Positions 1-27,250 of a stretch of 27,250 bases of DNA are shown here, piece after piece; the stretch's first letter is position 1, and each line of letters begins with the position of its first letter. The translations under genes and the position numbers were made by a program. Source of the DNA: Patescibacteria group bacterium. Its GTDB lineage: Bacteria > Patescibacteriota > Patescibacteriia > Magasanikbacterales > GWA2-37-8. Location of the stretch: contig SCQK01000009.1 of NCBI GenBank assembly GCA_004321885.1, positions 1 to 27,250 of the forward strand, in the 5' to 3' direction. Below the pieces are notes generated by a model. That model worked only from the letters and a program-made list of their open reading frames with translations. It ran no database searches and had not been told where the DNA came from.

Positions 1-2
1 TA

Positions 3-3000
3 TATTTAAATAAAGAAGGAAAAAATCAATATGAACACTATCACCCAAATTTGGTTGATTTGATTAAAAAAACTGTAAAGGAAAGAGGTGAAATAGCGCC
101 GGAAGGATGGATGACTAATAAAGGGCTGGCGGAGATGTTGAAAAAAAACAAGTGGATAATTAATACGAAAGCCAATCAATACAGGCGTTCTTATCCTCAG
201 TGGTTTAAGGCGTATCTAATTCCGTCACTCAAACGGAAACATGAACATTATCATCCTAAATTAGTGGAAATAATTATTAAGGAGATTGAAAACGAAAAAG
301 AATATACTGAAAAAGACAAACTAAAGAAAGAAATGTGTGACTTTGTACAAGAATTAATCAATGGTAGTACAGATAAAAACAAGGATTTCCAATCAATAAT
401 ACGTGTCTGTGGCCCTTCACGCTATTTAGATATTCTTTATAAATTCCACCCTGAATATAAAGGATTGCCCGTGGATTACGTAAAAGGCGTCATCGCCGAC
501 TATCTTGGCGATTTTTTGGTAGCAAAAGGCGAATTTAGACCCGAAGATGTTCCTTTCACTTTAGAATATCTGTCGGATATCACTTTTCAAGAGGGCCTTT
601 ACGAAACCATCAAGGACAACTGTCTAAAATACTATTTTGAACAAAAACGTGCCGGCAAAAAAGACAGCCACGAAATAATTTATGGCTATCTAGATCACAT
701 GGTGAGCGAACTCGGCCACCTTAATAATTCAGTGCTTGATGACATCATTCAAAAAGTGATTGTTTACTACGATTCCGTTTTGCGTGACTTTTATAAGCCG
801 TCAAAATTCGTGAATACACTTAGCAAAGATCGCGAATTTCCGGATTTGAACCAAAAAATAAACATGAAAGAATTGACTGAAAAGAAACGCTTGCTCATCG
901 CCGATGAAATGGGTTTGGGGAAAAGTGCGTCGGTCATCATGGCCAAAGAACAATTGAGAATAAAATGCGCTTTAGTGGTAGCCCCCAGCAATGTATTAAA
1001 TACATGGCAACAATATTTGTCAGAAGTAGACGCTACTGACCCGAAAAGGGGCGGCTATTTCAAAAGCGGGCAAGCGCCACGGGTATTAAAGGTGGAAAAC
1101 GACGAGGACTTAGACCAAGTCAATGCCACTAACTACGACTACATCCTTATTTCCCAGGAACGTTTGAGCGGAGCCAATTATGTCGATAAATTACTGACGA
1201 CTGACTATGACATGTTGATAGCCGATGAAGTGCACAAATTGAAACGGCTTGAAAGCGCGCGCGCTCCGGAACTGTTACGGCTGGCGGGAAAAATAGAGGG
1301 AAAAGATAAATACCTGGCTCTTCTTTCCGGTACACCAATCCCAAATAAAATTGAAGATTTGGCTCTGTTACTCAAACTTCTTTATCCAAAAAAATTTGCT
1401 TCTGTTGATAGCGATGAACTCATCCAACAAATTATCTGCGGTGATACCATGGATCTGCGTGCTCTGTTGCTACCACGGATGCAAATGAAAAATTTGGAAG
1501 AGGGCGTGGAGATGCCTACGTTAACCGAAGAGACGATTAAAGTAGAACTTGATAAATTAGAAAAAGACATATATGAAGTACTCTTAGAGGAAAACGAACT
1601 AACCGCCTCGGAAAAAATAATAATGTTAAGACAATTTCTTTTAAATCCGGAATTGCTGAATTCTACTCCCGGGATTGAAGGTTCAAAAATAAAAGAACTA
1701 TCAAATAGCTTGGACACGGCTTTCCGACATCACGACAAAATCGTAGTGTTTGTTAATGACTACATTGAAGGAATAATGCGGGGGGAAAAATCAATCATAA
1801 AAAAATTACAATTGCCAGCCGATGTGACAATACGGGCAATACATGGAGAAACCGGCAAAGAGGAGCGGCTGGCAATACAGCAGGAATTGCGCCCGGCGCA
1901 TGGAAAATTTTTGCTATTTGTAAGCGGTCAGACAGCCGATGTGGGTGTTGATTATTCCGGCGCTCAACATGTCTTCTTCTACAATGAGCCATGGACCGAA
2001 TATCAAAAACGTCAAGAATTGGGCCGCGTCTATCGTCCCGGGCTGGAAGAAGGTTTGGAAAGCGACACGCTTGTCTCTGTCGGCACAATTGAAGAGGGCA
2101 TTCATGAATATATCCGCCGAAAATACATCGCCGTGGAAAAATTATTACGCGGGATTCCGATTACTGATTTGGAAAAAGAACTGCTGGAAAAAGACGAGAA
2201 AAGCAAGGAGCCGGATTTGTCAGTCAACCCGGAACTGGCCCAATACTATTTCTCTTCATGGGATAAGATGATGAAAATATTTGGTTATGTAAAAGAAATT
2301 GGCGAAGAAAAATTCAATAAATTTTTGTCCAAATACGCCAAGGATTACGCTGACTGCTATTTAGATCTGGGTAATCGCAGTTACCAGTCAAACGCCAACC
2401 GCGTATCCGGTACGCTAATCCATAAATTAGTGAAAGAATCCGGCAGTTCCGCGGAGTCACTGAAAATAATAGACATCGCTTCGGGCCCGGAAATGCTCAA
2501 ACAGCATATTGGAGACGAATATCGTGATAGAATTTTCAGCATTGATATCAACAAACAACATTTCGCGACACGAGAGGGTAACAAAAGAGTCGCTGGGAGC
2601 TTGTCGGCGATGCCTTTCGCAGATCAGTCCTTTGATTTCGCCAACATATCTCTTGCTCTGCATTACACTGGCTTCGCTCCAAGCAAGGGAAAACTGGAAC
2701 GGCTAAAAGTATTAATGGAAACTAATAGAATTCTGAAAGAGGGTGGCAAAGCGATAATTAATCTGATTTATACTCTTGAGCCGAAAGATTTTGAAAAATT
2801 TAAAGAAGCGGCCGAAGTGTTGGGTTTCCGAATTGTTGACGGATACACAGGCGAAGTTAGCGCGGACAAACAATATCTTTCCCGCGTCATTACGTTAGAA
2901 AAAATAAAAAATCTGGATACTAAATTGACCACGGAAGATATGTCCGGTCAATTGGGTAAAGAGAAGCTGGAGGGACTAAAATTCAAAAAAACTGAGGCGA

Positions 3001-3269
3001 AATTAAAGGATTCGCGACAGATTTTGACTTCTTTCAAATTGGGCGGCGCTAAAATTGACGTGCATTTTAACGAGGATGACTTAATGGTGTTAAAAGAAGA
3101 ACAAGAATTGTTGAGGGAGGGGGAATCGCTGAAGCGAAAGTACACAAAAATCGTAAATATACCGCCGCAAGAAATTATTGACCATAATTTTGTTCGCATC
3201 AAAATAGGAAAAAAATATATACTATTCAAAAAGTTATCCAAGGGCTCGGGAGTAGTAATAGTAAAATAA
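3..3269 (+). CDS. SNF2-family helicase fused to a C-terminal class I SAM-dependent methyltransferase; 5' end open at the window edge
   Basis: SNF2 motifs: I 'LIADEMGLGKS', II 'MLIADEVHKLK', III 'LSGTPIPNK', V/VI 'FVSGQTADVGVDYSGAQHVFFYNEPWTEYQKRQELGRVYRPG'. Class I MTase motifs: 'IIDIASGPE', 'SIDIN', 'PFADQSFDFANISLALHY', 'LKEGGKAII'. Reading frame is open back to nt 3, and the first listed start (TTG at 51) is probably internal. About 37% GC, lysine-rich C-terminus. Confidence 0.8.
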   Translation, partial: YLNKEGKNQYEHYHPNLVDLIKKTVKERGEIAPEGWMTNKGLAEMLKKNKWIINTKANQYRRSYPQWFKAYLIPSLKRKHEHYHPKLVEIIIKEIENEKEYTEKDKLKKEMCDFVQELINGSTDKNKDFQSIIRVCGPSRYLDILYKFHPEYKGLPVDYVKGVIADYLGDFLVAKGEFRPEDVPFTLEYLSDITFQEGLYETIKDNCLKYYFEQKRAGKKDSHEIIYGYLDHMVSELGHLNNSVLDDIIQKVIVYYDSVLRDFYKPSKFVNTLSKDREFPDLNQKINMKELTEKKRLLIADEMGLGKSASVIMAKEQLRIKCALVVAPSNVLNTWQQYLSEVDATDPKRGGYFKSGQAPRVLKVENDEDLDQVNATNYDYILISQERLSGANYVDKLLTTDYDMLIADEVHKLKRLESARAPELLRLAGKIEGKDKYLALLSGTPIPNKIEDLALLLKLLYPKKFASVDSDELIQQIICGDTMDLRALLLPRMQMKNLEEGVEMPTLTEETIKVELDKLEKDIYEVLLEENELTASEKIIMLRQFLLNPELLNSTPGIEGSKIKELSNSLDTAFRHHDKIVVFVNDYIEGIMRGEKSIIKKLQLPADVTIRAIHGETGKEERLAIQQELRPAHGKFLLFVSGQTADVGVDYSGAQHVFFYNEPWTEYQKRQELGRVYRPGLEEGLESDTLVSVGTIEEGIHEYIRRKYIAVEKLLRGIPITDLEKELLEKDEKSKEPDLSVNPELAQYYFSSWDKMMKIFGYVKEIGEEKFNKFLSKYAKDYADCYLDLGNRSYQSNANRVSGTLIHKLVKESGSSAESLKIIDIASGPEMLKQHIGDEYRDRIFSIDINKQHFATREGNKRVAGSLSAMPFADQSFDFANISLALHYTGFAPSKGKLERLKVLMETNRILKEGGKAIINLIYTLEPKDFEKFKEAAEVLGFRIVDGYTGEVSADKQYLSRVITLEKIKNLDTKLTTEDMSGQLGKEKLEGLKFKKTEAKLKDSRQILTSFKLGGAKIDVHFNEDDLMVLKEEQELLREGESLKRKYTKIVNIPPQEIIDHNFVRIKIGKKYILFKKLSKGSGVVIVK

Positions 3270-3483
3270 TTTTCTTCACCTACCAAACTTCAATGGCAGA
3301 TATACTATATAGCGACGTCGGACTCGCCCCCTATTTTGATATTGACAAAACTGCTAAAAATAGCATACTATTCCCTGCTGACTTATCAGTGGATAGCGGC
3401 TCCCGCCCGGTTTTAAAATTTCTTGACTACCGAGCGGGAACCACTATCAACCAACAACGTACATTCCGCAAGGAGAAATTCCG

Positions 3484-4623
3484 ATGGCTCTTTTCTTCCC
3501 CGGACTTTCAAAGACGTTTCTCGGACGCTACGAAAACAACCCCAAAGAGCTCCGCGTTCTCCAAGTGATCTGCGAACACCTGCGCAGTGGTTACACCACT
3601 GGAAAAAAGCGCGGCGCTGGATCTAAGGAAGACAAGGTCTTTCAAGACGCGAAGGACTCCCTGGAAAAAGAAGATGTCCCCTTGGAAAGAAAGGACTTCA
3701 TCTACATCAAAGCCGGGATCCGAATCGCCTACAAAATCCTCGTGGGCGAAGAGGGTGAGGATACGAGCACCACGCTTTCAGAAAACATCATCTCGGATTT
3801 GCGTGTGGATGGCATAACAAACTGGACAGAGGTGCTCCGGGCAAACGGCGACCTGGACTATCTGTTCAAGAATGAGCGCGAAACGGCCGCGCGGGCCGAA
3901 GCCGCGCTCACAGAAGCCCAAGCAACTCTGGAAAAGCTGGCGTCGCGCACCAACAAGGTGCGCGTGAGCGAAAAGCTCATAACCTTGGTTGGCGAACTGC
4001 TTCCCACGCTGGAGGATGTCCTCGCGGAAAACGAATCGCTCAAGGAGGCGGCATCGCGATTCGCCGAAGAGCGAACAGAATCAGAACGTAAGCTTCTCGA
4101 AGCCGAAACAATGATTCGCCTGCTCGAAGAGGACAACGATTCGGCCCAGGGCCGTTTGGACAGCGTCAGGGCAGAACTCCGGAAGGCCCATGACCTCTCG
4201 GTCTTGCAATTGGCTCTCCAATATCCACAGCATCCCCAGCTCATGGAGATAGCCCAACGCATTGAGGAAGATAAGAAGCAAGGGCAAAACGAGATGGGGA
4301 CGTTGGTTGCCCAACTACCAAAAACCTACACTGGAGGAACGATAGAATACAAGCAACGATTCCTCCGACTACTGTTCGATCTCGCGCGAAACGAACAGGA
4401 GCAGATCATCGGTCAACTGCGAAATCTGGCCGAACAGGGGCCGAAGCATGCTTCCTTGCACACGAGGAAGACGCAAATACGTCTCCTCTACAGCCCGATG
4501 GACTGCATGGTTTCCCGCGGCGCGGATGACATCCGCTTCACATGGAGCAAGGAGAACGGCGCGATTACCGTTCACTGGCTCTACCGAAAGGGCGATAGCC
4601 GCGTGCGTCAATCCGAGGCATAA
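3484..4623 (+). CDS. hypothetical coiled-coil protein in a GC-rich (foreign-looking) segment
   Basis: ATG preceded by AAGGAG 8 nt upstream. About 57-60% GC against an AT-rich neighbour. Central E/R/L/A-rich heptad-like region. Intrinsic terminator follows immediately. Confidence 0.6.
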   Translation: MALFFPGLSKTFLGRYENNPKELRVLQVICEHLRSGYTTGKKRGAGSKEDKVFQDAKDSLEKEDVPLERKDFIYIKAGIRIAYKILVGEEGEDTSTTLSENIISDLRVDGITNWTEVLRANGDLDYLFKNERETAARAEAALTEAQATLEKLASRTNKVRVSEKLITLVGELLPTLEDVLAENESLKEAASRFAEERTESERKLLEAETMIRLLEEDNDSAQGRLDSVRAELRKAHDLSVLQLALQYPQHPQLMEIAQRIEEDKKQGQNEMGTLVAQLPKTYTGGTIEYKQRFLRLLFDLARNEQEQIIGQLRNLAEQGPKHASLHTRKTQIRLLYSPMDCMVSRGADDIRFTWSKENGAITVHWLYRKGDSRVRQSEA

Positions 4624-4640
4624 TTCGCCTCCCCCGCCTT

Positions 4641-4673
4641 ATCCCGCTGTTCGCCCGGCGGGATTCTTTTTTT
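4641..4673 (+). terminator. rho-independent terminator: ATCCCGC...GCGGGAT stem followed by TCTTTTTTT
   Basis: 7-bp GC stem with 10-nt loop and a U-tract. The U-tract overlaps the stop codon of the convergent - strand gene. Confidence 0.6.
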
Positions 4674-5916
4674 ACACCAACTCAAACCTCCGCCGGCGGC
4701 CGTAGAGAAGATAAATAATGAGAGCAATAATAGCTATAAAAATAAACGTGCGGTAATACGGCACATAAAGCGCGAGAACGCCCCAGCCGCTTATCCACTC
4801 AATAGAAATTGAGCCCTGCACCGTCTCCACGTTGTTTATCAACTGTCGGTCTTGCTGGTCCAAGAAAACAAGCTGTTCCTGTTCGTTTTTTATTCGCGCG
4901 TCAATTTCATTTCGTTTCTTCTGGTACTGCGCGTTCTCGTTGGCCAAAAGCTGATTAAGCCGGCGCTGTTCGGTTGACAGATTACTAACGGCGACCGCGA
5001 TTTCCTGTTGGCGCTCGGTGCTGGTGGTAAATTCTTTTTTTAATTTATTGATACTGTTAGCCGTATAGCTTAACTGTTGTTTTAGTGAAGCGACCTTGGT
5101 ATTATGGCTGACCACCAAGTCCTGCCTTTGTTTTTGCGAATCCGCCAGAGCGCTTTGGGAAGAAGCTGTGTTTTGTTCAATGACGGTTTTCTCGGGCAAC
5201 AGATTGCGCGAGTTTATTATTTCAGCCATAAAGCGCGGACTGGCGGCCAATTCCTTCAACTCGTCCTTAAACGATTCCATCTCTGATTTGGGTAGCACAA
5301 ATTCAATGCGCGCGTATTTGGAATCCGACGATGAATTGTCTACACGGCCGCCATGCCCGCGCACTATAGTCTGAGCGCGCGTCGCTTTCTTTTGCACTTG
5401 TCGTGTTTTAATTTCGGCGTGATAATCGGTTTTCAAGTATTCGCGGGTGTCAAAGGGTGAGGCCTGCGTAAAATAACGGCCAATACTTTTAGCGGCTCCA
5501 CCAACTATCTCGCCTACGATTCCACCAGCGGTAACCTCACGCGCGCTAAGACCGGTATACGCGCCATAAACAACGCCTAAATCGTTTGCGCTGATTTCTC
5601 CAGAAGAGGATCTCTGATAGCCAACTTTGCTCGCCGCATCATAACCGTAGCCAGCAGGGTTCAAACCATGATCGGCCGAAGTTAAACGATTTAAATAGAA
5701 ACCTTGCGTAACGAAAAATAAAATAGATAACCCCCCGCAGACAAACGCAATCCGCCAAGGATAACGAAAACGGCGACGTTCGGGTTGAACAGTATTTTGC
5801 GTTCTAAGCGCGGCAAAAATCCTCGCCTTCATCGCTTCGTTGCCAATTGGCAATATTCGCTCTTTCTGCCCCCAATGATGAAGTAAATCTTTTAAATTGT
5901 AACTGACTTGTGTCAT
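4672..5916 (-). CDS. DUF4349-like membrane protein (putative anti-sigma factor partner)
   Basis: TM helix 'IAFVCGGLSILFFVTQGFY' near the N-terminus and 'VLALYVPYYRTFIFIAIIALIIYLL' at the C-terminus. Q/E/K-rich coiled-coil segment. Lies directly downstream of, and co-oriented with, the ECF sigma gene. Confidence 0.55.
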   Translation of the reverse strand: MTQVSYNLKDLLHHWGQKERILPIGNEAMKARIFAALRTQNTVQPERRRFRYPWRIAFVCGGLSILFFVTQGFYLNRLTSADHGLNPAGYGYDAASKVGYQRSSSGEISANDLGVVYGAYTGLSAREVTAGGIVGEIVGGAAKSIGRYFTQASPFDTREYLKTDYHAEIKTRQVQKKATRAQTIVRGHGGRVDNSSSDSKYARIEFVLPKSEMESFKDELKELAASPRFMAEIINSRNLLPEKTVIEQNTASSQSALADSQKQRQDLVVSHNTKVASLKQQLSYTANSINKLKKEFTTSTERQQEIAVAVSNLSTEQRRLNQLLANENAQYQKKRNEIDARIKNEQEQLVFLDQQDRQLINNVETVQGSISIEWISGWGVLALYVPYYRTFIFIAIIALIIYLLYGRRRRFELV

Positions 5917-5974
5917 AAACGAAATGGGTGAGGAAAATATTTTCGAACGAATGAGTCTATATGTGACGCAGCCC

Positions 5975-6508
5975 TTATACTATTGTGTTAAAACCCGTGC
6001 GCGCCCGAGCCAGCGACCGATGCACGCGCACTCGCGCTGTGATAACGGAAATTTCCAGCACCCGCGCGATTTCTTTAAACGGCAAATCGGCGATATAGCG
6101 CAAACGGAGCAATTCCCTGTCTTCTTCCGGCAACATTTTCAAAATCTTTTCCACCAAAAATTTTTCAGACAAATCGCCGCCGACTGAAACCGTTTGGAAA
6201 TTTTCCTCGTTAGTTTCTTCAATGGATCTCTCTCGGCCGTTCTGCCGCCAATGCTGGCGGCACTCGTTGCGCGCGATGGCAAACAGCCAGGAGCTAAACC
6301 TTACGCCGCGGGCATGAAATTTTGCCAGCGATGCTATCGCCTTGAGCCATGTATTCTGCAAAATATCATCGGCCAAACTTTTTTCGCGCAAGGTGTTCAC
6401 CAGATAGCCGTACAATTTCGGCGTGATGGCGTCCCAAAGCAAGCCCAAAGCGGCCTGTTCTCCTTTTTTGGCCCGAGCTATCAAGGCAAGTTCTTCGTGT
6501 ATTTCCAT
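5975..6508 (-). CDS. ECF-type RNA polymerase sigma-70 factor
   Basis: Region 2 ('LLWDAITPKLYGYLVNTLREKSLADDILQNTWLKAIASLAKF') and region 4 ('DRELLRLRYIADLPFKEIARVLEISVITARVRVHRSLARAR'). Start chosen at internal Met 'MEIHEEL' (ATG 6508-6506) with GGGAGG about 12 nt upstream. The ORF-track extension to 6703 runs through a promoter, structured RNA and terminator. Confidence 0.8.
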   Translation of the reverse strand: MEIHEELALIARAKKGEQAALGLLWDAITPKLYGYLVNTLREKSLADDILQNTWLKAIASLAKFHARGVRFSSWLFAIARNECRQHWRQNGRERSIEETNEENFQTVSVGGDLSEKFLVEKILKMLPEEDRELLRLRYIADLPFKEIARVLEISVITARVRVHRSLARARTGFNTIV

Positions 6509-6589
6509 AGATGTCTGTTTGCCTCCCCGTCGGGAGTGCCACCATTCTACTAAAGATAATGCGCGAAAGCAATAAAATGTTACATAAAC

Positions 6590-6614
6590 AAAAAACCGCC
6601 TCGCGAAGAGACGG
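6590..6614 (-). terminator. rho-independent terminator (- strand): CCGUCUC-UUCGC-GAGGCGG followed by UUUUUU
   Basis: Read on the - strand: 7-bp stem with one G-U pair, then a T6 run. Sits between the tRNA-like structure and the sigma gene start. Confidence 0.55.
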
Positions 6615-6623
6615 CTTTGAGTG

Positions 6624-6692
6624 TGGAGCCAAGGGGTATTGAACCCCTCTATCCGAGTGCTAACCACGGAACCCTCACCATGAGGTGGCCCC
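6624..6692 (-). ncRNA. tRNA-like degenerate element (acceptor stem plus perfect T-arm, non-canonical D/anticodon region)
   Basis: - strand: GGGGCCA...TGGCTCC acceptor pairing (7 bp with one G-U). T-arm AGGGG-TTCAATA-CCCCT with canonical T-loop. Only 69 nt, no encoded CCA, no standard D-arm. Preceded by an extended -10 'TGGTATAAT' at 6712-6720 (- strand). Confidence 0.3.
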
Positions 6693-6705
6693 CTGTACTC
6701 CACGC

Positions 6706-6720
6706 GAGCATTATACCAAA
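6706..6720 (-). promoter_or_regulatory. extended -10 promoter 'TTTGGTATAATG' (- strand) driving the tRNA-like RNA
   Basis: TGnTATAAT consensus read on the - strand. A second similar box 'TTGGTATAGTG' lies at 6794-6806 (- strand) ahead of a second small hairpin and terminator unit. Confidence 0.4.
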
Positions 6721-6732
6721 TTTTGAGGCATC

Positions 6733-6758
6733 AAAAAAGCCCGAGATATTTCTCGGAC
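6733..6758 (-). terminator. rho-independent terminator (- strand): GUCCGAGA-AAUA-UCUCGGGC followed by UUUUUU
   Basis: 8-bp stem, tetraloop and T6 when read on the - strand. Terminates a roughly 60-nt transcript from the 6794-6806 promoter-like box. Confidence 0.55.
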
Positions 6759-6898
6759 TTTCAGGGTTCAATAGAATCCGTGGTTAGCATTATCACTATA
6801 CCAATTTTAATAATATTTGTCAATATCACCTATCCACACCCCCTTTACTAAATGTCTTTTGAGAGATAAGATATATCCAGAAAATTACCCCCACCCAA

Positions 6899-6921
6899 CC
6901 TCCCCCTTATCAAGAGGGAGG
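6899..6921 (+). repeat. family B hairpin element (CCTCCCCC-loop-GGGAGG) supplying the gatB RBS
   Basis: 'cctcccccttatcaagagggagg'. GGGAGG lies 12 nt upstream of the gatB ATG. Confidence 0.6.
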
Positions 6922-6932
6922 AAACAAATTGT

Positions 6933-8498
6933 ATGTCAAAATATATTCCCATCATCGGCCTGGAAATACACGTGGAGCTAAAAACCAAGAGCAAAATGTT
7001 TTGCTCCTGCGCCAACAACCCGGACCGCCCGCCTCGCCCGACGAGCGGGCTCGTCGAGGCGGGCGACGCCCCAAACACCAATGTCTGCGAAATCTGTCTG
7101 GCGCACCCGGGCACCTTGCCCGTGCCGAATAAAACCGCTATTGAATGGGCCGCCAAAATCGCCACTGCCCTGGGATGCAAGCTCAACAAAGAAAGTAAAT
7201 TTGACCGCAAGCATTATTTTTACCCCGACCTGCCCAAGGGCTACCAGATTTCCCAATTTGACCAGCCCATCGGCGAGCACGGCTTTATTGAACTCCAATT
7301 TCCAGTCGGCAAAAACCCGCGCGAAGCGGCGCGCATCGGTATCACTCGCGTGCATTTGGAAGAAGACACGGCAAAGTTGACCCACGGGGCGAAGGGAGAA
7401 ACTTTGGTTGACTTCAACCGCGCCGGCGTGCCCCTGGTGGAAATCGTATCCGAGCCCGACGTGCAAAGCGCCGTTGAAGCCAAGAGCTATTGCCAGGAAC
7501 TGCAAAATATTTTTCGCTATCTCGGCGTGAGCGACGCGGACATGGAAAAAGGCCACATGCGCTGTGAGGCCAACGTGTCGGTGCAGGAAGAAGGAAAATT
7601 TACAAACGACAAGGGCGTGATAAAACCGACAGGAAAAAACAAACTAAACGCCAAAGTTGAAGTGAAAAATATAAACTCTTTCCGCGCCGTGGAAAAAGCG
7701 ATTGAATTTGAAATCAAACGCCAGACCGCCATGATAGAAAAAGGCGAATCATGGAAACAGCAGACCCGCGGCTGGGATGACGACAAGGGCGAAACGATTT
7801 TACAAAGAGAAAAAGAAACCTCGGCCGATTACCGCTACTTCCCCGAGCCCGATATTCCACCGTTTAATCCGGTTAAAATCACCGGCGACATCTCTTTGCC
7901 CGAACTGCCGGCCGCCAAACGGTCTCGCTTCCGCGACGAGTATGGTTTTTCTTATTCCGACGCCGACATCTTGGCCAGCGACGCGCACTGGGCGGCTTTT
8001 ACCGAACAAGTGATGAGCGAACTCGTTGACTGGCTGAAAACTTTATCCAAAAAAGAATCTCCGGCGCAAATCGCGCGGCTGGCCGGCGGCTGGATTACTT
8101 CCAAACTGATGGGCGCCATGGCCGAACGCAAAATTGACATTCGTATTCTGAAATTAAAGCCGGAAAATTTCGCCGAACTGGTCGCTTTGATTTACACAAA
8201 CAAAGTCAACTCCACCAACGCGCAAAAAATTCTGGCCGAGATGCTGAACTCGGGCGTGGACATGGACCCCACGCATATAATGGAAGACAAGGGCTACGGC
8301 CAAATAGCCGACGAAGGCAAACTGGGCGAAGTGGTTGATGAAGTGCTCAAGAGCCACCCTGAACAAGTGGCGCAATTCAAAGCCGGCAAAGAACCGATTT
8401 TACAATTTCTAAAAGGCATGGTAATGAAAGCGACCGAGGGCTCGGCCGACCCGCAAATGGCGGAAAAATTGCTGCGGGAGAGAATTAAAATATCCTGA
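6933..8498 (+). CDS. gatB: aspartyl/glutamyl-tRNA(Asn/Gln) amidotransferase subunit B
   Basis: 'IGLEIHVELKTKSKMFCSC...NTNVCEICLAHPGTLPVPN...FDRKHYFYPDLPKGYQISQFDQPIGEHG' are typical GatB motifs. C-terminal YqeY-like tail. Contains a roughly 14-aa in-frame insertion encoded by a GC palindrome. Confidence 0.9.
   Translation: MSKYIPIIGLEIHVELKTKSKMFCSCANNPDRPPRPTSGLVEAGDAPNTNVCEICLAHPGTLPVPNKTAIEWAAKIATALGCKLNKESKFDRKHYFYPDLPKGYQISQFDQPIGEHGFIELQFPVGKNPREAARIGITRVHLEEDTAKLTHGAKGETLVDFNRAGVPLVEIVSEPDVQSAVEAKSYCQELQNIFRYLGVSDADMEKGHMRCEANVSVQEEGKFTNDKGVIKPTGKNKLNAKVEVKNINSFRAVEKAIEFEIKRQTAMIEKGESWKQQTRGWDDDKGETILQREKETSADYRYFPEPDIPPFNPVKITGDISLPELPAAKRSRFRDEYGFSYSDADILASDAHWAAFTEQVMSELVDWLKTLSKKESPAQIARLAGGWITSKLMGAMAERKIDIRILKLKPENFAELVALIYTNKVNSTNAQKILAEMLNSGVDMDPTHIMEDKGYGQIADEGKLGEVVDEVLKSHPEQVAQFKAGKEPILQFLKGMVMKATEGSADPQMAEKLLRERIKIS
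7026..7065 (+). repeat. 40-nt GC-rich near-perfect palindrome inserted in-frame in gatB
   Basis: 'cgcccgcctcg' and 'cgaggcgggcg' are perfect 11-bp arms. Inner 'cgacgag-cggg-ctcgtcg' hairpin. Encodes 'PDRPPRPTSGLVEAGDAP' between the conserved 'KMFCSC' and 'PNTNVC'. Confidence 0.7.
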
Positions 8499-8552
8499 AA
8501 CAAGGGGTTGCCCTGCGGGCAAAAGTTCAGGATAACATGTGGATAAGTCGCT

Positions 8553-8581
8553 TTGACCACCGCCTCACCTTCTGCTAAACT
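8553..8581 (+). promoter_or_regulatory. candidate sigma70 promoter for carAB-pyr (TTGACC, 17 nt, TAAACT)
   Basis: -35 at 8553-8558 and -10 at 8576-8581. About 155-nt structured leader before carA. Confidence 0.4.
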
Positions 8582-8636
8582 GTTATGGATATATGCACAG
8601 CCCCACTGAAAAACCAACGGTAAAAATTATAATCGG

Positions 8637-8662
8637 CCACCCGTAGAGGGTGGTCTTTTTTT
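8637..8662 (+). terminator. intrinsic terminator/attenuator in the carA leader: CCACCC-GTAGA-GGGTGG followed by TCTTTTTTT
   Basis: 6-bp GC stem plus T-tract, 80 nt upstream of the carA ATG. Followed by a 19-bp interrupted stem (8665-8727) and an 8-bp stem 'aatccgcc-tttg-ggcggatt' abutting the start codon. Confidence 0.55.
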
Positions 8663-8741
8663 GATAACTCTCGAAATTTTGGAGCCATAGGCGAACAAAA
8701 TTTCGCAAGAGTTATCAATCCGCCTTTGGCGGATTACATTT

Positions 8742-9893
8742 ATGTACCCAGCACGGTTAATTTTAAACACCGGCCAAGAATTTCTCGGCCTTTCACCCGC
8801 CTGGCAAAAAGGCGACTTTTACGGTTTACCCTCACACCAAAAATTTTGGTGTGAGGGCGAGGTTGTTTTTACGACCGGCATGACCGGCTATGTGGAAACT
8901 CTCACCGATCCTTCGTATGCCGGACAAATTATCGTCTTCACCTATCCGCTCATCGGCAACTACGCCGTGCCGCCGGCCAAATTCTGGGAATCGGAAAAAA
9001 TCCACGCGGCCGGAGTGGTGGTAGGCGAGGCGTGCCAGTGGCCTGATACCCCCTCCTCACCTCCCTCCCGAAACAAGTTCGGGACAGGCTCTTATAAAGG
9101 GGGAGGGACTTTGGCCGGATGGCTAAGAGAACAAAAGGTGCCTTTACTCACCGGGGTGGATACTCGCCTGCTTACCAAAACACTACGCGAGAAGGGTGCC
9201 ACGCCCGGAGCGATTACGTCTTACCCCTACCTAACCTCCCCCTTAAAAAGGGGGAGGAACAGGAGGGGGTATAATTTCTTTGACCCGAACGAAACAGATC
9301 TGGTGGCGCTGGTTTCTCCCAAAAGACCGACCACTTACGGCAAGGGGAAAAAGAGAATCATCGCCGTTGATTGCGGGATGAAAAAAAATCTGCTCCGCTC
9401 ACTCTTAAAATTACCGCTGACTATAAAAATCGTGCCGTACGACTACGATTATAACAAAGAAAAATTTGACGGCGTGTTTATCTCCAATGGCCCGGGCGAC
9501 CCGGAACGTTGCGGCCGAACGATAGAAATTCTGCGCCGCGCCATGAAAAAGAAAAAACCGATTTTCGGCGTCTGTCTGGGCAACCAGCTGTTAGCACTGG
9601 CGGCCGGAGCCAAAACCTACAAACTGCCCTTTGGCCACCGCGGACAAAATCAACCCTGCCAAGACAGCGCCACTGGCCGTTGTTATATCACCAGCCAAAA
9701 CCACGGCTACGCCGTGAACCCGGCCACCCTGCCGCCGGACTGGCGCGTGAGTTTCAAAAACTTAAACGACGATTCAGTGGAAGGCATCGGCCACAAATCA
9801 TTGCCGTTTTTCGCCGTGCAATTTCATCCCGAAGCGGCGCCCGGCCCCGCAGACACGCAGTGGCTTTTTGAAAAATTTTATGAAACTTTATAA
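8742..9893 (+). CDS. carA: carbamoyl-phosphate synthase small (glutaminase) subunit
   Basis: 'VVFTTGMTGYVETLTDPSYAGQIIVFTYPLIGNY', 'PIFGVCLGNQLLALAAGAKTYKLPFGHRGQNQP' (catalytic Cys), 'FAVQFHPEA'. Two in-frame family B element insertions. Confidence 0.9.
   Translation: MYPARLILNTGQEFLGLSPAWQKGDFYGLPSHQKFWCEGEVVFTTGMTGYVETLTDPSYAGQIIVFTYPLIGNYAVPPAKFWESEKIHAAGVVVGEACQWPDTPSSPPSRNKFGTGSYKGGGTLAGWLREQKVPLLTGVDTRLLTKTLREKGATPGAITSYPYLTSPLKRGRNRRGYNFFDPNETDLVALVSPKRPTTYGKGKKRIIAVDCGMKKNLLRSLLKLPLTIKIVPYDYDYNKEKFDGVFISNGPGDPERCGRTIEILRRAMKKKKPIFGVCLGNQLLALAAGAKTYKLPFGHRGQNQPCQDSATGRCYITSQNHGYAVNPATLPPDWRVSFKNLNDDSVEGIGHKSLPFFAVQFHPEAAPGPADTQWLFEKFYETL
9049..9108 (+). repeat. family B element (compound) in-frame in carA
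   Basis: 'cccctcctcacctccctcccgaaacaagttcgggacaggctcttataaagggggaggg' encodes 'PSSPPSRNKFGTGSYKGGG'. Contains inner hairpin TCCCGAA-acaag-TTCGGGA. Confidence 0.6.
9235..9272 (+). repeat. family B element in-frame in carA
   Basis: 'cctccccc-ttaaaaa-gggggagg-aacaggagggggtat' encodes 'SPLKRGRNRRGY'. Confidence 0.65.
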
Positions 9894-12800
9894 AGTTATA
9901 ATTCTCGGTTCCGGAGGATTGCAAATCGGCCAGGCCGGCGAGTTTGATTATTCGGGCTCCCAGGCCATCAAGGCCCTGAAAGAAGAAGGCATCAAAACCG
10001 TGCTGGTAAACCCCAACATCGCCACTGTTCAAACCGACCCAAACATGGCTGACGCGCTCTATCTTCAGCCGCTCAATTTTCAAACACTTAAAAAAATTAT
10101 CGCCAAAGAAAAACCGGACGGCATTTTGCTCGGCTTTGGCGGACAAACCGCGCTCAATCTGGGTTTGGAACTGGATGAAAAAGCCGTACTCCAAAAATAC
10201 GGCATGGCCGTGCTGGGTAGCGATACGCAAACAATACGAACAGCCGAAGACAGAAATTTATTCAAAATCGCGCTGGCGAAAATCGGAGTGAAGACTCCGA
10301 AAAGTTTTACCGCGCGCGACGTGAATGAAGCGCTGGCCGCGGGAAAACAAATCAGCTACCCCTTGATGATTCGCAGCGGCTTCTCTTTGGGCGGACTTGG
10401 TTCCGGAAAAATCGCCGACGCGCGGGAACTGAAACAACGCGCAGGCGAAGCGCTCTCCGGCGCCCCGCAAATCCTGGTGGAAGAATACCTGGGCGGCTGG
10501 AAAGAAGTGGAATACGAAGTGGTGCGCGACAGAAAAGACAACACCATTATTGTCTGCAACATGGAAAACATGGACCCGATGGGCATCCATACCGGTGAGA
10601 GCATCGTGGTGGCGCCTTCGCAGACCTTGAACAACGAACAGTATCATCGCCTGCGCGAGCTGTCCATCAAAATCGCCCGCCACCTGAAAATCATCGGCGA
10701 ATGCAACGTGCAATTCGCCTTGCACCCGAAAACCGGCGACTATCGCGTGATAGAACTCAACCCGCGCCTGTCGCGTTCATCGGCTCTGGCTTCCAAAGCC
10801 ACGGGCTATCCCCTGGCCTACATCGCGGCCAAGCTGGCCATCGGCAAACTTTTGCCTGAACTCAAAAATTCAGTCACCAAAAAAACCTCGGCCTTTTTTG
10901 AACCGGCCTTGGATTATCTGACAATAAAAATTCCGCGCTGGGACACAAACAAACTGCGCTCGGCCGAACGCTCCATCGGCTCGGAGATGAAAAGCGTGGG
11001 CGAAGTGATGGCCATTGGACGCTCGTTTCCCGAAGCATTGCAAAAAGCCGTGCGTATGCTGAATATCGGCGCCGACGGGCTAAGCGATTATCCGTTTCCC
11101 ATCGCCGAACCGAAAAAAGAAATGGAGAACGCCACCGACCGACGTTTGTTCGCGCTTTACCAATTTTTTAAAAAAGGCGGCGGCGTAAAAGAAGCCGGGC
11201 AACTTACGAGTATAAACGAATGGTTTCTGGCGCACATCAAAAACATCGCGGCGCTGGAAAAAACAATCAAAAATAAACGACTAACGCCAGCCCTGCTTTT
11301 ACAAGCCAAGCAATTCGGCTTTAGCGACGTCGGTCTGGCAAAATTAAAAAATACTGACGAGAAAAAAATCAGGCGCCTGCGCAAAAAAAACAAAATCCTG
11401 CCGTGCTTTAAACAAATAGACACCCTGGCCGGCGAATATCCGGCCGAGACGAATTATTTATACGCCACCTACCACGGCGCCGGACACGATATCGCCGCTT
11501 TGGACAAAAAACCGATCATCGTCCTCGGCTCTGGTCCGTACGCCATCGGTTCGTCGGTGGAATTTGACTGGTGCGCCGTGAACACGGCCCGCGCCCTGCG
11601 CGCCTTGGACAAAAAAACAATAATGCTCAACTCCAATCCGGAAACAGTCTCCACTGACTACGACGAATCCGACCGTTTGTATTTTGAAGAGCTGACTTTG
11701 GAGCGCGTGGCTGACATCGCTGATTTTGAAGGCGGCGCGAAGGCGTCTTTTGAATCTACACCCGGCATTGTTGTTTCGGTCGGCGGACAAATCGCCAATA
11801 AAATCGCTCTGCCGCTTTTTGAAATGGGTTATAAAATTTTAGGCACCCCGCCCGTGGCCATAGACCAGGCCGAAGACAGACAAAAATTTTCCTCACTCTT
11901 GAATAAATTAAAAATAGACCAGCCGGAATGGATTGAGTCGGGTAATTTGAGTAAAGCCAAGGCTTTCGCCAAAAATTTCGGGTATCCGGTCCTGGTGCGG
12001 CCGTCATACGTGCTCTCTGGCGCGGCCATGAACGTGTGCCCGAACGAAGATGAACTGACAAACTATCTACGTTCGGCTTCGGCCGTTTCTCCCGACCATC
12101 CGGTGGTTATTTCCAAATTTATCACCAATGCCAAAGAGTTAGACATAGACGGAGTGGCCGACAAGGGAAAAATTATAATAGAAGCGATTTGCGAACACGT
12201 GGAAAACGCGGGCGTGCACTCGGGCGACGCCACCCTGGTCTTGCCCCCGCAAAAACTTTATTTGGAAACGATTCGCCGCGCCAAAAACATCGCTCGCGCC
12301 ATCGCCAAATCACTCAAAATCACCGGGCCCTTTAACATCCAGTTCATTGCCAAGGATAACGCGCTCAAAGTGATAGAGTGCAACTTGCGCGCTTCCCGCT
12401 CTTTTCCTTTCGTATCCAAAGTGACCGGACATAATTTCATAGAACTGGCCACCAAGGCCATGCTGGGCGGTGTTGGAGTTCCTCCCCCTCTTAGGGGGAG
12501 GATAAAGGAGGGGGTATTTGAAACCCTGGAGCTCAACCACGTCGGCGTGAAGTCGCCGCAATTTTCTTACCACCGACTGAAAGGAGCCGACCCGGTGGCG
12601 CAAGTGGAAATGGCTTCCACCGGAGAGGTGGCCTGTATCGGCGGCGATTATTTGCGCGCCTTTTATTCTTCCTGGCTGGCCACGGGCAAAAATATCAGCC
12701 GCCGCCGGGCGCTTGTCACCATTGCCGATGAATGCAAACAAAAATTCTTGCCATTAGTGAAAAAAATGGACAAACAGGGCTGGGAAATATATACTACTGC

Positions 12801-13110
12801 CGGCACCCACGACTTTTTGTCGCGCCACGGAGTGGCCAGCAACTTTGTTTACAAAATCAGCGAGCAAAACAAGCCGAACGTGGAGGCAACGATTTCAGAA
12901 AAGCAAGTTGACGTAATCATTGTCATTCCGAGCGAAGCGAGGAATCTCTGTTTATCAAACGACAGCGACGGCTACAAAATTCGCCGGCTGGCCACGGACC
13001 GCCACATCCCACTTATCACCAACTCGCAAACCGCTATTTTGCTCTTGCGCTGTCTCACCGAACTTGACGCCAATAAAATGCCGATAAAATCGTGGCAAGA
13101 ATATTTTTAA
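9868..13110 (+). CDS. carB: carbamoyl-phosphate synthase large subunit
   Basis: 1080 aa. Two ATP-grasp halves ('[20 protein letters not shown]', '[20 protein letters not shown]') and a C-terminal MGS-like domain. Overlaps the carA 3' end by 26 nt. Confidence 0.95.
12481..12517 (+). repeat. family B element in-frame in carB
   Basis: 'cctccccc-tctta-gggggagg-ataaaggagggggtat' encodes '[13 protein letters not shown]'. Confidence 0.7.
12921..12946 (+). repeat. family A short hairpin element in-frame in carB
   Basis: 'tgtcattccgagcgaagcgaggaatc' encodes 'VIPSEARNL' in the MGS-like domain. Confidence 0.6.
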
Positions 13111-13191
13111 TGTCATTGCGAGGAGCGGAGCGACGAAGCAATCCCATACAATTAAGGGGATTGCCACGGCCCTGCGGGCCTCGCAATGACA
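13111..13191 (+). repeat. family A full-length palindromic element filling the carB-pyrB intergenic space
   Basis: Begins immediately after the carB TAA. Termini 'tgtcattgcgagg...cctcgcaatgaca' are 13-bp perfect inverted repeats. Inner hairpin 'gcaatccc...gggattgc'. Confidence 0.75.
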
Positions 13192-13199
13192 ATACAATT

Positions 13200-14120
13200 A
13201 TGCCAAACACACTCAAAGGCAGGGACATAATTTCCATCGCGGAACTTTCCAAGCCGGAAATTCTGCTGGTGCTAAAAAACGCGCAAGAATTAAAAAAACA
13301 CCCGCGCCCGAAACTGCTGGAAGGGCTGGTGATGGGCAGTTGTTTTTTTGAACCCAGCACGCGCACGCGCTTGTCGTTTGAAACAGCCATGCAGAAGTTG
13401 GGCGGACGGGTAATCGGCTTTGCCGACCCGGGCGTGACTTCGGCCAAGAAAGGCGAGTCGCTGTACGACGCCATAAAAATCATCGGCCAATACGTGGATG
13501 TCATCGCCATGCGCCATCCGTTGGAGGGAGCGGCGCGACGCGCGGCCGAGGCCACGGACAAACCAATCATCAACGGCGGCGACGGAGCCAACCAGCACCC
13601 CACCCAAACCCTGCTGGACTTGTTCACTATTCAAGAATGCCAGAAAAAATTAAGCAACCTTCATATCGCCATGGTCGGCGACCTGAAATATGGCCGCACC
13701 GTGCACTCGCTGGCCCAGGCGCTTACCCATTTTGGCGCCCGCCTGTATTTCGTGGCGCCCGACAGCTTGCAGATGCCCGCGTATATTTGCGATGAATTAA
13801 AAACCAAAGGCGTCAAATTCTCCATGCACAAAAAAATGGAAGAGGTAATCGGCAAAGTTGATATTTTTTACATGACCCGCATCCAGGGCGAACGTTTTGC
13901 CGACCCGATGGAGTACGAAAAAGTAAAAAACAGTTTCGTGCTCAAGGCCGACATGCTAAAAAACGCCAAACCAAACCTGAAAATCTTGCACCCCTTGCCG
14001 CGCGTGAACGAAATTGAAACAGCCATAGACAAAACAAAATTCGCCTACTATTTCCAGCAAGCGGAAAACGGGCTCTATGCCCGCCAGGCCCTGCTGGCGA
14101 TGGTGTTGGGAAAAATTTAA
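13200..14120 (+). CDS. pyrB: aspartate carbamoyltransferase catalytic subunit
   Basis: '[11 protein letters not shown]', 'HPTQTLLDL' and 'LHPLPR' motifs. Start taken at 'MPNTLKGRD' (ATG 13200), just after the element. The ORF-track 13092 start reads through the palindrome. Confidence 0.9.
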
Positions 14121-14123
14121 TAA

Positions 14124-14208
14124 TGTCATTGCGAGGCCCAAGGGGCCGAAGCAATCTCAGACAAGTAAGGGATTGCCACGTCGGCCTGCAGGCCTCCTCG
14201 CAATGACA
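14124..14208 (+). repeat. family A full-length palindromic element filling the pyrB-pyrI intergenic space
   Basis: 'tgtcattgcgagg...cctcctcgcaatgaca'. Same architecture as 13111-13191, with a different centre. Confidence 0.75.
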
Positions 14209-14216
14209 AAAATTTT

Positions 14217-14681
14217 ATGAAAGAAAAAAAACTTTTGGTCAACGCCATAAAAAACGGCACGGTGATAGACCACATCACCGCCGGTAGCGCGCTCAAAATC
14301 ATCCGCATCCTCAATCTGGCCAGCCACGAAAAAGTCGTGACGGTCGGGCTGAACTTGCCCAGCAAATCCATGGGGCGCAAGGACTTAATCAAAGTAGCCG
14401 AGCGCGAACTTTCACCCGATGAAGTAAGCAGCGTGGCCATTCTGGCGCCGCAAGCCAGCATCAACATCGTCAAAAATTACGAAATAGTTAAAAAATTTAA
14501 AATAAAACTACCGGAAAAAATTGAGAGCGTAGTTGTTTGCCCCAACCCGAAATGCATTACCAACCACGAGCCCATGGCCAGCGTGTTTTTTATTCTGCCC
14601 AACGGCAAACACATTAAACTGCGTTGTAAATATTGCGAAAAAGTTTTTGGTCACGATGATATCCGTGAATATAGAGTATAA
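14217..14681 (+). CDS. pyrI: aspartate carbamoyltransferase regulatory subunit
   Basis: 'AIKNGTVIDHI', 'GLNLPSKSMGRKDLIKV', zinc domain 'CPNPKCITNHEP...LRCKYCEKVF'. Confidence 0.9.
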   Translation: MKEKKLLVNAIKNGTVIDHITAGSALKIIRILNLASHEKVVTVGLNLPSKSMGRKDLIKVAERELSPDEVSSVAILAPQASINIVKNYEIVKKFKIKLPEKIESVVVCPNPKCITNHEPMASVFFILPNGKHIKLRCKYCEKVFGHDDIREYRV

Positions 14682-14690
14682 AAACACCAT

Positions 14691-15857
14691 ATGAGCCGGC
14701 TCATAACTTTACCCGCTTTGATTGACCCGCACGTGCATTTTCGTACCCCGGGTTCCGAGCACAAAGAGGATTGGATTTGCGGAGCGCGCGCCGCCTTCGC
14801 CGGCGGATACACCACGGTGATTGACATGCCGAACAACAACCCGCCGGCGATTGATGAAGAGTCATTGAATAACAAAATCAAGCTCGTGGAACAACAACTG
14901 TCATTCCTGCGAAAGCAGGAAGGGAGCCCTTCGGGCTCGGAATTCATTTCTGTCCACCCATATTTTTATCTCGGGGTTACTCCCCTCCCCCTTGATAAGG
15001 GGGAGGCAGGGTGGGGGTCGGCGGTAGCCCTCAAAATGTTCATGGGTTCCAGCACCGGCAGTTTGCTGGTGGACAAATACGAAGACCAGGAAAAAATATT
15101 CGCCAAAGCCGCTGAACTTGATTTGCTGGTGGCAGTGCACGCAGAAGATGATGAAACAATAAAAAATAATCAACTGTCATTCCAGCAAAAGCTGGAATCC
15201 ATCGCCAATCCAGTCGCTCTTCACTCGCAAATCCGCTCGCGTGAGGCGGCGATAAAAGCCGTGTCGCAAGCGATTGAACTGGCGGAAAAGACCGGCGCGC
15301 GATTATATATCTGCCATATTAGCACAAAGGAAGAAGCTGAATTGGTTAAATCGGCTAAAGAGCGCGGAGCCAAAATTTATGCCGAAGTCACACCGCATCA
15401 TTTGTTTCTGAACGAAAGCGCGTATGAAACATTGGAGACAAAAGCGCAAATGAATCCGCCTCTGCGCACGGCCGCGGACCAAGCGGCGCTCTGGCAGGCG
15501 ATAAACGACGGAGTAATAGACACCATCGGCACCGACCACGCTCCGCATACTTTGGAAGAAAAAAATCAACCATACCCCAAATCGCCTTCGGGCGTGCCCG
15601 GCATTGAGACATGTTTGCCGCTATTGCTCAACGCGTACAATCAGGGTAAAATCAGTTTAGAGAAAATAGTGGAATTATGCCGGACAAATCCGCAAAAAAT
15701 ATTCCGTTTGCCTGATAACAGTGACGAGGTGATTGTGGATTTGGATTTGGAAAAAGAGGTAAAAAATGAGAATTTAAAAACTAAATGCGGCTGGTCGCCC
15801 TTTGCTGGGTGGAATCTAAAGGGGTGGCCGATAAAAACGATAATTATGAAAAAGTAA
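14691..15857 (+). CDS. pyrC: dihydroorotase
   Basis: 'LIDPHVHFRTPG' metal-binding motif, 'GTDHAPH'. Contains three in-frame element insertions. The stop codon lies inside the left terminal repeat of a MITE-like element. Confidence 0.85.
   Translation: MSRLITLPALIDPHVHFRTPGSEHKEDWICGARAAFAGGYTTVIDMPNNNPPAIDEESLNNKIKLVEQQLSFLRKQEGSPSGSEFISVHPYFYLGVTPLPLDKGEAGWGSAVALKMFMGSSTGSLLVDKYEDQEKIFAKAAELDLLVAVHAEDDETIKNNQLSFQQKLESIANPVALHSQIRSREAAIKAVSQAIELAEKTGARLYICHISTKEEAELVKSAKERGAKIYAEVTPHHLFLNESAYETLETKAQMNPPLRTAADQAALWQAINDGVIDTIGTDHAPHTLEEKNQPYPKSPSGVPGIETCLPLLLNAYNQGKISLEKIVELCRTNPQKIFRLPDNSDEVIVDLDLEKEVKNENLKTKCGWSPFAGWNLKGWPIKTIIMKK
14899..14921 (+). repeat. family A short hairpin in-frame in pyrC
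   Basis: 'tgtcattcctgcgaaagcaggaa' is TTCCTGC-GAAA-GCAGGAA. Encodes 'SFLRKQE'. Followed by a small hairpin 'gagccc-ttc-gggctc'. Confidence 0.7.
14982..15018 (+). repeat. family B element in-frame in pyrC
   Basis: 'cccctccccc-ttgataa-gggggagg-cagggtgggggt' encodes 'PLPLDKGEAGWG'. Confidence 0.7.
15175..15198 (+). repeat. family A short hairpin in-frame in pyrC
   Basis: 'tgtcattccagcaaaagctggaat' is ATTCCAGC-AAAA-GCTGGAAT. Encodes 'LSFQQKLE'. Confidence 0.7.
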
Positions 15858-16014
15858 GAAATTTGAACGGTGGTCTCGCTCGGATAGTTACGGACTCGCT
15901 GTCGCTTTTTGACCCAATGAGCATAATCGCATGGATCAAAATGCCTTCGGCACCGCTCCAACTCGTCTCGTAACTGCACCTCGCTCGCCCAATGTTCAAA
16001 TTTCTTACTTTTTC
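15848..16014 (+). mobile_element. MITE-like element: 21-bp perfect terminal inverted repeats flanking about 125 bp
   Basis: Left 'gaaaaagtaagaaatttgaac' (15848-15868) is the exact reverse complement of right 'gttcaaatttcttactttttc' (15994-16014). The interior carries direct 'CTCGCTCG' repeats. The pyrC TAA is within the left repeat. Confidence 0.5.
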
Positions 16015-16028
16015 TCACATCCATTTTT

Positions 16029-16982
16029 ATGAAACATCTAATCTCCCTAAAGGAACAAACAAAAGAAGACCTGCTGGAAATTTTGGATTTAGCAAAAAAA
16101 GTTAAAGCCACATACAAGGCCGGTGAGACGATGGAGCCATTAAAAAACAAAACCCTGCTCATGCTTTTTCAAAAAAGCTCCACGCGCACGCGCCTGTCGT
16201 TTGAGGCCGGCATAACCGAACTGGGCGGACACGCCATTTTTCTGGACAGCCGCGCCACGCAATTTTCGCTCACTGATTTCGGCGATGAAATAAAAGCCGT
16301 AATGCGCTTTGGCGACATCCTGATGTTTCGGGCCATGAAAGCGGCGGACGTGGAAAAGGCGGCGGGCTTCAATCAGATTCCGGTGATAGACGGTTGCAGT
16401 GAAAAATATCACCCGTGCCAGGCCTTGGGAGACATTTTGACAATGAGTGAGCATGCCAATGGACTGGAAAACGTGAAAAAAATCACTTGGCTGGGAATTG
16501 AAAACAACGTCTCTAACACCCTGACGCTGGCCGGCGCCAAACTGGGAATTGAAGTGACCATCGCCGCGCCCGAAGCCAACCCGGCCAGCGTGGACGCGGA
16601 GTTAAACGCCCAGGCCTCTGCCGTCGGCAAAGTGACACGCACTTTGAATTTGGCCGAAGCGCTGGCTGGCGCGAATTTCATCCACACCGACACCTGGATG
16701 GATATGGAATTTTTTTCCGACGGAAAAGTGAAGCCGCAATTTGAAGCCGAATACGAACGGCGCAAACGGGTGTTCACGCCTTTTCAACTAAACGCGGGCT
16801 TAATAAACACCCACGCCCCGCAAGCGAAAATTATGCACTGCATGCCGTGTCATGTGGGCTATGAAATTTCACGCGACGCCATAGACCATCCCAATTCAAT
16901 AATTTTTGACCAGGCGGAAAATCGCAAACACATCCAAAAAGCGATTATTCTTTGGCTACTTGGTATTCCCTCCCCTTTATAA
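16029..16982 (+). CDS. ornithine-carbamoyltransferase-family transcarbamylase paralog (substrate uncertain)
   Basis: 'STRTRLSFE', 'HPCQALGDILT', 'HCMPC' (OTC HCLP-type) and a C-terminal 'SIIFDQAENRKH' closely like OTCase. The ornithine-binding 'DxxxSMG' is 'DTWMDME'. Confidence 0.75.
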   Translation: MKHLISLKEQTKEDLLEILDLAKKVKATYKAGETMEPLKNKTLLMLFQKSSTRTRLSFEAGITELGGHAIFLDSRATQFSLTDFGDEIKAVMRFGDILMFRAMKAADVEKAAGFNQIPVIDGCSEKYHPCQALGDILTMSEHANGLENVKKITWLGIENNVSNTLTLAGAKLGIEVTIAAPEANPASVDAELNAQASAVGKVTRTLNLAEALAGANFIHTDTWMDMEFFSDGKVKPQFEAEYERRKRVFTPFQLNAGLINTHAPQAKIMHCMPCHVGYEISRDAIDHPNSIIFDQAENRKHIQKAIILWLLGIPSPL

Positions 16983-17004
16983 GGGGAGGGTTAGGGTGGG
17001 GTAT
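16968..17004 (+). repeat. family B element spanning the OTC-paralog stop and the pyrD RBS
   Basis: 'ccctcccc-tttataa-ggggaggg-ttagggtggggtat'. The TAA stop of the upstream gene is inside the hairpin loop. GGGTGGGG lies 5 nt before the pyrD ATG. Confidence 0.7.
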
Positions 17005-17005
17005 T

Positions 17006-17917
17006 ATGCTCACCACAACTTTCCTCAACAAAACTTTCGCCAATCCCATCGTGCTCGCCTCGGGCATTCTTGGCGTGTCGGCCGCCAGTTTGGCGCGGGC
17101 GGTGAAAGATGGCTGCGGCGGAGTGACGGCCAAGTCGGTCTCGCTTGAACCGCGCTCCGGTCATCCCAATCCCACCACCGCCGGCATGGAGCATTTTTTC
17201 ATCAACGCGGTTGGACTTTCCAACCCGGGCGTGGACGCGGCGGTGGAAGAACTGAAAAAATTCAAAGAATTATCCGTCTCACCGCTCATCGGCAGTATTT
17301 TCGCGGGCACGCCTGAGGAGTTCGCCGTCGTGACGGAAAAAATTTGCGCGGCGCCAATTGATTTTCTGGAAATCAATGTTTCCTGCCCGAACGTAAGCAA
17401 AGAATTCGGCAAACCGTTTGCTTACTCCACCGAAGCCGTGGAAATTATCACCAAAAAAGTAAAAGCCAAAGCGACTGTGCCGATAATAATAAAACTTTCT
17501 CCCAATGCCTGGAACATAGACGAAATCGCGCTGGCGGCCGAAACCGCCGGCGCCGACGCCCTTTGCGCCGTCAACACCATCAGCGGCATGATAATTGACT
17601 GCCACAGCCGCAAACCGATATTGCACAACAAACAGGGCGGGGTTTCGGGTCCGGCGCTGCTGCCTATCGCGCTAAAATGCGTGTATGACATTTACAAAAA
17701 AGTGAAAATTCCCATCATTGGCACAGGCGGCATTTGTTCTGGCGAAGACGCGCTGGCCATGATTATGGCCGGAGCGGCTTTGTTGGGTGTTGGCTCGGCC
17801 GTGTATTTCCGCGGGAGCGAGGTGTTTGAAAAAATTTGCGAGGAGATGGAGAAAATAATGGAAGAGGAAGGGATAAAAAATTTGGAGGAAATCCGCGGCG
17901 CGGCGCACTCATCATGA
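17006..17917 (+). CDS. pyrD: dihydroorotate dehydrogenase (class 1B) catalytic subunit
   Basis: 'NPIVLASGILG', 'GLSNPGVDA', 'NVSCPN', 'IIGTGGICSGEDA'. Start taken at 'MLTTTF' after the element-supplied RBS. Confidence 0.85.
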   Translation: MLTTTFLNKTFANPIVLASGILGVSAASLARAVKDGCGGVTAKSVSLEPRSGHPNPTTAGMEHFFINAVGLSNPGVDAAVEELKKFKELSVSPLIGSIFAGTPEEFAVVTEKICAAPIDFLEINVSCPNVSKEFGKPFAYSTEAVEIITKKVKAKATVPIIIKLSPNAWNIDEIALAAETAGADALCAVNTISGMIIDCHSRKPILHNKQGGVSGPALLPIALKCVYDIYKKVKIPIIGTGGICSGEDALAMIMAGAALLGVGSAVYFRGSEVFEKICEEMEKIMEEEGIKNLEEIRGAAHSS

Positions 17918-17921
17918 ATGT

Positions 17922-18067
17922 CCCCCTCCCCTATTTGCGAAAAGAGTGAGAGAAAAAGCAAACTTGTTGCTTTTTCCGAACGAATGAGCAAATATCCGCA
18001 GATATTAGGGGAGGGATAAACCCCGTTAGAGGTCTGCAGACCTCTAACGGGGTAAAGGGTGGGGTTA
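17922..18067 (+). repeat. compound family B region in the pyrD-pyrK intergenic space
   Basis: 'cccctcccc' (17922) pairs with 'ggggaggg' (18008) across a 70-nt insert that contains AAAAAGCAA-acttg-TTGCTTTTT. This is followed by a perfect hairpin 'ccccgttagaggtctgcagacctctaacgggg' (18021-18052). A 'taaagggtggggtt' SD-like tail precedes the pyrK ATG. Confidence 0.6.
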
Positions 18068-18072
18068 AACGT

Positions 18073-18945
18073 ATGGATAGTACAAAATTCTTAAAAATAG
18101 AAAAAATAACAGACGAAACCCCGTTCGTCAAAACATTCTATTTTAATCATCGCCTAAACAGCAAGCCCGGGCAATTTGTGATGCTCTGGCTACCGGGAAT
18201 TGACCAAAAACCGTTTTCCATCGGCTGGGAAGATGAAAACGGCTTTGCCCTGACTGTGTTCAATCGCGGACCGACGACGAACAAACTGTTTGAAATGAAA
18301 GCCGGCGAACGAGTGGGCATTAGCGGGCCCTACGGTACTTCTTTTTCCGTGCGCCCAAACACGCGCTATATCATGGTCGCCGGCGGCTATGGCGCCGCGC
18401 CTCTTTCTTTTTTGGCCAAGCAGCTATCTGTCATTGCGAGGAGCGTAGCGACGAAGCAATCCCAATCTACAAAAATTGATTTCCTCCTCGGCGCCCGCTC
18501 GGCCGAACACGTGCTATTTGAAGACCGTCTGTCAAAATTACCCAACACCAAAATCCACATCGCCACCGACGACGGCAGTAAGGGACATAAGGGATTTGTG
18601 ACCGACCTGCTTTCATCTGTCATTCCTGCGAAAGCAGGAATCCACGACAACTCACTGGATGCCCGTTTTCACGGGCATGACATATTCGTCTGCACTTGCG
18701 GCCCCGAACTGATGGAAAAAAAAGTTTTGGACGCTTGCAACGTCGCCGGCGTGGAATGCGAAATCAGCATTGAACGCTACATGAAATGCGGCGTGGGCGT
18801 GTGCGGACAATGCGCCGTGGACGACCTGGGCCTGCATATGTGCAAAGAAGGGCCGGTGGTAAGCGGCGCGCTCGCCAGTCAAATTAAAGAGTTCGGCGTC
18901 TACCATCGCGACAAAAGCGGGAAAAAAGTATACTTCGAAAATTAA
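18073..18945 (+). CDS. pyrK: dihydroorotate dehydrogenase electron-transfer (FAD/2Fe-2S) subunit
   Basis: FAD/NAD-binding fold and C-terminal 'CGVGVCGQCAV' cluster motif. Two in-frame family A insertions. Confidence 0.85.
   Translation: MDSTKFLKIEKITDETPFVKTFYFNHRLNSKPGQFVMLWLPGIDQKPFSIGWEDENGFALTVFNRGPTTNKLFEMKAGERVGISGPYGTSFSVRPNTRYIMVAGGYGAAPLSFLAKQLSVIARSVATKQSQSTKIDFLLGARSAEHVLFEDRLSKLPNTKIHIATDDGSKGHKGFVTDLLSSVIPAKAGIHDNSLDARFHGHDIFVCTCGPELMEKKVLDACNVAGVECEISIERYMKCGVGVCGQCAVDDLGLHMCKEGPVVSGALASQIKEFGVYHRDKSGKKVYFEN
18429..18463 (+). repeat. family A half-element in-frame in pyrK
   Basis: 'tgtcattgcgaggagcgtagcgacgaagcaatccc' matches the left 35 nt of the 13111 element with one mismatch. 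Encodes 'SVIARSVATKQSQ'. Confidence 0.75.
18618..18642 (+). repeat. family A short hairpin in-frame in pyrK
   Basis: 'tgtcattcctgcgaaagcaggaatc' matches the pyrC copy at 14899. Encodes 'SVIPAKAGIH'. Confidence 0.75.
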
Positions 18946-18961
18946 GTCCAAAGCCAATTAT

Positions 18962-19006
18962 AAAAAAAGAAAAAGCTCTCATTCCGTGCGATGACGAAAC
19001 GAGAGC
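18962..19006 (-). terminator. rho-independent terminator for the - strand GC-rich gene
   Basis: - strand: GCTCTCGTTTCG-loop-CGGAATGAGAGC (imperfect 11-bp stem) followed by TTTTTCTTTTTTT. Confidence 0.5.
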
Positions 19007-19082
19007 GAAACGAACCGAGGGACCAAGTGACCCAAGCCCTTCCGATTTGGCGAAAGGGCTGAGGCACCAAGGATCCCAGGGC

Positions 19083-19730
19083 CTACTTGCCGCGAGGAAG
19101 GAGATAGGAGGCGCCGAAGCCGTAGACAACCCAGCGGACGTCCAGCACCCAGCGAGCGCCGACCCAGGAGAGACAGGCCACGTAGAGGCCGCCACGCCGG
19201 CCGCGCAAAAGCGTGCCCGGCAGGACGATGATCTTGTCCTGCATCTCCTTCGGGATCTCGGCCTGGCACTCCAGCATACGCTTGCCATCCACCAGGCCGT
19301 AGTTGGCCTTGAGGACGACGGCGCGGGCGCGCATGACCTCGCCGTTGACATAGCCCGGGTCATCGGGCTCGAGGAAGGACACATACTCCAAGTCCTTCAC
19401 CTCGAACTGCGACGGGGCCACATCCTCCACCACCTCCCACTTGCGCTTCTTGCCTGCCTCGTCCTCGTACTCGGGGATGAGGTCGGCGGCGAGCAACTCG
19501 GACGGGAGCTGGTCGCGCTTGATCGATGCCGCCACGCTTTCGCCGTTTTCCTCGCCGATCGGCTCCAGCTTCAGCCGGAGCTTGCCGGCGCGAAACAGCT
19601 CCACGTTCTGCGCGCCCGTCTCACATCCGCCGAACTCCGCCCACAGCTTGAGGATCATGGCCCAGATCTGCTTCCCTGTCAGACCCTCCAGCACGGCCTC
19701 CAGTGTCTTCCCTTCCACTCTCGAACTCAT
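19083..19730 (-). CDS. hypothetical protein in a GC-rich (about 62% GC) inserted segment
   Basis: ATG with AAGGAG 7 nt upstream. Balanced E/K/D/L composition, unlike the Ala/Arg/Leu-rich overlapping frames. Terminator downstream. Interrupts pyrK...pyrE. Confidence 0.5.
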   Translation of the reverse strand: MSSRVEGKTLEAVLEGLTGKQIWAMILKLWAEFGGCETGAQNVELFRAGKLRLKLEPIGEENGESVAASIKRDQLPSELLAADLIPEYEDEAGKKRKWEVVEDVAPSQFEVKDLEYVSFLEPDDPGYVNGEVMRARAVVLKANYGLVDGKRMLECQAEIPKEMQDKIIVLPGTLLRGRRGGLYVACLSWVGARWVLDVRWVVYGFGASYLLPRGK

Positions 19731-19895
19731 GGCTGTTCTCCTTTCCGGCGCCTCGCCAGAATGGCAATTTGCCCCGCCCCGGGGCTCGGGTTTTTATGCT
19801 AAAAATAACAAAGAGCTAACAGCGATTTATATCACAACATTACTGCTTCTGTCAAGCTAAACACCGTCACAACCGCCATATCCTTTCACAAACCC

Positions 19896-19928
19896 TTGCG
19901 CGATTATCTGCGCGATTCTTGCGCGATT
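19896..19928 (+). promoter_or_regulatory. three direct repeats of TGCGCGATT (11-12 bp spacing) just upstream of the fic -10
   Basis: 'ttgcgcgatt' 19896, 'ctgcgcgatt' 19908, 'ttgcgcgatt' 19919. Operator- or iteron-like. Confidence 0.5.
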
Positions 19929-19938
19929 TAATTTTTTA

Positions 19939-19947
19939 TGGTATGAT
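19939..19947 (+). promoter_or_regulatory. extended -10 promoter TGGTATGAT for fic-pyrE-pyrF
   Basis: TGnTATGAT 29 nt upstream of the fic ATG. Same box type as 'TGGTATAAT' at 6712-6720. Confidence 0.45.
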
Positions 19948-19975
19948 ATTGGCAAGGAATTCTTCGGCCTAAACT

Positions 19976-21031
19976 ATGTTTGAACCAAAGTATAAAATCA
20001 CCAATCAAATCATCCAGATGCTCACCGCCATCGCCGAGGCCAAGGCGATTATTGAACGCGCGCGCCTTTTGCCGAAGCACGAACTCAAACTGCGACGCCA
20101 GGCCCTTCTCCGCATGACCCACAGCTCCACGGCCATAGAAGGCAACCGGCTGAATATGCGCGAAGTGGAGGCCGTGGCGGCGCGCAAAAAAGTGGATGCC
20201 CCGGAACGCGAAATCTATGAAGTAAAAAACTACCTGGAAGCGATTCGCTACATTGAAAAAGTCGTAAAAAACAACCAGCCAATCACCGAAAAGATTATCT
20301 TACAAATTCACCGGCTTGTAACCGACAAAACTTTGCCGGCACATTCCTCGGGGCAATATCGCAAAGGGCCGGTGTATGTGGTGCGGCGCTGGAGAGACGG
20401 CCGCCAGGAAGTTTTGTATACCGCGGCTGGCGCCGGACAAGTCCCCGGTCTTATGGCCGGCTTAACGCGCTGGCTCGCTGAAAGTGAAACGCAAAATATC
20501 AGCCCAGTCATCGTGGCCGGTATCGCGCACCAGGAAATCGCGGCTATTCACCCCTTTGCCGACGGTAATGGCCGCACCGCGCGCGCCCTGGCCACGCTTA
20601 TCCTTTACCGACGCGGCTACGACTTTCGCCGCCTTTTCGCCCTGGAAGATTTCTACAACGAAGACAGGCCGTCGTATTATCGCGCCATCAACGTCGGCAA
20701 AAACTACCAACAGCGCCGCGTTGATTTTACGCCATGGCTGGAATATTTTGTGCGCGGATTTAAGGAAGAAATTATTAAAGTGAAAAATAACGTGCTCACA
20801 CTATCGGCCAAAAAGGTTGACAAAAAAATTGAAGCGCAAATTTATCTTGATAAAGACCAGCTCAAAATTTTGGAGTTTGCCGACCAGATGGGAAAAATAT
20901 CCGTGGGCGACGTGGTGGATATTTTGAGTTGTCCCAAACGCACCGCCCAATCGTATCTACAAAAATTAAAAAAACTGAAAATTATCCGGCAAGTCGGCAA
21001 AGGGCCGGCCAGCGGATATATAATAGCGTGA
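19976..21031 (+). CDS. fic: Fic/Doc family protein (class II, N-terminal inhibitory helix) with C-terminal winged-helix domain
   Basis: Fic motif 'HPFADGNGRTARAL'. Inhibitory motif 'STAIEG' ([ST]xxxE[GN]) near the N-terminus. C-terminal HTH-like 'ISVGDVVDILSCPKRTAQSYLQKL'. Stop is 6 nt before the pyrE ATG. Confidence 0.85.
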   Translation: MFEPKYKITNQIIQMLTAIAEAKAIIERARLLPKHELKLRRQALLRMTHSSTAIEGNRLNMREVEAVAARKKVDAPEREIYEVKNYLEAIRYIEKVVKNNQPITEKIILQIHRLVTDKTLPAHSSGQYRKGPVYVVRRWRDGRQEVLYTAAGAGQVPGLMAGLTRWLAESETQNISPVIVAGIAHQEIAAIHPFADGNGRTARALATLILYRRGYDFRRLFALEDFYNEDRPSYYRAINVGKNYQQRRVDFTPWLEYFVRGFKEEIIKVKNNVLTLSAKKVDKKIEAQIYLDKDQLKILEFADQMGKISVGDVVDILSCPKRTAQSYLQKLKKLKIIRQVGKGPASGYIIA

Positions 21032-21037
21032 TTTTTT

Positions 21038-21634
21038 ATGCTCAAGAAACTAATCATCAAACTCCACGAAATCAACGCCGTCAAATTCGGGGAATTCAAA
21101 TTAAAAAGCGGAATAATGTCGCCGATATACATTGACTTGCGGGTGACGATTTCTTATCCCGAAGTTTTGAAAATGGTGGCCGAGGCCATGTGGGAAAAAG
21201 TCAAAGACGTTAATTTTGATTTGATTTGCGGAGTGCCTTACACCGCCCTGCCCATTGCCACGGCCATTTCTCTGGCGCATGACAAACCAATGATCATGCG
21301 GCGCAAGGAAGTAAAGGACTATGGCACGAAAAAAGCGATTGAAGGCGCGTTTGTCGCCGGACAAAAAGTATTGGTGGTGGAGGATTTGGTGACGAGCGGC
21401 AGTAGTGTGTTTGAAACGATTGAACCTTTACAACACGAAGGATTGACGGTGAGCGATATTGTGGTGTTGGTGGACCGCGAACAGGGCGGCCGCAAGCATC
21501 TGGCGGAAAAAGGGTTTAATTTACATTCGGTTTTGACGATTTCGGAAATGTTAGCTGTTTTGGTAGAAGCCAGTAAATTGGACAACGCGATGGCGGATAA
21601 GGTGAAAGATTTTATAAACGCGAATCAAGTATAA
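21038..21634 (+). CDS. pyrE: orotate phosphoribosyltransferase
   Basis: 'KFGEFKLKSGIMSPIYIDLR' and PRPP motif 'VLVVEDLVTSGSS'. Confidence 0.9.
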   Translation: MLKKLIIKLHEINAVKFGEFKLKSGIMSPIYIDLRVTISYPEVLKMVAEAMWEKVKDVNFDLICGVPYTALPIATAISLAHDKPMIMRRKEVKDYGTKKAIEGAFVAGQKVLVVEDLVTSGSSVFETIEPLQHEGLTVSDIVVLVDREQGGRKHLAEKGFNLHSVLTISEMLAVLVEASKLDNAMADKVKDFINANQV

Positions 21635-21640
21635 CAAATA

Positions 21641-21754
21641 CCCCTCCCCCACCCTCCCCTTATAAAGGGGAGGGTGCAATTTTCCTCCCCCTTTATAAGG
21701 GGGAGGCTCGCCACCACACCAAATGCTTTGGTGTGGTGGCGAGGAGGGGGTAAA
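21641..21754 (+). repeat. two tandem family B hairpins plus a 14-bp perfect hairpin and SD tail in the pyrE-pyrF spacer
   Basis: 'ccctcccc-ttataaa-ggggaggg', 'cctccccc-tttataa-gggggagg', 'ctcgccaccacacc-aaatgcttt-ggtgtggtggcgag' (21707-21743), then 'gagggggtaaaaatt' before ATG. Confidence 0.7.
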
Positions 21755-21758
21755 AATT

Positions 21759-22520
21759 ATGAAATACAAACAACGCGCCGAGATGTGCGCCAATCCGACC
21801 GCCAAAAAATTACTTGAATTGATGAATGAGAAACAAACAAACCTGGCGCTGGCCGCGGACGTGACGACCAAAAAAGAACTGCTGGAAATCGCCGACACGT
21901 TGGGGCCGGAAATCTGCGTGCTTAAAACGCACATTGATATTATTGGGGATTTTGATTCTGATTTAATCATCCAGCTTCAGCGCTTATCAGAAAAACACAA
22001 TTTTCTTTTTTTTGAAGACCGCAAATTCGCTGATATTGGAAACACGGTCATGCACCAATACCAAGACGGCATTTATCACATCGCGGACTGGGCGCATATC
22101 GTGAACGCGCACACTGTTCCGGGTCCTGGAATTATTGATGGATTAAAAGAAGTGGGTCTGCCCAAAGGGCGCGGGTTGCTATTACTGGCGGAAATGAGCT
22201 CCAAAGGCGCTTTGGCGAGCGGCGCCTACACCGAAAAAACGATAAAAATGGCGCAGGCCAACAAGGATTTTGTCGTCGGCTTTATCACTATGCGCCAGCT
22301 AATTGACGACCCGTGTTTTATAAACTTCACGCCCGGGGTTCAGCTCGCCCAAGGAGCGGACGCGCTGGGCCAGCAATACAACACTCCGGAAAACGTCATC
22401 GCCAAACAAAAATCCGACATTATTATTGTCGGACGAGGCATTTACAAGGCCGCGGACCCGGTCGCCGAAGCGAAAAAATATCGCGAGGCCGGTTGGAAGG
22501 CCTACACTTCTATTATTTAA
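21759..22520 (+). CDS. pyrF: orotidine-5'-phosphate decarboxylase, eukaryote (URA3)-like type
   Basis: 'YKQRAE...[20 protein letters not shown]...[10 protein letters not shown]', '[16 protein letters not shown]', '[11 protein letters not shown]'. Long collinear similarity to fungal URA3 as I recall it. Start 'MKYKQRAE' after the element RBS. Confidence 0.85.
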
Positions 22521-23085
22521 TCCTCTGCAGGGCTTCTTTAAGCAACTGCTCGCTGGTTTTACCGTTAGCGTCCAGCTTTTTCACCGCCTCGCGCGCTTCC
22601 TGCGTAGAATAGCCCAACGCTATCAACCCGTCAACCACATCTCCCAATAAACCGCCCTCACTCGTTTCTTCGGCCAGCGCGCCCGCGGCCATTTTCTCTT
22701 TGAGTTCCACCACGATTCTCTCGGCGGTCTTTCGGCCGATGCCGCTTACTTTGGTAAGGTAATCAACATCGCCGCGGCTCACCGCTGAAGCGATTTCATC
22801 AACTGTTCCCAAAGACAGCAAGTGCATGGCGGTTTTCGGCCCAATGCCGCTCACGTTCAAAAACTTCAAAAACAAAGCCCGTTCGCCCTCGTTTTGAAAT
22901 CCGAACAAATCCATCGCGTTTTCGCGCACGGCCAAATAAGTAAAAACTTCCGTTTCCACGCCGACAGGCCACTTCTTCGCCGCTCCCGAATTAACAAACA
23001 AAACATACCCCACCCCGCCCGAGGTCATGAGCGTAATTTCATTACCGCTATTTTTCATTATTTTCCCGCGCAAAATTGAAATCAT
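22513..23085 (-). CDS. ruvA: Holliday junction branch-migration complex subunit RuvA
   Basis: 'MISILRGKI...GGVGYVLFV' OB domain, two HhH '[14 protein letters not shown]' and '[14 protein letters not shown]', C-terminal domain III. Overlaps the pyrF 3' end by 8 nt (convergent). Confidence 0.85.
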
Positions 23086-23121
23086 AAAAAATTAATAACC
23101 AAAAAATCTTAATTAGCAAAC

Positions 23122-24156
23122 TTAAAGTTCTACCCTCACCGAGAGACGGAAACCGCGCTTGGGATCCGGATGCCCGGCATCGTCCCCGTCAAACCCCGCC
23201 TGGGAAAAGCCCGGAACGAAGCACGCGTTCGGCACATCGCCGACTGAAACCGGCAAGTTGATAAAACGCGTCCAGGTATTGCTGTCTATTGGTCTAAGCG
23301 TGGTTGGTTGGGAACCGGTCGGGAATTTTTTTTTGATTAACTGGCTCTGAATGGTTTGCAGGGCGCCGTATTCGTGGGGGTTGGTAATATGGGCCTGCGA
23401 CAGCTTAGAGGCCGCGCGTTCCCGGTTTATAGCGGCGAATTCCGTTTTTTGATCATCCACTGTTTTATTGCAGGTGCGGGGGTCTGGTTTTTGACTGGGA
23501 TTCATCATTGCTATGTAGGGCCTGTCTGGAACGGCTTCCACCAACTCGGCGGCTTTGTCGTTGATAAGCCCGACGAAATGATTCCATTCCAGAAAGGCAT
23601 CGTTCACGTCTCGCTCCTGGCTTTCTTTAATCCAAATCGGCTTAAAGGCCTTTTTGAATTGCTCAACCGTGGTGTTTAGCTGGGTTGTCTTATCCGGCAT
23701 AAATATGGGAATGGAGCCGGCCGCGATCTCCTGTTCTATTGTTTTTCGCTTTTCGGGCGTGAGACGGCCAAAATCAGCCGTGCCGATATTGCCAGCCCAG
23801 GCCTCAAGATTCATAGCACGGTACATTTGTTGGTTGTCTTGCCGGACCTGCATTAAATCCCAGGTCATTTCTTTGTGTTCGTTGGCAATTGGATTTTGCT
23901 CAATACCCGGAATGCCGCTTTCAAGCAGGGCTTCGCGGAAGGGGTTGGTGGCGTTATGGACAGTAAACCGGCCCAAACGCTCTCTTTCTAATTGAGCGAG
24001 TTCATCCGGTGAAACTGTCCGGTACGGGCCACCATTGGCGTTTTGCGGAATATCTGATGGCTCGTCTGGCTGAGGCTGCTCTCCGACAATGCGGCGGTGA
24101 AGCCGATCGACTATTCCTTCGGCGATTCCCTCAATTCTTCCTATTCTTCGTGGCAT
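23122..24156 (-). CDS. hypothetical protein (no recognisable motifs)
   Basis: 344-aa ORF between nif3 and ruvA on the same strand. Normal composition. Start abuts a family B element. Confidence 0.5.
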   Translation of the reverse strand: MPRRIGRIEGIAEGIVDRLHRRIVGEQPQPDEPSDIPQNANGGPYRTVSPDELAQLERERLGRFTVHNATNPFREALLESGIPGIEQNPIANEHKEMTWDLMQVRQDNQQMYRAMNLEAWAGNIGTADFGRLTPEKRKTIEQEIAAGSIPIFMPDKTTQLNTTVEQFKKAFKPIWIKESQERDVNDAFLEWNHFVGLINDKAAELVEAVPDRPYIAMMNPSQKPDPRTCNKTVDDQKTEFAAINRERAASKLSQAHITNPHEYGALQTIQSQLIKKKFPTGSQPTTLRPIDSNTWTRFINLPVSVGDVPNACFVPGFSQAGFDGDDAGHPDPKRGFRLSVRVEL

Positions 24157-24164
24157 ACGTTTAA

Positions 24165-24250
24165 ACCCCCTCCTCTGTCCTCCACCTAAAAGGGGGAGAA
24201 AAGTGACAGTGTTACCCCTCCCTCGCCCTCCCCTTATAAAGGGGAGGGAA
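24165..24250 (+). repeat. compound family B element in the nif3-hypothetical spacer
   Basis: 'cccccctcctctgtcctccacctaaaagggggag...cccctccctcgccctcccc-ttataaa-ggggaggg'. Confidence 0.6.
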
Positions 24251-24252
24251 CT

Positions 24253-25215
24253 TTATTTCCTTCCTCTCTTCACCCGAATAAGCCCCCCGCAGGGCACTAC
24301 TTCCACTCCGCGCTTTTCCAGCTCGTCCAAAAACAAATTCATGCCCAGCGAATCCGAGGAAATATGCCCGGCAATGACCACGTTCATGTGAAACTCGTTG
24401 GCCCGCTCCATCGCGTCGTCTTTCATGTGCATTCCGACAATCGTGCTAATGCCGGCGCGCGACAATTCCTGATAAACTTTATTAGACGGATTGGTGCCGC
24501 CGGTCATTTCCAGCAGATACTTGCCCACGCGATGCTTGGGGTTGCCGGTAAAAATCTTGGGTCCGGCCCCGCGCTTCTTTGCCTCGCGGTATTCGGGAAT
24601 CTCCAACAGGCACTTTAGTAAATCCCCGACTGTCTCGGGCTTTTTCTTTTTCAAAAAATCAGCCAAAAATTTATGCACCAAATTATCGGTGATGGTGTGC
24701 GCGTTCATCAGGCTCATGCCCAAAATACGGGCGACGTCTATAATCCGGTAATGATTGGCCGGGTGCACGCTGCGACCCACTTCTTTTATTCTTTCTTCCA
24801 TCAATTTTTCCGCGACATGAACTGGCATGCCCAACTCCTCATAGACCTCCACGGCCAAATCCATCACTCCGTGCAAACCAGCCAGCCCGCCGCCGATGGG
24901 ATGGTGCGCCAACACCAAATCAATCGGTTTGCCGCGTTCGCCCATTTGCGAGGCCAACAAAATCTCGCTAGCGCCGATATCAATGCCGGCCATCAGCCGT
25001 TTCACGCCGGTCTTGGGGTCGCCGCAATGAATACGGCTGTCGTCGTAGGGATTGAACAATTGCTCCGCGTCAAAATATTCTTTTTCATCGGGCTTCAAAC
25101 CGTTATACTCCTTTTCCACGCGCCCCAGATATTTTTCCACACCCTTGGGCCCGCGCGGGTCGGCCGCCGCGGCCATTTTCAACCCCAAAGCAAAAATTTG
25201 TCTAATAGTTAACAT
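24253..25215 (-). CDS. Nif3-family dinuclear metal-centre protein (DUF34/YqfO-like)
   Basis: 'DLVLAHHPIGG' and 'VVIAGHISSD' metal-ligand motifs, with characteristic length. Confidence 0.75.
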   Translation of the reverse strand: MLTIRQIFALGLKMAAAADPRGPKGVEKYLGRVEKEYNGLKPDEKEYFDAEQLFNPYDDSRIHCGDPKTGVKRLMAGIDIGASEILLASQMGERGKPIDLVLAHHPIGGGLAGLHGVMDLAVEVYEELGMPVHVAEKLMEERIKEVGRSVHPANHYRIIDVARILGMSLMNAHTITDNLVHKFLADFLKKKKPETVGDLLKCLLEIPEYREAKKRGAGPKIFTGNPKHRVGKYLLEMTGGTNPSNKVYQELSRAGISTIVGMHMKDDAMERANEFHMNVVIAGHISSDSLGMNLFLDELEKRGVEVVPCGGLIRVKRGRK

Positions 25216-25233
25216 AATATGTACCTAACTTTT

Positions 25234-25270
25234 CTCTCCCCTTTATAAGGGGAGAGACAGAGAGGGGTAA
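25234..25270 (+). repeat. family B element upstream of nif3
   Basis: 'ctctcccc-tttataa-ggggagag-acagagaggggtaat'. Confidence 0.65.
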
Positions 25271-25313
25271 TTTAAAAATTATAATGCTTCAATATTATGT
25301 CAAACCGACGGGC

Positions 25314-25342
25314 TTGTCAAACCGGTGCCGGCCTGATATACT
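25314..25342 (+). promoter_or_regulatory. sigma70-like promoter TTGTCA, 17 nt, TATACT
   Basis: -35 at 25314-25319 and -10 at 25337-25342. Drives the small acidic ORF or RNA ending at the 25533 terminator. Confidence 0.5.
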
Positions 25343-25391
25343 ACACCATACTTTTCCCGCACCACTGCGGGTGAAAAATATATCTCTCAAA

Positions 25392-25520
25392 TATGTTGGA
25401 GAATATAAACACATTCGAAGACGACGAAGAAAATTTGGATAGCGAAGAGGAGGAAGAGGTGGATGGCGTCCCGAAACCTGGCAGTGATGAGGATGCGGAT
25501 GACGACGAAGACAGCATGTA
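25392..25520 (+). CDS. small (42 aa) extremely acidic ORF 'MLENINTFEDDEENLDSEEEEEVDGVPKPGSDEDADDDEDSM'
   Basis: Promoter upstream and intrinsic terminator downstream. No clear SD, so it could instead be a small RNA. Confidence 0.3.
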
Positions 25521-25523
25521 ATT

Positions 25524-25559
25524 AAAAAGAATCCCCGCCTTGGGCGGGGTTCTTTTTTT
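25524..25559. terminator. bidirectional intrinsic terminator CCCCGCC-ttg-GGCGGGG flanked by A-tract and T-tract
   Basis: 'aaaaagaatccccgccttgggcggggttcttttttt'. Serves the convergent small ORF (+) and efp (-). Confidence 0.7.
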
Positions 25560-26118
25560 ACGCTCTGGTGGAGTATTCGCCCGTTTCGGTATTTACCAGA
25601 ATCTCTTCGCCTTCTTTTATGAATATCGGGGCCTGAATTTTTAATCCGTTTTCCAAAGTGATTTCTTTGGTGACGTTGCCCGAAGCGCTGTCGCCCTTGA
25701 CCGCCGGCGGCGCGTCAATCACCTTGTATTGAATCTTTTTCGGTATCTGCGCGGAAACCGGCCGGCCCTCGTACAGCCCCACGACCACGTCTATCCCTTC
25801 TTTCAGATACTTGGCCTCGTCGCCGAGCAAATCGTTGTTCATCTCTATCTGCTCATAGGTGCTCATGTTCATGAAAGCGAAATTGGCGCCGCTTTTGTAC
25901 AAATACTGCATAGAATGAAACTCCACCTCCACGATATCCACGCTTTCGCTGGTTTTGTAGGTTATTTCAATCACCTTGCCCGAGGCCAAACTTTTCATCC
26001 GCACGCGCACAAAAGCCGCGCCCTTGCCAGGGTTGACGTGCTGAAAATCCACCACGACAAACAAATCATTCTGGTGCCTGATGACTACCCCTTTTCTGAT
26101 TTCGCTGGTAGGGGCCAT
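25558..26118 (-). CDS. efp: translation elongation factor P
   Basis: 'VDFQHVNPGKGAAFVRVRMK' (modifiable Lys in the PGKG loop). Three OB/KOW-like domains. 186 aa. Confidence 0.9.
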   Translation of the reverse strand: MAPTSEIRKGVVIRHQNDLFVVVDFQHVNPGKGAAFVRVRMKSLASGKVIEITYKTSESVDIVEVEFHSMQYLYKSGANFAFMNMSTYEQIEMNNDLLGDEAKYLKEGIDVVVGLYEGRPVSAQIPKKIQYKVIDAPPAVKGDSASGNVTKEITLENGLKIQAPIFIKEGEEILVNTETGEYSTRA

Positions 26119-26130
26119 AAAAAAACTCTA

Positions 26131-26241
26131 AATGTCAAAATCCAAATTTCCAATATCAAATCAATTTTTAATGTCAAATTTCAAATGTCCAATTTGACAT
26201 TTGGATTTTTGTCATTGATTTGACATTGGAAATTTGACATT
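26131..26241. repeat. array of 9-11-nt 'TTTGACATT' repeats: three in - orientation, then three or four in + orientation
   Basis: 'aatgtcaaa' at 26131, 26170 and 26184 (variant). 'tttgacatt' at 26193, 26218 and 26233. 'tttgtcatt' at 26207. Near-palindromic centre 'aaatgtccaatttgacattt'. Lies in the efp upstream region and runs into the epmA 3' end. Confidence 0.7.
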
Positions 26242-27234
26242 AATATTCTCTATTTGGTCTTTCACGCTTTGAAACATTACCTCGTTTATATCCCTGGCTC
26301 CGGTAAACAATAATACCATGCGGTCAACCCCCAAGGCAATACCGGCCATGTCTTGGCGCGCTGCCTCGGGCAAGCCGGCAATCGCGGCGATAAAATCCGG
26401 GTCAACGCCCCAAACCGGCTTGCCCGCCCCCAGCCGCTTGTTTTTGTCTTCCTCCAAACGCTTTTTTTGCTCGGCCGCGTCGGTCAGTTCGCCAAAGGCG
26501 TTGGCCAATTCCAAACCGCCAATATACAATTCAAACCTCTCGGCGTAACGTTGGTCATGTTCGCACAAACGATTGAGCGAGGTCATCTGCTGGGGATAAT
26601 CATACACAAAAACCGGCCACTCGGCGCCCAGCTTTGGTTCTATTTCATTCAAAAAAATCTTAAAAAACAAATCTTCATAGGCGTCGCGCGGGTCCGCGGC
26701 GAAACCGCGCGCCAAAACCAGCTCGCGCATTTTTTCCAGCTCCAAATATTCATCCAAATTCACGCCAAGATATTTTTGCCACACTTCTTTCATGCTTAGC
26801 CGGTCCCAAACCCCCTCCTTTATTCTCCCCCTTGGGAGAGGAAGTTGAGAAGCAACAAACTTAAACAAATTTTCCGTGTCGTCCATTATCTCGGTCAGGG
26901 TTCCGGGGGCGCGGTACCACTCAATCATGGTAAATTCGGTGTTGTGCGTGCGGCCAAACTCTTCGTAGTCGCGAAAAACCTTGCCAATTTCAAAAATTTT
27001 TTCATAACCCGCAGCCAACAATTTTTTCAAGCCGTATTCGGGCGAAGTGCGCAGATAAAATTGTTCGGTCACGCCGTTTGGAGCGTGGAAAACCGCTGAC
27101 ACCGGGTTCAAATACGGCTCCTGGCTGGCCAAACGCACAGCCACGGGCGTGTCGGTCTCCACAAAACCCGCGCGCCAAAAAAATTCCCGGATTAACTTTA
27201 TTATCTGAATTCGCGCGTCATATATCCCGCGCAA
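26212..27234 (-). CDS. epmA: EF-P lysine beta-lysyltransferase (class II lysyl-tRNA-synthetase-like, GenX/PoxA)
   Basis: 'TSPEYGLKKLLAAGYEKIFEIGKVFRDYEEFGRTHNTEFTMIEWYRA' (class II motifs 1 and 2), 'GVDRMVLL'. Directly upstream of efp. Contains an in-frame family B element. The last roughly 13 aa are encoded by the repeat array. Confidence 0.8.
   Translation of the reverse strand: MRGIYDARIQIIKLIREFFWRAGFVETDTPVAVRLASQEPYLNPVSAVFHAPNGVTEQFYLRTSPEYGLKKLLAAGYEKIFEIGKVFRDYEEFGRTHNTEFTMIEWYRAPGTLTEIMDDTENLFKFVASQLPLPRGRIKEGVWDRLSMKEVWQKYLGVNLDEYLELEKMRELVLARGFAADPRDAYEDLFFKIFLNEIEPKLGAEWPVFVYDYPQQMTSLNRLCEHDQRYAERFELYIGGLELANAFGELTDAAEQKKRLEEDKNKRLGAGKPVWGVDPDFIAAIAGLPEAARQDMAGIALGVDRMVLLFTGARDINEVMFQSVKDQIENINVKFPMSNQ
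26808..26846 (-). repeat. family B element in-frame in epmA (- orientation)
   Basis: - strand 'cctctccc-aag-ggggagaa-taaaggagggggt' encodes '[13 protein letters not shown]'. Same tail as the carB copy. Confidence 0.7.
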
Positions 27235-27250
27235 TCTTGGATTGTCTTTC

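Follow-up and report, generated by a model that had tools for sequence, protein, structure and literature searches.

A composite palindromic insert separates pyrC from an OTC-like gene in a Magasanikbacteria-like Patescibacterium

The pyrC/OTC-like junction and the anatomy of its insert

We analysed a 27,250-bp stretch of DNA (the window) from a Magasanikbacteria-like Patescibacterium, in which pyrC, encoding dihydroorotase, is separated from the following OTC-like carbamoyltransferase gene by a composite palindromic insert (Table 1). The arms at the ends of the insert are perfectly complementary over 21 nt, as originally predicted, and a further TGG/CCA pairing beyond a 2-nt mismatch extends them to 26 nt at 92% identity. 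The resulting outer stem consists of 21 perfect bp, a 2x2 mismatch and 3 bp. The prediction that such a repeat is unlikely to arise by chance is supported by its absence from all 100 shuffles, and the 21-mer occurs in the window at the two arm sites only, even with up to 3 mismatches allowed. The description of the surroundings as AT-poor was mistaken: the window is 49% GC and the arms 24%, with a step up to 51% in the core.

Table 1. Features of the pyrC/OTC-like junction (positions within the window)
Feature	Position	Strand	Remarks
pyrC (dihydroorotase)	14691..15857	+	C-terminal tail cut to GWP+8 residues
Whole composite palindromic insert	15848..16014	.	167 bp, between pyrC and OTC-like gene; evidence: arms, fold, absence in 7 related lineages
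Left arm	15848..15868	+	GAAAAAGTAAGAAATTTGAAC; perfect, 21 nt; encodes pyrC end (M)KK and stop
pyrC stop codon	15855..15857	+	TAA, within left arm
TGG	15871..15873	+	Pairs with CCA (15989-91); lengthens outer stem beyond 2-nt mismatch
Direct repeat, left copy	15875..15882	+	CTCGCTCG; exact, 8 nt; putative target-site duplication, formerly hairpin loop
Inner core	15883..15979	.	97 bp, 51% GC; putative nested element; better fold on minus strand
Inner left inverted repeat	15885..15895	+	TAGTTACGGAC; partner 15965-15976
Two apical hairpins of core	15907..15952	.	TTTTGACCCAATG...CATGGATCAAAA, then TGCC-TTC-GGCA
Inner right inverted repeat	15965..15976	+	GTCTCGTAACTG; 1 mismatch and 1 indel relative to left copy
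Direct repeat, right copy	15980..15987	+	CTCGCTCG; 8 nt; followed by final 27 nt of insert
Right arm	15994..16014	+	GTTCAAATTTCTTACTTTTTC; perfect, 21 nt; ends 14 nt upstream of OTC start codon
Spacer before OTC ATG	16015..16028	+	TCACATCCATTTTT; 14 nt; size as in native spacers of relatives
OTC-like carbamoyltransferase gene	16029..16982	+	N-terminus MKHLISLKEQ matches relatives

Inward of the arms lie two copies of the octamer CTCGCTCG, each exactly 27 nt from its end of the insert; neither strand of the window has a further copy. In about 0.2% of shuffles an exact 8-nt repeat in direct orientation arises at mirrored positions. Between them, starting 2-3 nt from CTCGCTCG, the core is bounded by imperfect inverted repeats of 11-12 bp (TAGTTACG-GAC and GTCTCGTAACTG). 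Deleting the core and one CTCGCTCG copy in silico leaves a clean 62-nt hairpin. The direct repeats at 15875 and 15980, which had been described as an interior motif of the insert, are present; they make better sense as an 8-bp target duplication left by a putative nested element. An 8-10-bp inversion within one arm, considered as a way of bringing the two CTCGCTCG copies into the same orientation, is less parsimonious. No target duplication surrounds the outer unit, its flanks, ...ATAATTAT on the left and TCACATCC on the right, sharing no direct repeat.

The pyrC stop codon was expected to fall inside the left terminus, and does so. The final codons of the gene are ATG AAA AAG TAA, so that the terminal MKK and stop are encoded by the left arm, and a second in-frame stop, TGA, follows at 15864-66. 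Comparison with the tails of relatives bears out the proposal that the C-terminus has been altered: the tail is 8 residues long after the GWP motif, against a usual length of 12 (54 of 116 homologues), and it is only 4-8 residues long in those lineages where an insert overlaps the stop codon, namely the window, L004, L019 and L017. Judged from the sequence, the insert takes the place of the last pyrC residues and provides the stop of the gene. The spacer between the insert and the OTC ATG contains no Shine-Dalgarno-like motif.

The insert had been thought to hold no open reading frame. This is correct for the plus strand, on which all frames are closed within the 167 bp, but not for the minus strand, on which two frames are open throughout and one forms part of a 173-aa antisense ORF that has no Pfam match. 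A query formed by concatenating the translations of the open-frame segments of the insert, with all six frames represented, had no homologue in 5.8 billion proteins, nor in an exhaustive phmmer search of 1.84 billion representatives. The window contains no transposase or reverse transcriptase genes.

The predicted long-range stem is indeed very stable, the full insert folding far better than shuffled sequences on both the plus (z = -7.8) and minus (z = -8.3) strands. The 97-bp core is less exceptional on the plus strand (-25.2 kcal/mol, z = -1.8) than on the minus strand (-36.7 kcal/mol, z = -3.6), and on the mRNA strand the interior alone has no significant fold (z = -0.8 to -1.8). The insert matches no known RNA family: the window has no match in Rfam 15 at the gathering score, and at E <= 10 no family could be accepted for the insert on either strand. 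Its sole match at that threshold, at 12.7 bits against 211, is a generic long-stem one with the precursor of a plant miRNA; a second match, to a snoRNA (15 against 75 bits), is located in the OTC start region. Searches for tRNA and tmRNA returned nothing, neither strand showed a promoter-like site, and a plus-strand scan of 15500-16400 for intrinsic terminators was negative. No separate promoter was detected near the downstream genes OTC, pyrD, pyrK, pyrE and pyrF, whose order is unchanged in relatives that have no insert. A shorter hairpin with a GAAAAAG/CTTTTTC base occurs in the pyrD-pyrK spacer at 17952-17976.

The same junction in related lineages and searches for further copies

In seven related lineages (L077, L005, L012, L006, L014, L011 and L020) the gap between pyrC and the OTC-like gene is only 1-16 nt or the two genes overlap. 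These empty sites are distant ones, with 58-71% PyrC identity, and since even L077, the closest relative, shares only about 70% of its PyrC residues with the window, they do not provide a recent empty site. A further eight lineages (L004, L008, L019, L024, L017, L022, L029 and L074) have inserts at this junction. Together with the window this makes nine lineages, whose inserts range from 78 to 183 nt, are mutually unrelated and for the most part form hairpins. In L017 and L019, too, the element supplies the stop codon.

Several of the comparable elements in the contig and its relatives are repeated. A multi-copy TAGTTCAYAGCCAATAG family occupies four consecutive pyr junctions in L017 and is also present in L019, L024, L018 and L079, and the junction elements of L074 and L022 recur inside their own loci. 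Within the window, a AATGTCATTGCGAGG...CAATGACA family is found at 13111-13193 and 14124-14207, and two in-frame inserts in pyrK are related to it. Folding is widespread among the intergenic spaces, 10 of the 14 spacers of at least 48 nt having a fold z-score of -3.6 or below on at least one strand when compared with mononucleotide shuffles. The AATGTCATTGCGAGG...CAATGACA, TAGTTCAYAGCCAATAG and CCCCTTATAAAGGGG families share with the 167-bp insert both their genomes and their location at pyr stop/start junctions. They differ from it in being demonstrably multi-copy and have no significant sequence similarity to it, a shared TCGCTCGC..AATG being too short to count. A relationship between the insert interior and the GTCATTGCGAGG family was rejected, the strings in common being only CATTG and CGAG.

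Neither the outer nor the inner part of the insert has a second copy in the 27-kb contig or among 1.4 Mb of sequence from relatives; blastn-short and nhmmer searches of the 89 loci making up the latter returned just chance matches of 13-17 nt. Proteins identical to those of other window genes led only to short Logan contigs from run SRR8426592, none of which extends the sequence past the window. At the DNA level the 21-mer arm is absent from GTDB species genomes and from IMG/VR. It has two single-arm matches in JGI metagenomes (L002 and L003), in which there is no partner arm and flanking similarity ends at 2-4 nt. By our estimate this is about the number expected by chance, which should yield a few A-rich 21-mers of this kind per ~10^12 bases. 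Distant blastn searches with the whole insert, including its interior, gave no match in plasmids, phages or E. coli genomes, and one strict inverted-repeat form of a gapped pattern for the inner terminal repeats gave none in IMG/VR. Nothing relevant was found in the literature on MITEs or palindromic repeats of the Patescibacteria/CPR, or on the repeat sequence.

Likeness to known palindromic elements

MITEs are shorter than 500 bp, have terminal inverted repeats (TIRs) of about 4-30 bp, show direct repeats in younger copies and give rise to stable stem-loop transcripts (PMC10969869). Like bacterial MITEs (PMC10969869, PMC2229807), the insert is shorter than 500 bp and non-coding, with TIRs of 21 bp (outer) and 11-12 bp (inner). 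It likewise has an 8-bp direct repeat around its inner part, a position between co-transcribed genes where it alters a gene end, and a predicted transcript that is a stable stem-loop. Unlike MITEs, it is known from one copy in the DNA searched, has an outer unit with no target duplication and no known parent IS with matching ends, and is AT-rich in its arms only rather than throughout. The original classification as MITE-like stands in so far as this is a small non-coding insert with inverted repeats, missing from the junction of seven related lineages, and related genomes carry multi-copy palindromes at sites of this kind; it does not extend to a second copy of the 21-mer or interior, which was not found in the DNA searched, or to an outer target duplication, which is absent.

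The Correia elements of Neisseria (CREE/NEMIS) are similar to the insert in being about 100-160 bp long, with inverted repeats of about 26 bp, and in often being co-transcribed with neighbouring genes. Their TIR stems are cleaved by RNase III (PMC2649163, PMC10969869). The insert differs in its flanks, T/G on one side and C/T on the other with no TA duplication, and in its phylum, and no sequence similarity to these elements was seen in the relatives, plasmids, phages and E. coli genomes searched. ERIC/IRU and the related Yersinia palindromic repeats are imperfect palindromes of similar size that, as here, occupy transcribed intergenic regions of operons, and ERIC copies at the 3' ends of genes alter mRNA stability (PMC10969869). 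The insert departs from them in having perfect arms and a non-palindromic centre. Nor did blastn at word size 11 and E <= 1 detect any similarity to ERIC, REP or BIME sequences: 5,426 genomes of E. coli, a species with both ERIC and REP, gave no match.

REP/BIME sequences resemble the insert in forming hairpins just past stop codons within operons. REPs are, however, 20-40 nt long, GC-rich, present in hundreds of copies and associated with a RAYT transposase, and none of these features was seen for the insert. Liang, Rudd and Deutscher reportedly found in 2015 that a REP can reduce translation of the upstream gene when it lies no more than about 15 nt from the stop codon. A precedent for one element entering the hairpin loop of another is provided by IS1397 and ISKpn1, which insert in REP. 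The Rickettsia palindromic elements (RPEs) are a further parallel, as palindromic selfish DNA that alters protein sequence in a reduced genome; here the protein sequence affected is the pyrC tail, and sister elements lie in frame in pyrK of the window. RPEs sit inside ORFs and are translated through, whereas the insert ends an ORF, and there is no known sequence relation between them.

Two other candidates were rejected. The insert ends, GAAAAAG/CTTTTTC, do not correspond to the R'' (RYYYAAC) and R' (GTTRRRY) motifs of an integron attC site; the arms contain AAC/GTT at their inner end only, where the adjacent bases misfit, and the flanking genes belong to a conserved operon and are not cassettes. 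A retron non-coding RNA is discounted by the neighbouring genes, pyrC and the OTC-like gene, and by the absence of a reverse transcriptase from the window.

A probable nested insertion and the alternatives to it

We consider it probable (about 0.6) that the 167-bp unit belongs with the palindromic DNA of MITEs and REPs, either selfish or neutral, and that it landed in the pyrC/OTC junction as two nested events. The landing site would have been a stop/start junction of a few nucleotides. A 62-nt AT-rich hairpin (27 + 8 + 27 nt), with a stem of 21 + 3 bp and the loop T-CTCGCTCG-C, would have overlapped the 3' end of pyrC, exchanged its last few codons and provided a new stop. The loop of this hairpin would later have received a 97-bp element, whose terminal inverted repeats of 11-12 bp are imperfect, with duplication of the 8-bp target CTCGCTCG. 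This order, hairpin then nested element, is inferred from the anatomy, and the mobility of the insert by analogy. The whole insert is presumably co-transcribed in a carAB-pyrBI-pyrC-OTC-pyrDK operon mRNA, where its stem of about 24-26 bp would bracket the pyrC stop and finish 14 nt ahead of the OTC start. Any effect on expression would most likely be near neutral, as the stem would loop the insert out and keep stop and start close together. At 22 bp or more, the stem would also be long enough for an RNase III substrate, which requires roughly this length of nearly unbroken duplex in a transcript, by analogy with Correia elements, and a role in RNase III processing or polarity can be proposed only speculatively. 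Overall, the insert looks like ordinary palindromic DNA, not a new kind of regulator.

It is unlikely, in our judgement, that the hairpin was instead made in place, the left arm being the native pyrC 3' end and nothing having transposed as a 167-bp unit. The right arm would then be an inverted copy of the left, generated by template switching or foldback synthesis during capture of foreign DNA. Such an origin gains from the observation that readthrough of the TAA to the second stop (...TIIMKK-stop-EI-stop) would give an 11-residue tail, near the usual 11-12, in which K8 agrees with the consensus NNK; the TAA is one change away from TAT/TAC or TTA, and the distance from the TGA to the OTC ATG, 16 nt, is that of the native spacers in L011 and L014. 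The missing target duplication around the outer unit and the failure to find further copies in the DNA searched are also as this origin would have it. Against it, the arm-encoded residues do not include the conserved aromatic at tail position 10, the sole consensus match is a lysine in A-rich sequence, and the ~57% DNA identity to the L077 tail, from a hand alignment of 21 AT-rich nt, is not significant; moreover, unrelated and demonstrably multi-copy hairpins overlap and replace the same pyrC tail in relatives. We found the match of the left arm to the tail consensus too weak to decide the matter, and so retain this alternative. An assembly artefact in the form of a chimeric inverted duplication is scarcely credible: metagenome assembly and amplification can produce inverted repeats, but conserved gene order spans the junction, the interior is unique sequence with no copy of the flanks, and the region has the identical sequence in a separate Logan assembly of run SRR8426592.

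The stability of the fold invites a functional interpretation, and we regard as doubtful, at best, the idea that the insert is a functional structured RNA, acting either in cis in the operon mRNA (as an attenuator, or as a site for processing or stability) under selection at this junction, or as a minus-strand antisense small RNA. In its favour, the core fold is significant on the minus strand only, where by inspection copies of CGAGCGAG face each other and are predicted to form tandem G.A pairs, and an insert of some kind, mostly hairpin-forming, is kept at the junction in nine lineages. This strand asymmetry depends on few mismatches, however, and the mRNA-strand interior folds no better than shuffles. 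There is in addition no Rfam match on either strand even at E <= 10, no homologue was found and hence no covariation, no promoter-like site was detected on the plus or the minus strand, and the junction inserts of relatives differ in both sequence and size, with seven lineages having none at all. It is highly improbable that the insert is an intrinsic, possibly bidirectional, terminator or polarity barrier that splits the operon after pyrC. Its A-tract GAAAAAG, long stem and U-tract CUUUUUC do put an A-run at one outer end of the stem and a T-run at the other, and a shorter hairpin built on GAAAAAG/CTTTTTC also lies between pyrD and pyrK, but the plus-strand scan finds no site, and the stem is AT-rich beside the U-run and closes off 125 nt where a terminator would have a loop of 3-8 nt. 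Nor would a split after pyrC suit the downstream pyr genes, which have no detected promoter nearby and which keep their order in relatives that have no insert.

A joint reading, which we think has only a small chance of being right, is that the junction hairpin inserts are retained by selection, not merely tolerated, and that the 97-bp core acts in a strand-specific way, as a structured RNA or as single-stranded DNA. If so, unrelated palindromes would repeatedly colonise the Shine-Dalgarno-less pyrC stop/OTC start of Magasanikbacteria-like Patescibacteria, where the long-range stem would loop the insert out, leave the two codons side by side so that translation could be coupled, and be an RNase III punctuation point for the operon; the minus strand of the core would carry a tandem G.A helix, with CGAGCGAG opposite CGAGCGAG.

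On the preferred reading of a nested insertion of palindromic DNA, the insert illustrates cleanly how such DNA reshapes operons as compact as those of Patescibacteria. It parts two genes that lie 1-16 nt from each other or overlap in relatives, and seems to record two successive insertions. The wider pattern comprises unrelated inserts at this junction in nine lineages, one repeat family at every junction of whole pyr operons, and repeat-derived peptides in frame inside pyrK. The insert also carries a warning for annotation: in such genomes a C-terminus that is short or odd, or an 'intergenic' gap that is long, often derives from a repeat.

Arms, stop codon and searches for further copies

The 167-bp element lies within an operon and on the transcribed strand, where Pfam and NCBIfam assign the plus-strand gene order gatB-carA-carB-pyrB-pyrI-pyrC-OTC-pyrD-pyrK. 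Its perfect 21-bp inverted termini, and the position of the pyrC stop within the left one, are confirmed as originally predicted: pyrC ends in ATG AAA AAG TAA, and both the last codons and the stop (15855-57) fall inside the left arm. Beyond 21 nt the pairing continues through a 2-nt mismatch into TGG/CCA, giving 26-nt arms at 92%. At its base the predicted 24-26 bp stem brackets the pyrC stop, and 14 nt separate that base from the OTC start. Allowing up to 3 mismatches, the 21-mer matches the window at the two arm positions only (0 of 100 shuffles). The context had been described as AT-poor, which is wrong: GC content is 49% in the window and 24% in the outer arms. The claim of an ORF-free interior stands in part: two minus-strand frames are open across the element, but the antisense 173-aa ORF to which one of them belongs has no family and no homologue. 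There is no transposase within the window.

Rfam gave no match at gathering scores and only a generic long-stem match to the element at E ≤ 10, and no tRNA or tmRNA was found. No further copy or relative of the 21-mer or the element was found in the contig or in 1.4 Mb of related loci; the GTDB species genomes gave no copy of the 21-mer, IMG/VR no copy of the 21-mer or of the inner-TIR gapped pattern, and plasmids, phages and E. coli genomes no copy or relative of the element. Likewise, two protein libraries gave no match to the concatenated translation of its open-frame segments. The JGI metagenomes contain two single-arm 21-mer matches without a partner arm (L002 1149-1171 and L003 335-359), which we estimate to be about the chance yield of an A-rich 21-mer in roughly 10^12 bases. 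These matches extend 2 and 4 bases into the right-arm flank of the window (GAGAAAAAGTAAGAAATTTGAAC), probably by chance in A-rich sequence.

Coordinates of the element, its setting and related palindromic features (window positions unless a locus is named)
Feature	Position	Strand	Remarks
pyrC	14691-15857	+	Dihydroorotase; Pfam, NCBIfam
OTC-like gene	16029-16982	+	pyrB paralogue; Pfam, NCBIfam
Left arm GAAAAAGTAAGAAATTTGAAC	15848-15868		Pairs perfectly with right arm, 15994-16014
CTCGCTCG, left copy	15875-82		8-nt direct repeat, same orientation as right copy
CTCGCTCG, right copy	15980-87		8-nt direct repeat, same orientation as left copy
Core	15883-15979		97 bp, 51% GC vs 24% in outer arms
Core left inverted repeat TAGTTACG-GAC	15885-95		Terminal, imperfect
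Core right inverted repeat GTCTCGTAACTG	15965-76		Terminal, imperfect
AATGTCATTGCGAGG...CCTCGCAATGACA element	13111-13193		~83 bp, palindromic; fills carB-pyrB
AATGTCATTGCGAGG...CCTCGCAATGACA element	14124-14207		~83 bp, palindromic; fills pyrB-pyrI
Half copy of same family (GTCATTGCGAGG element)	18429-18461		In frame in pyrK (18073-18945), peptide SVIARSVATKQS
Related GTCATTCC...GGCATGAC element	~18612-18676		In frame in pyrK, encodes about PAKAGIHDNSLDARFHGHD
pyrD-pyrK spacer	17918-18072		CCCCCTCCCCTA...TAGGGGAGGG around GAAAAAGCAA-ACTTG-TTGCTTTTTC hairpin
Perfect 17+17 palindrome	18020-18053		pyrD-pyrK spacer, after nested palindromes
CCCCTTATAAAGGGG / GGGGGAGG-type palindromes	21656-21702, 24225-24250, 25235-25260, 9091-9106, 9224-9268		Family at several junctions
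TAGTTCAYAGCCAATAG copies in L017, a related pyr locus	11078-11270, 12219-12310, 13228-13283, 14097-14192

The pyrC-OTC junction in relatives

PyrC homologues place the contig, of which the window is the full length, within Patescibacteria and beside Magasanikbacteria, and the best relatives are only 58-71% identical; the order pyrB-pyrI-pyrC-OTC-(EamA)-pyrD-pyrK is conserved among these relatives. Spacer length between pyrC and OTC was compared across 16 distinct lineages, the window included. Seven (L077, the closest, with L005, L012, L006, L014, L011 and L020) have spacers of -4 to 16 nt, OTC starting 1-16 nt past the pyrC stop or overlapping it, without a Shine-Dalgarno-like motif. The window and eight others (L004, L008, L019, L024, L017, L022, L029 and L074) have spacers of 78-183 nt, most of which are visibly one or several long hairpins. 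Since the orthologous junction is empty in seven relatives, the element is an insert. The long-spacer inserts are mutually unrelated in sequence, with the exception of one family common to L017 and L019.

Of 116 PyrC homologues, 54 have a 12-residue tail beyond the conserved GWP (tail consensus VATILNNKIYKI). In four lineages, precisely those whose stop is overlapped by a hairpin, the tail has 4-8 residues: IKTIIMKK* in the window, ITITNIN* in L004, VKIVHSQ* in L019 and IMTV* in L017. The comparison thus bears out the suggestion that the element altered the pyrC C-terminus, which has 8 residues against the usual 12. Unrelated inserts and shortened tails at one junction imply that it is a recurrent landing site and that the last PyrC residues are dispensable. 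The L004 insert (L004 4171-4342) is a different GC-rich hairpin of ~160 bp with arms TTGGCATAGTCGTAAAACTCTG / CAGAGTATTACGACTACGCCAA, a singleton in the fetched data that adjoins the shortened tail.

The TAGTTCAYAGCCAATAG family is found at four consecutive pyr junctions of L017 (pyrC-OTC, OTC-pyrD, pyrD-pyrK and pyrK-pyrE), and also in L019, L024, L018 and L079. In L017 and L019 it provides the stop of pyrC; its units carry TAG in all three frames. PyrC ends in ...IVHSQ*, ...IIFNQ* or ...VIHNS* in several homologues, apparently derived from this family. The junction elements of L074 and L022 have further copies within their own loci.

Probable nested anatomy, folding and alternative origins

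The interior of the element is non-palindromic. Each copy of the direct repeat CTCGCTCG, which occurs nowhere else on either strand of the window, lies exactly 27 nt from its element end. An 8-nt direct repeat at any position arose in 7% of 20,000 interior shuffles, and a mirrored one (within 1 nt) in 0.2%. Removal of one copy and the core leaves a clean 62-nt hairpin of about -29 kcal/mol on either strand, whose stem of 21 bp is followed by a 2x2 mismatch, 3 further bp and the loop T-CTCGCTCG-C. On sequence grounds the element is probably two nested elements. In the simplest reading, an AT-rich hairpin element would have landed at the junction, and a small TIR element would then have struck the hairpin loop, duplicating the 8 bp CTCGCTCG. 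By analogy with the multi-copy cousins in relatives, arrival would have been by transposition. The MITE-like reading of the original prediction is partly supported: size, inverted repeats, the empty site in relatives and the putative duplication around the inner part speak for it, but inspection of the flanking sequence found no target duplication around the outer 167-bp unit. The element appears to be a bacterial palindromic, MITE/REP-like insert, a known kind.

It is unlikely that the hairpin instead formed in place, with the native end of pyrC copied in inverted orientation as the right arm. Read through, the tail (...MKK*EI*) would be close to native length, but fits the tail consensus weakly. 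That the element is a functional RNA, on either strand, is rather improbable. As RNA the region does fold strongly (-60.6 kcal/mol, z = -7.8 on the plus strand; -75 kcal/mol, z = -8.3 on the minus strand). For the core, the mRNA strand reaches -25.2 kcal/mol (z = -1.8) against -36.7 kcal/mol (z = -3.6) for its complement, and the 125-nt interior, both 8-mers included, has z = -0.8 on the mRNA strand vs -3.6 on the opposite one. On the minus strand, by inspection, the two 8-mers face each other as CGAGCGAG / CGAGCGAG with tandem G.A, and on the plus strand as tandem U.C; part of the minus-strand gain of the 125-nt interior would come from these facing 8-mers and the remainder from a few G.U pairs. 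This predicted asymmetry argues against selection having shaped how the operon mRNA folds, the outer stem apart; it leaves room, on the strength of this one sequence, for a putative role of one strand as single-stranded DNA or as antisense RNA. A terminator is very improbable, as a scan gives no support. Assembly artefact was rejected because run SRR8426592, assembled separately in Logan, gives the identical sequence and the genes on either side of the insert stand in the conserved order.

The short junctions of relatives, which have no Shine-Dalgarno-like motif, suggest translational coupling of pyrC and OTC. By the time a ribosome terminates at 15855-57 it would have opened the left arm, and the stem re-forming would loop out 125 nt, holding stop and start close; a looped-out palindromic insert would thus harm far less here than unstructured DNA. 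The stem is long enough to be a putative RNase III substrate. In Neisseria mRNAs, RNase III cuts the TIR stems of Correia elements (PMC10969869, PMC2649163); ERIC copies located at the 3' ends of genes alter mRNA stability (PMC10969869). A real regulatory role is unlikely, because the junction inserts are mutually unrelated and are absent from seven lineages.

A palindrome-rich operon

Palindromic inserts are frequent in the window. The AATGTCATTGCGAGG...CCTCGCAATGACA family also supplies the pyrC-OTC insert of L008 (L008 4225-4305). The listed pyrB GTG start at 13092 reads through one ~83-bp copy; the true start is probably ATG 13200. Both in-frame pyrK inserts are missing from the PyrK of three relatives. 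Nested palindromes lie also at pyrD-pyrK, pyrE-pyrF and several other spacers, and of the 14 spacers that are 48 nt or longer, 10 fold at z ≤ -3.6 on one strand or both. The outer 7 bp of the pyrD-pyrK GAAAAAGCAA-ACTTG-TTGCTTTTTC hairpin are identical to those of the 167-bp element. Similar palindromes inside the carA ORF (8742-9893; at 8829-8857, ~9060-9110 and 9224-9268) may be in-frame inserts or the sign of a mis-set start codon. The spacer between efp and epmA (26115-26257), listed as convergent, is dense in overlapping AT-rich inverted repeats with AATGTCAAATTTCCAAT units. A 251-aa ORF without family and a Fic/DOC-domain gene (19047-21031) interrupt the pyr run between pyrK and pyrE; in relatives pyrE is directly 3' of pyrK.

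Given so many palindromic inserts, the 167-bp element is one of many in a heavily colonised genome. Our literature search found nothing on palindromic repeats in the Patescibacteria phylum, and the element is of value chiefly as a way into the repeat landscape, so far undescribed, of Patescibacteria operons.

Follow-up and report, generated by a model that had tools for sequence, protein, structure and literature searches.

A transcarbamylase gene in a pyrimidine operon

The window, by which we mean the whole 27,250-nucleotide stretch of DNA analyzed here, carries the gene string carA-carB-pyrB-pyrI-pyrC-X-pyrD-pyrK-(two foreign ORFs)-pyrE-pyrF, in which X is our shorthand for the transcarbamylase ORF (Table 1). 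X runs from ATG to TAA, exactly where an earlier note on this DNA had placed it, and lies between pyrC and pyrD. The same note had described X as embedded in the pyrimidine operon next to a canonical pyrB and pyrI; the canonical pyrB and the shared gene string are borne out, and the direct adjacency is not, since pyrC flanks X.

The carA/carB pair is the carbamoyl-phosphate (CP) source of the operon. Among the best 120 database matches of the window CarB, the nearest outside a few Magasanikbacteria belong to Chlamydiales and Verrucomicrobia (65–67%; up to 68% for Chlamydiae), which suggests a lateral origin. CarB is too conserved across phyla for these best 120 matches to show a rarity of carbamoyl-phosphate synthetase (CPSase) in these lineages. 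No argG, argH, arcC or gene for an ornithine-forming enzyme was found on the 27-kb contig, which is the window.

The spacer between pyrC and X holds an inverted repeat (folding energy −60.6 kcal/mol, z = −7.3) that is missing from relatives in which pyrC directly adjoins X, such as locus L005, and that is probably a MITE-like insertion. Across the window no Rfam family reached its gathering threshold, and the spacer is therefore not a known riboswitch or leader. Neither a sigma-70-like promoter nor a plus-strand terminator turned up in positions 15700–17100, so that nothing speaks against co-transcription, a scan of this kind being weak evidence.

Table 1. Genes, motifs and the spacer element in the window, with the basis of each assignment.
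Feature	Position	Strand	Basis
carA, glutamine-dependent carbamoyl-phosphate synthetase	8742–9893	+	Pfam
carB, glutamine-dependent carbamoyl-phosphate synthetase	9868–13110	+	Pfam
pyrB, canonical	13200–14120	+	TIGR00670, 383 bits vs cut-off 237
pyrI	14217–14681	+	Pfam
pyrC	14691–15857	+	Pfam
Inverted-repeat element, pyrC-X spacer	15848–16014	.	26-nt arms, 115 nt between
X, transcarbamylase gene of the non-SMG D-M-E clade	16029–16982	+	ORF; PF02729 + PF00185; 317 aa
FQKSSTRTR, phosphate-binding SxRT motif with OTC-type Lys	16167–16193	+	residues 47–55; alignment with E. coli ArgI
HPCQ, carbamoyl-binding motif	16410–16421	+	residues 128–131; alignment with ArgI
GIENNV	16494–16511	+	ArgI alignment; 88 loci
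Second-substrate (240s/SMG) loop D221-T-W-M-D225-M226-E227 + insertion FFSDGKVKPQF	16689–16742	+	alignments
HCMP (OTC HCLP, Leu to Met, Cys kept)	16836–16847	+	residues 270–273; alignment
pyrD	17006–17917	+
pyrK	18073–18945	+
pyrE	21038–21634	+
pyrF	21723–22520	+

Conserved catalytic residues and a rebuilt substrate loop

Both transcarbamylase domains are present in X, with 130.7 bits for PF02729 (N-terminal, CP-binding) and 131 bits for PF00185 (C-terminal, Asp/Orn-binding) against cut-offs of ~29–30. Taking motif roles from PMC4581275, the superfamily hallmarks SxRT, HPxQ, HxLP and the β4 Arg correspond in X to STRTR, HPCQ, HCMP and R101 (equivalent to R106), in keeping with the earlier statement that the CP site is retained. 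Alignment with E. coli ArgI revealed that all of its CP-binding residues (S55–T58, R106, H133, Q136, C273 and R319) are conserved, as are the ornithine-binding residues K53 (K49 in X), N167, D231 and M236. Compared with ornithine transcarbamylases (OTCs; 1A1S and ArgI), X is of similar length and has no extensions, and the sole differences from ArgI at the site are the change of S235 to Asp or Asn, the loss of the SMG Gly and the change of L274 to Met. A reading of X as a pseudoenzyme was rejected because every catalytic residue is conserved. Residues 297–301 read ENRKH.

The second-substrate loop reads YTDVWVSMGE in ArgI, as stated in the earlier note, and HTDTWMDME in X (D221–E227 within), such that DxxxSMG is indeed absent and SMG replaced by DME. 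When X is aligned by MAFFT with ArgI and SMG-type OTCs, D231, S235 and M236 fall on D221, D225 and M226, which confirms the proposed register; Ser is replaced by Asp, the Gly is lost, and 10–11 additional residues follow (EFFSDGKVKPQF), with a short hairpin ahead of helix 236–252 in the AF2 secondary structure. In OTC, Ser235 contacts the ornithine carboxylate; this residue is Asp or Asn in the D-M-E clade. We also considered the SDG in the insertion as a displaced SMG and rejected it, as the two residues before G232 vary clade-wide and D/N225-M226-E227 are fixed. In GIENNV the ornithine-binding Asn (ArgI N167) is kept and the GD of the OTC motif GDxNN becomes GI, and HCMP is a variant of the HxLP motif.

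Motif counts were made on the 88 retrieved matching loci, where D/N-[M/A/V]-[E/Q] occupies the loop in 87, HCMP is found in 83, and the third motif reads GIENNV in 66 and GVENNV in 15. All but two of the best 120 database proteins carry D-T-W-x-[D/N]-M-E together with HCMP, those two not spanning the motif regions, and E227, F228, F229 and G232 do not vary among 20 members of the clade. At the 80 species-representative loci, D-x-W-x-[D/N]-[M/A/V]-E and HCMP are present throughout. The loop substitution is a clade signature, neither chance nor a sequencing error. Members of the D-M-E clade occur in many CPR phyla and in MAGs labeled as DPANN archaea, at 64–80% identity; such identity across phyla, together with the invariant loop residues, points to strong purifying selection and hence to an active enzyme.

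The earlier note had envisaged clustering inside bona fide OTCs as the opposing case; in a neighbor-joining (NJ) tree made from 50%-cluster representatives, the D-M-E proteins instead separate as a clade next to the SMG OTCs, with 68% bootstrap. Literature searches on OTCs of CPR/Patescibacteria, on pyrimidine and arginine metabolism of Magasanikbacteria and on exceptions to DxxxSMG returned no description of this clade, and literature and PDB searches found no member that has been assayed or solved. The D-M-E clade is thus a distinct, previously uncharacterized subfamily, in line with the suggestion that X could belong to one of the unknown transcarbamylase clades or to a new one.

The best-scoring NCBIfam models for X are those of OTC, which agrees with the earlier placement in the OTC branch, although both scores lie below cut-off: 279.1 vs 280.85 for TIGR00658 (OTC equivalog), short by 1.75 bits, and 291.7 vs 306 for NF001986 (OTC subfamily), again a narrow miss. 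The top PDB match is Pyrococcus furiosus OTC (1A1S, E = 1e-62, 37% identity), which also has the fold nearest to the AF2 model (pLDDT 90; TM 0.85) and shares its two domains. In a Foldseek search of the PDB, 1A1S ranked first and chains of E. faecalis PTC fell within one log of its E-value; since OTC and PTC are not separable by fold match, this result was not used for specificity. The absence of DxxxSMG, the Asp or Asn at Ser235 and the two narrowly missed HMM cut-offs count against an OTC reading.

Other families fit less well. X lacks the RxQxER of ATCase, has HCMP rather than HPLP, and scores 114.1 vs 236.95 for TIGR00670. Against the knotted AOTCase/SOTCase/YgeW families it reaches 125.7 vs 288 (NF003384) and 38.2 vs 453 (NF005538), shows neither a proline-rich loop nor an extended 120s loop when aligned full length with the unknotted ArgI and SMG-type OTCs, and finds its best structural matches in unknotted OTCs and PTCase. 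DPTCase and DBTCase carry (T/S)RWQ(T/S)(T/M)G and HDLP, whereas X keeps the Asp (DTWMDME) and has HCMP. The catabolic OTC ArcB (P. aeruginosa, 1DXH) matches X at E = 1e-47, but retains SMG and is ~335 aa long.

The loop recurs in a neighboring group. Proteins of the NF011379 (PRK14804) type and their Dehalococcoidales/Clostridia relatives share with X the D-[TS]-W-x-D-M-E-F loop, G[VI]xNNV and the Met of HxMP; they group with X in the NJ tree and have members in arg operons. They are 40–45% identical to X and differ from it in HDMP (Asp instead of Cys) and in a loop that is ~5 residues shorter. X itself scores 260.8 bits against NF011379, below the cut-off of 373, and the sister protein P0127 clears this NCBI OTC equivalog with 445. 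We found no assay of NF011379-type OTCs, which are annotated by homology.

Gene neighborhoods across relatives

Neighborhoods were compared at 80 species-representative loci out of the 170 species genomes matched. The pyrC-X-pyrD arrangement is conserved in 19–21 of the 80 species by one count and in 27 by another, about one third (Magasanikbacteria), while 46 have an X homologue without any pyr gene nearby, and the gene lies outside pyr operons in roughly two thirds. From the operon position, the earlier note had argued against a role in arginine metabolism and for a carbamoylation that is novel or related to pyrimidines, and this proposal is not sustained by the wider distribution. Carbamate kinase (CK) is encoded within 10 kb of X at 16 of the 80 loci (adjacent at 11), argG and/or argH at five, and ornithine--oxo-acid transaminase (OAT) at six; a PLP-dependent decarboxylase also occurs. 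Two loci illustrate the arrangements, OAT-argG-argH-X (L036) and argG-argH-pyrB-pyrI-pyrC-X (L068). These CK, argG, argH and OAT neighbors exceed their NCBIfam cut-offs (TIGR00746, 409/358; TIGR00032, 456/268; TIGR00838, 307/279.5; TIGR01885, 453/378).

In the nearest relatives that carry the D-M-E loop, the gene takes the place of argF in an arginine cluster: P0124 (50% identity) sits in argG-argH-X-M20 peptidase, P0273 in X-argJ-argB-argD-argG-argH, and P0129 in argB-argD-X. In addition, none of the 84 loci examined has an SMG-type OTC that might have filled this role instead, which counts in favor of the OTC reading. Among the 27 pyr-operon loci, just three have argG or argH nearby. The position of X between pyrC and pyrD, with few argG/argH genes nearby, is a pattern that would also fit a pyrimidine-linked role.

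CK often adjoins the relatives of X, but no arginine deiminase was seen beside CK-X pairs, unlike what an ArcB-type system would have; their neighbors of 378–746 aa, judged by eye, comprise a flavodiiron-like protein, TsaD, FtsZ and PNPase, and no ArcA. P. furiosus OTC likewise operates alongside a CK-type CP source.

Predicted reaction and competing explanations

Taken as a whole, sequence and gene context make it likely that X is an ornithine/citrulline transcarbamylase of an uncharacterized non-SMG subfamily, sharing CP with the pyrimidine pathway. It would be a working OTC-branch transcarbamylase of the trimeric type, and we infer that its reaction is most likely L-ornithine + carbamoyl phosphate ↔ L-citrulline + phosphate; the CK, argG/argH and OAT neighbors of its relatives indicate that this activity is retained. 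The ornithine-closing 240s loop appears to have been rebuilt from DxxxSMG to Dxxx[D/N]ME with a conserved 10-residue hairpin, alongside the changes from GDxNN to G[I/V]ENN and from HCLP to HCMP that also set X apart from OTCs. In this Magasanikbacteria-type genome, X probably shares a transcript with carAB and the pyr genes, since the two branches would draw on one CP pool. With a CPSase encoded directly upstream here, the likely direction would be from ornithine to citrulline, feeding ArgG and ArgH encoded elsewhere, and in relatives paired with CK, or with no CPSase in the operon, the reaction may run in reverse and release CP. A new pyrimidine enzyme or a new reaction is not indicated on present evidence.

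There is a small chance that the rebuilt loop confers another specificity on the CPR/DPANN clade, or an obligatory reverse direction, with a scavenged ureido compound (citrulline or another) being phosphorolysed and CP passed to ATCase, CK or NodU-type O-carbamoyltransferases. If a reverse or catabolic reading were true, ultra-small symbionts could make pyrimidines de novo, or ATP, without a carbamoyl-phosphate synthetase.

We consider it unlikely that X is an OTC with a catabolic job in the pyr operon, phosphorolysing imported citrulline to supply ATCase with CP in lineages without CPSase, the window having gained carAB later. CK adjacency is regarded as the hallmark of catabolic transcarbamylases (PMC6022934), and the chlamydial/verrucomicrobial-like CarB of the window would fit a lateral gain. 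Moreover, carB occurs in only four of the 27 pyr-operon loci and CK instead in two, counts that for carB cover ±10 kb only, and many loci have gatB directly against pyrB, in the place that carAB takes in the window. However, citrulline phosphorolysis is thermodynamically unfavorable (PMC6022934), neither a source of citrulline nor a transporter was identified, and with a CPSase encoded in the window there is no such need.

It is quite improbable that X acts on a new substrate, amine or ureido, linked to pyrimidine metabolism, with the rebuilt acidic loop selecting a non-ornithine compound. The replacement of the SMG Ser by Asp or Asn followed by a conserved 10-residue insertion, the recurrent pyrC-X-pyrD position, the scores below the OTC equivalog cut-offs and the existence of transcarbamylases without known motifs (PMC4581275, PMC6022934) would all be compatible with it. 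Yet a 64–80% identical protein stands without pyr genes in 46 of 80 species and is found beside CK, argG/argH and OAT, the D-M-E sister clades are encoded at argF positions, and X retains K53, N167 and D231, the residues that bind ornithine at its amino-acid end.

Still more doubtful is a transcarbamylase for putrescine or another polyamine in an agmatine-type pathway, which would draw CP from N-carbamoylputrescine for CK or pyrimidines. The extra acidic loop residues would suit a substrate without a carboxylate, CK is adjacent at 11 loci, a PLP-dependent decarboxylase of the Orn/DAP/Arg family follows X at L013 and L019, and an AdoMetDC-like pyruvoyl protein is encoded near X at L003, L004 and L010. 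PTCase (E. faecalis, 4A8H/3TXX) is, like X, an unknotted OTC-branch enzyme that lacks SMG and is linked to CK, and its structures fit the model nearly as closely as OTC structures do. X, however, scores only 225.3 bits against the TIGR04384 cut-off of 500, has Lys rather than Gln in FxKxSxRT (FxQxSxRT in PTCase) and Asn where PTC has Q164, and lacks both the (Y/W)(G/W)(V/L/I) loop and the ~20-residue C-terminal helix. Likewise, no agmatine deiminase was noticed among the part of the neighboring ORFs that was annotated, and argG/argH and OAT call for ornithine or citrulline.

An unknotted N-acyl-ornithine transcarbamylase, functionally similar to AOTCase or SOTCase, is barely credible: the larger loop could fit an N-acyl group and an M20 (ArgE-like) peptidase follows P0124, but the NF003384 score is far below cut-off, the proline-rich and extended 120s loops are missing, the CPR and DPANN loci have no argA-E genes but do have OAT, which yields free ornithine, and the sister clade occurs with ArgJ, which does so too.

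DxxxSMG is recommended for telling OTCases from other transcarbamylases in a 2015 family review (PMC4581275). If the D-M-E clade is a working OTC, this motif is not universal, being replaced in at least 170 CPR/DPANN species and in the HDMP-type relatives labeled Dehalococcoidales and Clostridia, and both annotation rules and the picture of how ornithine is held would be affected. Its pairing with CK or pyr genes also bears on CP supply in reduced organisms, and the D-M-E enzyme is among the few enzymes of amino-acid and energy metabolism that are ~70% identical between CPR bacteria and DPANN-labeled MAGs.

The transcarbamylase gene and its substrate site

The window is a complete 27,250-bp contig, and database records assign its proteins to a Patescibacteria MAG. 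The gene under study, X, encodes 317 aa (16029-16982, plus strand; start ATG, stop TAA) and lies in the string carA-carB-pyrB-pyrI-pyrC-X-pyrD-pyrK, followed by an unknown ORF and a Fic gene and then by pyrE-pyrF; in database protein matches, the nearest relatives of the window's proteins are from Candidatus Magasanikbacteria. The earlier note had placed X between pyrC and pyrD in this pyr string, as found here, and had called the neighbouring pyrB canonical, in agreement with its score as an aspartate transcarbamylase (ATCase; TIGR00670, 383 bits vs 237). We aligned X with E. coli ArgI and four ornithine transcarbamylases (OTCs) of the SMG type, which carry a DxxxSMG loop, using MAFFT. D221, D225 and M226 of X pair with D231, S235 and M236 of ArgI, and the SMG glycine has no counterpart; 10-11 additional residues (EFFSDGKVKPQF) come next. 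The proposed replacement of SMG by DME (the D221-E227 region reads DTWMDME, with the glycine lost) is thus in the correct register, the OTC motif given in the earlier note is that of ArgI (YTDVWVSMGE), and the carbamoyl phosphate (CP) site, described as kept, is present with STRTR, HPCQ and HCMP.

Both Pfam transcarbamylase domains are found in X, and its top NCBIfam models are all OTC models, with narrow misses for NF001986 (291.7 vs 306) and TIGR00658 (279.1 vs 280.85). Because these cut-offs are narrowly missed and the DxxxSMG test fails, X is not filed as a canonical OTCase. By sequence, the closest solved structure is P. furiosus OTC (1A1S, E=1e-62), which is also the best fold match (TM 0.85) of the AlphaFold model (pLDDT 90, pTM 0.90). 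X aligns with unknotted OTCs without added loops at the knotted-enzyme sites, its best structural matches being unknotted OTCs and putrescine transcarbamylase (PTCase). Following the roles described for ArgI active-site residues (PMC4581275), the CP-site residues S55, T56, R57, T58, R106, H133, Q136, C273 and R319 are all kept, as are K53, N167, D231 and M236 of the ornithine site. The differences from OTCs are concentrated in one place, where Asp/Asn replaces Ser235, the SMG glycine is missing, and the conserved insertion after it is modelled as a short hairpin ahead of helix 236-252; further changes are Asp of 'GDxNN' to Ile/Val and Leu274 to Met. The lid over the second substrate may thus have been rebuilt in a coordinated way, with the residues that hold an alpha-amino-acid ligand unchanged.

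Motifs of X, repeats and inserted segments (nucleotide positions in the window unless residues are stated)
Feature	Position	Strand	Remark
FQKSSTRTR	X residues 47-55
HPCQ	X residues 128-131
GIENNV	X residues 156-161
HTDTWMDME	X, D221 to E227
HCMP	X residues 270-273
ENRKH	X residues 297-301
Palindromic repeat family, ~38 nt	6885-6923, 9221-9271, 12478-12515, 14981-15018, 16966-17003, 21638-21719, 24212-24250, 25232-25270		CCCTCCCCTTTATAAGGGGAGGG then GGGTGGGGTA
Palindromic repeat family	13108-13201, 14121-14171, 18426-18476		TGTCATTGCGAGG...GCGACGAAGCAATCC
Palindromic repeat family	14895-14921, 15171-15197, 18614-18640		TGTCATTCCTGCGAAAGCAGGAA
Separate inverted-repeat element in the pyrC-X spacer (171 bp)	15848-16014		26-nt terminal inverted repeats
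High-GC segment	19001-21031		GC 0.59 vs ~0.50; separates pyrK from pyrE
Unknown 215-aa ORF	19083-19730	minus	no Pfam match
Fic/DOC-domain gene	19976-21031

A clade with the D-M-E loop

Apart from the contig's own protein (100%), the best 120 database matches are 69-80% identical to X, and D-T-W-x-[D/N]-M-E and HCMP are carried by all of them bar two whose sequences leave the motif regions uncovered. When one genome was scanned for each GTDB species, 170 had a close relative, and the best 80 of these (64-80% identity) were retrieved, among them Magasanik-, Falkow-, Kaiser-, Uhr-, Nomura-, Pacei-, Lipton-, Portnoy-, Nealson- and Peregrinibacteria. An X-type protein at ~67-71% identity also occurs in MAGs whose labels read Woesearchaeota, Nanoarchaeota, Bathyarchaeia and Methanosarcinales (loci L034, L040, L043, L050, L062, L064, L074 and L079), which, the taxa being MAG labels, implies either that the gene has passed between CPR bacteria and DPANN archaea or that contigs were mis-binned. 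Across the 88 matching retrieved loci the loop reads DME in 45, NME in 35, D/N-[A/V]-E in six and DMQ in one; the HxLP motif is HCMP in 83, and the OTC 'GDxNN' position reads GIENNV in 66 and GVENNV in 15. Five positions of the loop and insertion (M226, E227, F228, F229 and G232) do not vary among 20 aligned members. The D-M-E loop is a clade signature.

In a protein library clustered at 50% identity, the clade comprises a single full-length cluster (P0121, 71%) plus fragments, and a large gap separates it from P0124 (50%) and from an 'HDMP' group (40-45%), which share a D-x-W-x-D-M-E-F loop. In a neighbor-joining tree of 120 sequences, mostly full-length cluster representatives, all D-M-E-type proteins form a single clade next to the SMG-type OTCs. 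Bootstrap support for this super-clade is 68%; the CPR/DPANN clade has 96%, and 98% with P0124 and P0150 included. The HDMP group is uniform (D-[TS]-W-x-D-M-E plus HDMP) and, where the source names an organism, is labelled Dehalococcoidales and Clostridia/Ruminococcus/Oscillospiraceae; one member exceeds the cut-off of the NCBI OTC equivalog NF011379 (445 vs 373). Databases name the D-M-E proteins 'ornithine carbamoyltransferase' by homology, and our literature and PDB searches found no assay, structure or paper on the loop or clade. If the clade proves to be a working OTC, the rule that DxxxSMG identifies OTCases needs correction; the clade also offers a defined target for the carbamoyl-phosphate economy of CPR and DPANN organisms.

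Gene neighbourhoods and the probable reaction

ORFs of the relative loci were called and clustered, and key partners were checked by tblastn and NCBIfam. At least three pyr genes lie within 10 kb of X in 27 of the 80 species loci; pyrC directly neighbours X in 21 and pyrD does so in 19, which makes pyrC-X-pyrD a conserved trait, mainly in genomes labelled Magasanikbacteria. Carbamate kinase (CK; TIGR00746, 409 vs 358) is within 10 kb in 16/80 and adjacent in 11, and two of the 16 have it inside the pyr operon (pyrB-pyrI-CK-pyrC-X). Five loci have argG and/or argH nearby, both above cut-off: OAT-argG-argH-X-purF in L036 (a Kaiserbacteria MAG; OAT, ornithine--oxo-acid transaminase) and argG-argH-X in L083 are among them, and argG/argH are joined to the pyr operon in L068 (argG-argH-pyrB-pyrI-pyrC-X) and L015 (argG-X-pyrD). 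OAT is near X in 6/80 (TIGR01885, 453 vs 378). An Orn/DAP/Arg-family PLP decarboxylase lies immediately 3' of X in two loci, a NodU/CmcH-type O-carbamoyltransferase (present also on a 963-kb contig) is found in two, and two have the arrangement YgeW-CK-X; none of these partners accompanies X in 26/80. None of 84 retrieved loci contains an SMG-type OTC. Aspartate ammonia-lyase, 3' of X in L003, L010 and L011 (NF008909, 515 vs 510), fits a module using aspartate (ATCase, ArgG) and releasing fumarate (ArgH). Outside the clade, same-loop relatives occupy the argF position of arg clusters: P0124 in argG-argH-X-M20 peptidase, the HDMP-type P0273 in X-argJ-argB-argD-argG-argH and P0129 in argB-argD-X; the contexts of two further HDMP-type proteins and P0173 are uninformative.

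Since the amino-acid-binding residues are kept, the recurrent partners make ornithine (OAT, ArgJ), use citrulline (ArgG/ArgH) or handle CP (CK, carbamoyl-phosphate synthetase (CPSase), ATCase, NodU-type), and relatives sit at the argF position, X probably catalyzes ornithine + CP ⇌ citrulline + Pi. X belongs to the OTC branch of unknotted transcarbamylases and would work in an OTC-like way. The evidence favors this reaction over the pyrimidine-related or novel carbamoylation suggested by the earlier note. In the simplest reading, the window, with CPSase encoded immediately upstream, would contain a 'carbamoyl-phosphate operon' whose presumably co-transcribed genes let ATCase and an OTC share CarAB-made CP, and citrulline would pass to ArgG/ArgH encoded elsewhere.

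Alternatively, X in the pyr operon could itself supply CP, through citrulline phosphorolysis pulled by ATCase, if most of these genomes lack CPSase. carB lies within 10 kb in only 4/27 pyr-operon loci, and in many the place taken by carAB in the window (8742-13110), immediately 5' of pyrB, is occupied by gatB. Among the matches listed, the CarB of the window comes nearest to three or four proteins from Magasanikbacteria (68% identity) and next to many from Chlamydiales, Simkaniaceae and Verrucomicrobia (65-67%); this, with gatB preceding pyrB without carAB in most related operons, suggests lateral insertion of carAB here. Catabolic transcarbamylases are recognised as a CP source but described as coupled to CK, the reaction being unfavourable (PMC6022934). 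We consider CP supply by X through this route unlikely.

Less likely again is a different amine substrate. A PTCase-like activity is improbable; E. faecalis PTCase matches the model nearly as well, and OTC and PTCase are therefore not told apart by fold, but X is far under the PTCase cut-off (225 vs 500) and lacks the PTCase features (Gln in FxQxSxRT, Q164, the (Y/W)(G/W)(V/L/I) loop and the C-terminal helix) as well as the (T/S)RWQ..G and HDLP of DPTCase/DBTCase (PMC4581275). Action on N-acyl-ornithine is highly improbable, with X at 126 vs 288 for the N-acetylornithine model and without the proline-rich loop and extended 120s loop of knotted transcarbamylases (PMC4581275). The ATCase (114 vs 237) and YgeW (38 vs 453) models are likewise far from reached.

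Further genes were observed in these neighbourhoods. In some Magasanikbacteria (L003, 8643-9956; also L004 and L010), pyrC and the D-M-E gene are separated by genes for an AdoMetDC-like pyruvoyl protein of 117 aa (under the TIGR03330 cut-off) and a third transcarbamylase of 309 aa (SLRTR, HPSQ, HCLP), whose loop 'ADEWWKNTKNY' is neither SMG nor D-M-E type and whose substrate may be polyamine-related. A conserved 440-aa protein accompanies CK and the D-M-E transcarbamylase in 6/80 loci (L024, L025, L035, L039 and L052 among them), with no NCBIfam family and a weak CobW/HypB/UreG P-loop match.

Repeats and insertions in the window

Three families of short palindromic repeats are scattered over the contig, several copies lying in frame in carA, carB, pyrC and pyrK. 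The ~38-nt family occupies spacers and the carA, carB and pyrC reading frames; one copy provides the last five codons of X (IPSPL) and its stop and fills the spacer to pyrD. For the other two families, orthologue alignment identified in-frame insertions peculiar to the window in pyrK (IARSVATKQSQS; PAKAGIHDNSLDARFHGHD) and pyrC, although relative L018 has comparable ones at these pyrK positions; they resemble the Rickettsia palindromic elements, which insert into genes. The fold of the pyrC-X spacer element is a single long hairpin (-60.6 kcal/mol, z = -7.3), and no Rfam family matches it. This element, probably a MITE-like insertion, is missing at those orthologous loci in which pyrC directly adjoins X. 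pyrK and pyrE are adjacent in most relatives, and the high-GC segment between them is likely a foreign insertion.

Elsewhere in the window, a large ORF (51-3269, 1072 aa) encodes an SNF2-type helicase fused to a methyltransferase domain. The spacer between efp and a class II aminoacyl-tRNA-synthetase-like gene contains clustered short direct and inverted repeats (ATTTCAAATGTCCAATTTGACATT-like; 26139-26243), which may be an operator-site set or a replication-related array.

Follow-up and report, generated by a model that had tools for sequence, protein, structure and literature searches.

The genes for pyrimidine synthesis on a 27,250-bp contig of a Patescibacteria MAG are interrupted by a GC-rich segment that carries a hypothetical gene on the opposite strand. 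What this segment is, and whether its odd composition marks it as foreign DNA, is the question addressed here for the window, that is, the whole 27,250-bp contig. An earlier note, made from the letters alone, had described an island at 18950-19975 holding an anonymous hypothetical gene. We conclude that the island is probably a gene for a DGR (diversity-generating retroelement) variable protein of C-type-lectin fold, together with the cis elements that make the gene a DGR target. Those elements are, 5' to 3', the variable region (VR), an IMH-like end ...GGCAAGTAG, a long hairpin or cruciform past the stop codon, and an intrinsic terminator (Table 1).

Genomic setting

The order of genes on the + strand is carA, carB, an ATCase-like gene, pyrC, a second ATCase-like gene, pyrD, pyrK, the island, Fic, pyrE, and pyrF. 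By sliding-window composition, the stretch at 19040-19790 has a GC content of 64.8%, compared with 49.4% contig-wide, 48.8% for positions 1-18949, and 49.6% for positions 19976-27250. It is the GC maximum of the contig among all 750-bp and 450-bp windows (z ~3.2-3.5), and the excess has sharp edges at about 18990 and 19790. The GC-rich segment of the earlier note was thus confirmed, but its extent was not, since about 180 bp at its fic end are AT-rich and intergenic.

No integrase, transposase, or tRNA gene was found in the 27,250-bp contig, and an Rfam scan of 18700-20200 gave chance-level matches only. One weak direct repeat of 27 nt, 70% identical between its copies, lies at the island edges (18939-18965 and 19971-19997). 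As the sole pair, it was judged insufficient for an insertion scar, and that reading was rejected. The Fic gene has normal GC content and likewise lies between pyrK and pyrE, offering an alternative reason why the pyr genes are split.

Table 1. Features of the island and of the adjoining pyr genes
Feature	Coordinates	Strand	Details
pyrK		+	FAD/NAD/Fe-S domains; before island
Intrinsic terminator of the variable-protein gene (putative)	18965..19006	-	13-bp stem (19006-18975), then TTTTTCTTTT
Long interrupted inverted repeat, candidate DGR target-site hairpin/cruciform	19010..19082	-	Begins 1-3 nt past the stop codon
IMH-like 3' VR end CCTCGCGGCAAGTAG	19083..19097	-	Stop codon included; from VR/TR alignments of L004, L006, and L024
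Variable region (VR)	19085..19275	-	Core 19085-19210; hypervariable zone to 19275 (residues 152-210)
Gene for 215-aa protein, probable DGR-type variable protein	19083..19730	-	NCBI hypothetical protein EPN28_02740
251-aa ORF, antisense shadow, not a gene	19047..19802	+	Mirror GC pattern
Shine-Dalgarno AAGGAG	19738..19743	-	7 nt upstream of ATG; read from sequence
GC stem-loop containing GCCCCGGGGC, then TTTTT	19771..19797	+	Terminator-like matches at 19771-19785 and 19778-19790
Promoter-like site	19826..19855	-	TTGACA (19855-19850), 18-nt spacer, TATAAA (19831-19826); read from sequence
pyrE		+	PRTase; after Fic
pyrF		+	OMP decarboxylase; after pyrE

Protein family and fold

The - strand ORF has coding-like GC content by codon position (0.67/0.39/0.875), retrieved 21 homologues in the first search, and encodes a protein with a confident predicted domain. 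Neither the 215-aa protein nor its family alignment matched Pfam, NCBIfam, PHROGs, or PDB sequences. A profile search of 1.84 billion cluster representatives placed 2,490 clusters (50% identity) in the family at E <= 1e-3 and 194 at E <= 1e-30, with matches mostly of 140-220 aa. Residues 1-70 make up a helical N-terminal region that is poorly predicted, and residues ~75-215 are predicted to form a domain with the C-type lectin fold (CLec-fold).

Homologues P0017, P0019, and P0003 are each immediately followed by a bAvd gene, encoded on the opposite strand, and an RVT_1 (reverse transcriptase, RT) gene. Genes for Avd and RT likewise adjoin a family target at L004, L006, L011, L015, L016, L029, and L031. 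The homologues at L004, L006, L016, and L024 each have a second copy of their final 110-126 nt (85-91% identity), situated 485-650 nt further downstream. Nearly all mismatches in the alignments of the template repeat (TR) with the VR at L004, L006, and L024 are of the type TR-A to VR-N, mostly in AAC codons; a TR/VR repeat with adenine-specific mismatches is the defining signature of DGRs (PMC5758913). Because homologues have Avd and RT neighbors and template repeats with adenine mismatches, the family is taken to consist of DGR variable proteins. The gene is therefore not the anonymous one of the earlier note but a member of this family, with matching 3' target-site elements. The loci found by genome scan come mostly from low-GC Patescibacteria MAGs; two are labeled Gammaproteobacteria.

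Target-site elements

The VR core aligns with the TRs of the relatives L004 and L006. Family VRs end with TGCAAGT, and family TRs end with TGCCAGT followed by CTCTTCA. The VR end in the contig, ...CGCGGCAAGTAG, carries the target-type CAAGT at the place where family TRs have CCAGT; by this comparison it would be an IMH, unlike the IMH* at TR ends.

Just 3' of the VR lies the inverted repeat, a putative hairpin with an apical stem of 10 bp (19035-19044/19051-19060) and a loop of 6 nt. The MFE hairpin in the 60-70 nt past the stop codon has the same architecture in the contig (z = -2.0) and in eight relatives. Plain MAFFT plus RNAalifold put the alignment of this post-stop region out of register, and an iterated covariance model recovered the hairpin. 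The model, R2, was built from three relatives and iterated once. Its only match in the contig is at 19017-19077 on the - strand (22.9 bits, E ~1e-3), and it locates the element right past the target stop codon in L004, L006, L012, L015, L016, L018, L023, L024, L029, and L031. In L001, the element follows a target of a different protein family. In the family hairpin alignment, 86.6% of the cells are paired, compared with 74.5% in shuffles and 28-55% with the partners slid, and both sides change in 13 of the 21 pairs; these figures lean towards the hairpin because the alignment was fitted to the structure.

Comparison with a sister strain

A 1,028-bp contig (L009), from an unrelated sequencing run on another sample, covers the same locus from the fic start to the pyrK end. 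The two sequences are ~99-100% identical outside the 3' end of the gene, with no differences over the 188 nt nearest fic and four in 255 nt of the gene's 5' flank. Of the 48 differences within the ORF, the last ~190 nt contain 43 (~23% of positions) and the initial 458 nt contain 5 (Fisher p = 1e-19 for the VR versus the rest of the gene). All but one of the 28 amino acid differences (27/28) lie in residues 152-210. Hypervariability is confined to the VR, as judged from these two sequences, the contig and L009.

L024 is the closest relative with a TR, and its target is 59% identical to the 215-aa protein. Relative to the L024 TR, the strains differ at 17 of 25 adenine positions and at 13 of 93 others (odds ratio 13, p = 3e-7), and 14 of the 16 TR codons with A at position 1 or 2 are variable between them. 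By our own count, A is present in one strain at 22 of the 43 differences, close to our estimate of ~50% for independent random draws in the two strains at template adenines. This pattern points to recent hypermutation. Ten third-codon-position differences inside the VR zone and a 3' flank that is ~8-10% different are not predicted by pure adenine mutagenesis and may reflect allelic recombination or different templates.

Search for the retroelement

The contig contains no RT gene, Avd gene, or template repeat within its 27,250 bp (19 kb on one side of the gene and 7.5 kb on the other), and the gene thus has no Avd and RT partners there. The TR search of the contig, by repeat finding and by sensitive blastn with the VR and three family TRs, was negative, and the TR-type 3' flank TGCCAGTCTCTTCA is absent from it with 3 mismatches allowed. 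A degenerate VR/TR pattern used to seek the cognate template in JGI metagenomes gave 4 matches, unrelated and high in GC, and the predicted TR end gave 8 matches in IMG/VR, all unrelated. No RT with an EPN28 locus tag occurs among 120 listed of at least 8,000 RT homologues; the Patescibacteria RT records L026 and L028 are from assemblies other than this MAG.

Since no RT, Avd, or TR is present in 27 kb, the gene would be either a non-adjacent target served in trans or one that was recently orphaned. Other DGRs do reach remote targets in trans (PMC5758913), and metagenome surveys that need a VR beside the RT miss remote targets by design (PMC8144416). An earlier genomic survey took CPR DGRs to be mostly single-target (PMC5758913). 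In VMGB01, the DGR template matches a different target and not the family paralogues L014 and L017; these had been considered as proof of remote family targeting and were rejected, having no match to the VMGB01 TR.

An orphaned former target, with the serving retroelement lost from the genome and the gene now evolving ordinarily, is an unlikely alternative. Family paralogues lacking a TR exist (L001/P0018, L014, L017, and L018) and are presumably inactive, and the VR of L011 is fused to the 3' flank of its TR and resembles a dead cassette. Orphaning would account for the empty 27 kb, and the L009 differences would then predate the loss or stem from allelic recombination, an origin that would suit both the diverged 3' flank and the third-position differences. 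It accords poorly with an ORF, an IMH-like end, and a hairpin that are all intact, with a GC3 of 0.875 like that of TR-bearing members when TR-less copies have drifted to 0.31-0.60, and with strains that are ~99-100% identical yet differ at 23% of VR positions, preferentially at template adenines. An active or recently active target is favored because the cis elements are intact, the strain pattern resembles fresh hypermutation, and the composition is like that of TR-bearing members.

GC enrichment of target genes

In 11 of 11 other DGR-carrying loci examined, the target gene is GC-enriched over its whole length and the adjacent RT and avd genes are not (Table 2). The GC3 of targets is 0.62-0.95, compared with 0.25-0.46 in RT and avd genes some hundreds of bases distant; the exception is a target at 0.48 in a host with GC3 of ~0.25. 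The value for the 19083-19730 gene lies inside the 0.83-0.95 range of family members with a cognate TR. Copies without a matching template (P0018 in L001, L018, L017, and L014), together with L011, have GC3 of about 0.31-0.62. For 13 of 18 loci, the target gene is where the whole-locus GC content peaks. Moreover, the excess was retained while the family proteins diverged to 26-60% identity, and target GC climbs with host GC, from 46% in a 34% locus to 61-68% in 40-49% loci.

Table 2. GC content of DGR targets and their surroundings in other loci
Locus	Target	Target GC	Target GC3	Surroundings
L004, L006, L015, L016, L023, L024, L029		61-69%	0.83-0.95	avd + RT 36-44% GC; remaining locus 40-49% GC
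L031	Family member with annotated antisense ORF over target	64%	0.63	RT 32% GC
L026	Distant member	46%	0.48	Locus 34% GC; neighbors' GC3 ~0.25
L001	Other protein family, VR/TR pair	56%	0.73	Locus 40% GC
L030	Other protein family, VR/TR pair	59%	0.74	RT 39% GC

As far as these sequences tell, high GC3 is a conserved property of such Patescibacteria targets and not a mark of recent import. The earlier note had implied from the odd composition that the segment was a foreign insert, and had named the same gene at this position with similar GC in related genomes as the finding that would tell against it. Both points went the other way from an insert: at least 11 other Patescibacteria loci share target-only GC enrichment, and L009 has the gene at the same position, with the same excess in distant homologues.

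It is therefore very improbable that a high-GC donor recently contributed a ~1-kb insert with an unrelated hypothetical gene to the pyrK-fic interval. Such an event would fit a contig GC maximum with sharp edges, the interruption of the co-directional pyr cluster, and the weak 27-nt direct repeat (70% identical) at both edges. It does not fit related loci that are mostly in low-GC Patescibacteria MAGs, a target GC excess kept at 26-60% identity beside RT and avd genes that are host-like, or a contig without integrase, transposase, or tRNA, and a target GC that tracks host GC is a misfit with one donor pool. Although the composition is atypical, the gene is found at the identical location in L009, the only close relative compared.

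The DGR papers compared (PMC5758913, PMC8144416, PMC11661182, and PMC10053308; Paul et al. 2017 was outside this comparison) make no mention of a GC excess that is gene-wide and specific to targets. What they describe is GC-rich flanks of the mutagenic region, and they take atypical GC of a whole DGR as a sign of transfer (PMC5758913; also PMC8144416, PMC11661182, and PMC10053308). We tentatively propose, as a possibility that falls short of being probable, that Patescibacteria genes with DGR-target status are, alone among their neighbors, strongly enriched in GC over their whole length and have long stayed so, with the enrichment fading once the template is lost. The enrichment might be caused by GC-biased repair around a site that is repeatedly replaced by cDNA, by transcript-wide selection against adenines (and thymines), or by a requirement that the cruciform be flanked by stable duplex. 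GC-rich family members have A at 0.6-7% of third positions; avoidance of adenine was rejected as the only cause of the excess, since third-position T is depleted too (4-19%).

Expression signals and the antisense ORF

The - strand gene has its own ribosome binding site and its own putative terminator, as the earlier note had it. Past the stop codon, a GC-rich stem-loop is followed by a T-run, the form expected of a Rho-independent terminator, and most relatives have an analogous second hairpin and T-run past the long hairpin. The promoter-like site upstream of the gene is identical in L009; a strict consensus promoter scan passed over it, the sixth base of the -10 hexamer being A. The palindrome GCCCCGGGGC at 19781-19790 exists as described, but an operator flanked by divergent promoters is a poorer reading of it than a stem-loop with a + strand T-run, located within the 5' UTR that precedes the - strand gene. 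This stem-loop may act as a terminator and stop pyrK read-through antisense to the gene.

The codon-position GC content of the + strand ORF (0.83/0.43/0.67) is the mirror of that of the - strand ORF, and the + strand ORF is without a Pfam or PHROG match and without homologue-based support. Because homologues and a confident predicted structure attach to the - strand ORF only, this is the real gene. The judgment of the earlier note that the gene is on the - strand is thereby upheld by coding-like GC, homologues, and predicted structure, as is its dismissal of the 251-aa ORF as antisense noise. That the 251-aa ORF is instead the expressed gene, co-directional with the pyr cluster, can practically be discounted: it is the longer of the two and on the operon strand, but its codon-position GC mirrors a coding pattern and it has no family matches, whereas the - strand ORF has homologues in the thousands and a confidently predicted fold and is equipped with an RBS, a promoter-like site, and a putative terminator. 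In the public record of L031, the same antisense artifact is annotated as a gene, a gene call on the wrong strand.

Comparison with known systems

A closely comparable arrangement is the DGR cassette of Patescibacteria (CPR), which consists of target, TR, avd on the opposite strand, and RT; the RTs of CPR cassettes form a clade restricted to Patescibacteria (PMC8144416). The 215-aa protein is 26-59% identical to cassette targets (L004, L006, L015, L016, L024, L026, L029, and L031), and the gene shares with them the VR layout, the end motif, and the post-VR hairpin. Unlike them, it stands alone in a pyrimidine cluster beside Fic, and neither the 19 kb to one side of it nor the 7.5 kb to the other contains a TR, avd, or RT.

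Efficient retrohoming in Bordetella phage BPP-1 (Mtd, TR, Avd, Brt) depends on a GC-rich inverted repeat just past the VR, with the structure of this repeat outweighing its sequence (PMC3240598). The hairpin described here is at the same position relative to the VR. A stem of 8 bp capped by a GRNA loop of 4 nt makes up the BPP-1 hairpin (PMC3240598), whereas that of the family is ~60-70 nt long and interrupted, with CYYGG/CCRRG-like steps and a non-GRNA apical loop of 4-9 nt. The present host is cellular and that system belongs to a phage, and here no RT, Avd, or TR is adjacent.

TvpA of Treponema denticola belongs to a DGR with non-adjacent targets. The 215-aa protein has no detectable sequence similarity to it and, by our own reading of the sequence, no visible signal peptide or lipobox; the host here is a member of the Patescibacteria, for which remote targets are not considered typical (PMC5758913).

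With horizontal genomic islands, the segment shares atypical composition, sharp borders, and the interruption of an operon-like cluster. It differs in having no mobility genes, tRNA, or convincing flanking repeats, and its composition anomaly is specific to a gene family and long maintained, not the transient signature of a donor.

Proposed mechanism and implications

If the gene is a DGR target, a DGR elsewhere in the genome would supply Avd, reverse transcriptase, and template-repeat RNA in trans. The template would be copied into cDNA with random bases opposite template adenines, and the cDNA would replace the VR, recoding ~20-27 surface residues on the binding face of the lectin fold. The hairpin would act as in phage BPP-1. 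The cognate template would be expected to end with CGCGGCCAGT, followed by a CTCTTCA-like sequence.

A hypothetical gene that had no annotation thus gains a place in a large family of DGR variable proteins, one with neither a name nor a Pfam model. What goes beyond routine annotation is the remote or orphan status of the target in Patescibacteria and the recurrent GC enrichment of such targets. With no RT nearby, the gene would exemplify, for a Patescibacteria genome, the remote DGR targets that surveys miss. The long post-VR hairpin, common to targets of different protein families, is a testable candidate for a target-recognition element of the CPR DGR clade.

A composition anomaly normally read as horizontal transfer appears here as a recurrent property of target genes, which bears on island prediction and gene calling. 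If the proposed link between target status and GC enrichment is true, it would be an undescribed consequence or requirement of retrohoming, and GC islands would be a simple marker of remote or orphan DGR targets. If DGR activity itself causes the GC excess, the excess may reveal something new about the mechanism of retrohoming.

Diversity-generating retroelement (DGR) cassettes in relatives provide a setting for the GC-rich minus-strand gene between pyrK and fic, a member of a variable-protein family with a predicted C-type lectin fold. In three of the compared loci (L004, L006 and L029), the cassette has a tyrosine recombinase gene immediately upstream and the same rpsO-NYN-pnp genes downstream, with a PAP2/LssY_C gene also on the upstream side in L004 and L029. 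The cassettes of these three genomes occupy a conserved chromosomal site.

In another locus, L011 (9920-10642), the family member continues beyond the normal stop position and takes in TGCCAGTTTCTTCATACTCC and a hairpin, a 3′ flank of the kind that template repeats (TRs) normally have. The gene directly adjoins avd. Its GC content at third codon positions (GC3) is down to 0.62, and the 237 bp between the reverse transcriptase gene and the contig end yielded no separate TR. L011 looks like a cassette inactivated through deletion between the variable region (VR) and the TR.

The public annotation of L031, a Magasanikbacteria genome, has a 125-aa antisense ORF (2901-3278, minus strand) called over a GC-rich DGR target, and the gene caller missed that target, the real family member on the plus strand at about 2667-3215. 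The window presents the same difficulty with a shadow ORF. A Parcubacteria genome of roughly 40% GC (L014) contains a GC-rich gene (15993-16760, minus strand; 59% GC, GC3 of 0.82) that falls outside the DGR target family and has no obvious VR; GC islands in such genomes are therefore not exclusively DGR targets.

Beside the GC-rich gene of the window, (CT)TGCGCGATT direct repeats with a spacing of about 11 to 12 nt lie within 19895-19928 and overlap the probable fic promoter at its −35 region. They may be an operator for the winged-helix domain at the C terminus of the Fic protein. In addition, the two copies of an imperfect 27-nt direct repeat (18939-18965 and 19971-19997, 70% identical) exactly border the interval between pyrK and fic, one at the stop of pyrK and the other where fic starts. 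This pair may be due to chance in AT-rich DNA or may be left over from the event that brought the GC-rich gene to this position.

Three families of short palindromic repeats, CCTCCCCTTATAAGGGGAGG plus GGGTGGGGTA, TGTCATTGCGAGG...GAAGCAATC, and TGTCATTCCTGCGAAAGCAGGAATCCA, are dispersed across the contig. The long ORFs of carA, carB, pyrC, and pyrK keep their reading frame through several internal copies, with pyrK translated through its repeats as ...SVIARSVATKQSQS... and ...VIPAKAGIHDNS...; these recall the in-frame palindromic elements that exist in Rickettsia. The pyr cluster also contains two aspartate/ornithine carbamoyltransferase-like genes. The first (13092-14120) has Pfam OTCace_N and OTCace matches, and the second (16029-16982) was identified solely from its sequence and a 50-nt stretch common to both (13358-13407 and 16181-16230, 76% identical). 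A 1,072-aa protein encoded at 51-3269 combines an SNF2-type helicase with a C-terminal methyltransferase domain.

Positions of recombinase genes and short repeats
Feature	Gene	Locus	Positions
Tyrosine recombinase gene		L004	6573-7553
Tyrosine recombinase gene		L006	316-1233
Tyrosine recombinase gene		L029	1203-2120
Palindromic repeats	carA	Window	9091-9112, 9221-9271
Palindromic repeat	carB	Window	12478-12515
Palindromic repeats	pyrC	Window	14894-14925, 14981-15018, 15170-15201
Palindromic repeats	pyrK	Window	18426-18476, 18613-18644
Palindromic repeats		Window	13108-13201, 14121-14171, 16966-17003, 21638-21719, 24212-24250, 25232-25270
(CT)TGCGCGATT copies		Window	19895-19905, 19908-19916, 19918-19928

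The variable proteins differ in domain makeup. P0142 (517 aa), the top-scoring representative of the family profile search, contains four stretches matching the family domain, apparently tandem copies, where the usual proteins are single-domain. Members in L010 and L013 have a signal or lipoprotein-like N terminus, and some others have none. The family member P0019 has 48 N-terminal residues (segment at L004 8007-8150) in common, at 73% identity, with a DGR target whose C-terminal domain is different (L001, 9708-10451); variable-protein families therefore appear to swap N-terminal modules.

Follow-up and report, generated by a model that had tools for sequence, protein, structure and literature searches.

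Gene content of the locus and features of the Fic protein

The stretch of DNA analyzed here (27,250 nt, hereafter the window) carries on its + strand a fic gene (19976-21031) that was characterized through ORF, Pfam, PADLOC, AlphaFold2 (AF2), and Foldseek analyses as encoding a class II-type Fic (Fido) enzyme of 351 aa whose C-terminal part is a winged helix. An array of three direct repeats precedes the gene. It is followed, 6 nt past its stop codon, by pyrE (21038-21634, + strand; orotate phosphoribosyltransferase, Pribosyltran) and then by pyrF (21723-22520, + strand; OMP decarboxylase, OMPdecase, E=7e-64), whose homologues align from residue 12 onward and whose real start may be at 21756. 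Ahead of the array and on the - strand lies orf215 (19083-19730), encoding a hypothetical protein, with a GC content of ~65% versus ~50% in its surroundings. This ORF had no match in Pfam, NCBIfam, or PADLOC, and its only 21 homologues are all unnamed. Terminator-like elements were placed by a consensus scan at 18975-19006 (- strand, a hairpin 3' of orf215) and at 19771-19795 (+ strand, a GC hairpin plus T-run, GCCCCGCCCCGGGGC TCGGGTTTTT). No tRNA genes were found in the window, and an Rfam search of the same sequence gave 0 matches at the gathering threshold, with no pyr-type RNA element.

The Fic domain was recognized above the Pfam cut-off (PF02661, E=5.9e-19), with weak additional matches to Fic_N and HTH_69. 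The inhibitory-helix motif STAIEG (S51-G56; 20126-20143, + strand) fits (S/T)xxxE(G/N) and is located N-terminal to the Fic core on the same chain, 136 residues before H192. The catalytic motif HPFADGNGRTAR (H192-PFADGNGRTA-R203, residues 192-203; 20549-20584, + strand) fits HxFx(D/E)GNGRxxR. Across 24 homologues, S51, T52, I54, E55, G56, and N57 were invariant, as was every residue of the catalytic motif but that at position 195. In class II enzymes the inhibitory glutamate projects into the site of the ATP gamma-phosphate, where its partner is the second arginine of the catalytic motif. On the basis of its internal inhibitory motif, intact catalytic loop, and C-terminal winged helix, we assign the protein to class II, a category that reportedly goes back to the classification of Engel et al. 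in 2012. A class I FicT/FicA or Doc/Phd toxin-antitoxin pair was considered and ruled out, since the inhibitory motif is internal and no conserved small gene was found adjacent to fic among 273 neighbors.

The winged helix (20852-21028, + strand) was delineated from the AF2 secondary structure and the weak HTH_69 match. It comprises helices at residues 293-305, 310-317, and 321-333 and a beta hairpin at 337-350, with a predicted recognition helix at ~318-333 (CPKRTAQSYLQKLKKL) and the wing GKGPASGY. The AF2 model reached a pLDDT of 78.6, with values below 50 in the linker (277-290) and of only 49-68 in residues 30-60. Its top Foldseek matches were 4RGL, 8CIL, 3EQX/3ZEC, and 7XUX, many Fic structures were matched at a probability of 1.00, and full-length alignments were obtained with the structures of SoFic, CbFic2, and CccR. 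Conservation was highest in the catalytic loop region (0.905), compared to 0.83 for the recognition helix and 0.74 for the whole protein, and the recognition helix was conserved to the same degree as the inhibitory helix. More than 5,600 homologues were retrieved, the best of them 65-72% identical. The protein is a member of a very large family of Patescibacteria (CPR), made up of SoFic-like class II Fic-winged-helix enzymes and highly conserved. [quoted passage not shown]

The repeat array and the fic promoter

The array spans 19896-19928 (+ strand) and reads TTGCGCGATT / CTGCGCGATT / TTGCGCGATT, with the 10-mers at 19896-19905, 19908-19917, and 19919-19928, hence at start-to-start distances of 12 and then 11 nt. 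Exact matches to TGCGCGATT begin at 19897, 19909, and 19920, and no further exact copy occurs in the window. One-mismatch copies in the window were present at the level expected by chance (16 observed versus 14.4 expected), so that the clustered triple repeat is not an effect of composition. Each repeat starts with a -35-like TTG, and the proximal one contains TTGCGC (19919-19924, + strand), which is separated by a spacer of 17 nt from the TATGAT of an extended -10 element, TGGTATGAT (19939-19947, + strand). This spacing puts the proximal repeat at the -35 position. The fic promoter was missed by a consensus promoter scan, as TTGCGC agrees with TTGACA at only 3/6 positions, and the promoter was instead assessed through its conservation across homologue loci.

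Of the 79 homologue loci that could be assessed in this comparison, drawn from across Patescibacteria (58-72% protein identity), 77 had at least two TTGCGCGATT copies ahead of fic, with an 11-nt period. Directly upstream of fic, at least three copies were found in 71/80 genome loci and two copies in another 6/80, and the repeats were spaced by 11 nt in 129 cases and by 12 nt in 20. In 77/78 homologue loci, exactly 17 nt separate the proximal repeat from the -10 element. A -10 hexamer occupied the matching position in these 78 loci, including TATAAT (34), TATACT (15), and TATGAT (6), and TGn was present in 43. Array columns were near-invariant in a per-column logo and the flank farther upstream was at random level; in fixed register, mean pairwise identity was 0.78 for the array versus 0.27 for the flank. 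A scan for the exact triple array based on DNA only gave 92 matches, of which 76 were scored as followed by Fic. One of these 76 (L099) was a 29% match on the opposite strand, and after its removal fic followed the array at 75/86 assessable sites (~87%).

No other gene shared this association. When the 273 ORFs flanking the 80 fic loci were clustered, the largest cluster had 3 members, which means that fic has no accompanying antitoxin or target gene, and the neighbors of fic appear to be unrelated in most CPR genomes that carry a Fic of the window's family. Taken together, these data argue for a self-contained cassette of ~1.15 kb formed by fic and its upstream array, which on this comparative evidence is conserved at about 150 independent, unrelated loci. 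The three direct repeats ahead of an extended -10 that the earlier note had pointed out are therefore present, and its suggestion that they act as an operator, probably for the winged helix of Fic itself, gains strong comparative support from the 77/79 loci and 75/86 arrays.

Insertion of the cassette into the pyrimidine operon

Relatives in which pyrE is 81-92% identical have no fic between pyrK and pyrE. In L086 (pyrE 92% identical) pyrK is followed by a 10-nt gap and pyrE, in L087 and L088 the two genes are also joined directly, and in L082-L084 a NUDIX gene occupies the slot. Because relatives have either a direct pyrK-pyrE junction or this NUDIX gene, the ~2.1 kb at 18946-21037 (orf215, the operator-promoter, and fic) represent a lineage-specific insertion. 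It was shared only with a strain of 93.5% nucleotide identity, in which orf215 and the array are likewise linked to the start of fic. Among the source samples, SRR8426592 and SRR8426596 contain the locus. No target-site duplication was recognizable at its edges. Among the 80 genome fic loci, orf215 was absent throughout and is thus not a partner of fic elsewhere.

The 6-nt gap between fic and pyrE leaves no room for a terminator, and fic, pyrE, and pyrF are physically arranged as a possible single transcription unit, in line with the earlier note. Since the insertion split the pyr operon, the fic promoter probably now drives pyrE-pyrF, which we view as a by-product rather than a designed link to pyrimidines. 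The terminator-like element at 19771-19795 could block read-through from pyrK ahead of this promoter; being only a consensus match, it may still let read-through from the pyr operon reach pyrE-pyrF.

The earlier note had gone further and tied the enzyme to UMP synthesis. According to this proposal, Fic would be a functional component of pyrimidine control, co-regulated with pyrE-pyrF, and would answer to the supply of pyrimidine nucleotides by modifying a target, perhaps with UMP. The tight fic-pyrE junction would be consistent with it, as would the retention of orf215, the array, and the fic start in the strain of 93.5% identity. Some Fic enzymes, such as AvrAC, use UTP, and the NCBIfam XopAC/AvrAC model did match the window Fic, albeit weakly (49 bits versus a cut-off of 450). 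The Fic sequence itself gave no indication of a UTP preference. However, tblastn searches with all window proteins found pyr genes near fic in 0/80 genome loci (within 8 kb, 80 species) and near the array or fic in 0/92 motif-selected metagenome loci. The slot between pyrK and pyrE is free of fic in relatives, the neighbors of fic are unrelated in most CPR genomes, the operator-promoter belongs to the fic family rather than being pyr-specific, and the Rfam search revealed no pyr-type RNA element. We consider this proposal very improbable, and UMPylation-based regulation comes close to being refuted by the linkage survey. That survey, which the earlier note had itself suggested, found the fic-pyrE linkage to be lineage-specific, the very outcome that the note had named as speaking against its idea. 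The association of fic with pyrimidine genes is incidental, an accident of insertion.

A candidate toxin or defense module

The fallback offered by the earlier note, a toxin-like module, turned out to be the better reading. The PADLOC SoFic model matched the window Fic at 2.8e-56, with residues 7-342 aligned to profile positions 24-343 of 361, and SoFic is listed as a standalone defense protein (10.1101/2022.05.11.491447). A related protein, EcSofic, is toxic (PMC12249575). With the NCBIfam SoFic equivalog NF046030 the score was 67.1 bits, where the curated cut-off is 550. The window Fic is thus not an orthologue of SoFic, and because this score is far under the cut-off, a defense function is not transferable by orthology. 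Genomic context also bears on the matter. The neighbors of fic/array loci include AbiE-like, HicAB, and XRE genes, and the closest Fic homologue is encoded by an oppositely oriented gene within a prophage-like block. Searches of IMG/VR returned only distant Fic relatives (up to 33% identity) plus one unrelated array match, so that the prophage-like context of locus P0002 is the single observation pointing to spread by phages. By context and family match, the cassette is likely a mobile, self-regulated candidate toxin or defense module of the SoFic-like kind.

Which protein reads the proposed operator, and with what effect

Approximately 10 of the 86 arrays precede genes other than fic, namely an AbiEi-like gene, an AbiEii-like pair, XRE, radical SAM, and small ORFs; a GNAT gene is also among those preceded by an array. 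At L070, arrays stand before a DUF/aspartyl-protease-like pair and before hicBA, and the adjoining fic has no array of its own. Because some arrays precede non-fic genes, the array could serve a wider regulon or another factor. It could, for instance, be a portable promoter/operator of CPR toxin-antitoxin and defense genes, read by some other factor of the host or of a mobile element, or purely recruiting RNA polymerase, rather than being bound by the Fic winged helix. The Abi-like, XRE, GNAT, hicBA, and DUF/aspartyl-protease-like genes behind arrays would fit such a module, and so would the -35-like TTG that opens each repeat. Yet ~87% of exact arrays are followed by fic and ~97% of fic genes have an array, no second conserved gene accompanies the array, and the recognition helix is as conserved as the inhibitory one. 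Furthermore, two related Fic-winged-helix proteins, SoFic and CccR, bind their own promoters. We find it quite unlikely that a factor other than Fic, or polymerase alone, reads the array.

Covariation between protein and DNA also speaks against a foreign reader, as wing residues and repeat positions 8-9 change together. A change of the wing from GKGP to GKGK accompanies a change of the operator from ATT to AAT/TAT, and the columns with the highest mutual information with the operator were wing residues 339, 344, 350, and 351. The AAT-operator group is essentially one clade, and this covariation is thus a hint rather than proof. L039 has the rare TGCGTGATT variant in two arrays, that of fic and another one 3 kb from it. 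Together with its conservation, we take the winged helix of Fic to be under selection. That Fic itself binds the array we infer from their co-occurrence.

The regulation could have either sign, because direct repeats replacing a weak -35 resemble activator sites of the PhoB type. Fic might bind the array as a class II activator like PhoB, its tandem winged helices standing in for the poor -35, and positive autoregulation would then create a switch. An 11-nt period with a conserved 7-nt core and a 4-nt A/T-rich spacer would suit an activator, as would the exact coincidence of the array's end with the -35 and the poor match of this -35 to the consensus (3/6 positions), and the geometry mirrors that of pho boxes, which the PhoB winged helix binds head-to-tail. 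On the other hand, the -10 is near-consensus and often extended (TGn in 43/78 loci), which should let the promoter work unaided. Moreover, toxins and the homologous CccR are autorepressed, and positive feedback would be hazardous for a toxic enzyme. Activation by Fic therefore strikes us as unlikely.

The reading that we favor, and hold to be probable, is that of a cassette with a self-bound repeat operator, that is, an autorepressed toxin or defense module that was inserted into the pyr operon and rewired pyrE-pyrF as a by-product. In this model the cassette has a sigma-70-type promoter of its own, for which the three TTGCGCGATT repeats of 11-nt period would serve as operator; the proximal repeat would contribute the -35 hexamer, at a distance of 17 nt from the -10. 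Fic most likely binds this operator head-to-tail through its C-terminal winged helix, which is flexibly tethered. Such binding would result in negative autoregulation of a potentially toxic AMP-transferase that is presumably further restrained by its internal inhibitory glutamate, E55. The cassette would likely serve as a SoFic-type module, either toxin-like or directed against phages (abortive infection). Along with the unrelated high-GC orf215, it entered between pyrK and pyrE and split an otherwise contiguous pyr operon.

A more far-reaching version of the favored reading can be put forward tentatively, and we are doubtful of it as a whole. Here, a one-gene cassette combining toxin, antitoxin helix, and repressor would have spread through Patescibacteria, and possibly DPANN archaea, with a near-invariant three-repeat operator of 11-bp period, bound by winged helices head-to-tail in a mode not described for Fic. 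Further toxin-antitoxin and Abi genes would share this operator and so form a small defense regulon under the control of Fic. In the window, the cassette would have taken over transcription of pyrE-pyrF, making the last two steps of UMP synthesis dependent on a defense-gene promoter and causing them to fall upon repression by Fic.

Implications

For Fic-winged-helix enzymes (CccR, CbFic2, and SoFic), AMP-transferase activity and DNA binding were recently demonstrated side by side, and only the operator of CccR has been mapped among them so far. The CPR family adds a sharply defined putative operator of 32 bp that is supported by evolution over about 150 loci. Because the geometry is fixed, the protein small, and the oligonucleotide short, stoichiometry, head-to-tail recognition, and DNA-dependent control of AMPylation are directly testable. 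The cassette marks one of the most widespread toxin- or defense-like genes of uncultured Patescibacteria, and the window illustrates how such a cassette may split and re-wire an essential biosynthetic operon. Conversely, UMPylation control of pyrimidine synthesis is an idea to be abandoned.

Comparison with known systems

The Fic of the window is of a kind already known, and its direct-repeat operator appears to be undescribed. A literature search returned nothing linking Fic with CPR or Patescibacteria, and TTGCGCGATT was found only in unrelated primer or sequence contexts. The best PDB match is the Dde_2494 Fic of Desulfovibrio desulfuricans (4RGL; sequence E=2e-25, Foldseek 3.1e-17, 27% identity), which is listed simply as a Fic family protein of known crystal structure.

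SoFic of Shewanella oneidensis (SO_4266; PDB 3EQX, 3ZCN, 3ZEC), EcSofic, and the single-gene "SoFic" system of PADLOC share with the window Fic the class II inhibitory helix, the HPFxDGNGRxxR loop, and the C-terminal winged helix, at only about 20% identity in the full-length Foldseek alignment with SoFic. SoFic binds the 100-bp stretch that precedes its own start codon (bioRxiv 10.64898/2026.07.09.737422). The target of SoFic is EF-Tu. Its operator sequence is undefined. No AS1-like small antitoxin gene lies 3' of the window fic, where pyrE is found instead.

CccR of Yersinia pseudotuberculosis (PDB 7XUX) also combines a Fic domain with a C-terminal HTH, through which it represses its own promoter at -35 and -10 sites independently of AMPylation (PMC9755527). 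Its operator consists of two inverted 10-bp repeats, 26 bp apart, bound by a symmetric dimer (PMC9755527). In contrast to these palindromic inverted repeats, the window fic has three direct repeats of 11-nt period that end at the -35. CccR is, in addition, a T6SS effector, while the window Fic has no secretion context. As known Fic-winged-helix proteins are symmetric dimers, and the mapped case, CccR, sits on inverted repeats, direct repeats would require another binding geometry.

CbFic2 of Coxiella burnetii (PDB 8CIL) ranks second among the full-length structural matches (~21% identity) and is a Fic-HTH protein like that of the window. Work on this protein treats it as an effector directed at the host, with histone H3 as substrate, and the balance between its AMPylation and deAMPylation is set by DNA binding (PMC10628234); the abstract and section list of that paper make no mention of a dedicated conserved operator such as that of the window fic family. 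Since DNA binding sets the activity of CbFic2, operator binding may also control catalysis by the window Fic.

In geometry, the closest likeness is to sites of PhoB/OmpR-type regulators, whose winged helices bind direct repeats head-to-tail at an 11-bp period, overlapping or replacing the -35 (pho box), and whose flexible linkers decouple the winged helices from a symmetric dimerization domain. The low-pLDDT linker (277-290) of the window Fic would be the counterpart of these linkers. This likeness is one of site geometry only, as the window Fic has neither a receiver domain nor a sequence relationship to PhoB. The two also differ in effect, as PhoB activates whereas repression is favored for the window Fic.

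Genomic context of fic and its insertion between pyrK and pyrE

The contig belongs to Patescibacteria (CPR), and its nearest pyrE relatives come from Candidatus Magasanikbacteria. The genes gatB, carA, carB, pyrB, pyrI, pyrC, a second OTC/ATCase-like gene, pyrD and pyrK (18073-18945) lie in that order on the forward strand. These are followed by the hypothetical gene orf215 (19083-19730, reverse strand), fic (19976-21031), pyrE (21038-21634, starting 6 nt past the fic stop), pyrF (21723-22520) and, on the reverse strand, ruvA. Identical proteins are named "Fic family protein" and "orotate phosphoribosyltransferase" in public databases. The second aspartate/ornithine carbamoyltransferase-like gene (16029-16982, between pyrC and pyrD) is 26% identical to pyrB and keeps its position in all Magasanikbacteria relatives examined. 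The window also encodes, at 51-3269, a 1072-aa protein in which an SNF2-family helicase is fused to a methyltransferase domain; it weakly resembles the PADLOC defence helicases ZorD, DpdE, and BrxH.

An earlier note had proposed that Fic is wired into UMP synthesis for UMPylation-based control. No pyrE, pyrF, pyrD, pyrK or other pyr gene was found within 8 kb of fic at any of 80 genome loci (0/80), nor was any pyr gene found at 92 metagenome loci chosen by DNA motif (0/92). Among the nearest relatives, L086 (pyrE 92% identical) has pyrK, a 10-nt gap, pyrE and then pyrF, L087 and L088 (81%) have pyrK directly followed by pyrE, and in L082-L084 (82-83%) a NUDIX gene fills the slot; fic and orf215 are absent from all six of these pyr contigs. 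The lack of pyr genes at other fic loci, together with the fic-free pyrK/pyrE arrangement of the nearest relatives, identifies 18946-21037 as inserted DNA, about 2.1 kb long, at a variable junction. This insertion is common only to the window and L181, a strain from the same study that is 93.5% identical at the nucleotide level. The survey of fic-pyrE linkage therefore points to a lineage-specific event, an outcome that the earlier note itself had named as refuting its proposal, and the fic cassette was placed in the pyr operon by chance. Within the insertion, orf215 has a GC content of about 65% versus about 50% around it and gave no match to a known domain. Its homologues number only 21, every one hypothetical and most from tiny contigs, and it showed no association with fic at the 80 fic loci.

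Consensus scans detected a terminator-like hairpin after orf215 (18975-19006, reverse strand) and a terminator-like GC hairpin with a T-run just before the repeats upstream of fic (19771-19795, forward strand). A 12-bp-stem palindrome lying between pyrE and pyrF (21650-21676) also received an intrinsic-terminator score. In this arrangement, transcription coming from the pyr genes upstream would be interrupted, and pyrE-pyrF would now depend largely on the fic promoter. Such reliance would be a consequence of the insertion and not evidence of designed coupling.

Short repeats were also observed in this region. A 21-nt palindrome, CCTCCCCTTATAAAGGGGAGG, which looks like a REP-like element family, occurs in intergenic spots at 16969-16989, 21653-21673 (with a variant at 21685-21705), 24227-24247 and 25235-25255 (7 strand-matches versus 0 expected), and its copy between pyrE and pyrF is the terminator palindrome itself. 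In addition, pyrK carries the in-frame inserts VIARSVATKQSQS and IPAKAGIHDNSLDARFHGHD at two hot spots (18431-18470 and 18620-18680), where L082, L084, and L086 have other inserts at one or both positions (e.g., ...SRFRGND..., IPAKAGIQ, PSPRSGGTQDDN) and L087 lacks any. The inserts resemble short palindromic repeat elements colonising surface loops of a coding gene.

A conserved repeat array upstream of fic

The window contains exactly three copies of TGCGCGATT, at 19897, 19909 and 19920, and its one-mismatch copies are at chance level (16 versus 14.4 expected). An extended -10, TGGTATGAT, lies at 19939-19947, and the TTGCGC of the proximal repeat is 17 nt upstream of TATGAT, in the -35 position. 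The leader is 28 nt long with no obvious Shine-Dalgarno sequence. The anatomy in the earlier note (triple repeat, extended -10, Fic motifs, winged helix and pyrE 6 nt on) was as it had described.

Fic relatives at 58-72% identity were compared across the 80 loci, which come from genomes of different species. At least three repeat copies precede fic in 71 of the 80 and two in six; of the other three loci, two lack an array at fic (one being L070) and the third is truncated ahead of the fic start. Of the start-to-start spacings, 129 measure 11 nt and 20 measure 12 nt, and the second-to-third spacing is 11 throughout. In 77 of 78 loci, exactly 17 nt separate the last TTGCGC from the -10 hexamer, which is TATAAT in 34, TATACT in 15 and TATGAT in 6, and TGn lies upstream of it in 43 of the 78. 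Since the -10 ends 6 nt before the ATG in 23 of the 78 (e.g., L003, L004, L008, L019, L039, L058), the fic mRNA is probably leaderless at these loci. Columns within the array are near-invariant, whereas identity beyond its upstream edge is no better than random (0.27); the encoded proteins are only about 60-70% identical. The flanking genes are unrelated, the largest family among 273 neighbours having 3 members.

As an unbiased test, the exact triple array served as a DNA-only query against metagenome contigs. This gave 92 matches, 86 with enough downstream DNA to assess. Initially 76 were scored as preceding a Fic match; setting aside L099, an opposite-strand match at 29%, a fic homologue directly follows the array in 75 of the 86. 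Our main positive result is that the fic cassette includes the repeat array as a conserved component. Comparative genomics strongly reinforces the earlier guess that the repeats are a putative operator. In the literature library searched, no description of the repeat motif or of CPR Fic proteins was found, and this near-invariant direct-repeat operator-promoter is apparently undescribed so far.

Arrays at other genes and spread of the cassette

The remaining 10 array occurrences (8 distinct sequences) precede non-fic genes: AbiEi-like, a small ORF with an AbiEii-like gene, XRE-type, radical-SAM and small ORFs. Arrays before non-fic genes lie at L070 (700-3182), L039 (about 4992), L090, L094, L102, L125, L142, L158, and L164. 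Two arrays in L070 stand ahead of a small-ORF/aspartyl-protease-like pair and a hicBA-like pair, both just upstream of a fic without its own array. In L039, the fic array and another array, 3 kb from it and ahead of a GNAT-like gene, share the rare variant TGCGTGATT. The families of all these non-fic genes were named from their sequences rather than from profile searches. These occurrences suggest a small regulon or a portable promoter module.

The closest homologue, P0002 (72% identical), is encoded with its array by an oppositely oriented gene inside a prophage-like block (L182, 1-13056) with capsid, connector, tail tube, Dit, and amidase genes, an arrangement like that of a prophage moron. 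No close Fic relatives were found in IMG/VR. The cassette, with a bacterial-type -35/-10 promoter, was also seen in DPANN-assigned bins (L035, Pacearchaeota archaeon; P0007, Nanoarchaeota archaeon) and at loci labelled Elusimicrobia, Ignavibacteriaceae, Bdellovibrionales, and Gammaproteobacteria. These DPANN and non-CPR occurrences could reflect cross-domain transfer, or else short contigs that were mis-binned or mislabelled.

The Fic protein

The 351-aa protein contains a Pfam Fic domain (5.9e-19). Its H192-PFADGNGRTA-R203 loop is intact and is preceded on the N-terminal side by the inhibitory motif S51-TAI-E55-G56. The AlphaFold2 model (mean pLDDT 78.6) shows, beyond a linker of poor definition (277-290), a winged helix made up of three helices and a beta hairpin. 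Full-length alignments were obtained between this model and 4RGL, 8CIL (CbFic2), 3EQX/3ZEC (SoFic) and 7XUX. The PADLOC model of SoFic, a standalone Fic defence protein (10.1101/2022.05.11.491447), matched across the whole length (2.8e-56). The protein is nevertheless not a SoFic orthologue, its NCBIfam equivalog score being 67 bits versus a cut-off of 550. EcSofic is toxic in E. coli (PMC12249575). The protein belongs to a very large family: over 5,600 of the candidate proteins tested scored below 1e-10, and 535 of the 600 pattern-matched genome stretches listed, a lower bound, were confirmed as relatives. The fic cassette represents a CPR-wide subfamily of SoFic/CccR-like, putatively self-regulated Fic-wHTH enzymes.

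Candidate binding of Fic to its own array

The array travels with one gene only, fic, whose product carries a winged helix, and self-binding by Fic is plausible in light of published work. CccR represses its own promoter via its C-terminal domain (PMC9755527), SoFic binds the 100 bp that precede its own gene (bioRxiv 10.64898/2026.07.09.737422), and DNA binding switches the activity of CbFic2 (PMC10628234). The recognition helix (CPKRTAQ..LQKLK) has a conservation of 0.83, versus 0.86 for the inhibitory helix and 0.74 for the whole protein. Operators with AAT or TAT for ATT at repeat positions 8-10 co-occur with a GKGP to GKGK change in the wing and with a changed Fic C-terminus, and four of the seven most informative alignment columns fall within the last 13 residues. 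This covariation is taken as no more than a hint, because the AAT/TAT group is mostly one clade.

Repression by Fic is favoured by the near-consensus -10, the toxin-like protein and the CccR precedent, while the geometry would also fit class II activation by Fic at the array. Three direct repeats at an 11-nt period imply that flexibly tethered winged helices would bind head-to-tail, comparable to PhoB/OmpR sites. In the only mapped case, that of CccR, a symmetric dimer binds an operator of two 10-bp repeats in inverted orientation, with 26 bp between them (PMC9755527). The CPR Fic array is unlike the CccR operator in its repeat number, orientation, and spacing.

Follow-up and report, generated by a model that had tools for sequence, protein, structure and literature searches.

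The pyrF gene of the window (the whole 27,250-nucleotide stretch of DNA that was analysed) encodes an orotidine-5'-phosphate (OMP) decarboxylase (OMPDC) whose sequence places it in the UMPS/URA3-type subfamily of these enzymes, and not in the ordinary bacterial type. We are highly confident of the picture as a whole, which joins the family assignment, the intact catalytic residues, the eukaryotic affinity, the synteny in CPR bacteria, Chlamydiae as the nearest relatives and a presumed old transfer. OMP decarboxylase is a cofactor-free TIM-barrel dimer that converts OMP into UMP and CO2. The gene and its translation signal are located as follows.

21759..22520, plus strand: pyrF, OMP decarboxylase of the UMPS/URA3 type, 253 aa
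21743..21750, plus strand: Shine-Dalgarno (SD) sequence GGAGGGGG of pyrF, 8 nt upstream of the ATG, read from the sequence

The reading frame stops at 22520, and its longest possible reading begins at 21723. This upstream start was set aside, because the SD, the starts of all homologues and the deposited protein favour 21759 (MKYKQRAE...). The deposited Patescibacteria orotidine-5'-phosphate decarboxylase (P0001, 253 aa) is 100% identical to the window PyrF. The Pfam family PF00215 matched over profile positions 1-221 of 221 (6e-64, 216 bits, cut-off 27), and the general pyrF model, type 1 (TIGR01740), over positions 1-216 of 216 (206 bits, cut-off 92.3). These Pfam and TIGR core models first match PyrF at residues 27-29. 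The N-terminal ~25 residues align to the start of the UMPS OMPDC domain, the alignments with 8u0z and the human enzyme running from query residue 2-5.

The catalytic Lys lies in VLKTHIDI, in register with human and plant UMPS. The Asp-x-Lys-x-x-Asp motif reads EDRKFAD and matches human and plant UMPS column for column. The phosphate-gripper and substrate residues are also kept, namely Ser (EMSS), Gln (GQQY) and Arg (GRG, in IIVGRGIY). Since the catalytic residues are all intact, PyrF should be able to carry out the last of the reactions encoded by a complete operon for de novo pyrimidine synthesis. It is predicted to be a functional stand-alone orotidine-5'-phosphate decarboxylase, whose activity we infer from these residues.

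The affinity to eukaryotes was measured by comparing PyrF with all PDB sequences using phmmer. The best match was the OMPDC domain of a plant UMPS (8u0z, 7.5e-97), which is 85% identical to spinach UMPS. Human UMPS followed at ~1e-90 and yeast URA3 at 1e-78, whereas all bacterial and archaeal PyrF structures fell between 1.6e-7 and 3e-4. PyrF also scored far below both NCBIfam models of the ordinary prokaryotic enzyme (NF001273, 52 bits, cut-off 193; NF010386, 69 bits, cut-off 208). The URA3-like OMP decarboxylase that an earlier note had proposed for this gene is thus borne out (eukaryotic structures at 1e-97 to 1e-78, prokaryotic ones at 1e-7 or above), and the URA3-type motifs which it quoted, including DIIIVGRGI, are present.

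The window PyrF has the fold and the catalytic and phosphate-gripper residues of human UMPS (2qcc and others), plant UMPS (8u0z) and yeast URA3 (1dqw). Along the entire domain, N-terminal helix included, it is 56-61% identical to these eukaryotic enzymes, and it is expected to catalyse the same reaction. Unlike eukaryotic UMPS, the window pyrF stands alone, has its own SD and is unfused to the orotate phosphoribosyltransferase (OPRT). It also differs from the eukaryotic UMPS and URA3 genes in lying in an operon with prokaryote-type carAB, pyrB/I, pyrC and pyrD(1B)/pyrK. Ordinary PyrF proteins (E. coli 1eix, B. subtilis 1dbt, archaeal 4lui/2cz5) share PF00215, the reaction and DxKxxD with the window PyrF, but the resemblance to this type (NF001273, NF010386) reaches only 1e-7 to 1e-4 and stays under the curated cut-offs. 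An ordinary bacterial PyrF that recalls URA3 through universal active-site conservation would carry DxKxxD and GRG too, as these motifs are common to all OMP decarboxylases. Such conservation does not account for E-values that set eukaryotic and prokaryotic structures ~90 orders of magnitude apart, for 56-61% identity along the entire protein, its first 25 residues included, or for the failure at both NCBIfam cut-offs for ordinary prokaryotic PyrF. We consider this explanation exceedingly improbable.

Pairwise identities place the window PyrF at the centre of a eukaryotic star. It is 58% identical to the human enzyme, and the values for the plant, chytrid, yeast and amoebozoan enzymes are 58-61%, 60%, 56% and 53%. 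Among themselves these eukaryotic enzymes share 50-63%, and many pairs of them are further apart than the window PyrF is from each of them. Other bacterial members of the eukaryote-like subfamily show 44-59% identity to it. A bacterial subfamily that is as near to eukaryotes as these are mutually implies an ancient inter-domain transfer.

The search with PyrF returned at least 120 clusters at 71-100% identity, on contigs of up to 1.2 Mb; more than 100 CPR clusters lie at 70-84%. Most of the named clusters belong to Magasanikbacteria, and the others to Kaiserbacteria, Patescibacteria or simply "bacterium". Judging from these matches, the UMPS/URA3-type PyrF clade is widespread in Magasanikbacteria. 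The order pyrD-pyrK-pyrE-pyrF is kept in the related loci L001, L003 and L004. The abundance of homologues and the synteny in CPR ruled out contamination or a chimera. An artefact, with eukaryotic DNA mis-binned as CPR or chimerically assembled with it, or else a very recent transfer confined to this genome, has a single point in its favour, namely that the identity of PyrF to eukaryotic proteins is unusually high. Against it, pyrF lies inside a 27-kb Patescibacteria contig between the bacterial genes pyrE and ruvA, is preceded by a bacterial SD, forms an uninterrupted frame that aligns end to end with solved enzymes, and has the GC content of the rest of the window, itself typical. More than 100 CPR homologue clusters, with the same synteny and on contigs of up to 1.2 Mb, also speak against an artefact, to which we assign a negligible chance.

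The upstream pathway genes of the window were identified with NCBIfam and Pfam, and for pyrD also with the PDB.

8742-9893, plus strand: carA
9868-13110, plus strand: carB
13092-14120, plus strand: pyrB
14217-14681, plus strand: pyrI (regulatory)
14691-15857, plus strand: pyrC
16029-16982, plus strand: OTC-like gene, between pyrC and pyrD
16952-17917, plus strand: pyrD (class 1B)
18073-18945, plus strand: pyrK
21038..21634, plus strand: pyrE, orotate phosphoribosyltransferase of the UMPS-OPRT type, 198 aa

Together these genes cover the whole of de novo pyrimidine synthesis, and PyrF, encoded in the same operon, would catalyse its final step. The window has carA and carB as separate genes. The best PDB matches of PyrD are Lactococcus-type class 1B enzymes, and PyrC is about equally near to bacterial and CAD dihydroorotases. 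The earlier note described the other pyr genes as prokaryotic in form. This is true of carA/carB, pyrB/pyrI, pyrC and the class 1B pyrD/pyrK, but not of pyrE, which is UMPS-like; its eukaryotic bias, which parallels that of pyrF, escaped the note.

The OTC-like gene lies just under the NCBIfam cut-offs for OTC (279.1 against 280.85 and 291.7 against 306 bits). Its slot is occupied in L003 (5824-7434) by an argininosuccinate synthase-MGS fusion. Arginine-pathway genes are therefore interleaved in the pyr operon. An insertion that does not belong to the pathway separates pyrK from pyrE.

19083..21031, no strand assigned: insertion between pyrK and pyrE
19083-19730, minus strand: high-GC ORF of 215 aa within the insertion
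19976-21031, plus strand: Fic/DOC-family gene (phrog_5978, 3e-53)

The GC content is 0.59 over window positions 19001-20000, which hold part of this insertion. The 215-aa ORF had no match to a Pfam or PHROG family. In L003 and L004 the insertion is absent and pyrE directly follows pyrK, and in L001 a different ORF, of 298 aa and without a family assignment, lies between the two genes. Elsewhere in the window, the ORF at 51-3269 (1072 aa) has SNF2-family helicase domains and, towards its C-terminus, a methyltransferase domain. The ORFs at 23122-24156 (minus strand, 344 aa) and 3484-4623 (plus strand, 379 aa) had no Pfam or PHROG match.

The earlier note had proposed checking the neighbouring genes for similar affinities, and the adjoining pyrE provided such a case. 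PyrE matched the OPRT domain of human UMPS (2wns) at 2e-60 and Leishmania UMPS at 7e-41, as against ~1e-21 for bacterial PyrE structures and 2e-13 for yeast URA5. It scored 234 bits against the NCBIfam equivalog NF010382 (cut-off 208). The flexible loop RRKEVKDYGTKK and the PRPP motif VLVVEDLVTSGSS are conserved relative to human OPRT. Both halves of the animal and plant UMP synthase are thus present here as separate adjacent genes, in the OPRT-then-OMPDC order of the fusion, and the two window proteins show ~55-60% identity to these halves. The end of the pathway would run through two enzymes, PyrE forming OMP from orotate and PRPP, and PyrF converting OMP into UMP. A bifunctional UMP synthase, that is, an OPRT-OMPDC fusion, was ruled out because the domains are not in one polypeptide: the pyrE stop codon ends at 21634, pyrF starts at 21759 with its own SD, and a 124-nt spacer lies between them.

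The bifunctional OMPDC-OPRT of cyanobacteria and kinetoplastids has an OPRT half that resembles the window PyrE (NF004034, 191 bits; 3qw4, 7e-41), but its domain order is reversed and its domains are fused, whereas the window genes are unfused. The window PyrF showed no match to NF004034 at E<=0.001, and Leishmania 3qw4 was absent from its PDB matches.

A UMPS-type pyrE lies directly upstream of a UMPS-type pyrF, on one strand, in the window, L001, L005 (Chlamydiia), L006 and L009. The search for PyrE relatives in CPR had an outcome like that for PyrF, and some of the proteins found are annotated "uridine monophosphate synthetase". This label is misleading for bacterial proteins that are encoded by separate monofunctional genes. 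Two Magasanikbacteria loci, L002 (3307-3978) and L003 (9371-9991), carry a Thermus-type PyrE (TIGR01367-like, 120 bits) beside the eukaryote-type PyrF. This finding ruled out pyrE and pyrF as an inseparable, co-inherited unit and shows that the two have not always travelled together. Either some lineages had their pyrE replaced, or the gene of the UMPS type was gained on its own.

The pyrE-pyrF spacer of the window is itself unusual in length (124 nt, against 9-45 nt in its relatives).

21635..21758, plus strand: pyrE-pyrF spacer, 124 nt, with three tight G/C hairpins
21650-21676, 21684-21706 and 21707-21743: the spacer hairpins

The third hairpin (21707-21743) has a perfect 17-bp stem, and its last base is also the first of the pyrF SD (21743-21750). 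The first (21650-21676) fits a terminator-like pattern and is a copy of the window's repeated palindrome. No part of the window matched Rfam at the gathering threshold, which sets the hairpin spacer apart from known pyr attenuators and PyrR sites. The hairpins may terminate or attenuate transcription, or may represent an inserted repeat. A spacer rich in hairpins, one of them terminator-like, could uncouple pyrF transcription from that of pyrE here. The palindrome spans ~35 nt (TACCCCTCCC...CCCTCCCCTTATAAAGGGGAGGG) and occurs four times (16969-16989, 21653-21673, 24227-24247 and 25235-25255), with none expected by chance. Its copies lie at gene ends or intergenic sites, and the element resembles a repeated hairpin of the REP or terminator kind.

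To survey the family more widely, 1.84 billion representatives were scanned exhaustively with HMMER, which yielded 547 clusters with E<=1e-30; in this set of representatives the CPR clade counts as about one. Most of the best 150 of the 547 clusters are proteins of 400-600 aa with a C-terminal OMPDC, i.e., fusions, and the complete proteins among these 150 have an N-terminal OPRT of the UMPS type. The named eukaryotic members of the scan include spinach, a chytrid, a yeast, an amoebozoan and ticks. The closest representative from outside CPR was P0242, a protein of a Chlamydiia MAG with 60% identity to the window PyrF. When P0242 was used as the query, dozens of proteins from Chlamydiales, Waddliaceae and Chlamydiae were found at 57-67% identity, interleaved with CPR proteins. 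The nearest non-CPR bacterial relatives of the window PyrF, as ranked by these searches, are the Chlamydiae.

The locus of the Chlamydiia MAG (L005) has the order carA-carB-pyrB-pyrC-x-pyrD-pyrE-pyrF. In a tblastn comparison of the window operon with this locus, identities were 67% for CarA, 63% for CarB, 57% for PyrC, 48% for PyrB, 54% for PyrE and 61% for PyrF, whereas the two PyrD proteins belong to unrelated classes. CarA, CarB, PyrB and PyrC stand in the same gene order in window 8742-15857 and in L005 1-5870. The relationship between the window and the chlamydial genes possibly extends beyond pyrE/pyrF, perhaps to the whole operon.

Environmental Chlamydiae are known to have a complete pyrimidine operon (Rhabdochlamydia, Waddlia and Criblamydia; Pillonel et al. 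2019, PMC6490308). The closest RefSeq homologues of the chlamydial pyrE/pyrF were found in Streptophyta and Arthropoda, and the genes were counted among the known chlamydial cases of horizontal gene transfer (PMC6490308). A genome comparison of Chlamydia pneumoniae named pyrE "UMP synthase" in a table legend and orotate phosphoribosyltransferase in the text (PMC3091639). As in the window, pyrE and then pyrF close the full operon of these Chlamydiae, and the closest non-bacterial homologues of the pair are eukaryotic. Identity between the chlamydial and window proteins is 59-61% for PyrF and 54% for PyrE. The host phylum differs (Patescibacteria/Magasanikbacteria for the window pair, Chlamydiae for the known pair), and so does the composition of the locus: the chlamydial one has a single-subunit DHODH of 375 aa and lacks pyrI, whereas the window has a class 1B PyrD+PyrK and PyrI. 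Our literature search on CPR and OMP decarboxylase found no paper tying CPR bacteria to the eukaryote-like type.

Further carriers, listed here with their identity to the window PyrF, were classed as bacterial by gene context only.

L006: efp-nusB-pyrD-pyrE-pyrF, 57%
L007: pyrF alone in a Gram-negative neighbourhood, 46%
L008: secB-pyrF-cmk-rpsA, 48%
L009: pyrE-pyrF with GT9 and gyrB, 44%
L012 and L010: pyrE and pyrF fused, next to ankyrin-repeat genes, 50% (L012)

The ORF upstream of pyrF in L009 is a UMPS-type pyrE. The fused OPRT-OMPDC genes, which are UMPS-like, span 1701-3071 in L012 (456 aa) and 5001-6419 in L010 (472 aa). Both lie in compact bacterial contexts, and L012 has the order pyrD-pyrEF-EpmA-like. 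Eukaryote-like PyrF exists in bacteria both split and fused, and its carriers include further Gram-negative lineages. The earlier note had offered two options, a place in the eukaryote-like PyrF clade of some bacteria or inter-domain transfer, which are not alternatives. The clade was found in CPR, in many Chlamydiae and in at least five further bacterial contexts, and transfer holds together with membership of it. The contrary outcome that the note had named, an ordinary bacterial PyrF clade with many close bacterial neighbours, was found in part: the neighbours are many, but their clade is eukaryote-like.

The origin of the pair was examined with neighbour-joining (NJ) trees only, built from Kimura-corrected distances with bootstrap and midpoint-rooted without a true outgroup. 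CPR were monophyletic in 70% and Chlamydiae in 67% of the bootstrap replicates. CPR and Chlamydiae grouped together in 59% (PyrF, 39 taxa), 76% (PyrF, 40 taxa) and 79% (PyrE and PyrF concatenated) of the NJ replicates. This clan was sister to all other sequences in one midpoint-rooted NJ tree and stood beside human and plants in another. Eukaryotes were monophyletic in 0% of the NJ replicates, and deep support was weak. The alignment contained no shared indels that polarise eukaryotes against bacteria.

We take the inter-domain transfer as such to be established, and two directions were weighed for it. A fused eukaryotic UMPS may have been captured by an intracellular bacterium (Chlamydiae or similar), split, and later passed to Magasanikbacteria. 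This would fit the occurrence of the type in named fungi, plants, an amoebozoan, a tick and human, its patchiness in bacteria, and the many bacterial carriers that look host-associated (Chlamydiae and the ankyrin-rich L010 and L012). The split genes also retain the UMPS order, OPRT then OMPDC, the chlamydial genes are treated in the literature as transfers involving eukaryotes (PMC6490308), and one midpoint-rooted NJ tree nests CPR+Chlamydiae beside human and plants, with fungi and Amoebozoa outside. However, the split uniting CPR, Chlamydiae and eukaryotes reached 20%, and the placement was not reproduced in another NJ tree. The alignment contained neither a linker remnant nor an informative indel. 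Moreover, fungal URA3 is unfused and accompanied by a different OPRT type (yeast URA5, 2e-13 against the window PyrE), which implies that the fusion was not ancestral to all eukaryotes. We regard this eukaryote-to-bacterium route as a credible candidate, at somewhat less than an even chance.

In the opposite direction, a bacterial pyrE-pyrF operon would be ancestral, early eukaryotes would have acquired and fused it, and CPR and Chlamydiae would have kept slow-evolving versions. At least six bacterial contexts are known at 44-59% identity, several of which branch outside the named eukaryotes in the NJ trees, and both the split (L005, L006, L009, window) and the fused forms (L010, L012) are bacterial. 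The central position of the window PyrF in the eukaryotic star is also as expected of a short-branch relative of the donor. On the other hand, most bacteria have a clearly different PyrF, the bacterial carriers are few, and the rooting of the trees is arbitrary. A bacterial donor is possible in our judgement, but rather doubtful.

Our overall reading, an old transfer with Chlamydiae nearest, can be worded without fixing the direction. Horizontal transfer would long ago have brought the pyrE-pyrF pair into CPR. It would most likely have taken place within a bacterial gene pool in which Chlamydiae share, and this pool would be tied to eukaryotes by ancient inter-domain transfer. In a tentative and more specific proposal, which we think rather unlikely, the Magasanikbacteria pyrE-pyrF, perhaps with much of the operon, would belong to a pool of genes traded between CPR and Chlamydiae. 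From this pool the halves of the eukaryotic UMPS would have come, or else it would have arisen when a eukaryotic UMPS was captured and split in ancient times.

To our knowledge, most CPR bacteria are thought to be without de novo nucleotide synthesis. Here the pyrimidine operon is full and ends with two enzymes of eukaryotic type, which indicates that this pathway was assembled as a mosaic by gene transfer. As eukaryote-like pyrE/pyrF are already documented in Chlamydiae, the CPR case extends a known phenomenon, and Patescibacteria become a second, ecologically very different bacterial group with such genes. The present analysis adds the affinity of pyrE, the spread in Magasanikbacteria, the Chlamydiae as nearest bacteria, and the split and fused bacterial versions. 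The slow-evolving, short-branch CPR sequences could help to root the OMPDC/OPRT tree and to trace the halves of the eukaryotic UMP synthase. If the proposal of a CPR-Chlamydiae pool is true, the flow of genes between domains for a central step of biosynthesis would include CPR bacteria.

Follow-up and report, generated by a model that had tools for sequence, protein, structure and literature searches.

An unnamed family of acidic small proteins encoded downstream of efp in Candidatus Magasanikbacteria

Introduction

CPR/Patescibacteria genomes are about 1 Mb in size and roughly half of their genes have no known function. The short acidic open reading frame (sORF) considered here resembles several described systems in one respect or another. 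Bacterial metallothioneins (SmtA/BmtA, MymT) carry metal-thiolate clusters built on about 8 or more Cys, His being optional, and the regulator gene smtB is divergent to smtA. The archaeal and eukaryotic ribosomal P-stalk carries the C-terminal tail ...EEDDDMGFGLFD; bacteria use bL12 instead of P-stalk proteins. Among regulatory RNAs, some Gram-positive sRNAs recognize G-rich targets by pairing through UCCC loops. Extreme negative charge is the hallmark of a further group, which includes the RNAP delta tail, sigma70 region 1.1, T7 Ocr, ArdA, and the Neisseria proteins DMP12/DMP19. ArdA and the DMPs are folded charge arrays and, to our knowledge, known DNA mimics are folded, their stable fold presenting carboxylates at a B-DNA-like spacing. 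Ocr is likewise a folded charge array (PMC7064336).

A second line of background concerns the translation of acidic sequences. N-proximal runs of Asp and Glu (D/E) destabilize translating E. coli ribosomes, an effect enhanced by low Mg2+ (bioRxiv 10.1101/2021.02.02.429294). In E. coli, EttA and YbiT, both ABCF proteins, ease this poly-acidic destabilization, whereas deletion of bL31 makes it worse (PMC11162784; bioRxiv 10.1101/2021.02.02.429294). The leader peptide MgtL uses intrinsic ribosome destabilization as a sensor (bioRxiv 10.1101/2021.02.02.429294; PMC11162784).

Organization of the Locus

The locus was studied in a window of 27,250 nt (SCQK01000009.1:1-27250), the whole stretch of DNA analyzed, which was placed in Candidatus Magasanikbacteria (Patescibacteria/CPR) by the relatives of its EF-P. 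On the sequence evidence assembled below, bases 25314-25559 constitute an independent monocistronic protein gene, and expression of this cassette is probably strong. The promoter, on the plus strand, was borne out as originally predicted (TTGTCA, 17 nt, TATACT). Its -35 hexamer TTGTCA (25314..25319) has TTGACx equivalents in nearly all relatives and is separated by a 17-nt spacer from an extended -10 element, TGaTATACT (25334..25342), in which TG occupies 25334-25335 and TATACT 25337-25342. The promoter agrees with the consensus at 10 of 12 positions, has the extended -10 in addition, and ranks as the second-best sigma70-type match on either strand of the whole 27-kb window. Transcription would start near 25349-25350, which gives a leader of ~43 nt. 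The leader contains the small hairpin that had also been proposed, CCCGCA-[CCAC]-TGCGGG (25356..25371, plus strand), with a 6-bp stem and a 4-nt C-rich loop. The 21 nt from the 3' end of the hairpin to the start codon are an A/U-rich spacer without a Shine-Dalgarno (SD) sequence (25372..25392, plus strand).

The ORF itself (25393..25521, plus strand; ATG at 25393, TAA at 25519-25521) comprises 42 codons plus stop and encodes MLENINTFEDDEENLDSEEEEEVDGVPKPGSDEDADDDEDSM, identical to the peptide first quoted. D/E residues make up 21 of the 42 positions (50%), which corrects an earlier figure of over 55%, and the peptide contains a single Lys and neither Cys nor His. A Ser-rich ORF of 58 aa is also open on the minus strand (25341-25517). 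It was rejected as a gene, being without a promoter and a by-product of the GAN codons of the sORF: the complement of these codons is NTC, which leaves the antisense frame open.

The gene is closed by an intrinsic terminator (25524..25559) common to the sORF and efp. An A-run (25524-25528), a GC stem (25533-25549; 7 bp, all GC), and a T-run (25550-25559) score as a terminator on both the plus and minus strands, confirming the proposed bidirectional structure. The sORF stop codon lies 11 nt ahead of the stem, and the stop codon of efp (25558-25560, minus strand) falls inside the T-run. efp (25558..26118, minus strand), which encodes the 186-aa EF-P, is the convergent neighbor and served as the syntenic anchor of this study. 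On the other side of the cassette lies the divergent promoter of a nif3-like gene (25292..25320, minus strand; TTGACA at 25320-25315, 17 nt, TAATAT at 25297-25292). The -35 elements of the two promoters overlap by 5 nt, forming the palindrome TTGTCAA. This divergent promoter is peculiar to the window genome, and relatives have other neighbors. The nif3 label attached to this gene in the original prediction does have a Pfam match behind it, but the match is partial and marginal (24.6 bits vs a cut-off of 23.4).

A Family at the 3' End of the efp Cluster

A total of 160 efp-anchored loci were sampled, 80 from species representatives (470 kb) and 80 from metagenomes (230 kb). Upstream of efp the cluster rpsF-ssb-rpsR-epmA-efp is conserved, whereas the downstream side is variable, and it is at the 3' end of this cluster that the acidic sORF family sits. 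The census covered sORFs of 30-100 aa with D+E of at least 36% in species loci and at least 34% in metagenome loci. It returned 41 acidic sORFs in the species loci, 40 of which lie no more than ~1.5 kb 3' of efp; the sole exception (L069) is found ~2.8 kb downstream of it. The metagenome loci added 37 acidic sORFs. In all, 67 distinct peptides of 33-83 aa were obtained among the 160 Magasanikbacteria loci, all but one of them encoded no more than ~1.5 kb 3' of efp, with a median net charge of about -22 and D+E of about 46%.

The sORF is directly convergent with efp in 29 of the 41 species loci and separated from it by one gene in the other 12. In eight loci it is co-directional with efp, with a gene for DUF1294, a small membrane protein, in between. 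A DUF1294 gene lies directly upstream of, and co-directional with, the sORF in 20 of the 41 loci, and the order of this pair is constant in both orientations relative to efp. No DUF1294 gene was found within the 27 kb of the window genome.

The expression signals are shared as well. A sigma70-type promoter scoring at least 9.5 precedes 40 of 42 species-representative members examined, typically as TTGACx and TATAAT separated by 16-17 nt and often TG-extended. The distance from the end of the -10 to the ATG is 28-77 nt, mostly 43-57, in the species-representative relatives. Moreover, a hairpin of -13 kcal/mol or lower starts 0-11 nt past the stop codon in 39 of 42 relatives. With a promoter and a terminator to itself, each conserved alongside the ORF, the gene would form an independent transcription unit. 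Because the arrangement recurs in relatives it lies far beyond chance, and the self-contained promoter-ORF-terminator cassette of the original prediction is supported. The peptide subfamilies match the clades of the EF-P tree, which points to vertical inheritance. These comparisons describe an unnamed, fast-evolving family of acidic proteins that is vertically inherited in Candidatus Magasanikbacteria.

Whether the cassette yields a small acidic protein or a non-coding RNA had been left open in the original prediction, which proposed a conservation analysis as a check. In frame-agnostic nucleotide alignments of eight subgroups, all internal gaps were multiples of three, and differences between codon positions were dominated by the third position (e.g., 10:6:34). 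dN/dS values (Nei-Gojobori) were 0.05-0.45 wherever a pair allowed computation and 0.05-0.2 in the most closely related pairs, among them L042/L050 (0.09), L036/L055 (0.07), and L023/L033 (0.06). Indels in threes, third-position bias, and dN/dS below 1 indicate that the sORF is a protein gene under purifying selection and not primarily an RNA. The protein alternative is strongly favored and the non-coding one disfavored, the conservation pattern having codon periodicity. GenBank relatives are already annotated as "hypothetical protein" (MEK7681052.1, MCX6781782.1, KKP59551.1), and in an identical Logan contig, reached via EF-P, a gene was called at the position of the sORF. The exact window peptide was absent from the called-gene protein collection. 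The missing SD sequence was also considered as a case against translation and rejected. Most genes in the window have no SD sequence and Parcubacteria often lack the anti-SD motif (PMC9297842), so the absence of an SD sequence here is uninformative.

Peptide Anatomy and Homology Searches

Members of the family begin with a short, non-acidic, bulky N-terminus (M-L-x-N-x-N-F); 35 of the 67 peptides start with M-[LMVFI], often as ML-N-NF. Asn plus a hydrophobic residue close the first acidic run (EENL, ENDAVW, NDNF). After another such run comes the motif [LMV]-[DE]-G-[FV], found as EGFHE or EGFGL in some subfamilies and as VDGVP in the window, and more acidic residues follow. The last residue is hydrophobic (I, V, M, W, L, F, or A) after acidic ones in 50 of 67 peptides; examples are …DEEI, …KNDW, and …EKDV, and the window peptide ends in …EDSM. 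The window peptide is predicted to be disordered by a single-sequence AF2 model (pLDDT 62.6, pTM 0.15, no secondary structure), such single-sequence models being weak evidence.

Ten members gave no meaningful match in Pfam-A and NCBIfam at E values up to 1, and a profile search of the PDB returned no match for the family, 10-31 members having been used in these searches. A search for homologous proteins with the window peptide and a 31-member profile gave no scoring match. Exhaustive HMMER searching of 1.84 billion representatives with an 8-member profile recovered one query member and one near-identical Cys-rich relative only. Since sequence searching returns near-identical members only, gene order is the one way to find the family. 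Its members are short, low in complexity, and quickly diverging, and for this reason profile searches missed them. Synteny with efp exposed the family, which offers a route to finding similar genes. Literature searches on acidic small proteins in CPR, on DUF1294, and on Patescibacteria metallothionein found nothing pertinent.

Two identities suggested by the peptide itself were rejected. An ACP does not fit, as the "LDS" of the window peptide is not conserved. A split acidic tail of SSB is excluded because SSB retains its own acidic tip (...EEEIKVEDIPF). A functional tie to efp and epmA, whose role with difficult-to-translate motifs had been pointed out in the original prediction, is not supported, as what links the genes is conserved gene order only. 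The window peptide is without polyproline: EF-P stall motifs (PPP, PPG, and similar) are absent, and it has only P-K-P, with no consecutive prolines. Since D/E-run destabilization is relieved by EttA/YbiT and not by EF-P, the adjacency to efp is best read as inherited gene order.

Comparison With Described Systems

No described family appears to match the sORF, which by its sequence lacks the defining features of metallothioneins and of MgtL-like acidic sORFs and probably also those of acidic disordered mimics and tails. It is similar to the bacterial metallothioneins in its small size. Seven family members have 4-10 clustered Cys and, at some sORF loci, an ArsR- or Fur-family regulator is adjacent and even divergent. 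However, Cys and His are absent from the window protein and from most of the family, in which Asp/Glu make up ~46-50%. With 0 Cys and 0 His, the window peptide was rejected as a metallothionein, and a comparison with that class concerns only the subset of seven relatives.

Like the MgtL-type acidic leaders, the sORF is short and D/E-rich near the N-terminus, and its translation is expected to be Mg2+-sensitive. It is, however, much longer, its whole peptide is conserved, and what comes after it is a terminator and then a convergent gene. A leader peptide or attenuator was rejected on these grounds, as the terminator comes straight after the stop codon and no co-directional gene lies downstream, efp being convergent.

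Pup and UBact are also small, acidic, and intrinsically disordered. The family differs from them in having no C-terminal GGQ/GGE or R[TS]G[EQ], as its members end with acidic residues and then I, V, M, or W. Membership was rejected in view of these C-terminal residues (I, V, E, M, or W) and because no ligase or proteasome genes are nearby. The P-stalk tail offers a more local resemblance. Subfamily D ends in ...EEEEVEGFGLEKDV, others have E-[LM]-E-G-F-[GH] after an acidic run, and the sORF gene neighbors translation genes. Conversely, this motif of 4-5 residues is found in a minority of the family (GF[GH] in 17 of 67) and is degenerate (VDGVP) in the window.

The Leader Hairpin

Hairpins of at least 5 bp that end 16-28 nt before the ATG were found in 31 of 67 unique leaders, as compared with 3.1 ± 1.7 (maximum 8) in mononucleotide shuffles. 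The small hairpin noted in the original prediction can on this count be regarded as a conserved, structured 5'-UTR element that recurs in about half of the family. Its loops are 49% C, vs 16% across leaders, and typically read CCAC, TCCC, CCCT, CCAT, or CCC. The stems differ between lineages while pairing is kept. Six of six pairs changed on both sides, and paired cells amounted to 98.7% on a gap-free set and to 79% on a plain MAFFT alignment vs 22-47% with slid partners (both alignments taken together, 79-99% for the true pairing vs 13-47% for the slid-partner controls), although these covariation counts are biased upwards because the leader sequences were picked by the hairpin finder. RNAalifold gave no consensus structure on the plain MAFFT leader alignment, as differences in loop length shift the register.

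The intergenic DNA of the window contains no other hairpin of this kind, and the idea of a general genomic motif was rejected on the basis of this single case. Subfamilies B and E have no hairpin and still possess the ORF, promoter, and terminator; it is therefore not essential to the cassette. Where present, the hairpin would probably stabilize the 5' end of the mRNA or tune initiation just upstream of the ribosome footprint. As a covarying element with a C-rich loop, it is a candidate for a new 5'-UTR motif in a lineage largely without SD-dependent initiation.

Possible Functions of the Protein

Purifying selection together with a near-consensus promoter across an order-level lineage suggests that the microprotein is likely to be abundant and physiologically important. 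A strong promoter does not guarantee abundance, since poly-acidic N-terminal sequences are hard to translate in E. coli. Tryptic proteomics would miss the window peptide, as its single Lys is followed by Pro.

The reading that we tentatively prefer, with less than even confidence, is that of a soluble polyanion, made in large amounts, that takes up cations on its carboxylates and so serves as a buffer or chaperone. The cations would be Mg2+, Ca2+, or transition metals, and a few conserved hydrophobic positions may dock the protein to a partner, possibly the often-adjacent DUF1294 membrane protein. Cation binding is favored because thiolate-rich and carboxylate-rich versions interchange in one scaffold and because cation-homeostasis genes recur nearby. 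In the seven Cys-cluster members (L015/L096, L073, L076, L135, L142, L154, and L161), 4-10 Cys in CxC, CC, or CxxC arrangements replace the central acidic run, as in the array …TCDCCDEECDCGDCEECGGE… of L073. These members share the N- and C-terminal frame, the promoter, and the hairpin with the Cys-free family. In the EF-P tree they occupy at least 3-4 separate places among Cys-free members, one of them beside the window clade. As for the neighboring genes, a Fur-family regulator with ZnuABC borders the sORF divergently in L003 and lies in its vicinity in L071. ArsR together with glutaredoxin borders it in L038 (divergent) and in L022, L042, and L050 (co-directional). A P-type cation ATPase is its next neighbor in L154 (divergent, 130 bp) and lies in its vicinity in L034.

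The association with metal genes could be coincidental. Metal-related neighbors are found at a minority of sORF loci, in the variable region distal to efp, and loci without the sORF also carry cation genes, including cupredoxin lipoprotein loci, ZnuABC (L059, L061), and an ATPase (L062). Further observations run against cation binding. Cys and His are both absent from the window protein, the window genome has no DUF1294 gene within 27 kb, and the conserved aromatic and hydrophobic residues, surrounded by acidic ones, agree at least equally well with a short linear motif for protein binding.

The close rival to cation binding, ranked just behind it, is a polyanionic mimic or decoy of nucleic acids. 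Here a disordered acidic chain would bind basic nucleic-acid-binding proteins as a chaperone or competitive inhibitor, in the manner of the delta-subunit tail, sigma70 region 1.1, or phage DNA mimics. Its targets would be free ribosomal proteins, HU-like proteins, RNA polymerase, or clients of the SSB tail, and its acidic-hydrophobic motifs would serve as anchors together with the acidic C-terminus and the hydrophobic residue at its end. This is possible, if doubtful. The DNA-mimic, chaperone-like, and anti-sigma-like roles offered in the original prediction draw no direct support from the AF2 model, which has no fold, or from the homology searches, which found no relative. The family shares with the RNAP delta tail, sigma70 region 1.1, Ocr, ArdA, and the DMPs an extreme negative charge, scattered hydrophobic residues, and small size. 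A net charge of about -20 with no predicted fold, and the aromatic and hydrophobic residues kept within the acidic runs, are what such a binder would need, and the 50 of 67 C-termini that are acidic and then hydrophobic resemble the local SSB tip. The gene also lies where a cluster of translation and replication genes ends, and its strong promoter suits a stoichiometric binder. On the other hand, the family protein is free-standing, whereas the delta tail and region 1.1 each belong to a larger protein. Known DNA mimics are folded, whereas the window member is predicted to be unfolded and has no sequence relationship to them. Searches of Pfam, NCBIfam, and the PDB found no homology to DNA-mimic, anti-sigma, or metal-binding families, and the SSB tip is intact, so the protein is not a split tail. 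Moreover, this reading leaves the Cys-cluster variants and the cation-gene neighbors unexplained. Should either cation buffering or nucleic-acid mimicry prove true, the protein would represent a new and minimal way in which ultra-small cells achieve ion or nucleoprotein homeostasis.

Cation binding could also be coupled to translation of the sORF, although we consider this improbable. The gene would then be a self-gating device for cation and ribosome status, in which Mg2+-dependent completion of the peptide ties the output of polyanion to the level of free cations and the hairpin is a cis-regulatory motif, new to science, for SD-less initiation in CPR bacteria. With a D/E run from residue 9, completion would depend on ribosome stability and hence on Mg2+. 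In a still more exotic variant, the E-G-F-G-L motifs would let the product, as a free acidic peptide, contact translational GTPases in the way of a P-stalk.

It is slightly less probable again that translation itself is the function. The sORF would be a hard-to-translate sentinel, subject to Mg2+-sensitive intrinsic ribosome destabilization, and arrival of the ribosome at the stop codon would influence how the terminator folds, what becomes of the mRNA, or how much read-through occurs antisense to efp. With the D/E run starting as early as residue 9 of 42, synthesis of most of the peptide takes place while it is still inside the exit tunnel. In E. coli, the risk of destabilization is highest for N-terminal DE/P-rich sequences (bioRxiv 10.1101/2021.02.02.429294; PMC11162784). 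The stop codon abuts the terminator, and the bulky, non-acidic N-terminus that is kept in the family is a feature reported to counteract destabilization. However, no gene follows on the same strand, where a strong terminator and the convergent efp are found instead. The antisense logic is not conserved, eight loci being co-directional with efp with DUF1294 in between. Purifying selection also spans the whole peptide including the C-terminal motifs, which is unexpected if the early run alone mattered. Whatever its function, the hyper-acidic stretch near the N-terminus offers a natural system in which to study how the ribosomes of reduced bacteria deal with sequences that destabilize those of E. 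coli.

A regulatory or dual-function sRNA, in which a transcript of ~210 nt acts via its C-rich hairpin loop and the ORF is secondary, seems marginally more doubtful than the sentinel. The unit is short, monocistronic, and bounded by a terminator, and the C-rich loop (CCAC, TCCC, CCCT, CCAT) is conserved on covarying stems. It therein resembles RNAIII/hld, SR1/SR1P, and sRNAs with RsaE-type UCCC loops, as a stand-alone short transcript that combines a small ORF with a C-rich-loop hairpin. Conversely, Rfam 15 gave 0 matches in the window, the best permissive hit reaching 18 bits vs a gathering score of 55, and folding of the whole transcript is unremarkable (z = -1.37). In about half of the family (B and E) the hairpin is missing while the ORF, promoter, and terminator persist, and the ORF is under purifying selection. 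Target sequences would also be scarce, as SD sequences are few in this lineage and most local genes have none (PMC9297842).

Lastly, a spurious ORF, that is, a GA-rich spacer open by chance between a stray promoter and the efp terminator, would agree with the low-complexity sequence, the absence of the exact peptide from the protein collection, and the open 58-aa antisense frame (25341-25517), but it is highly improbable and essentially refuted, since conservation in dozens of species extends to the position, start codon, N-terminal motif, promoter, and terminator, indels are all multiples of three, dN/dS is well below 1, and the antisense ORF is mechanical and has no promoter.

Divergent promoters and a dispersed palindrome

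The cassette of the hyper-acidic 42-codon sORF (25314-25559, + strand) is transcribed away from its nif3-like neighbour (- strand), which is named from a marginal Pfam match. The -35 hexamers of the two promoters overlap in the palindrome TTGTCAA (25314-25320), and therefore the sORF and nif3-like promoters are likely rivals for RNA polymerase. Between its -35 and -10, the sORF promoter has a 17-nt spacer of unusually high GC content, in which two palindromes, ACCGGT and GCCGGC, could serve as an operator. Relatives conserve neither the overlapping -35 palindrome nor the GC-rich palindromic spacer, and their neighbour genes differ.

A separate 17-nt palindrome, TCCCCTTTATAAGGGGA, was found at seven sites in the window when up to three mismatches were allowed (25237-25253, 9238-9254, 14987-15003, 16971-16987, 21655-21671, 21687-21704, and 24229-24245), as opposed to 0.05 expected by chance. 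Some copies are intergenic, among them one that adjoins the sORF cassette, in the nif3-like gene's 5' UTR, and two in tandem at 21655/21687; further copies lie within pyrimidine-pathway genes. The element looks like a REP-like dispersed hairpin repeat.

Other genes in the window

CPR bacteria are usually described as lacking nucleotide biosynthesis. A de novo pyrimidine cluster at 8742-22520 was therefore unexpected in this genome. The set is apparently complete, comprising carA, carB, the catalytic and regulatory chains of ATCase, a dihydroorotase-like amidohydrolase, a second ATCase/OTCase-type gene, pyrD and its pyrK-like partner, a phosphoribosyltransferase, and OMP decarboxylase. This run of genes also holds an inserted Fic-domain gene (19976-21031). 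Positions 51-3269 encode a 1072 aa fusion of an SNF2-family helicase and a methyltransferase domain, which could be part of a defence or restriction-like system.

Variation among relatives

In subfamily E of the acidic sORF relatives (L011, L044, L052, L086, and L093), the leader hairpin with a C-rich loop is absent. These leaders carry a conserved AAGCT...AGCTT directly against the ATG (…AAGCTTATG; for example L011:3797-3815), which may form a hairpin close to the start codon or provide a conserved context for initiation.

In 11 species the acidic sORF is absent, and a lipoprotein with DUF7282 and a cupredoxin/COX2-like copper-binding domain is encoded directly 3' of efp (L005, L008, L009, L021, L025, L026, L028, L035, and others). 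The efp-distal slot seems to be a variable region, often with metal-related genes.

In the Magasanikbacteria lineage, bS6 (rpsF) is long, at 150-230 aa (L002-L081, about 500-1200), with a variable extension that is often acidic or lysine-rich and closes with a conserved motif, ...KKLDEIL-G-NIIPGV. bS18 of the same lineage contains a zinc-type motif, CxxC...C..H.

Many of the TPA MAG assemblies that are clearly Magasanikbacteria (L002-L007 and many others) are publicly titled 'uncultured Gammaproteobacteria bacterium', and L078 and L016 are titled Woesearchaeota and Udaeobacter, respectively. These titles look like mislabelled taxonomy.
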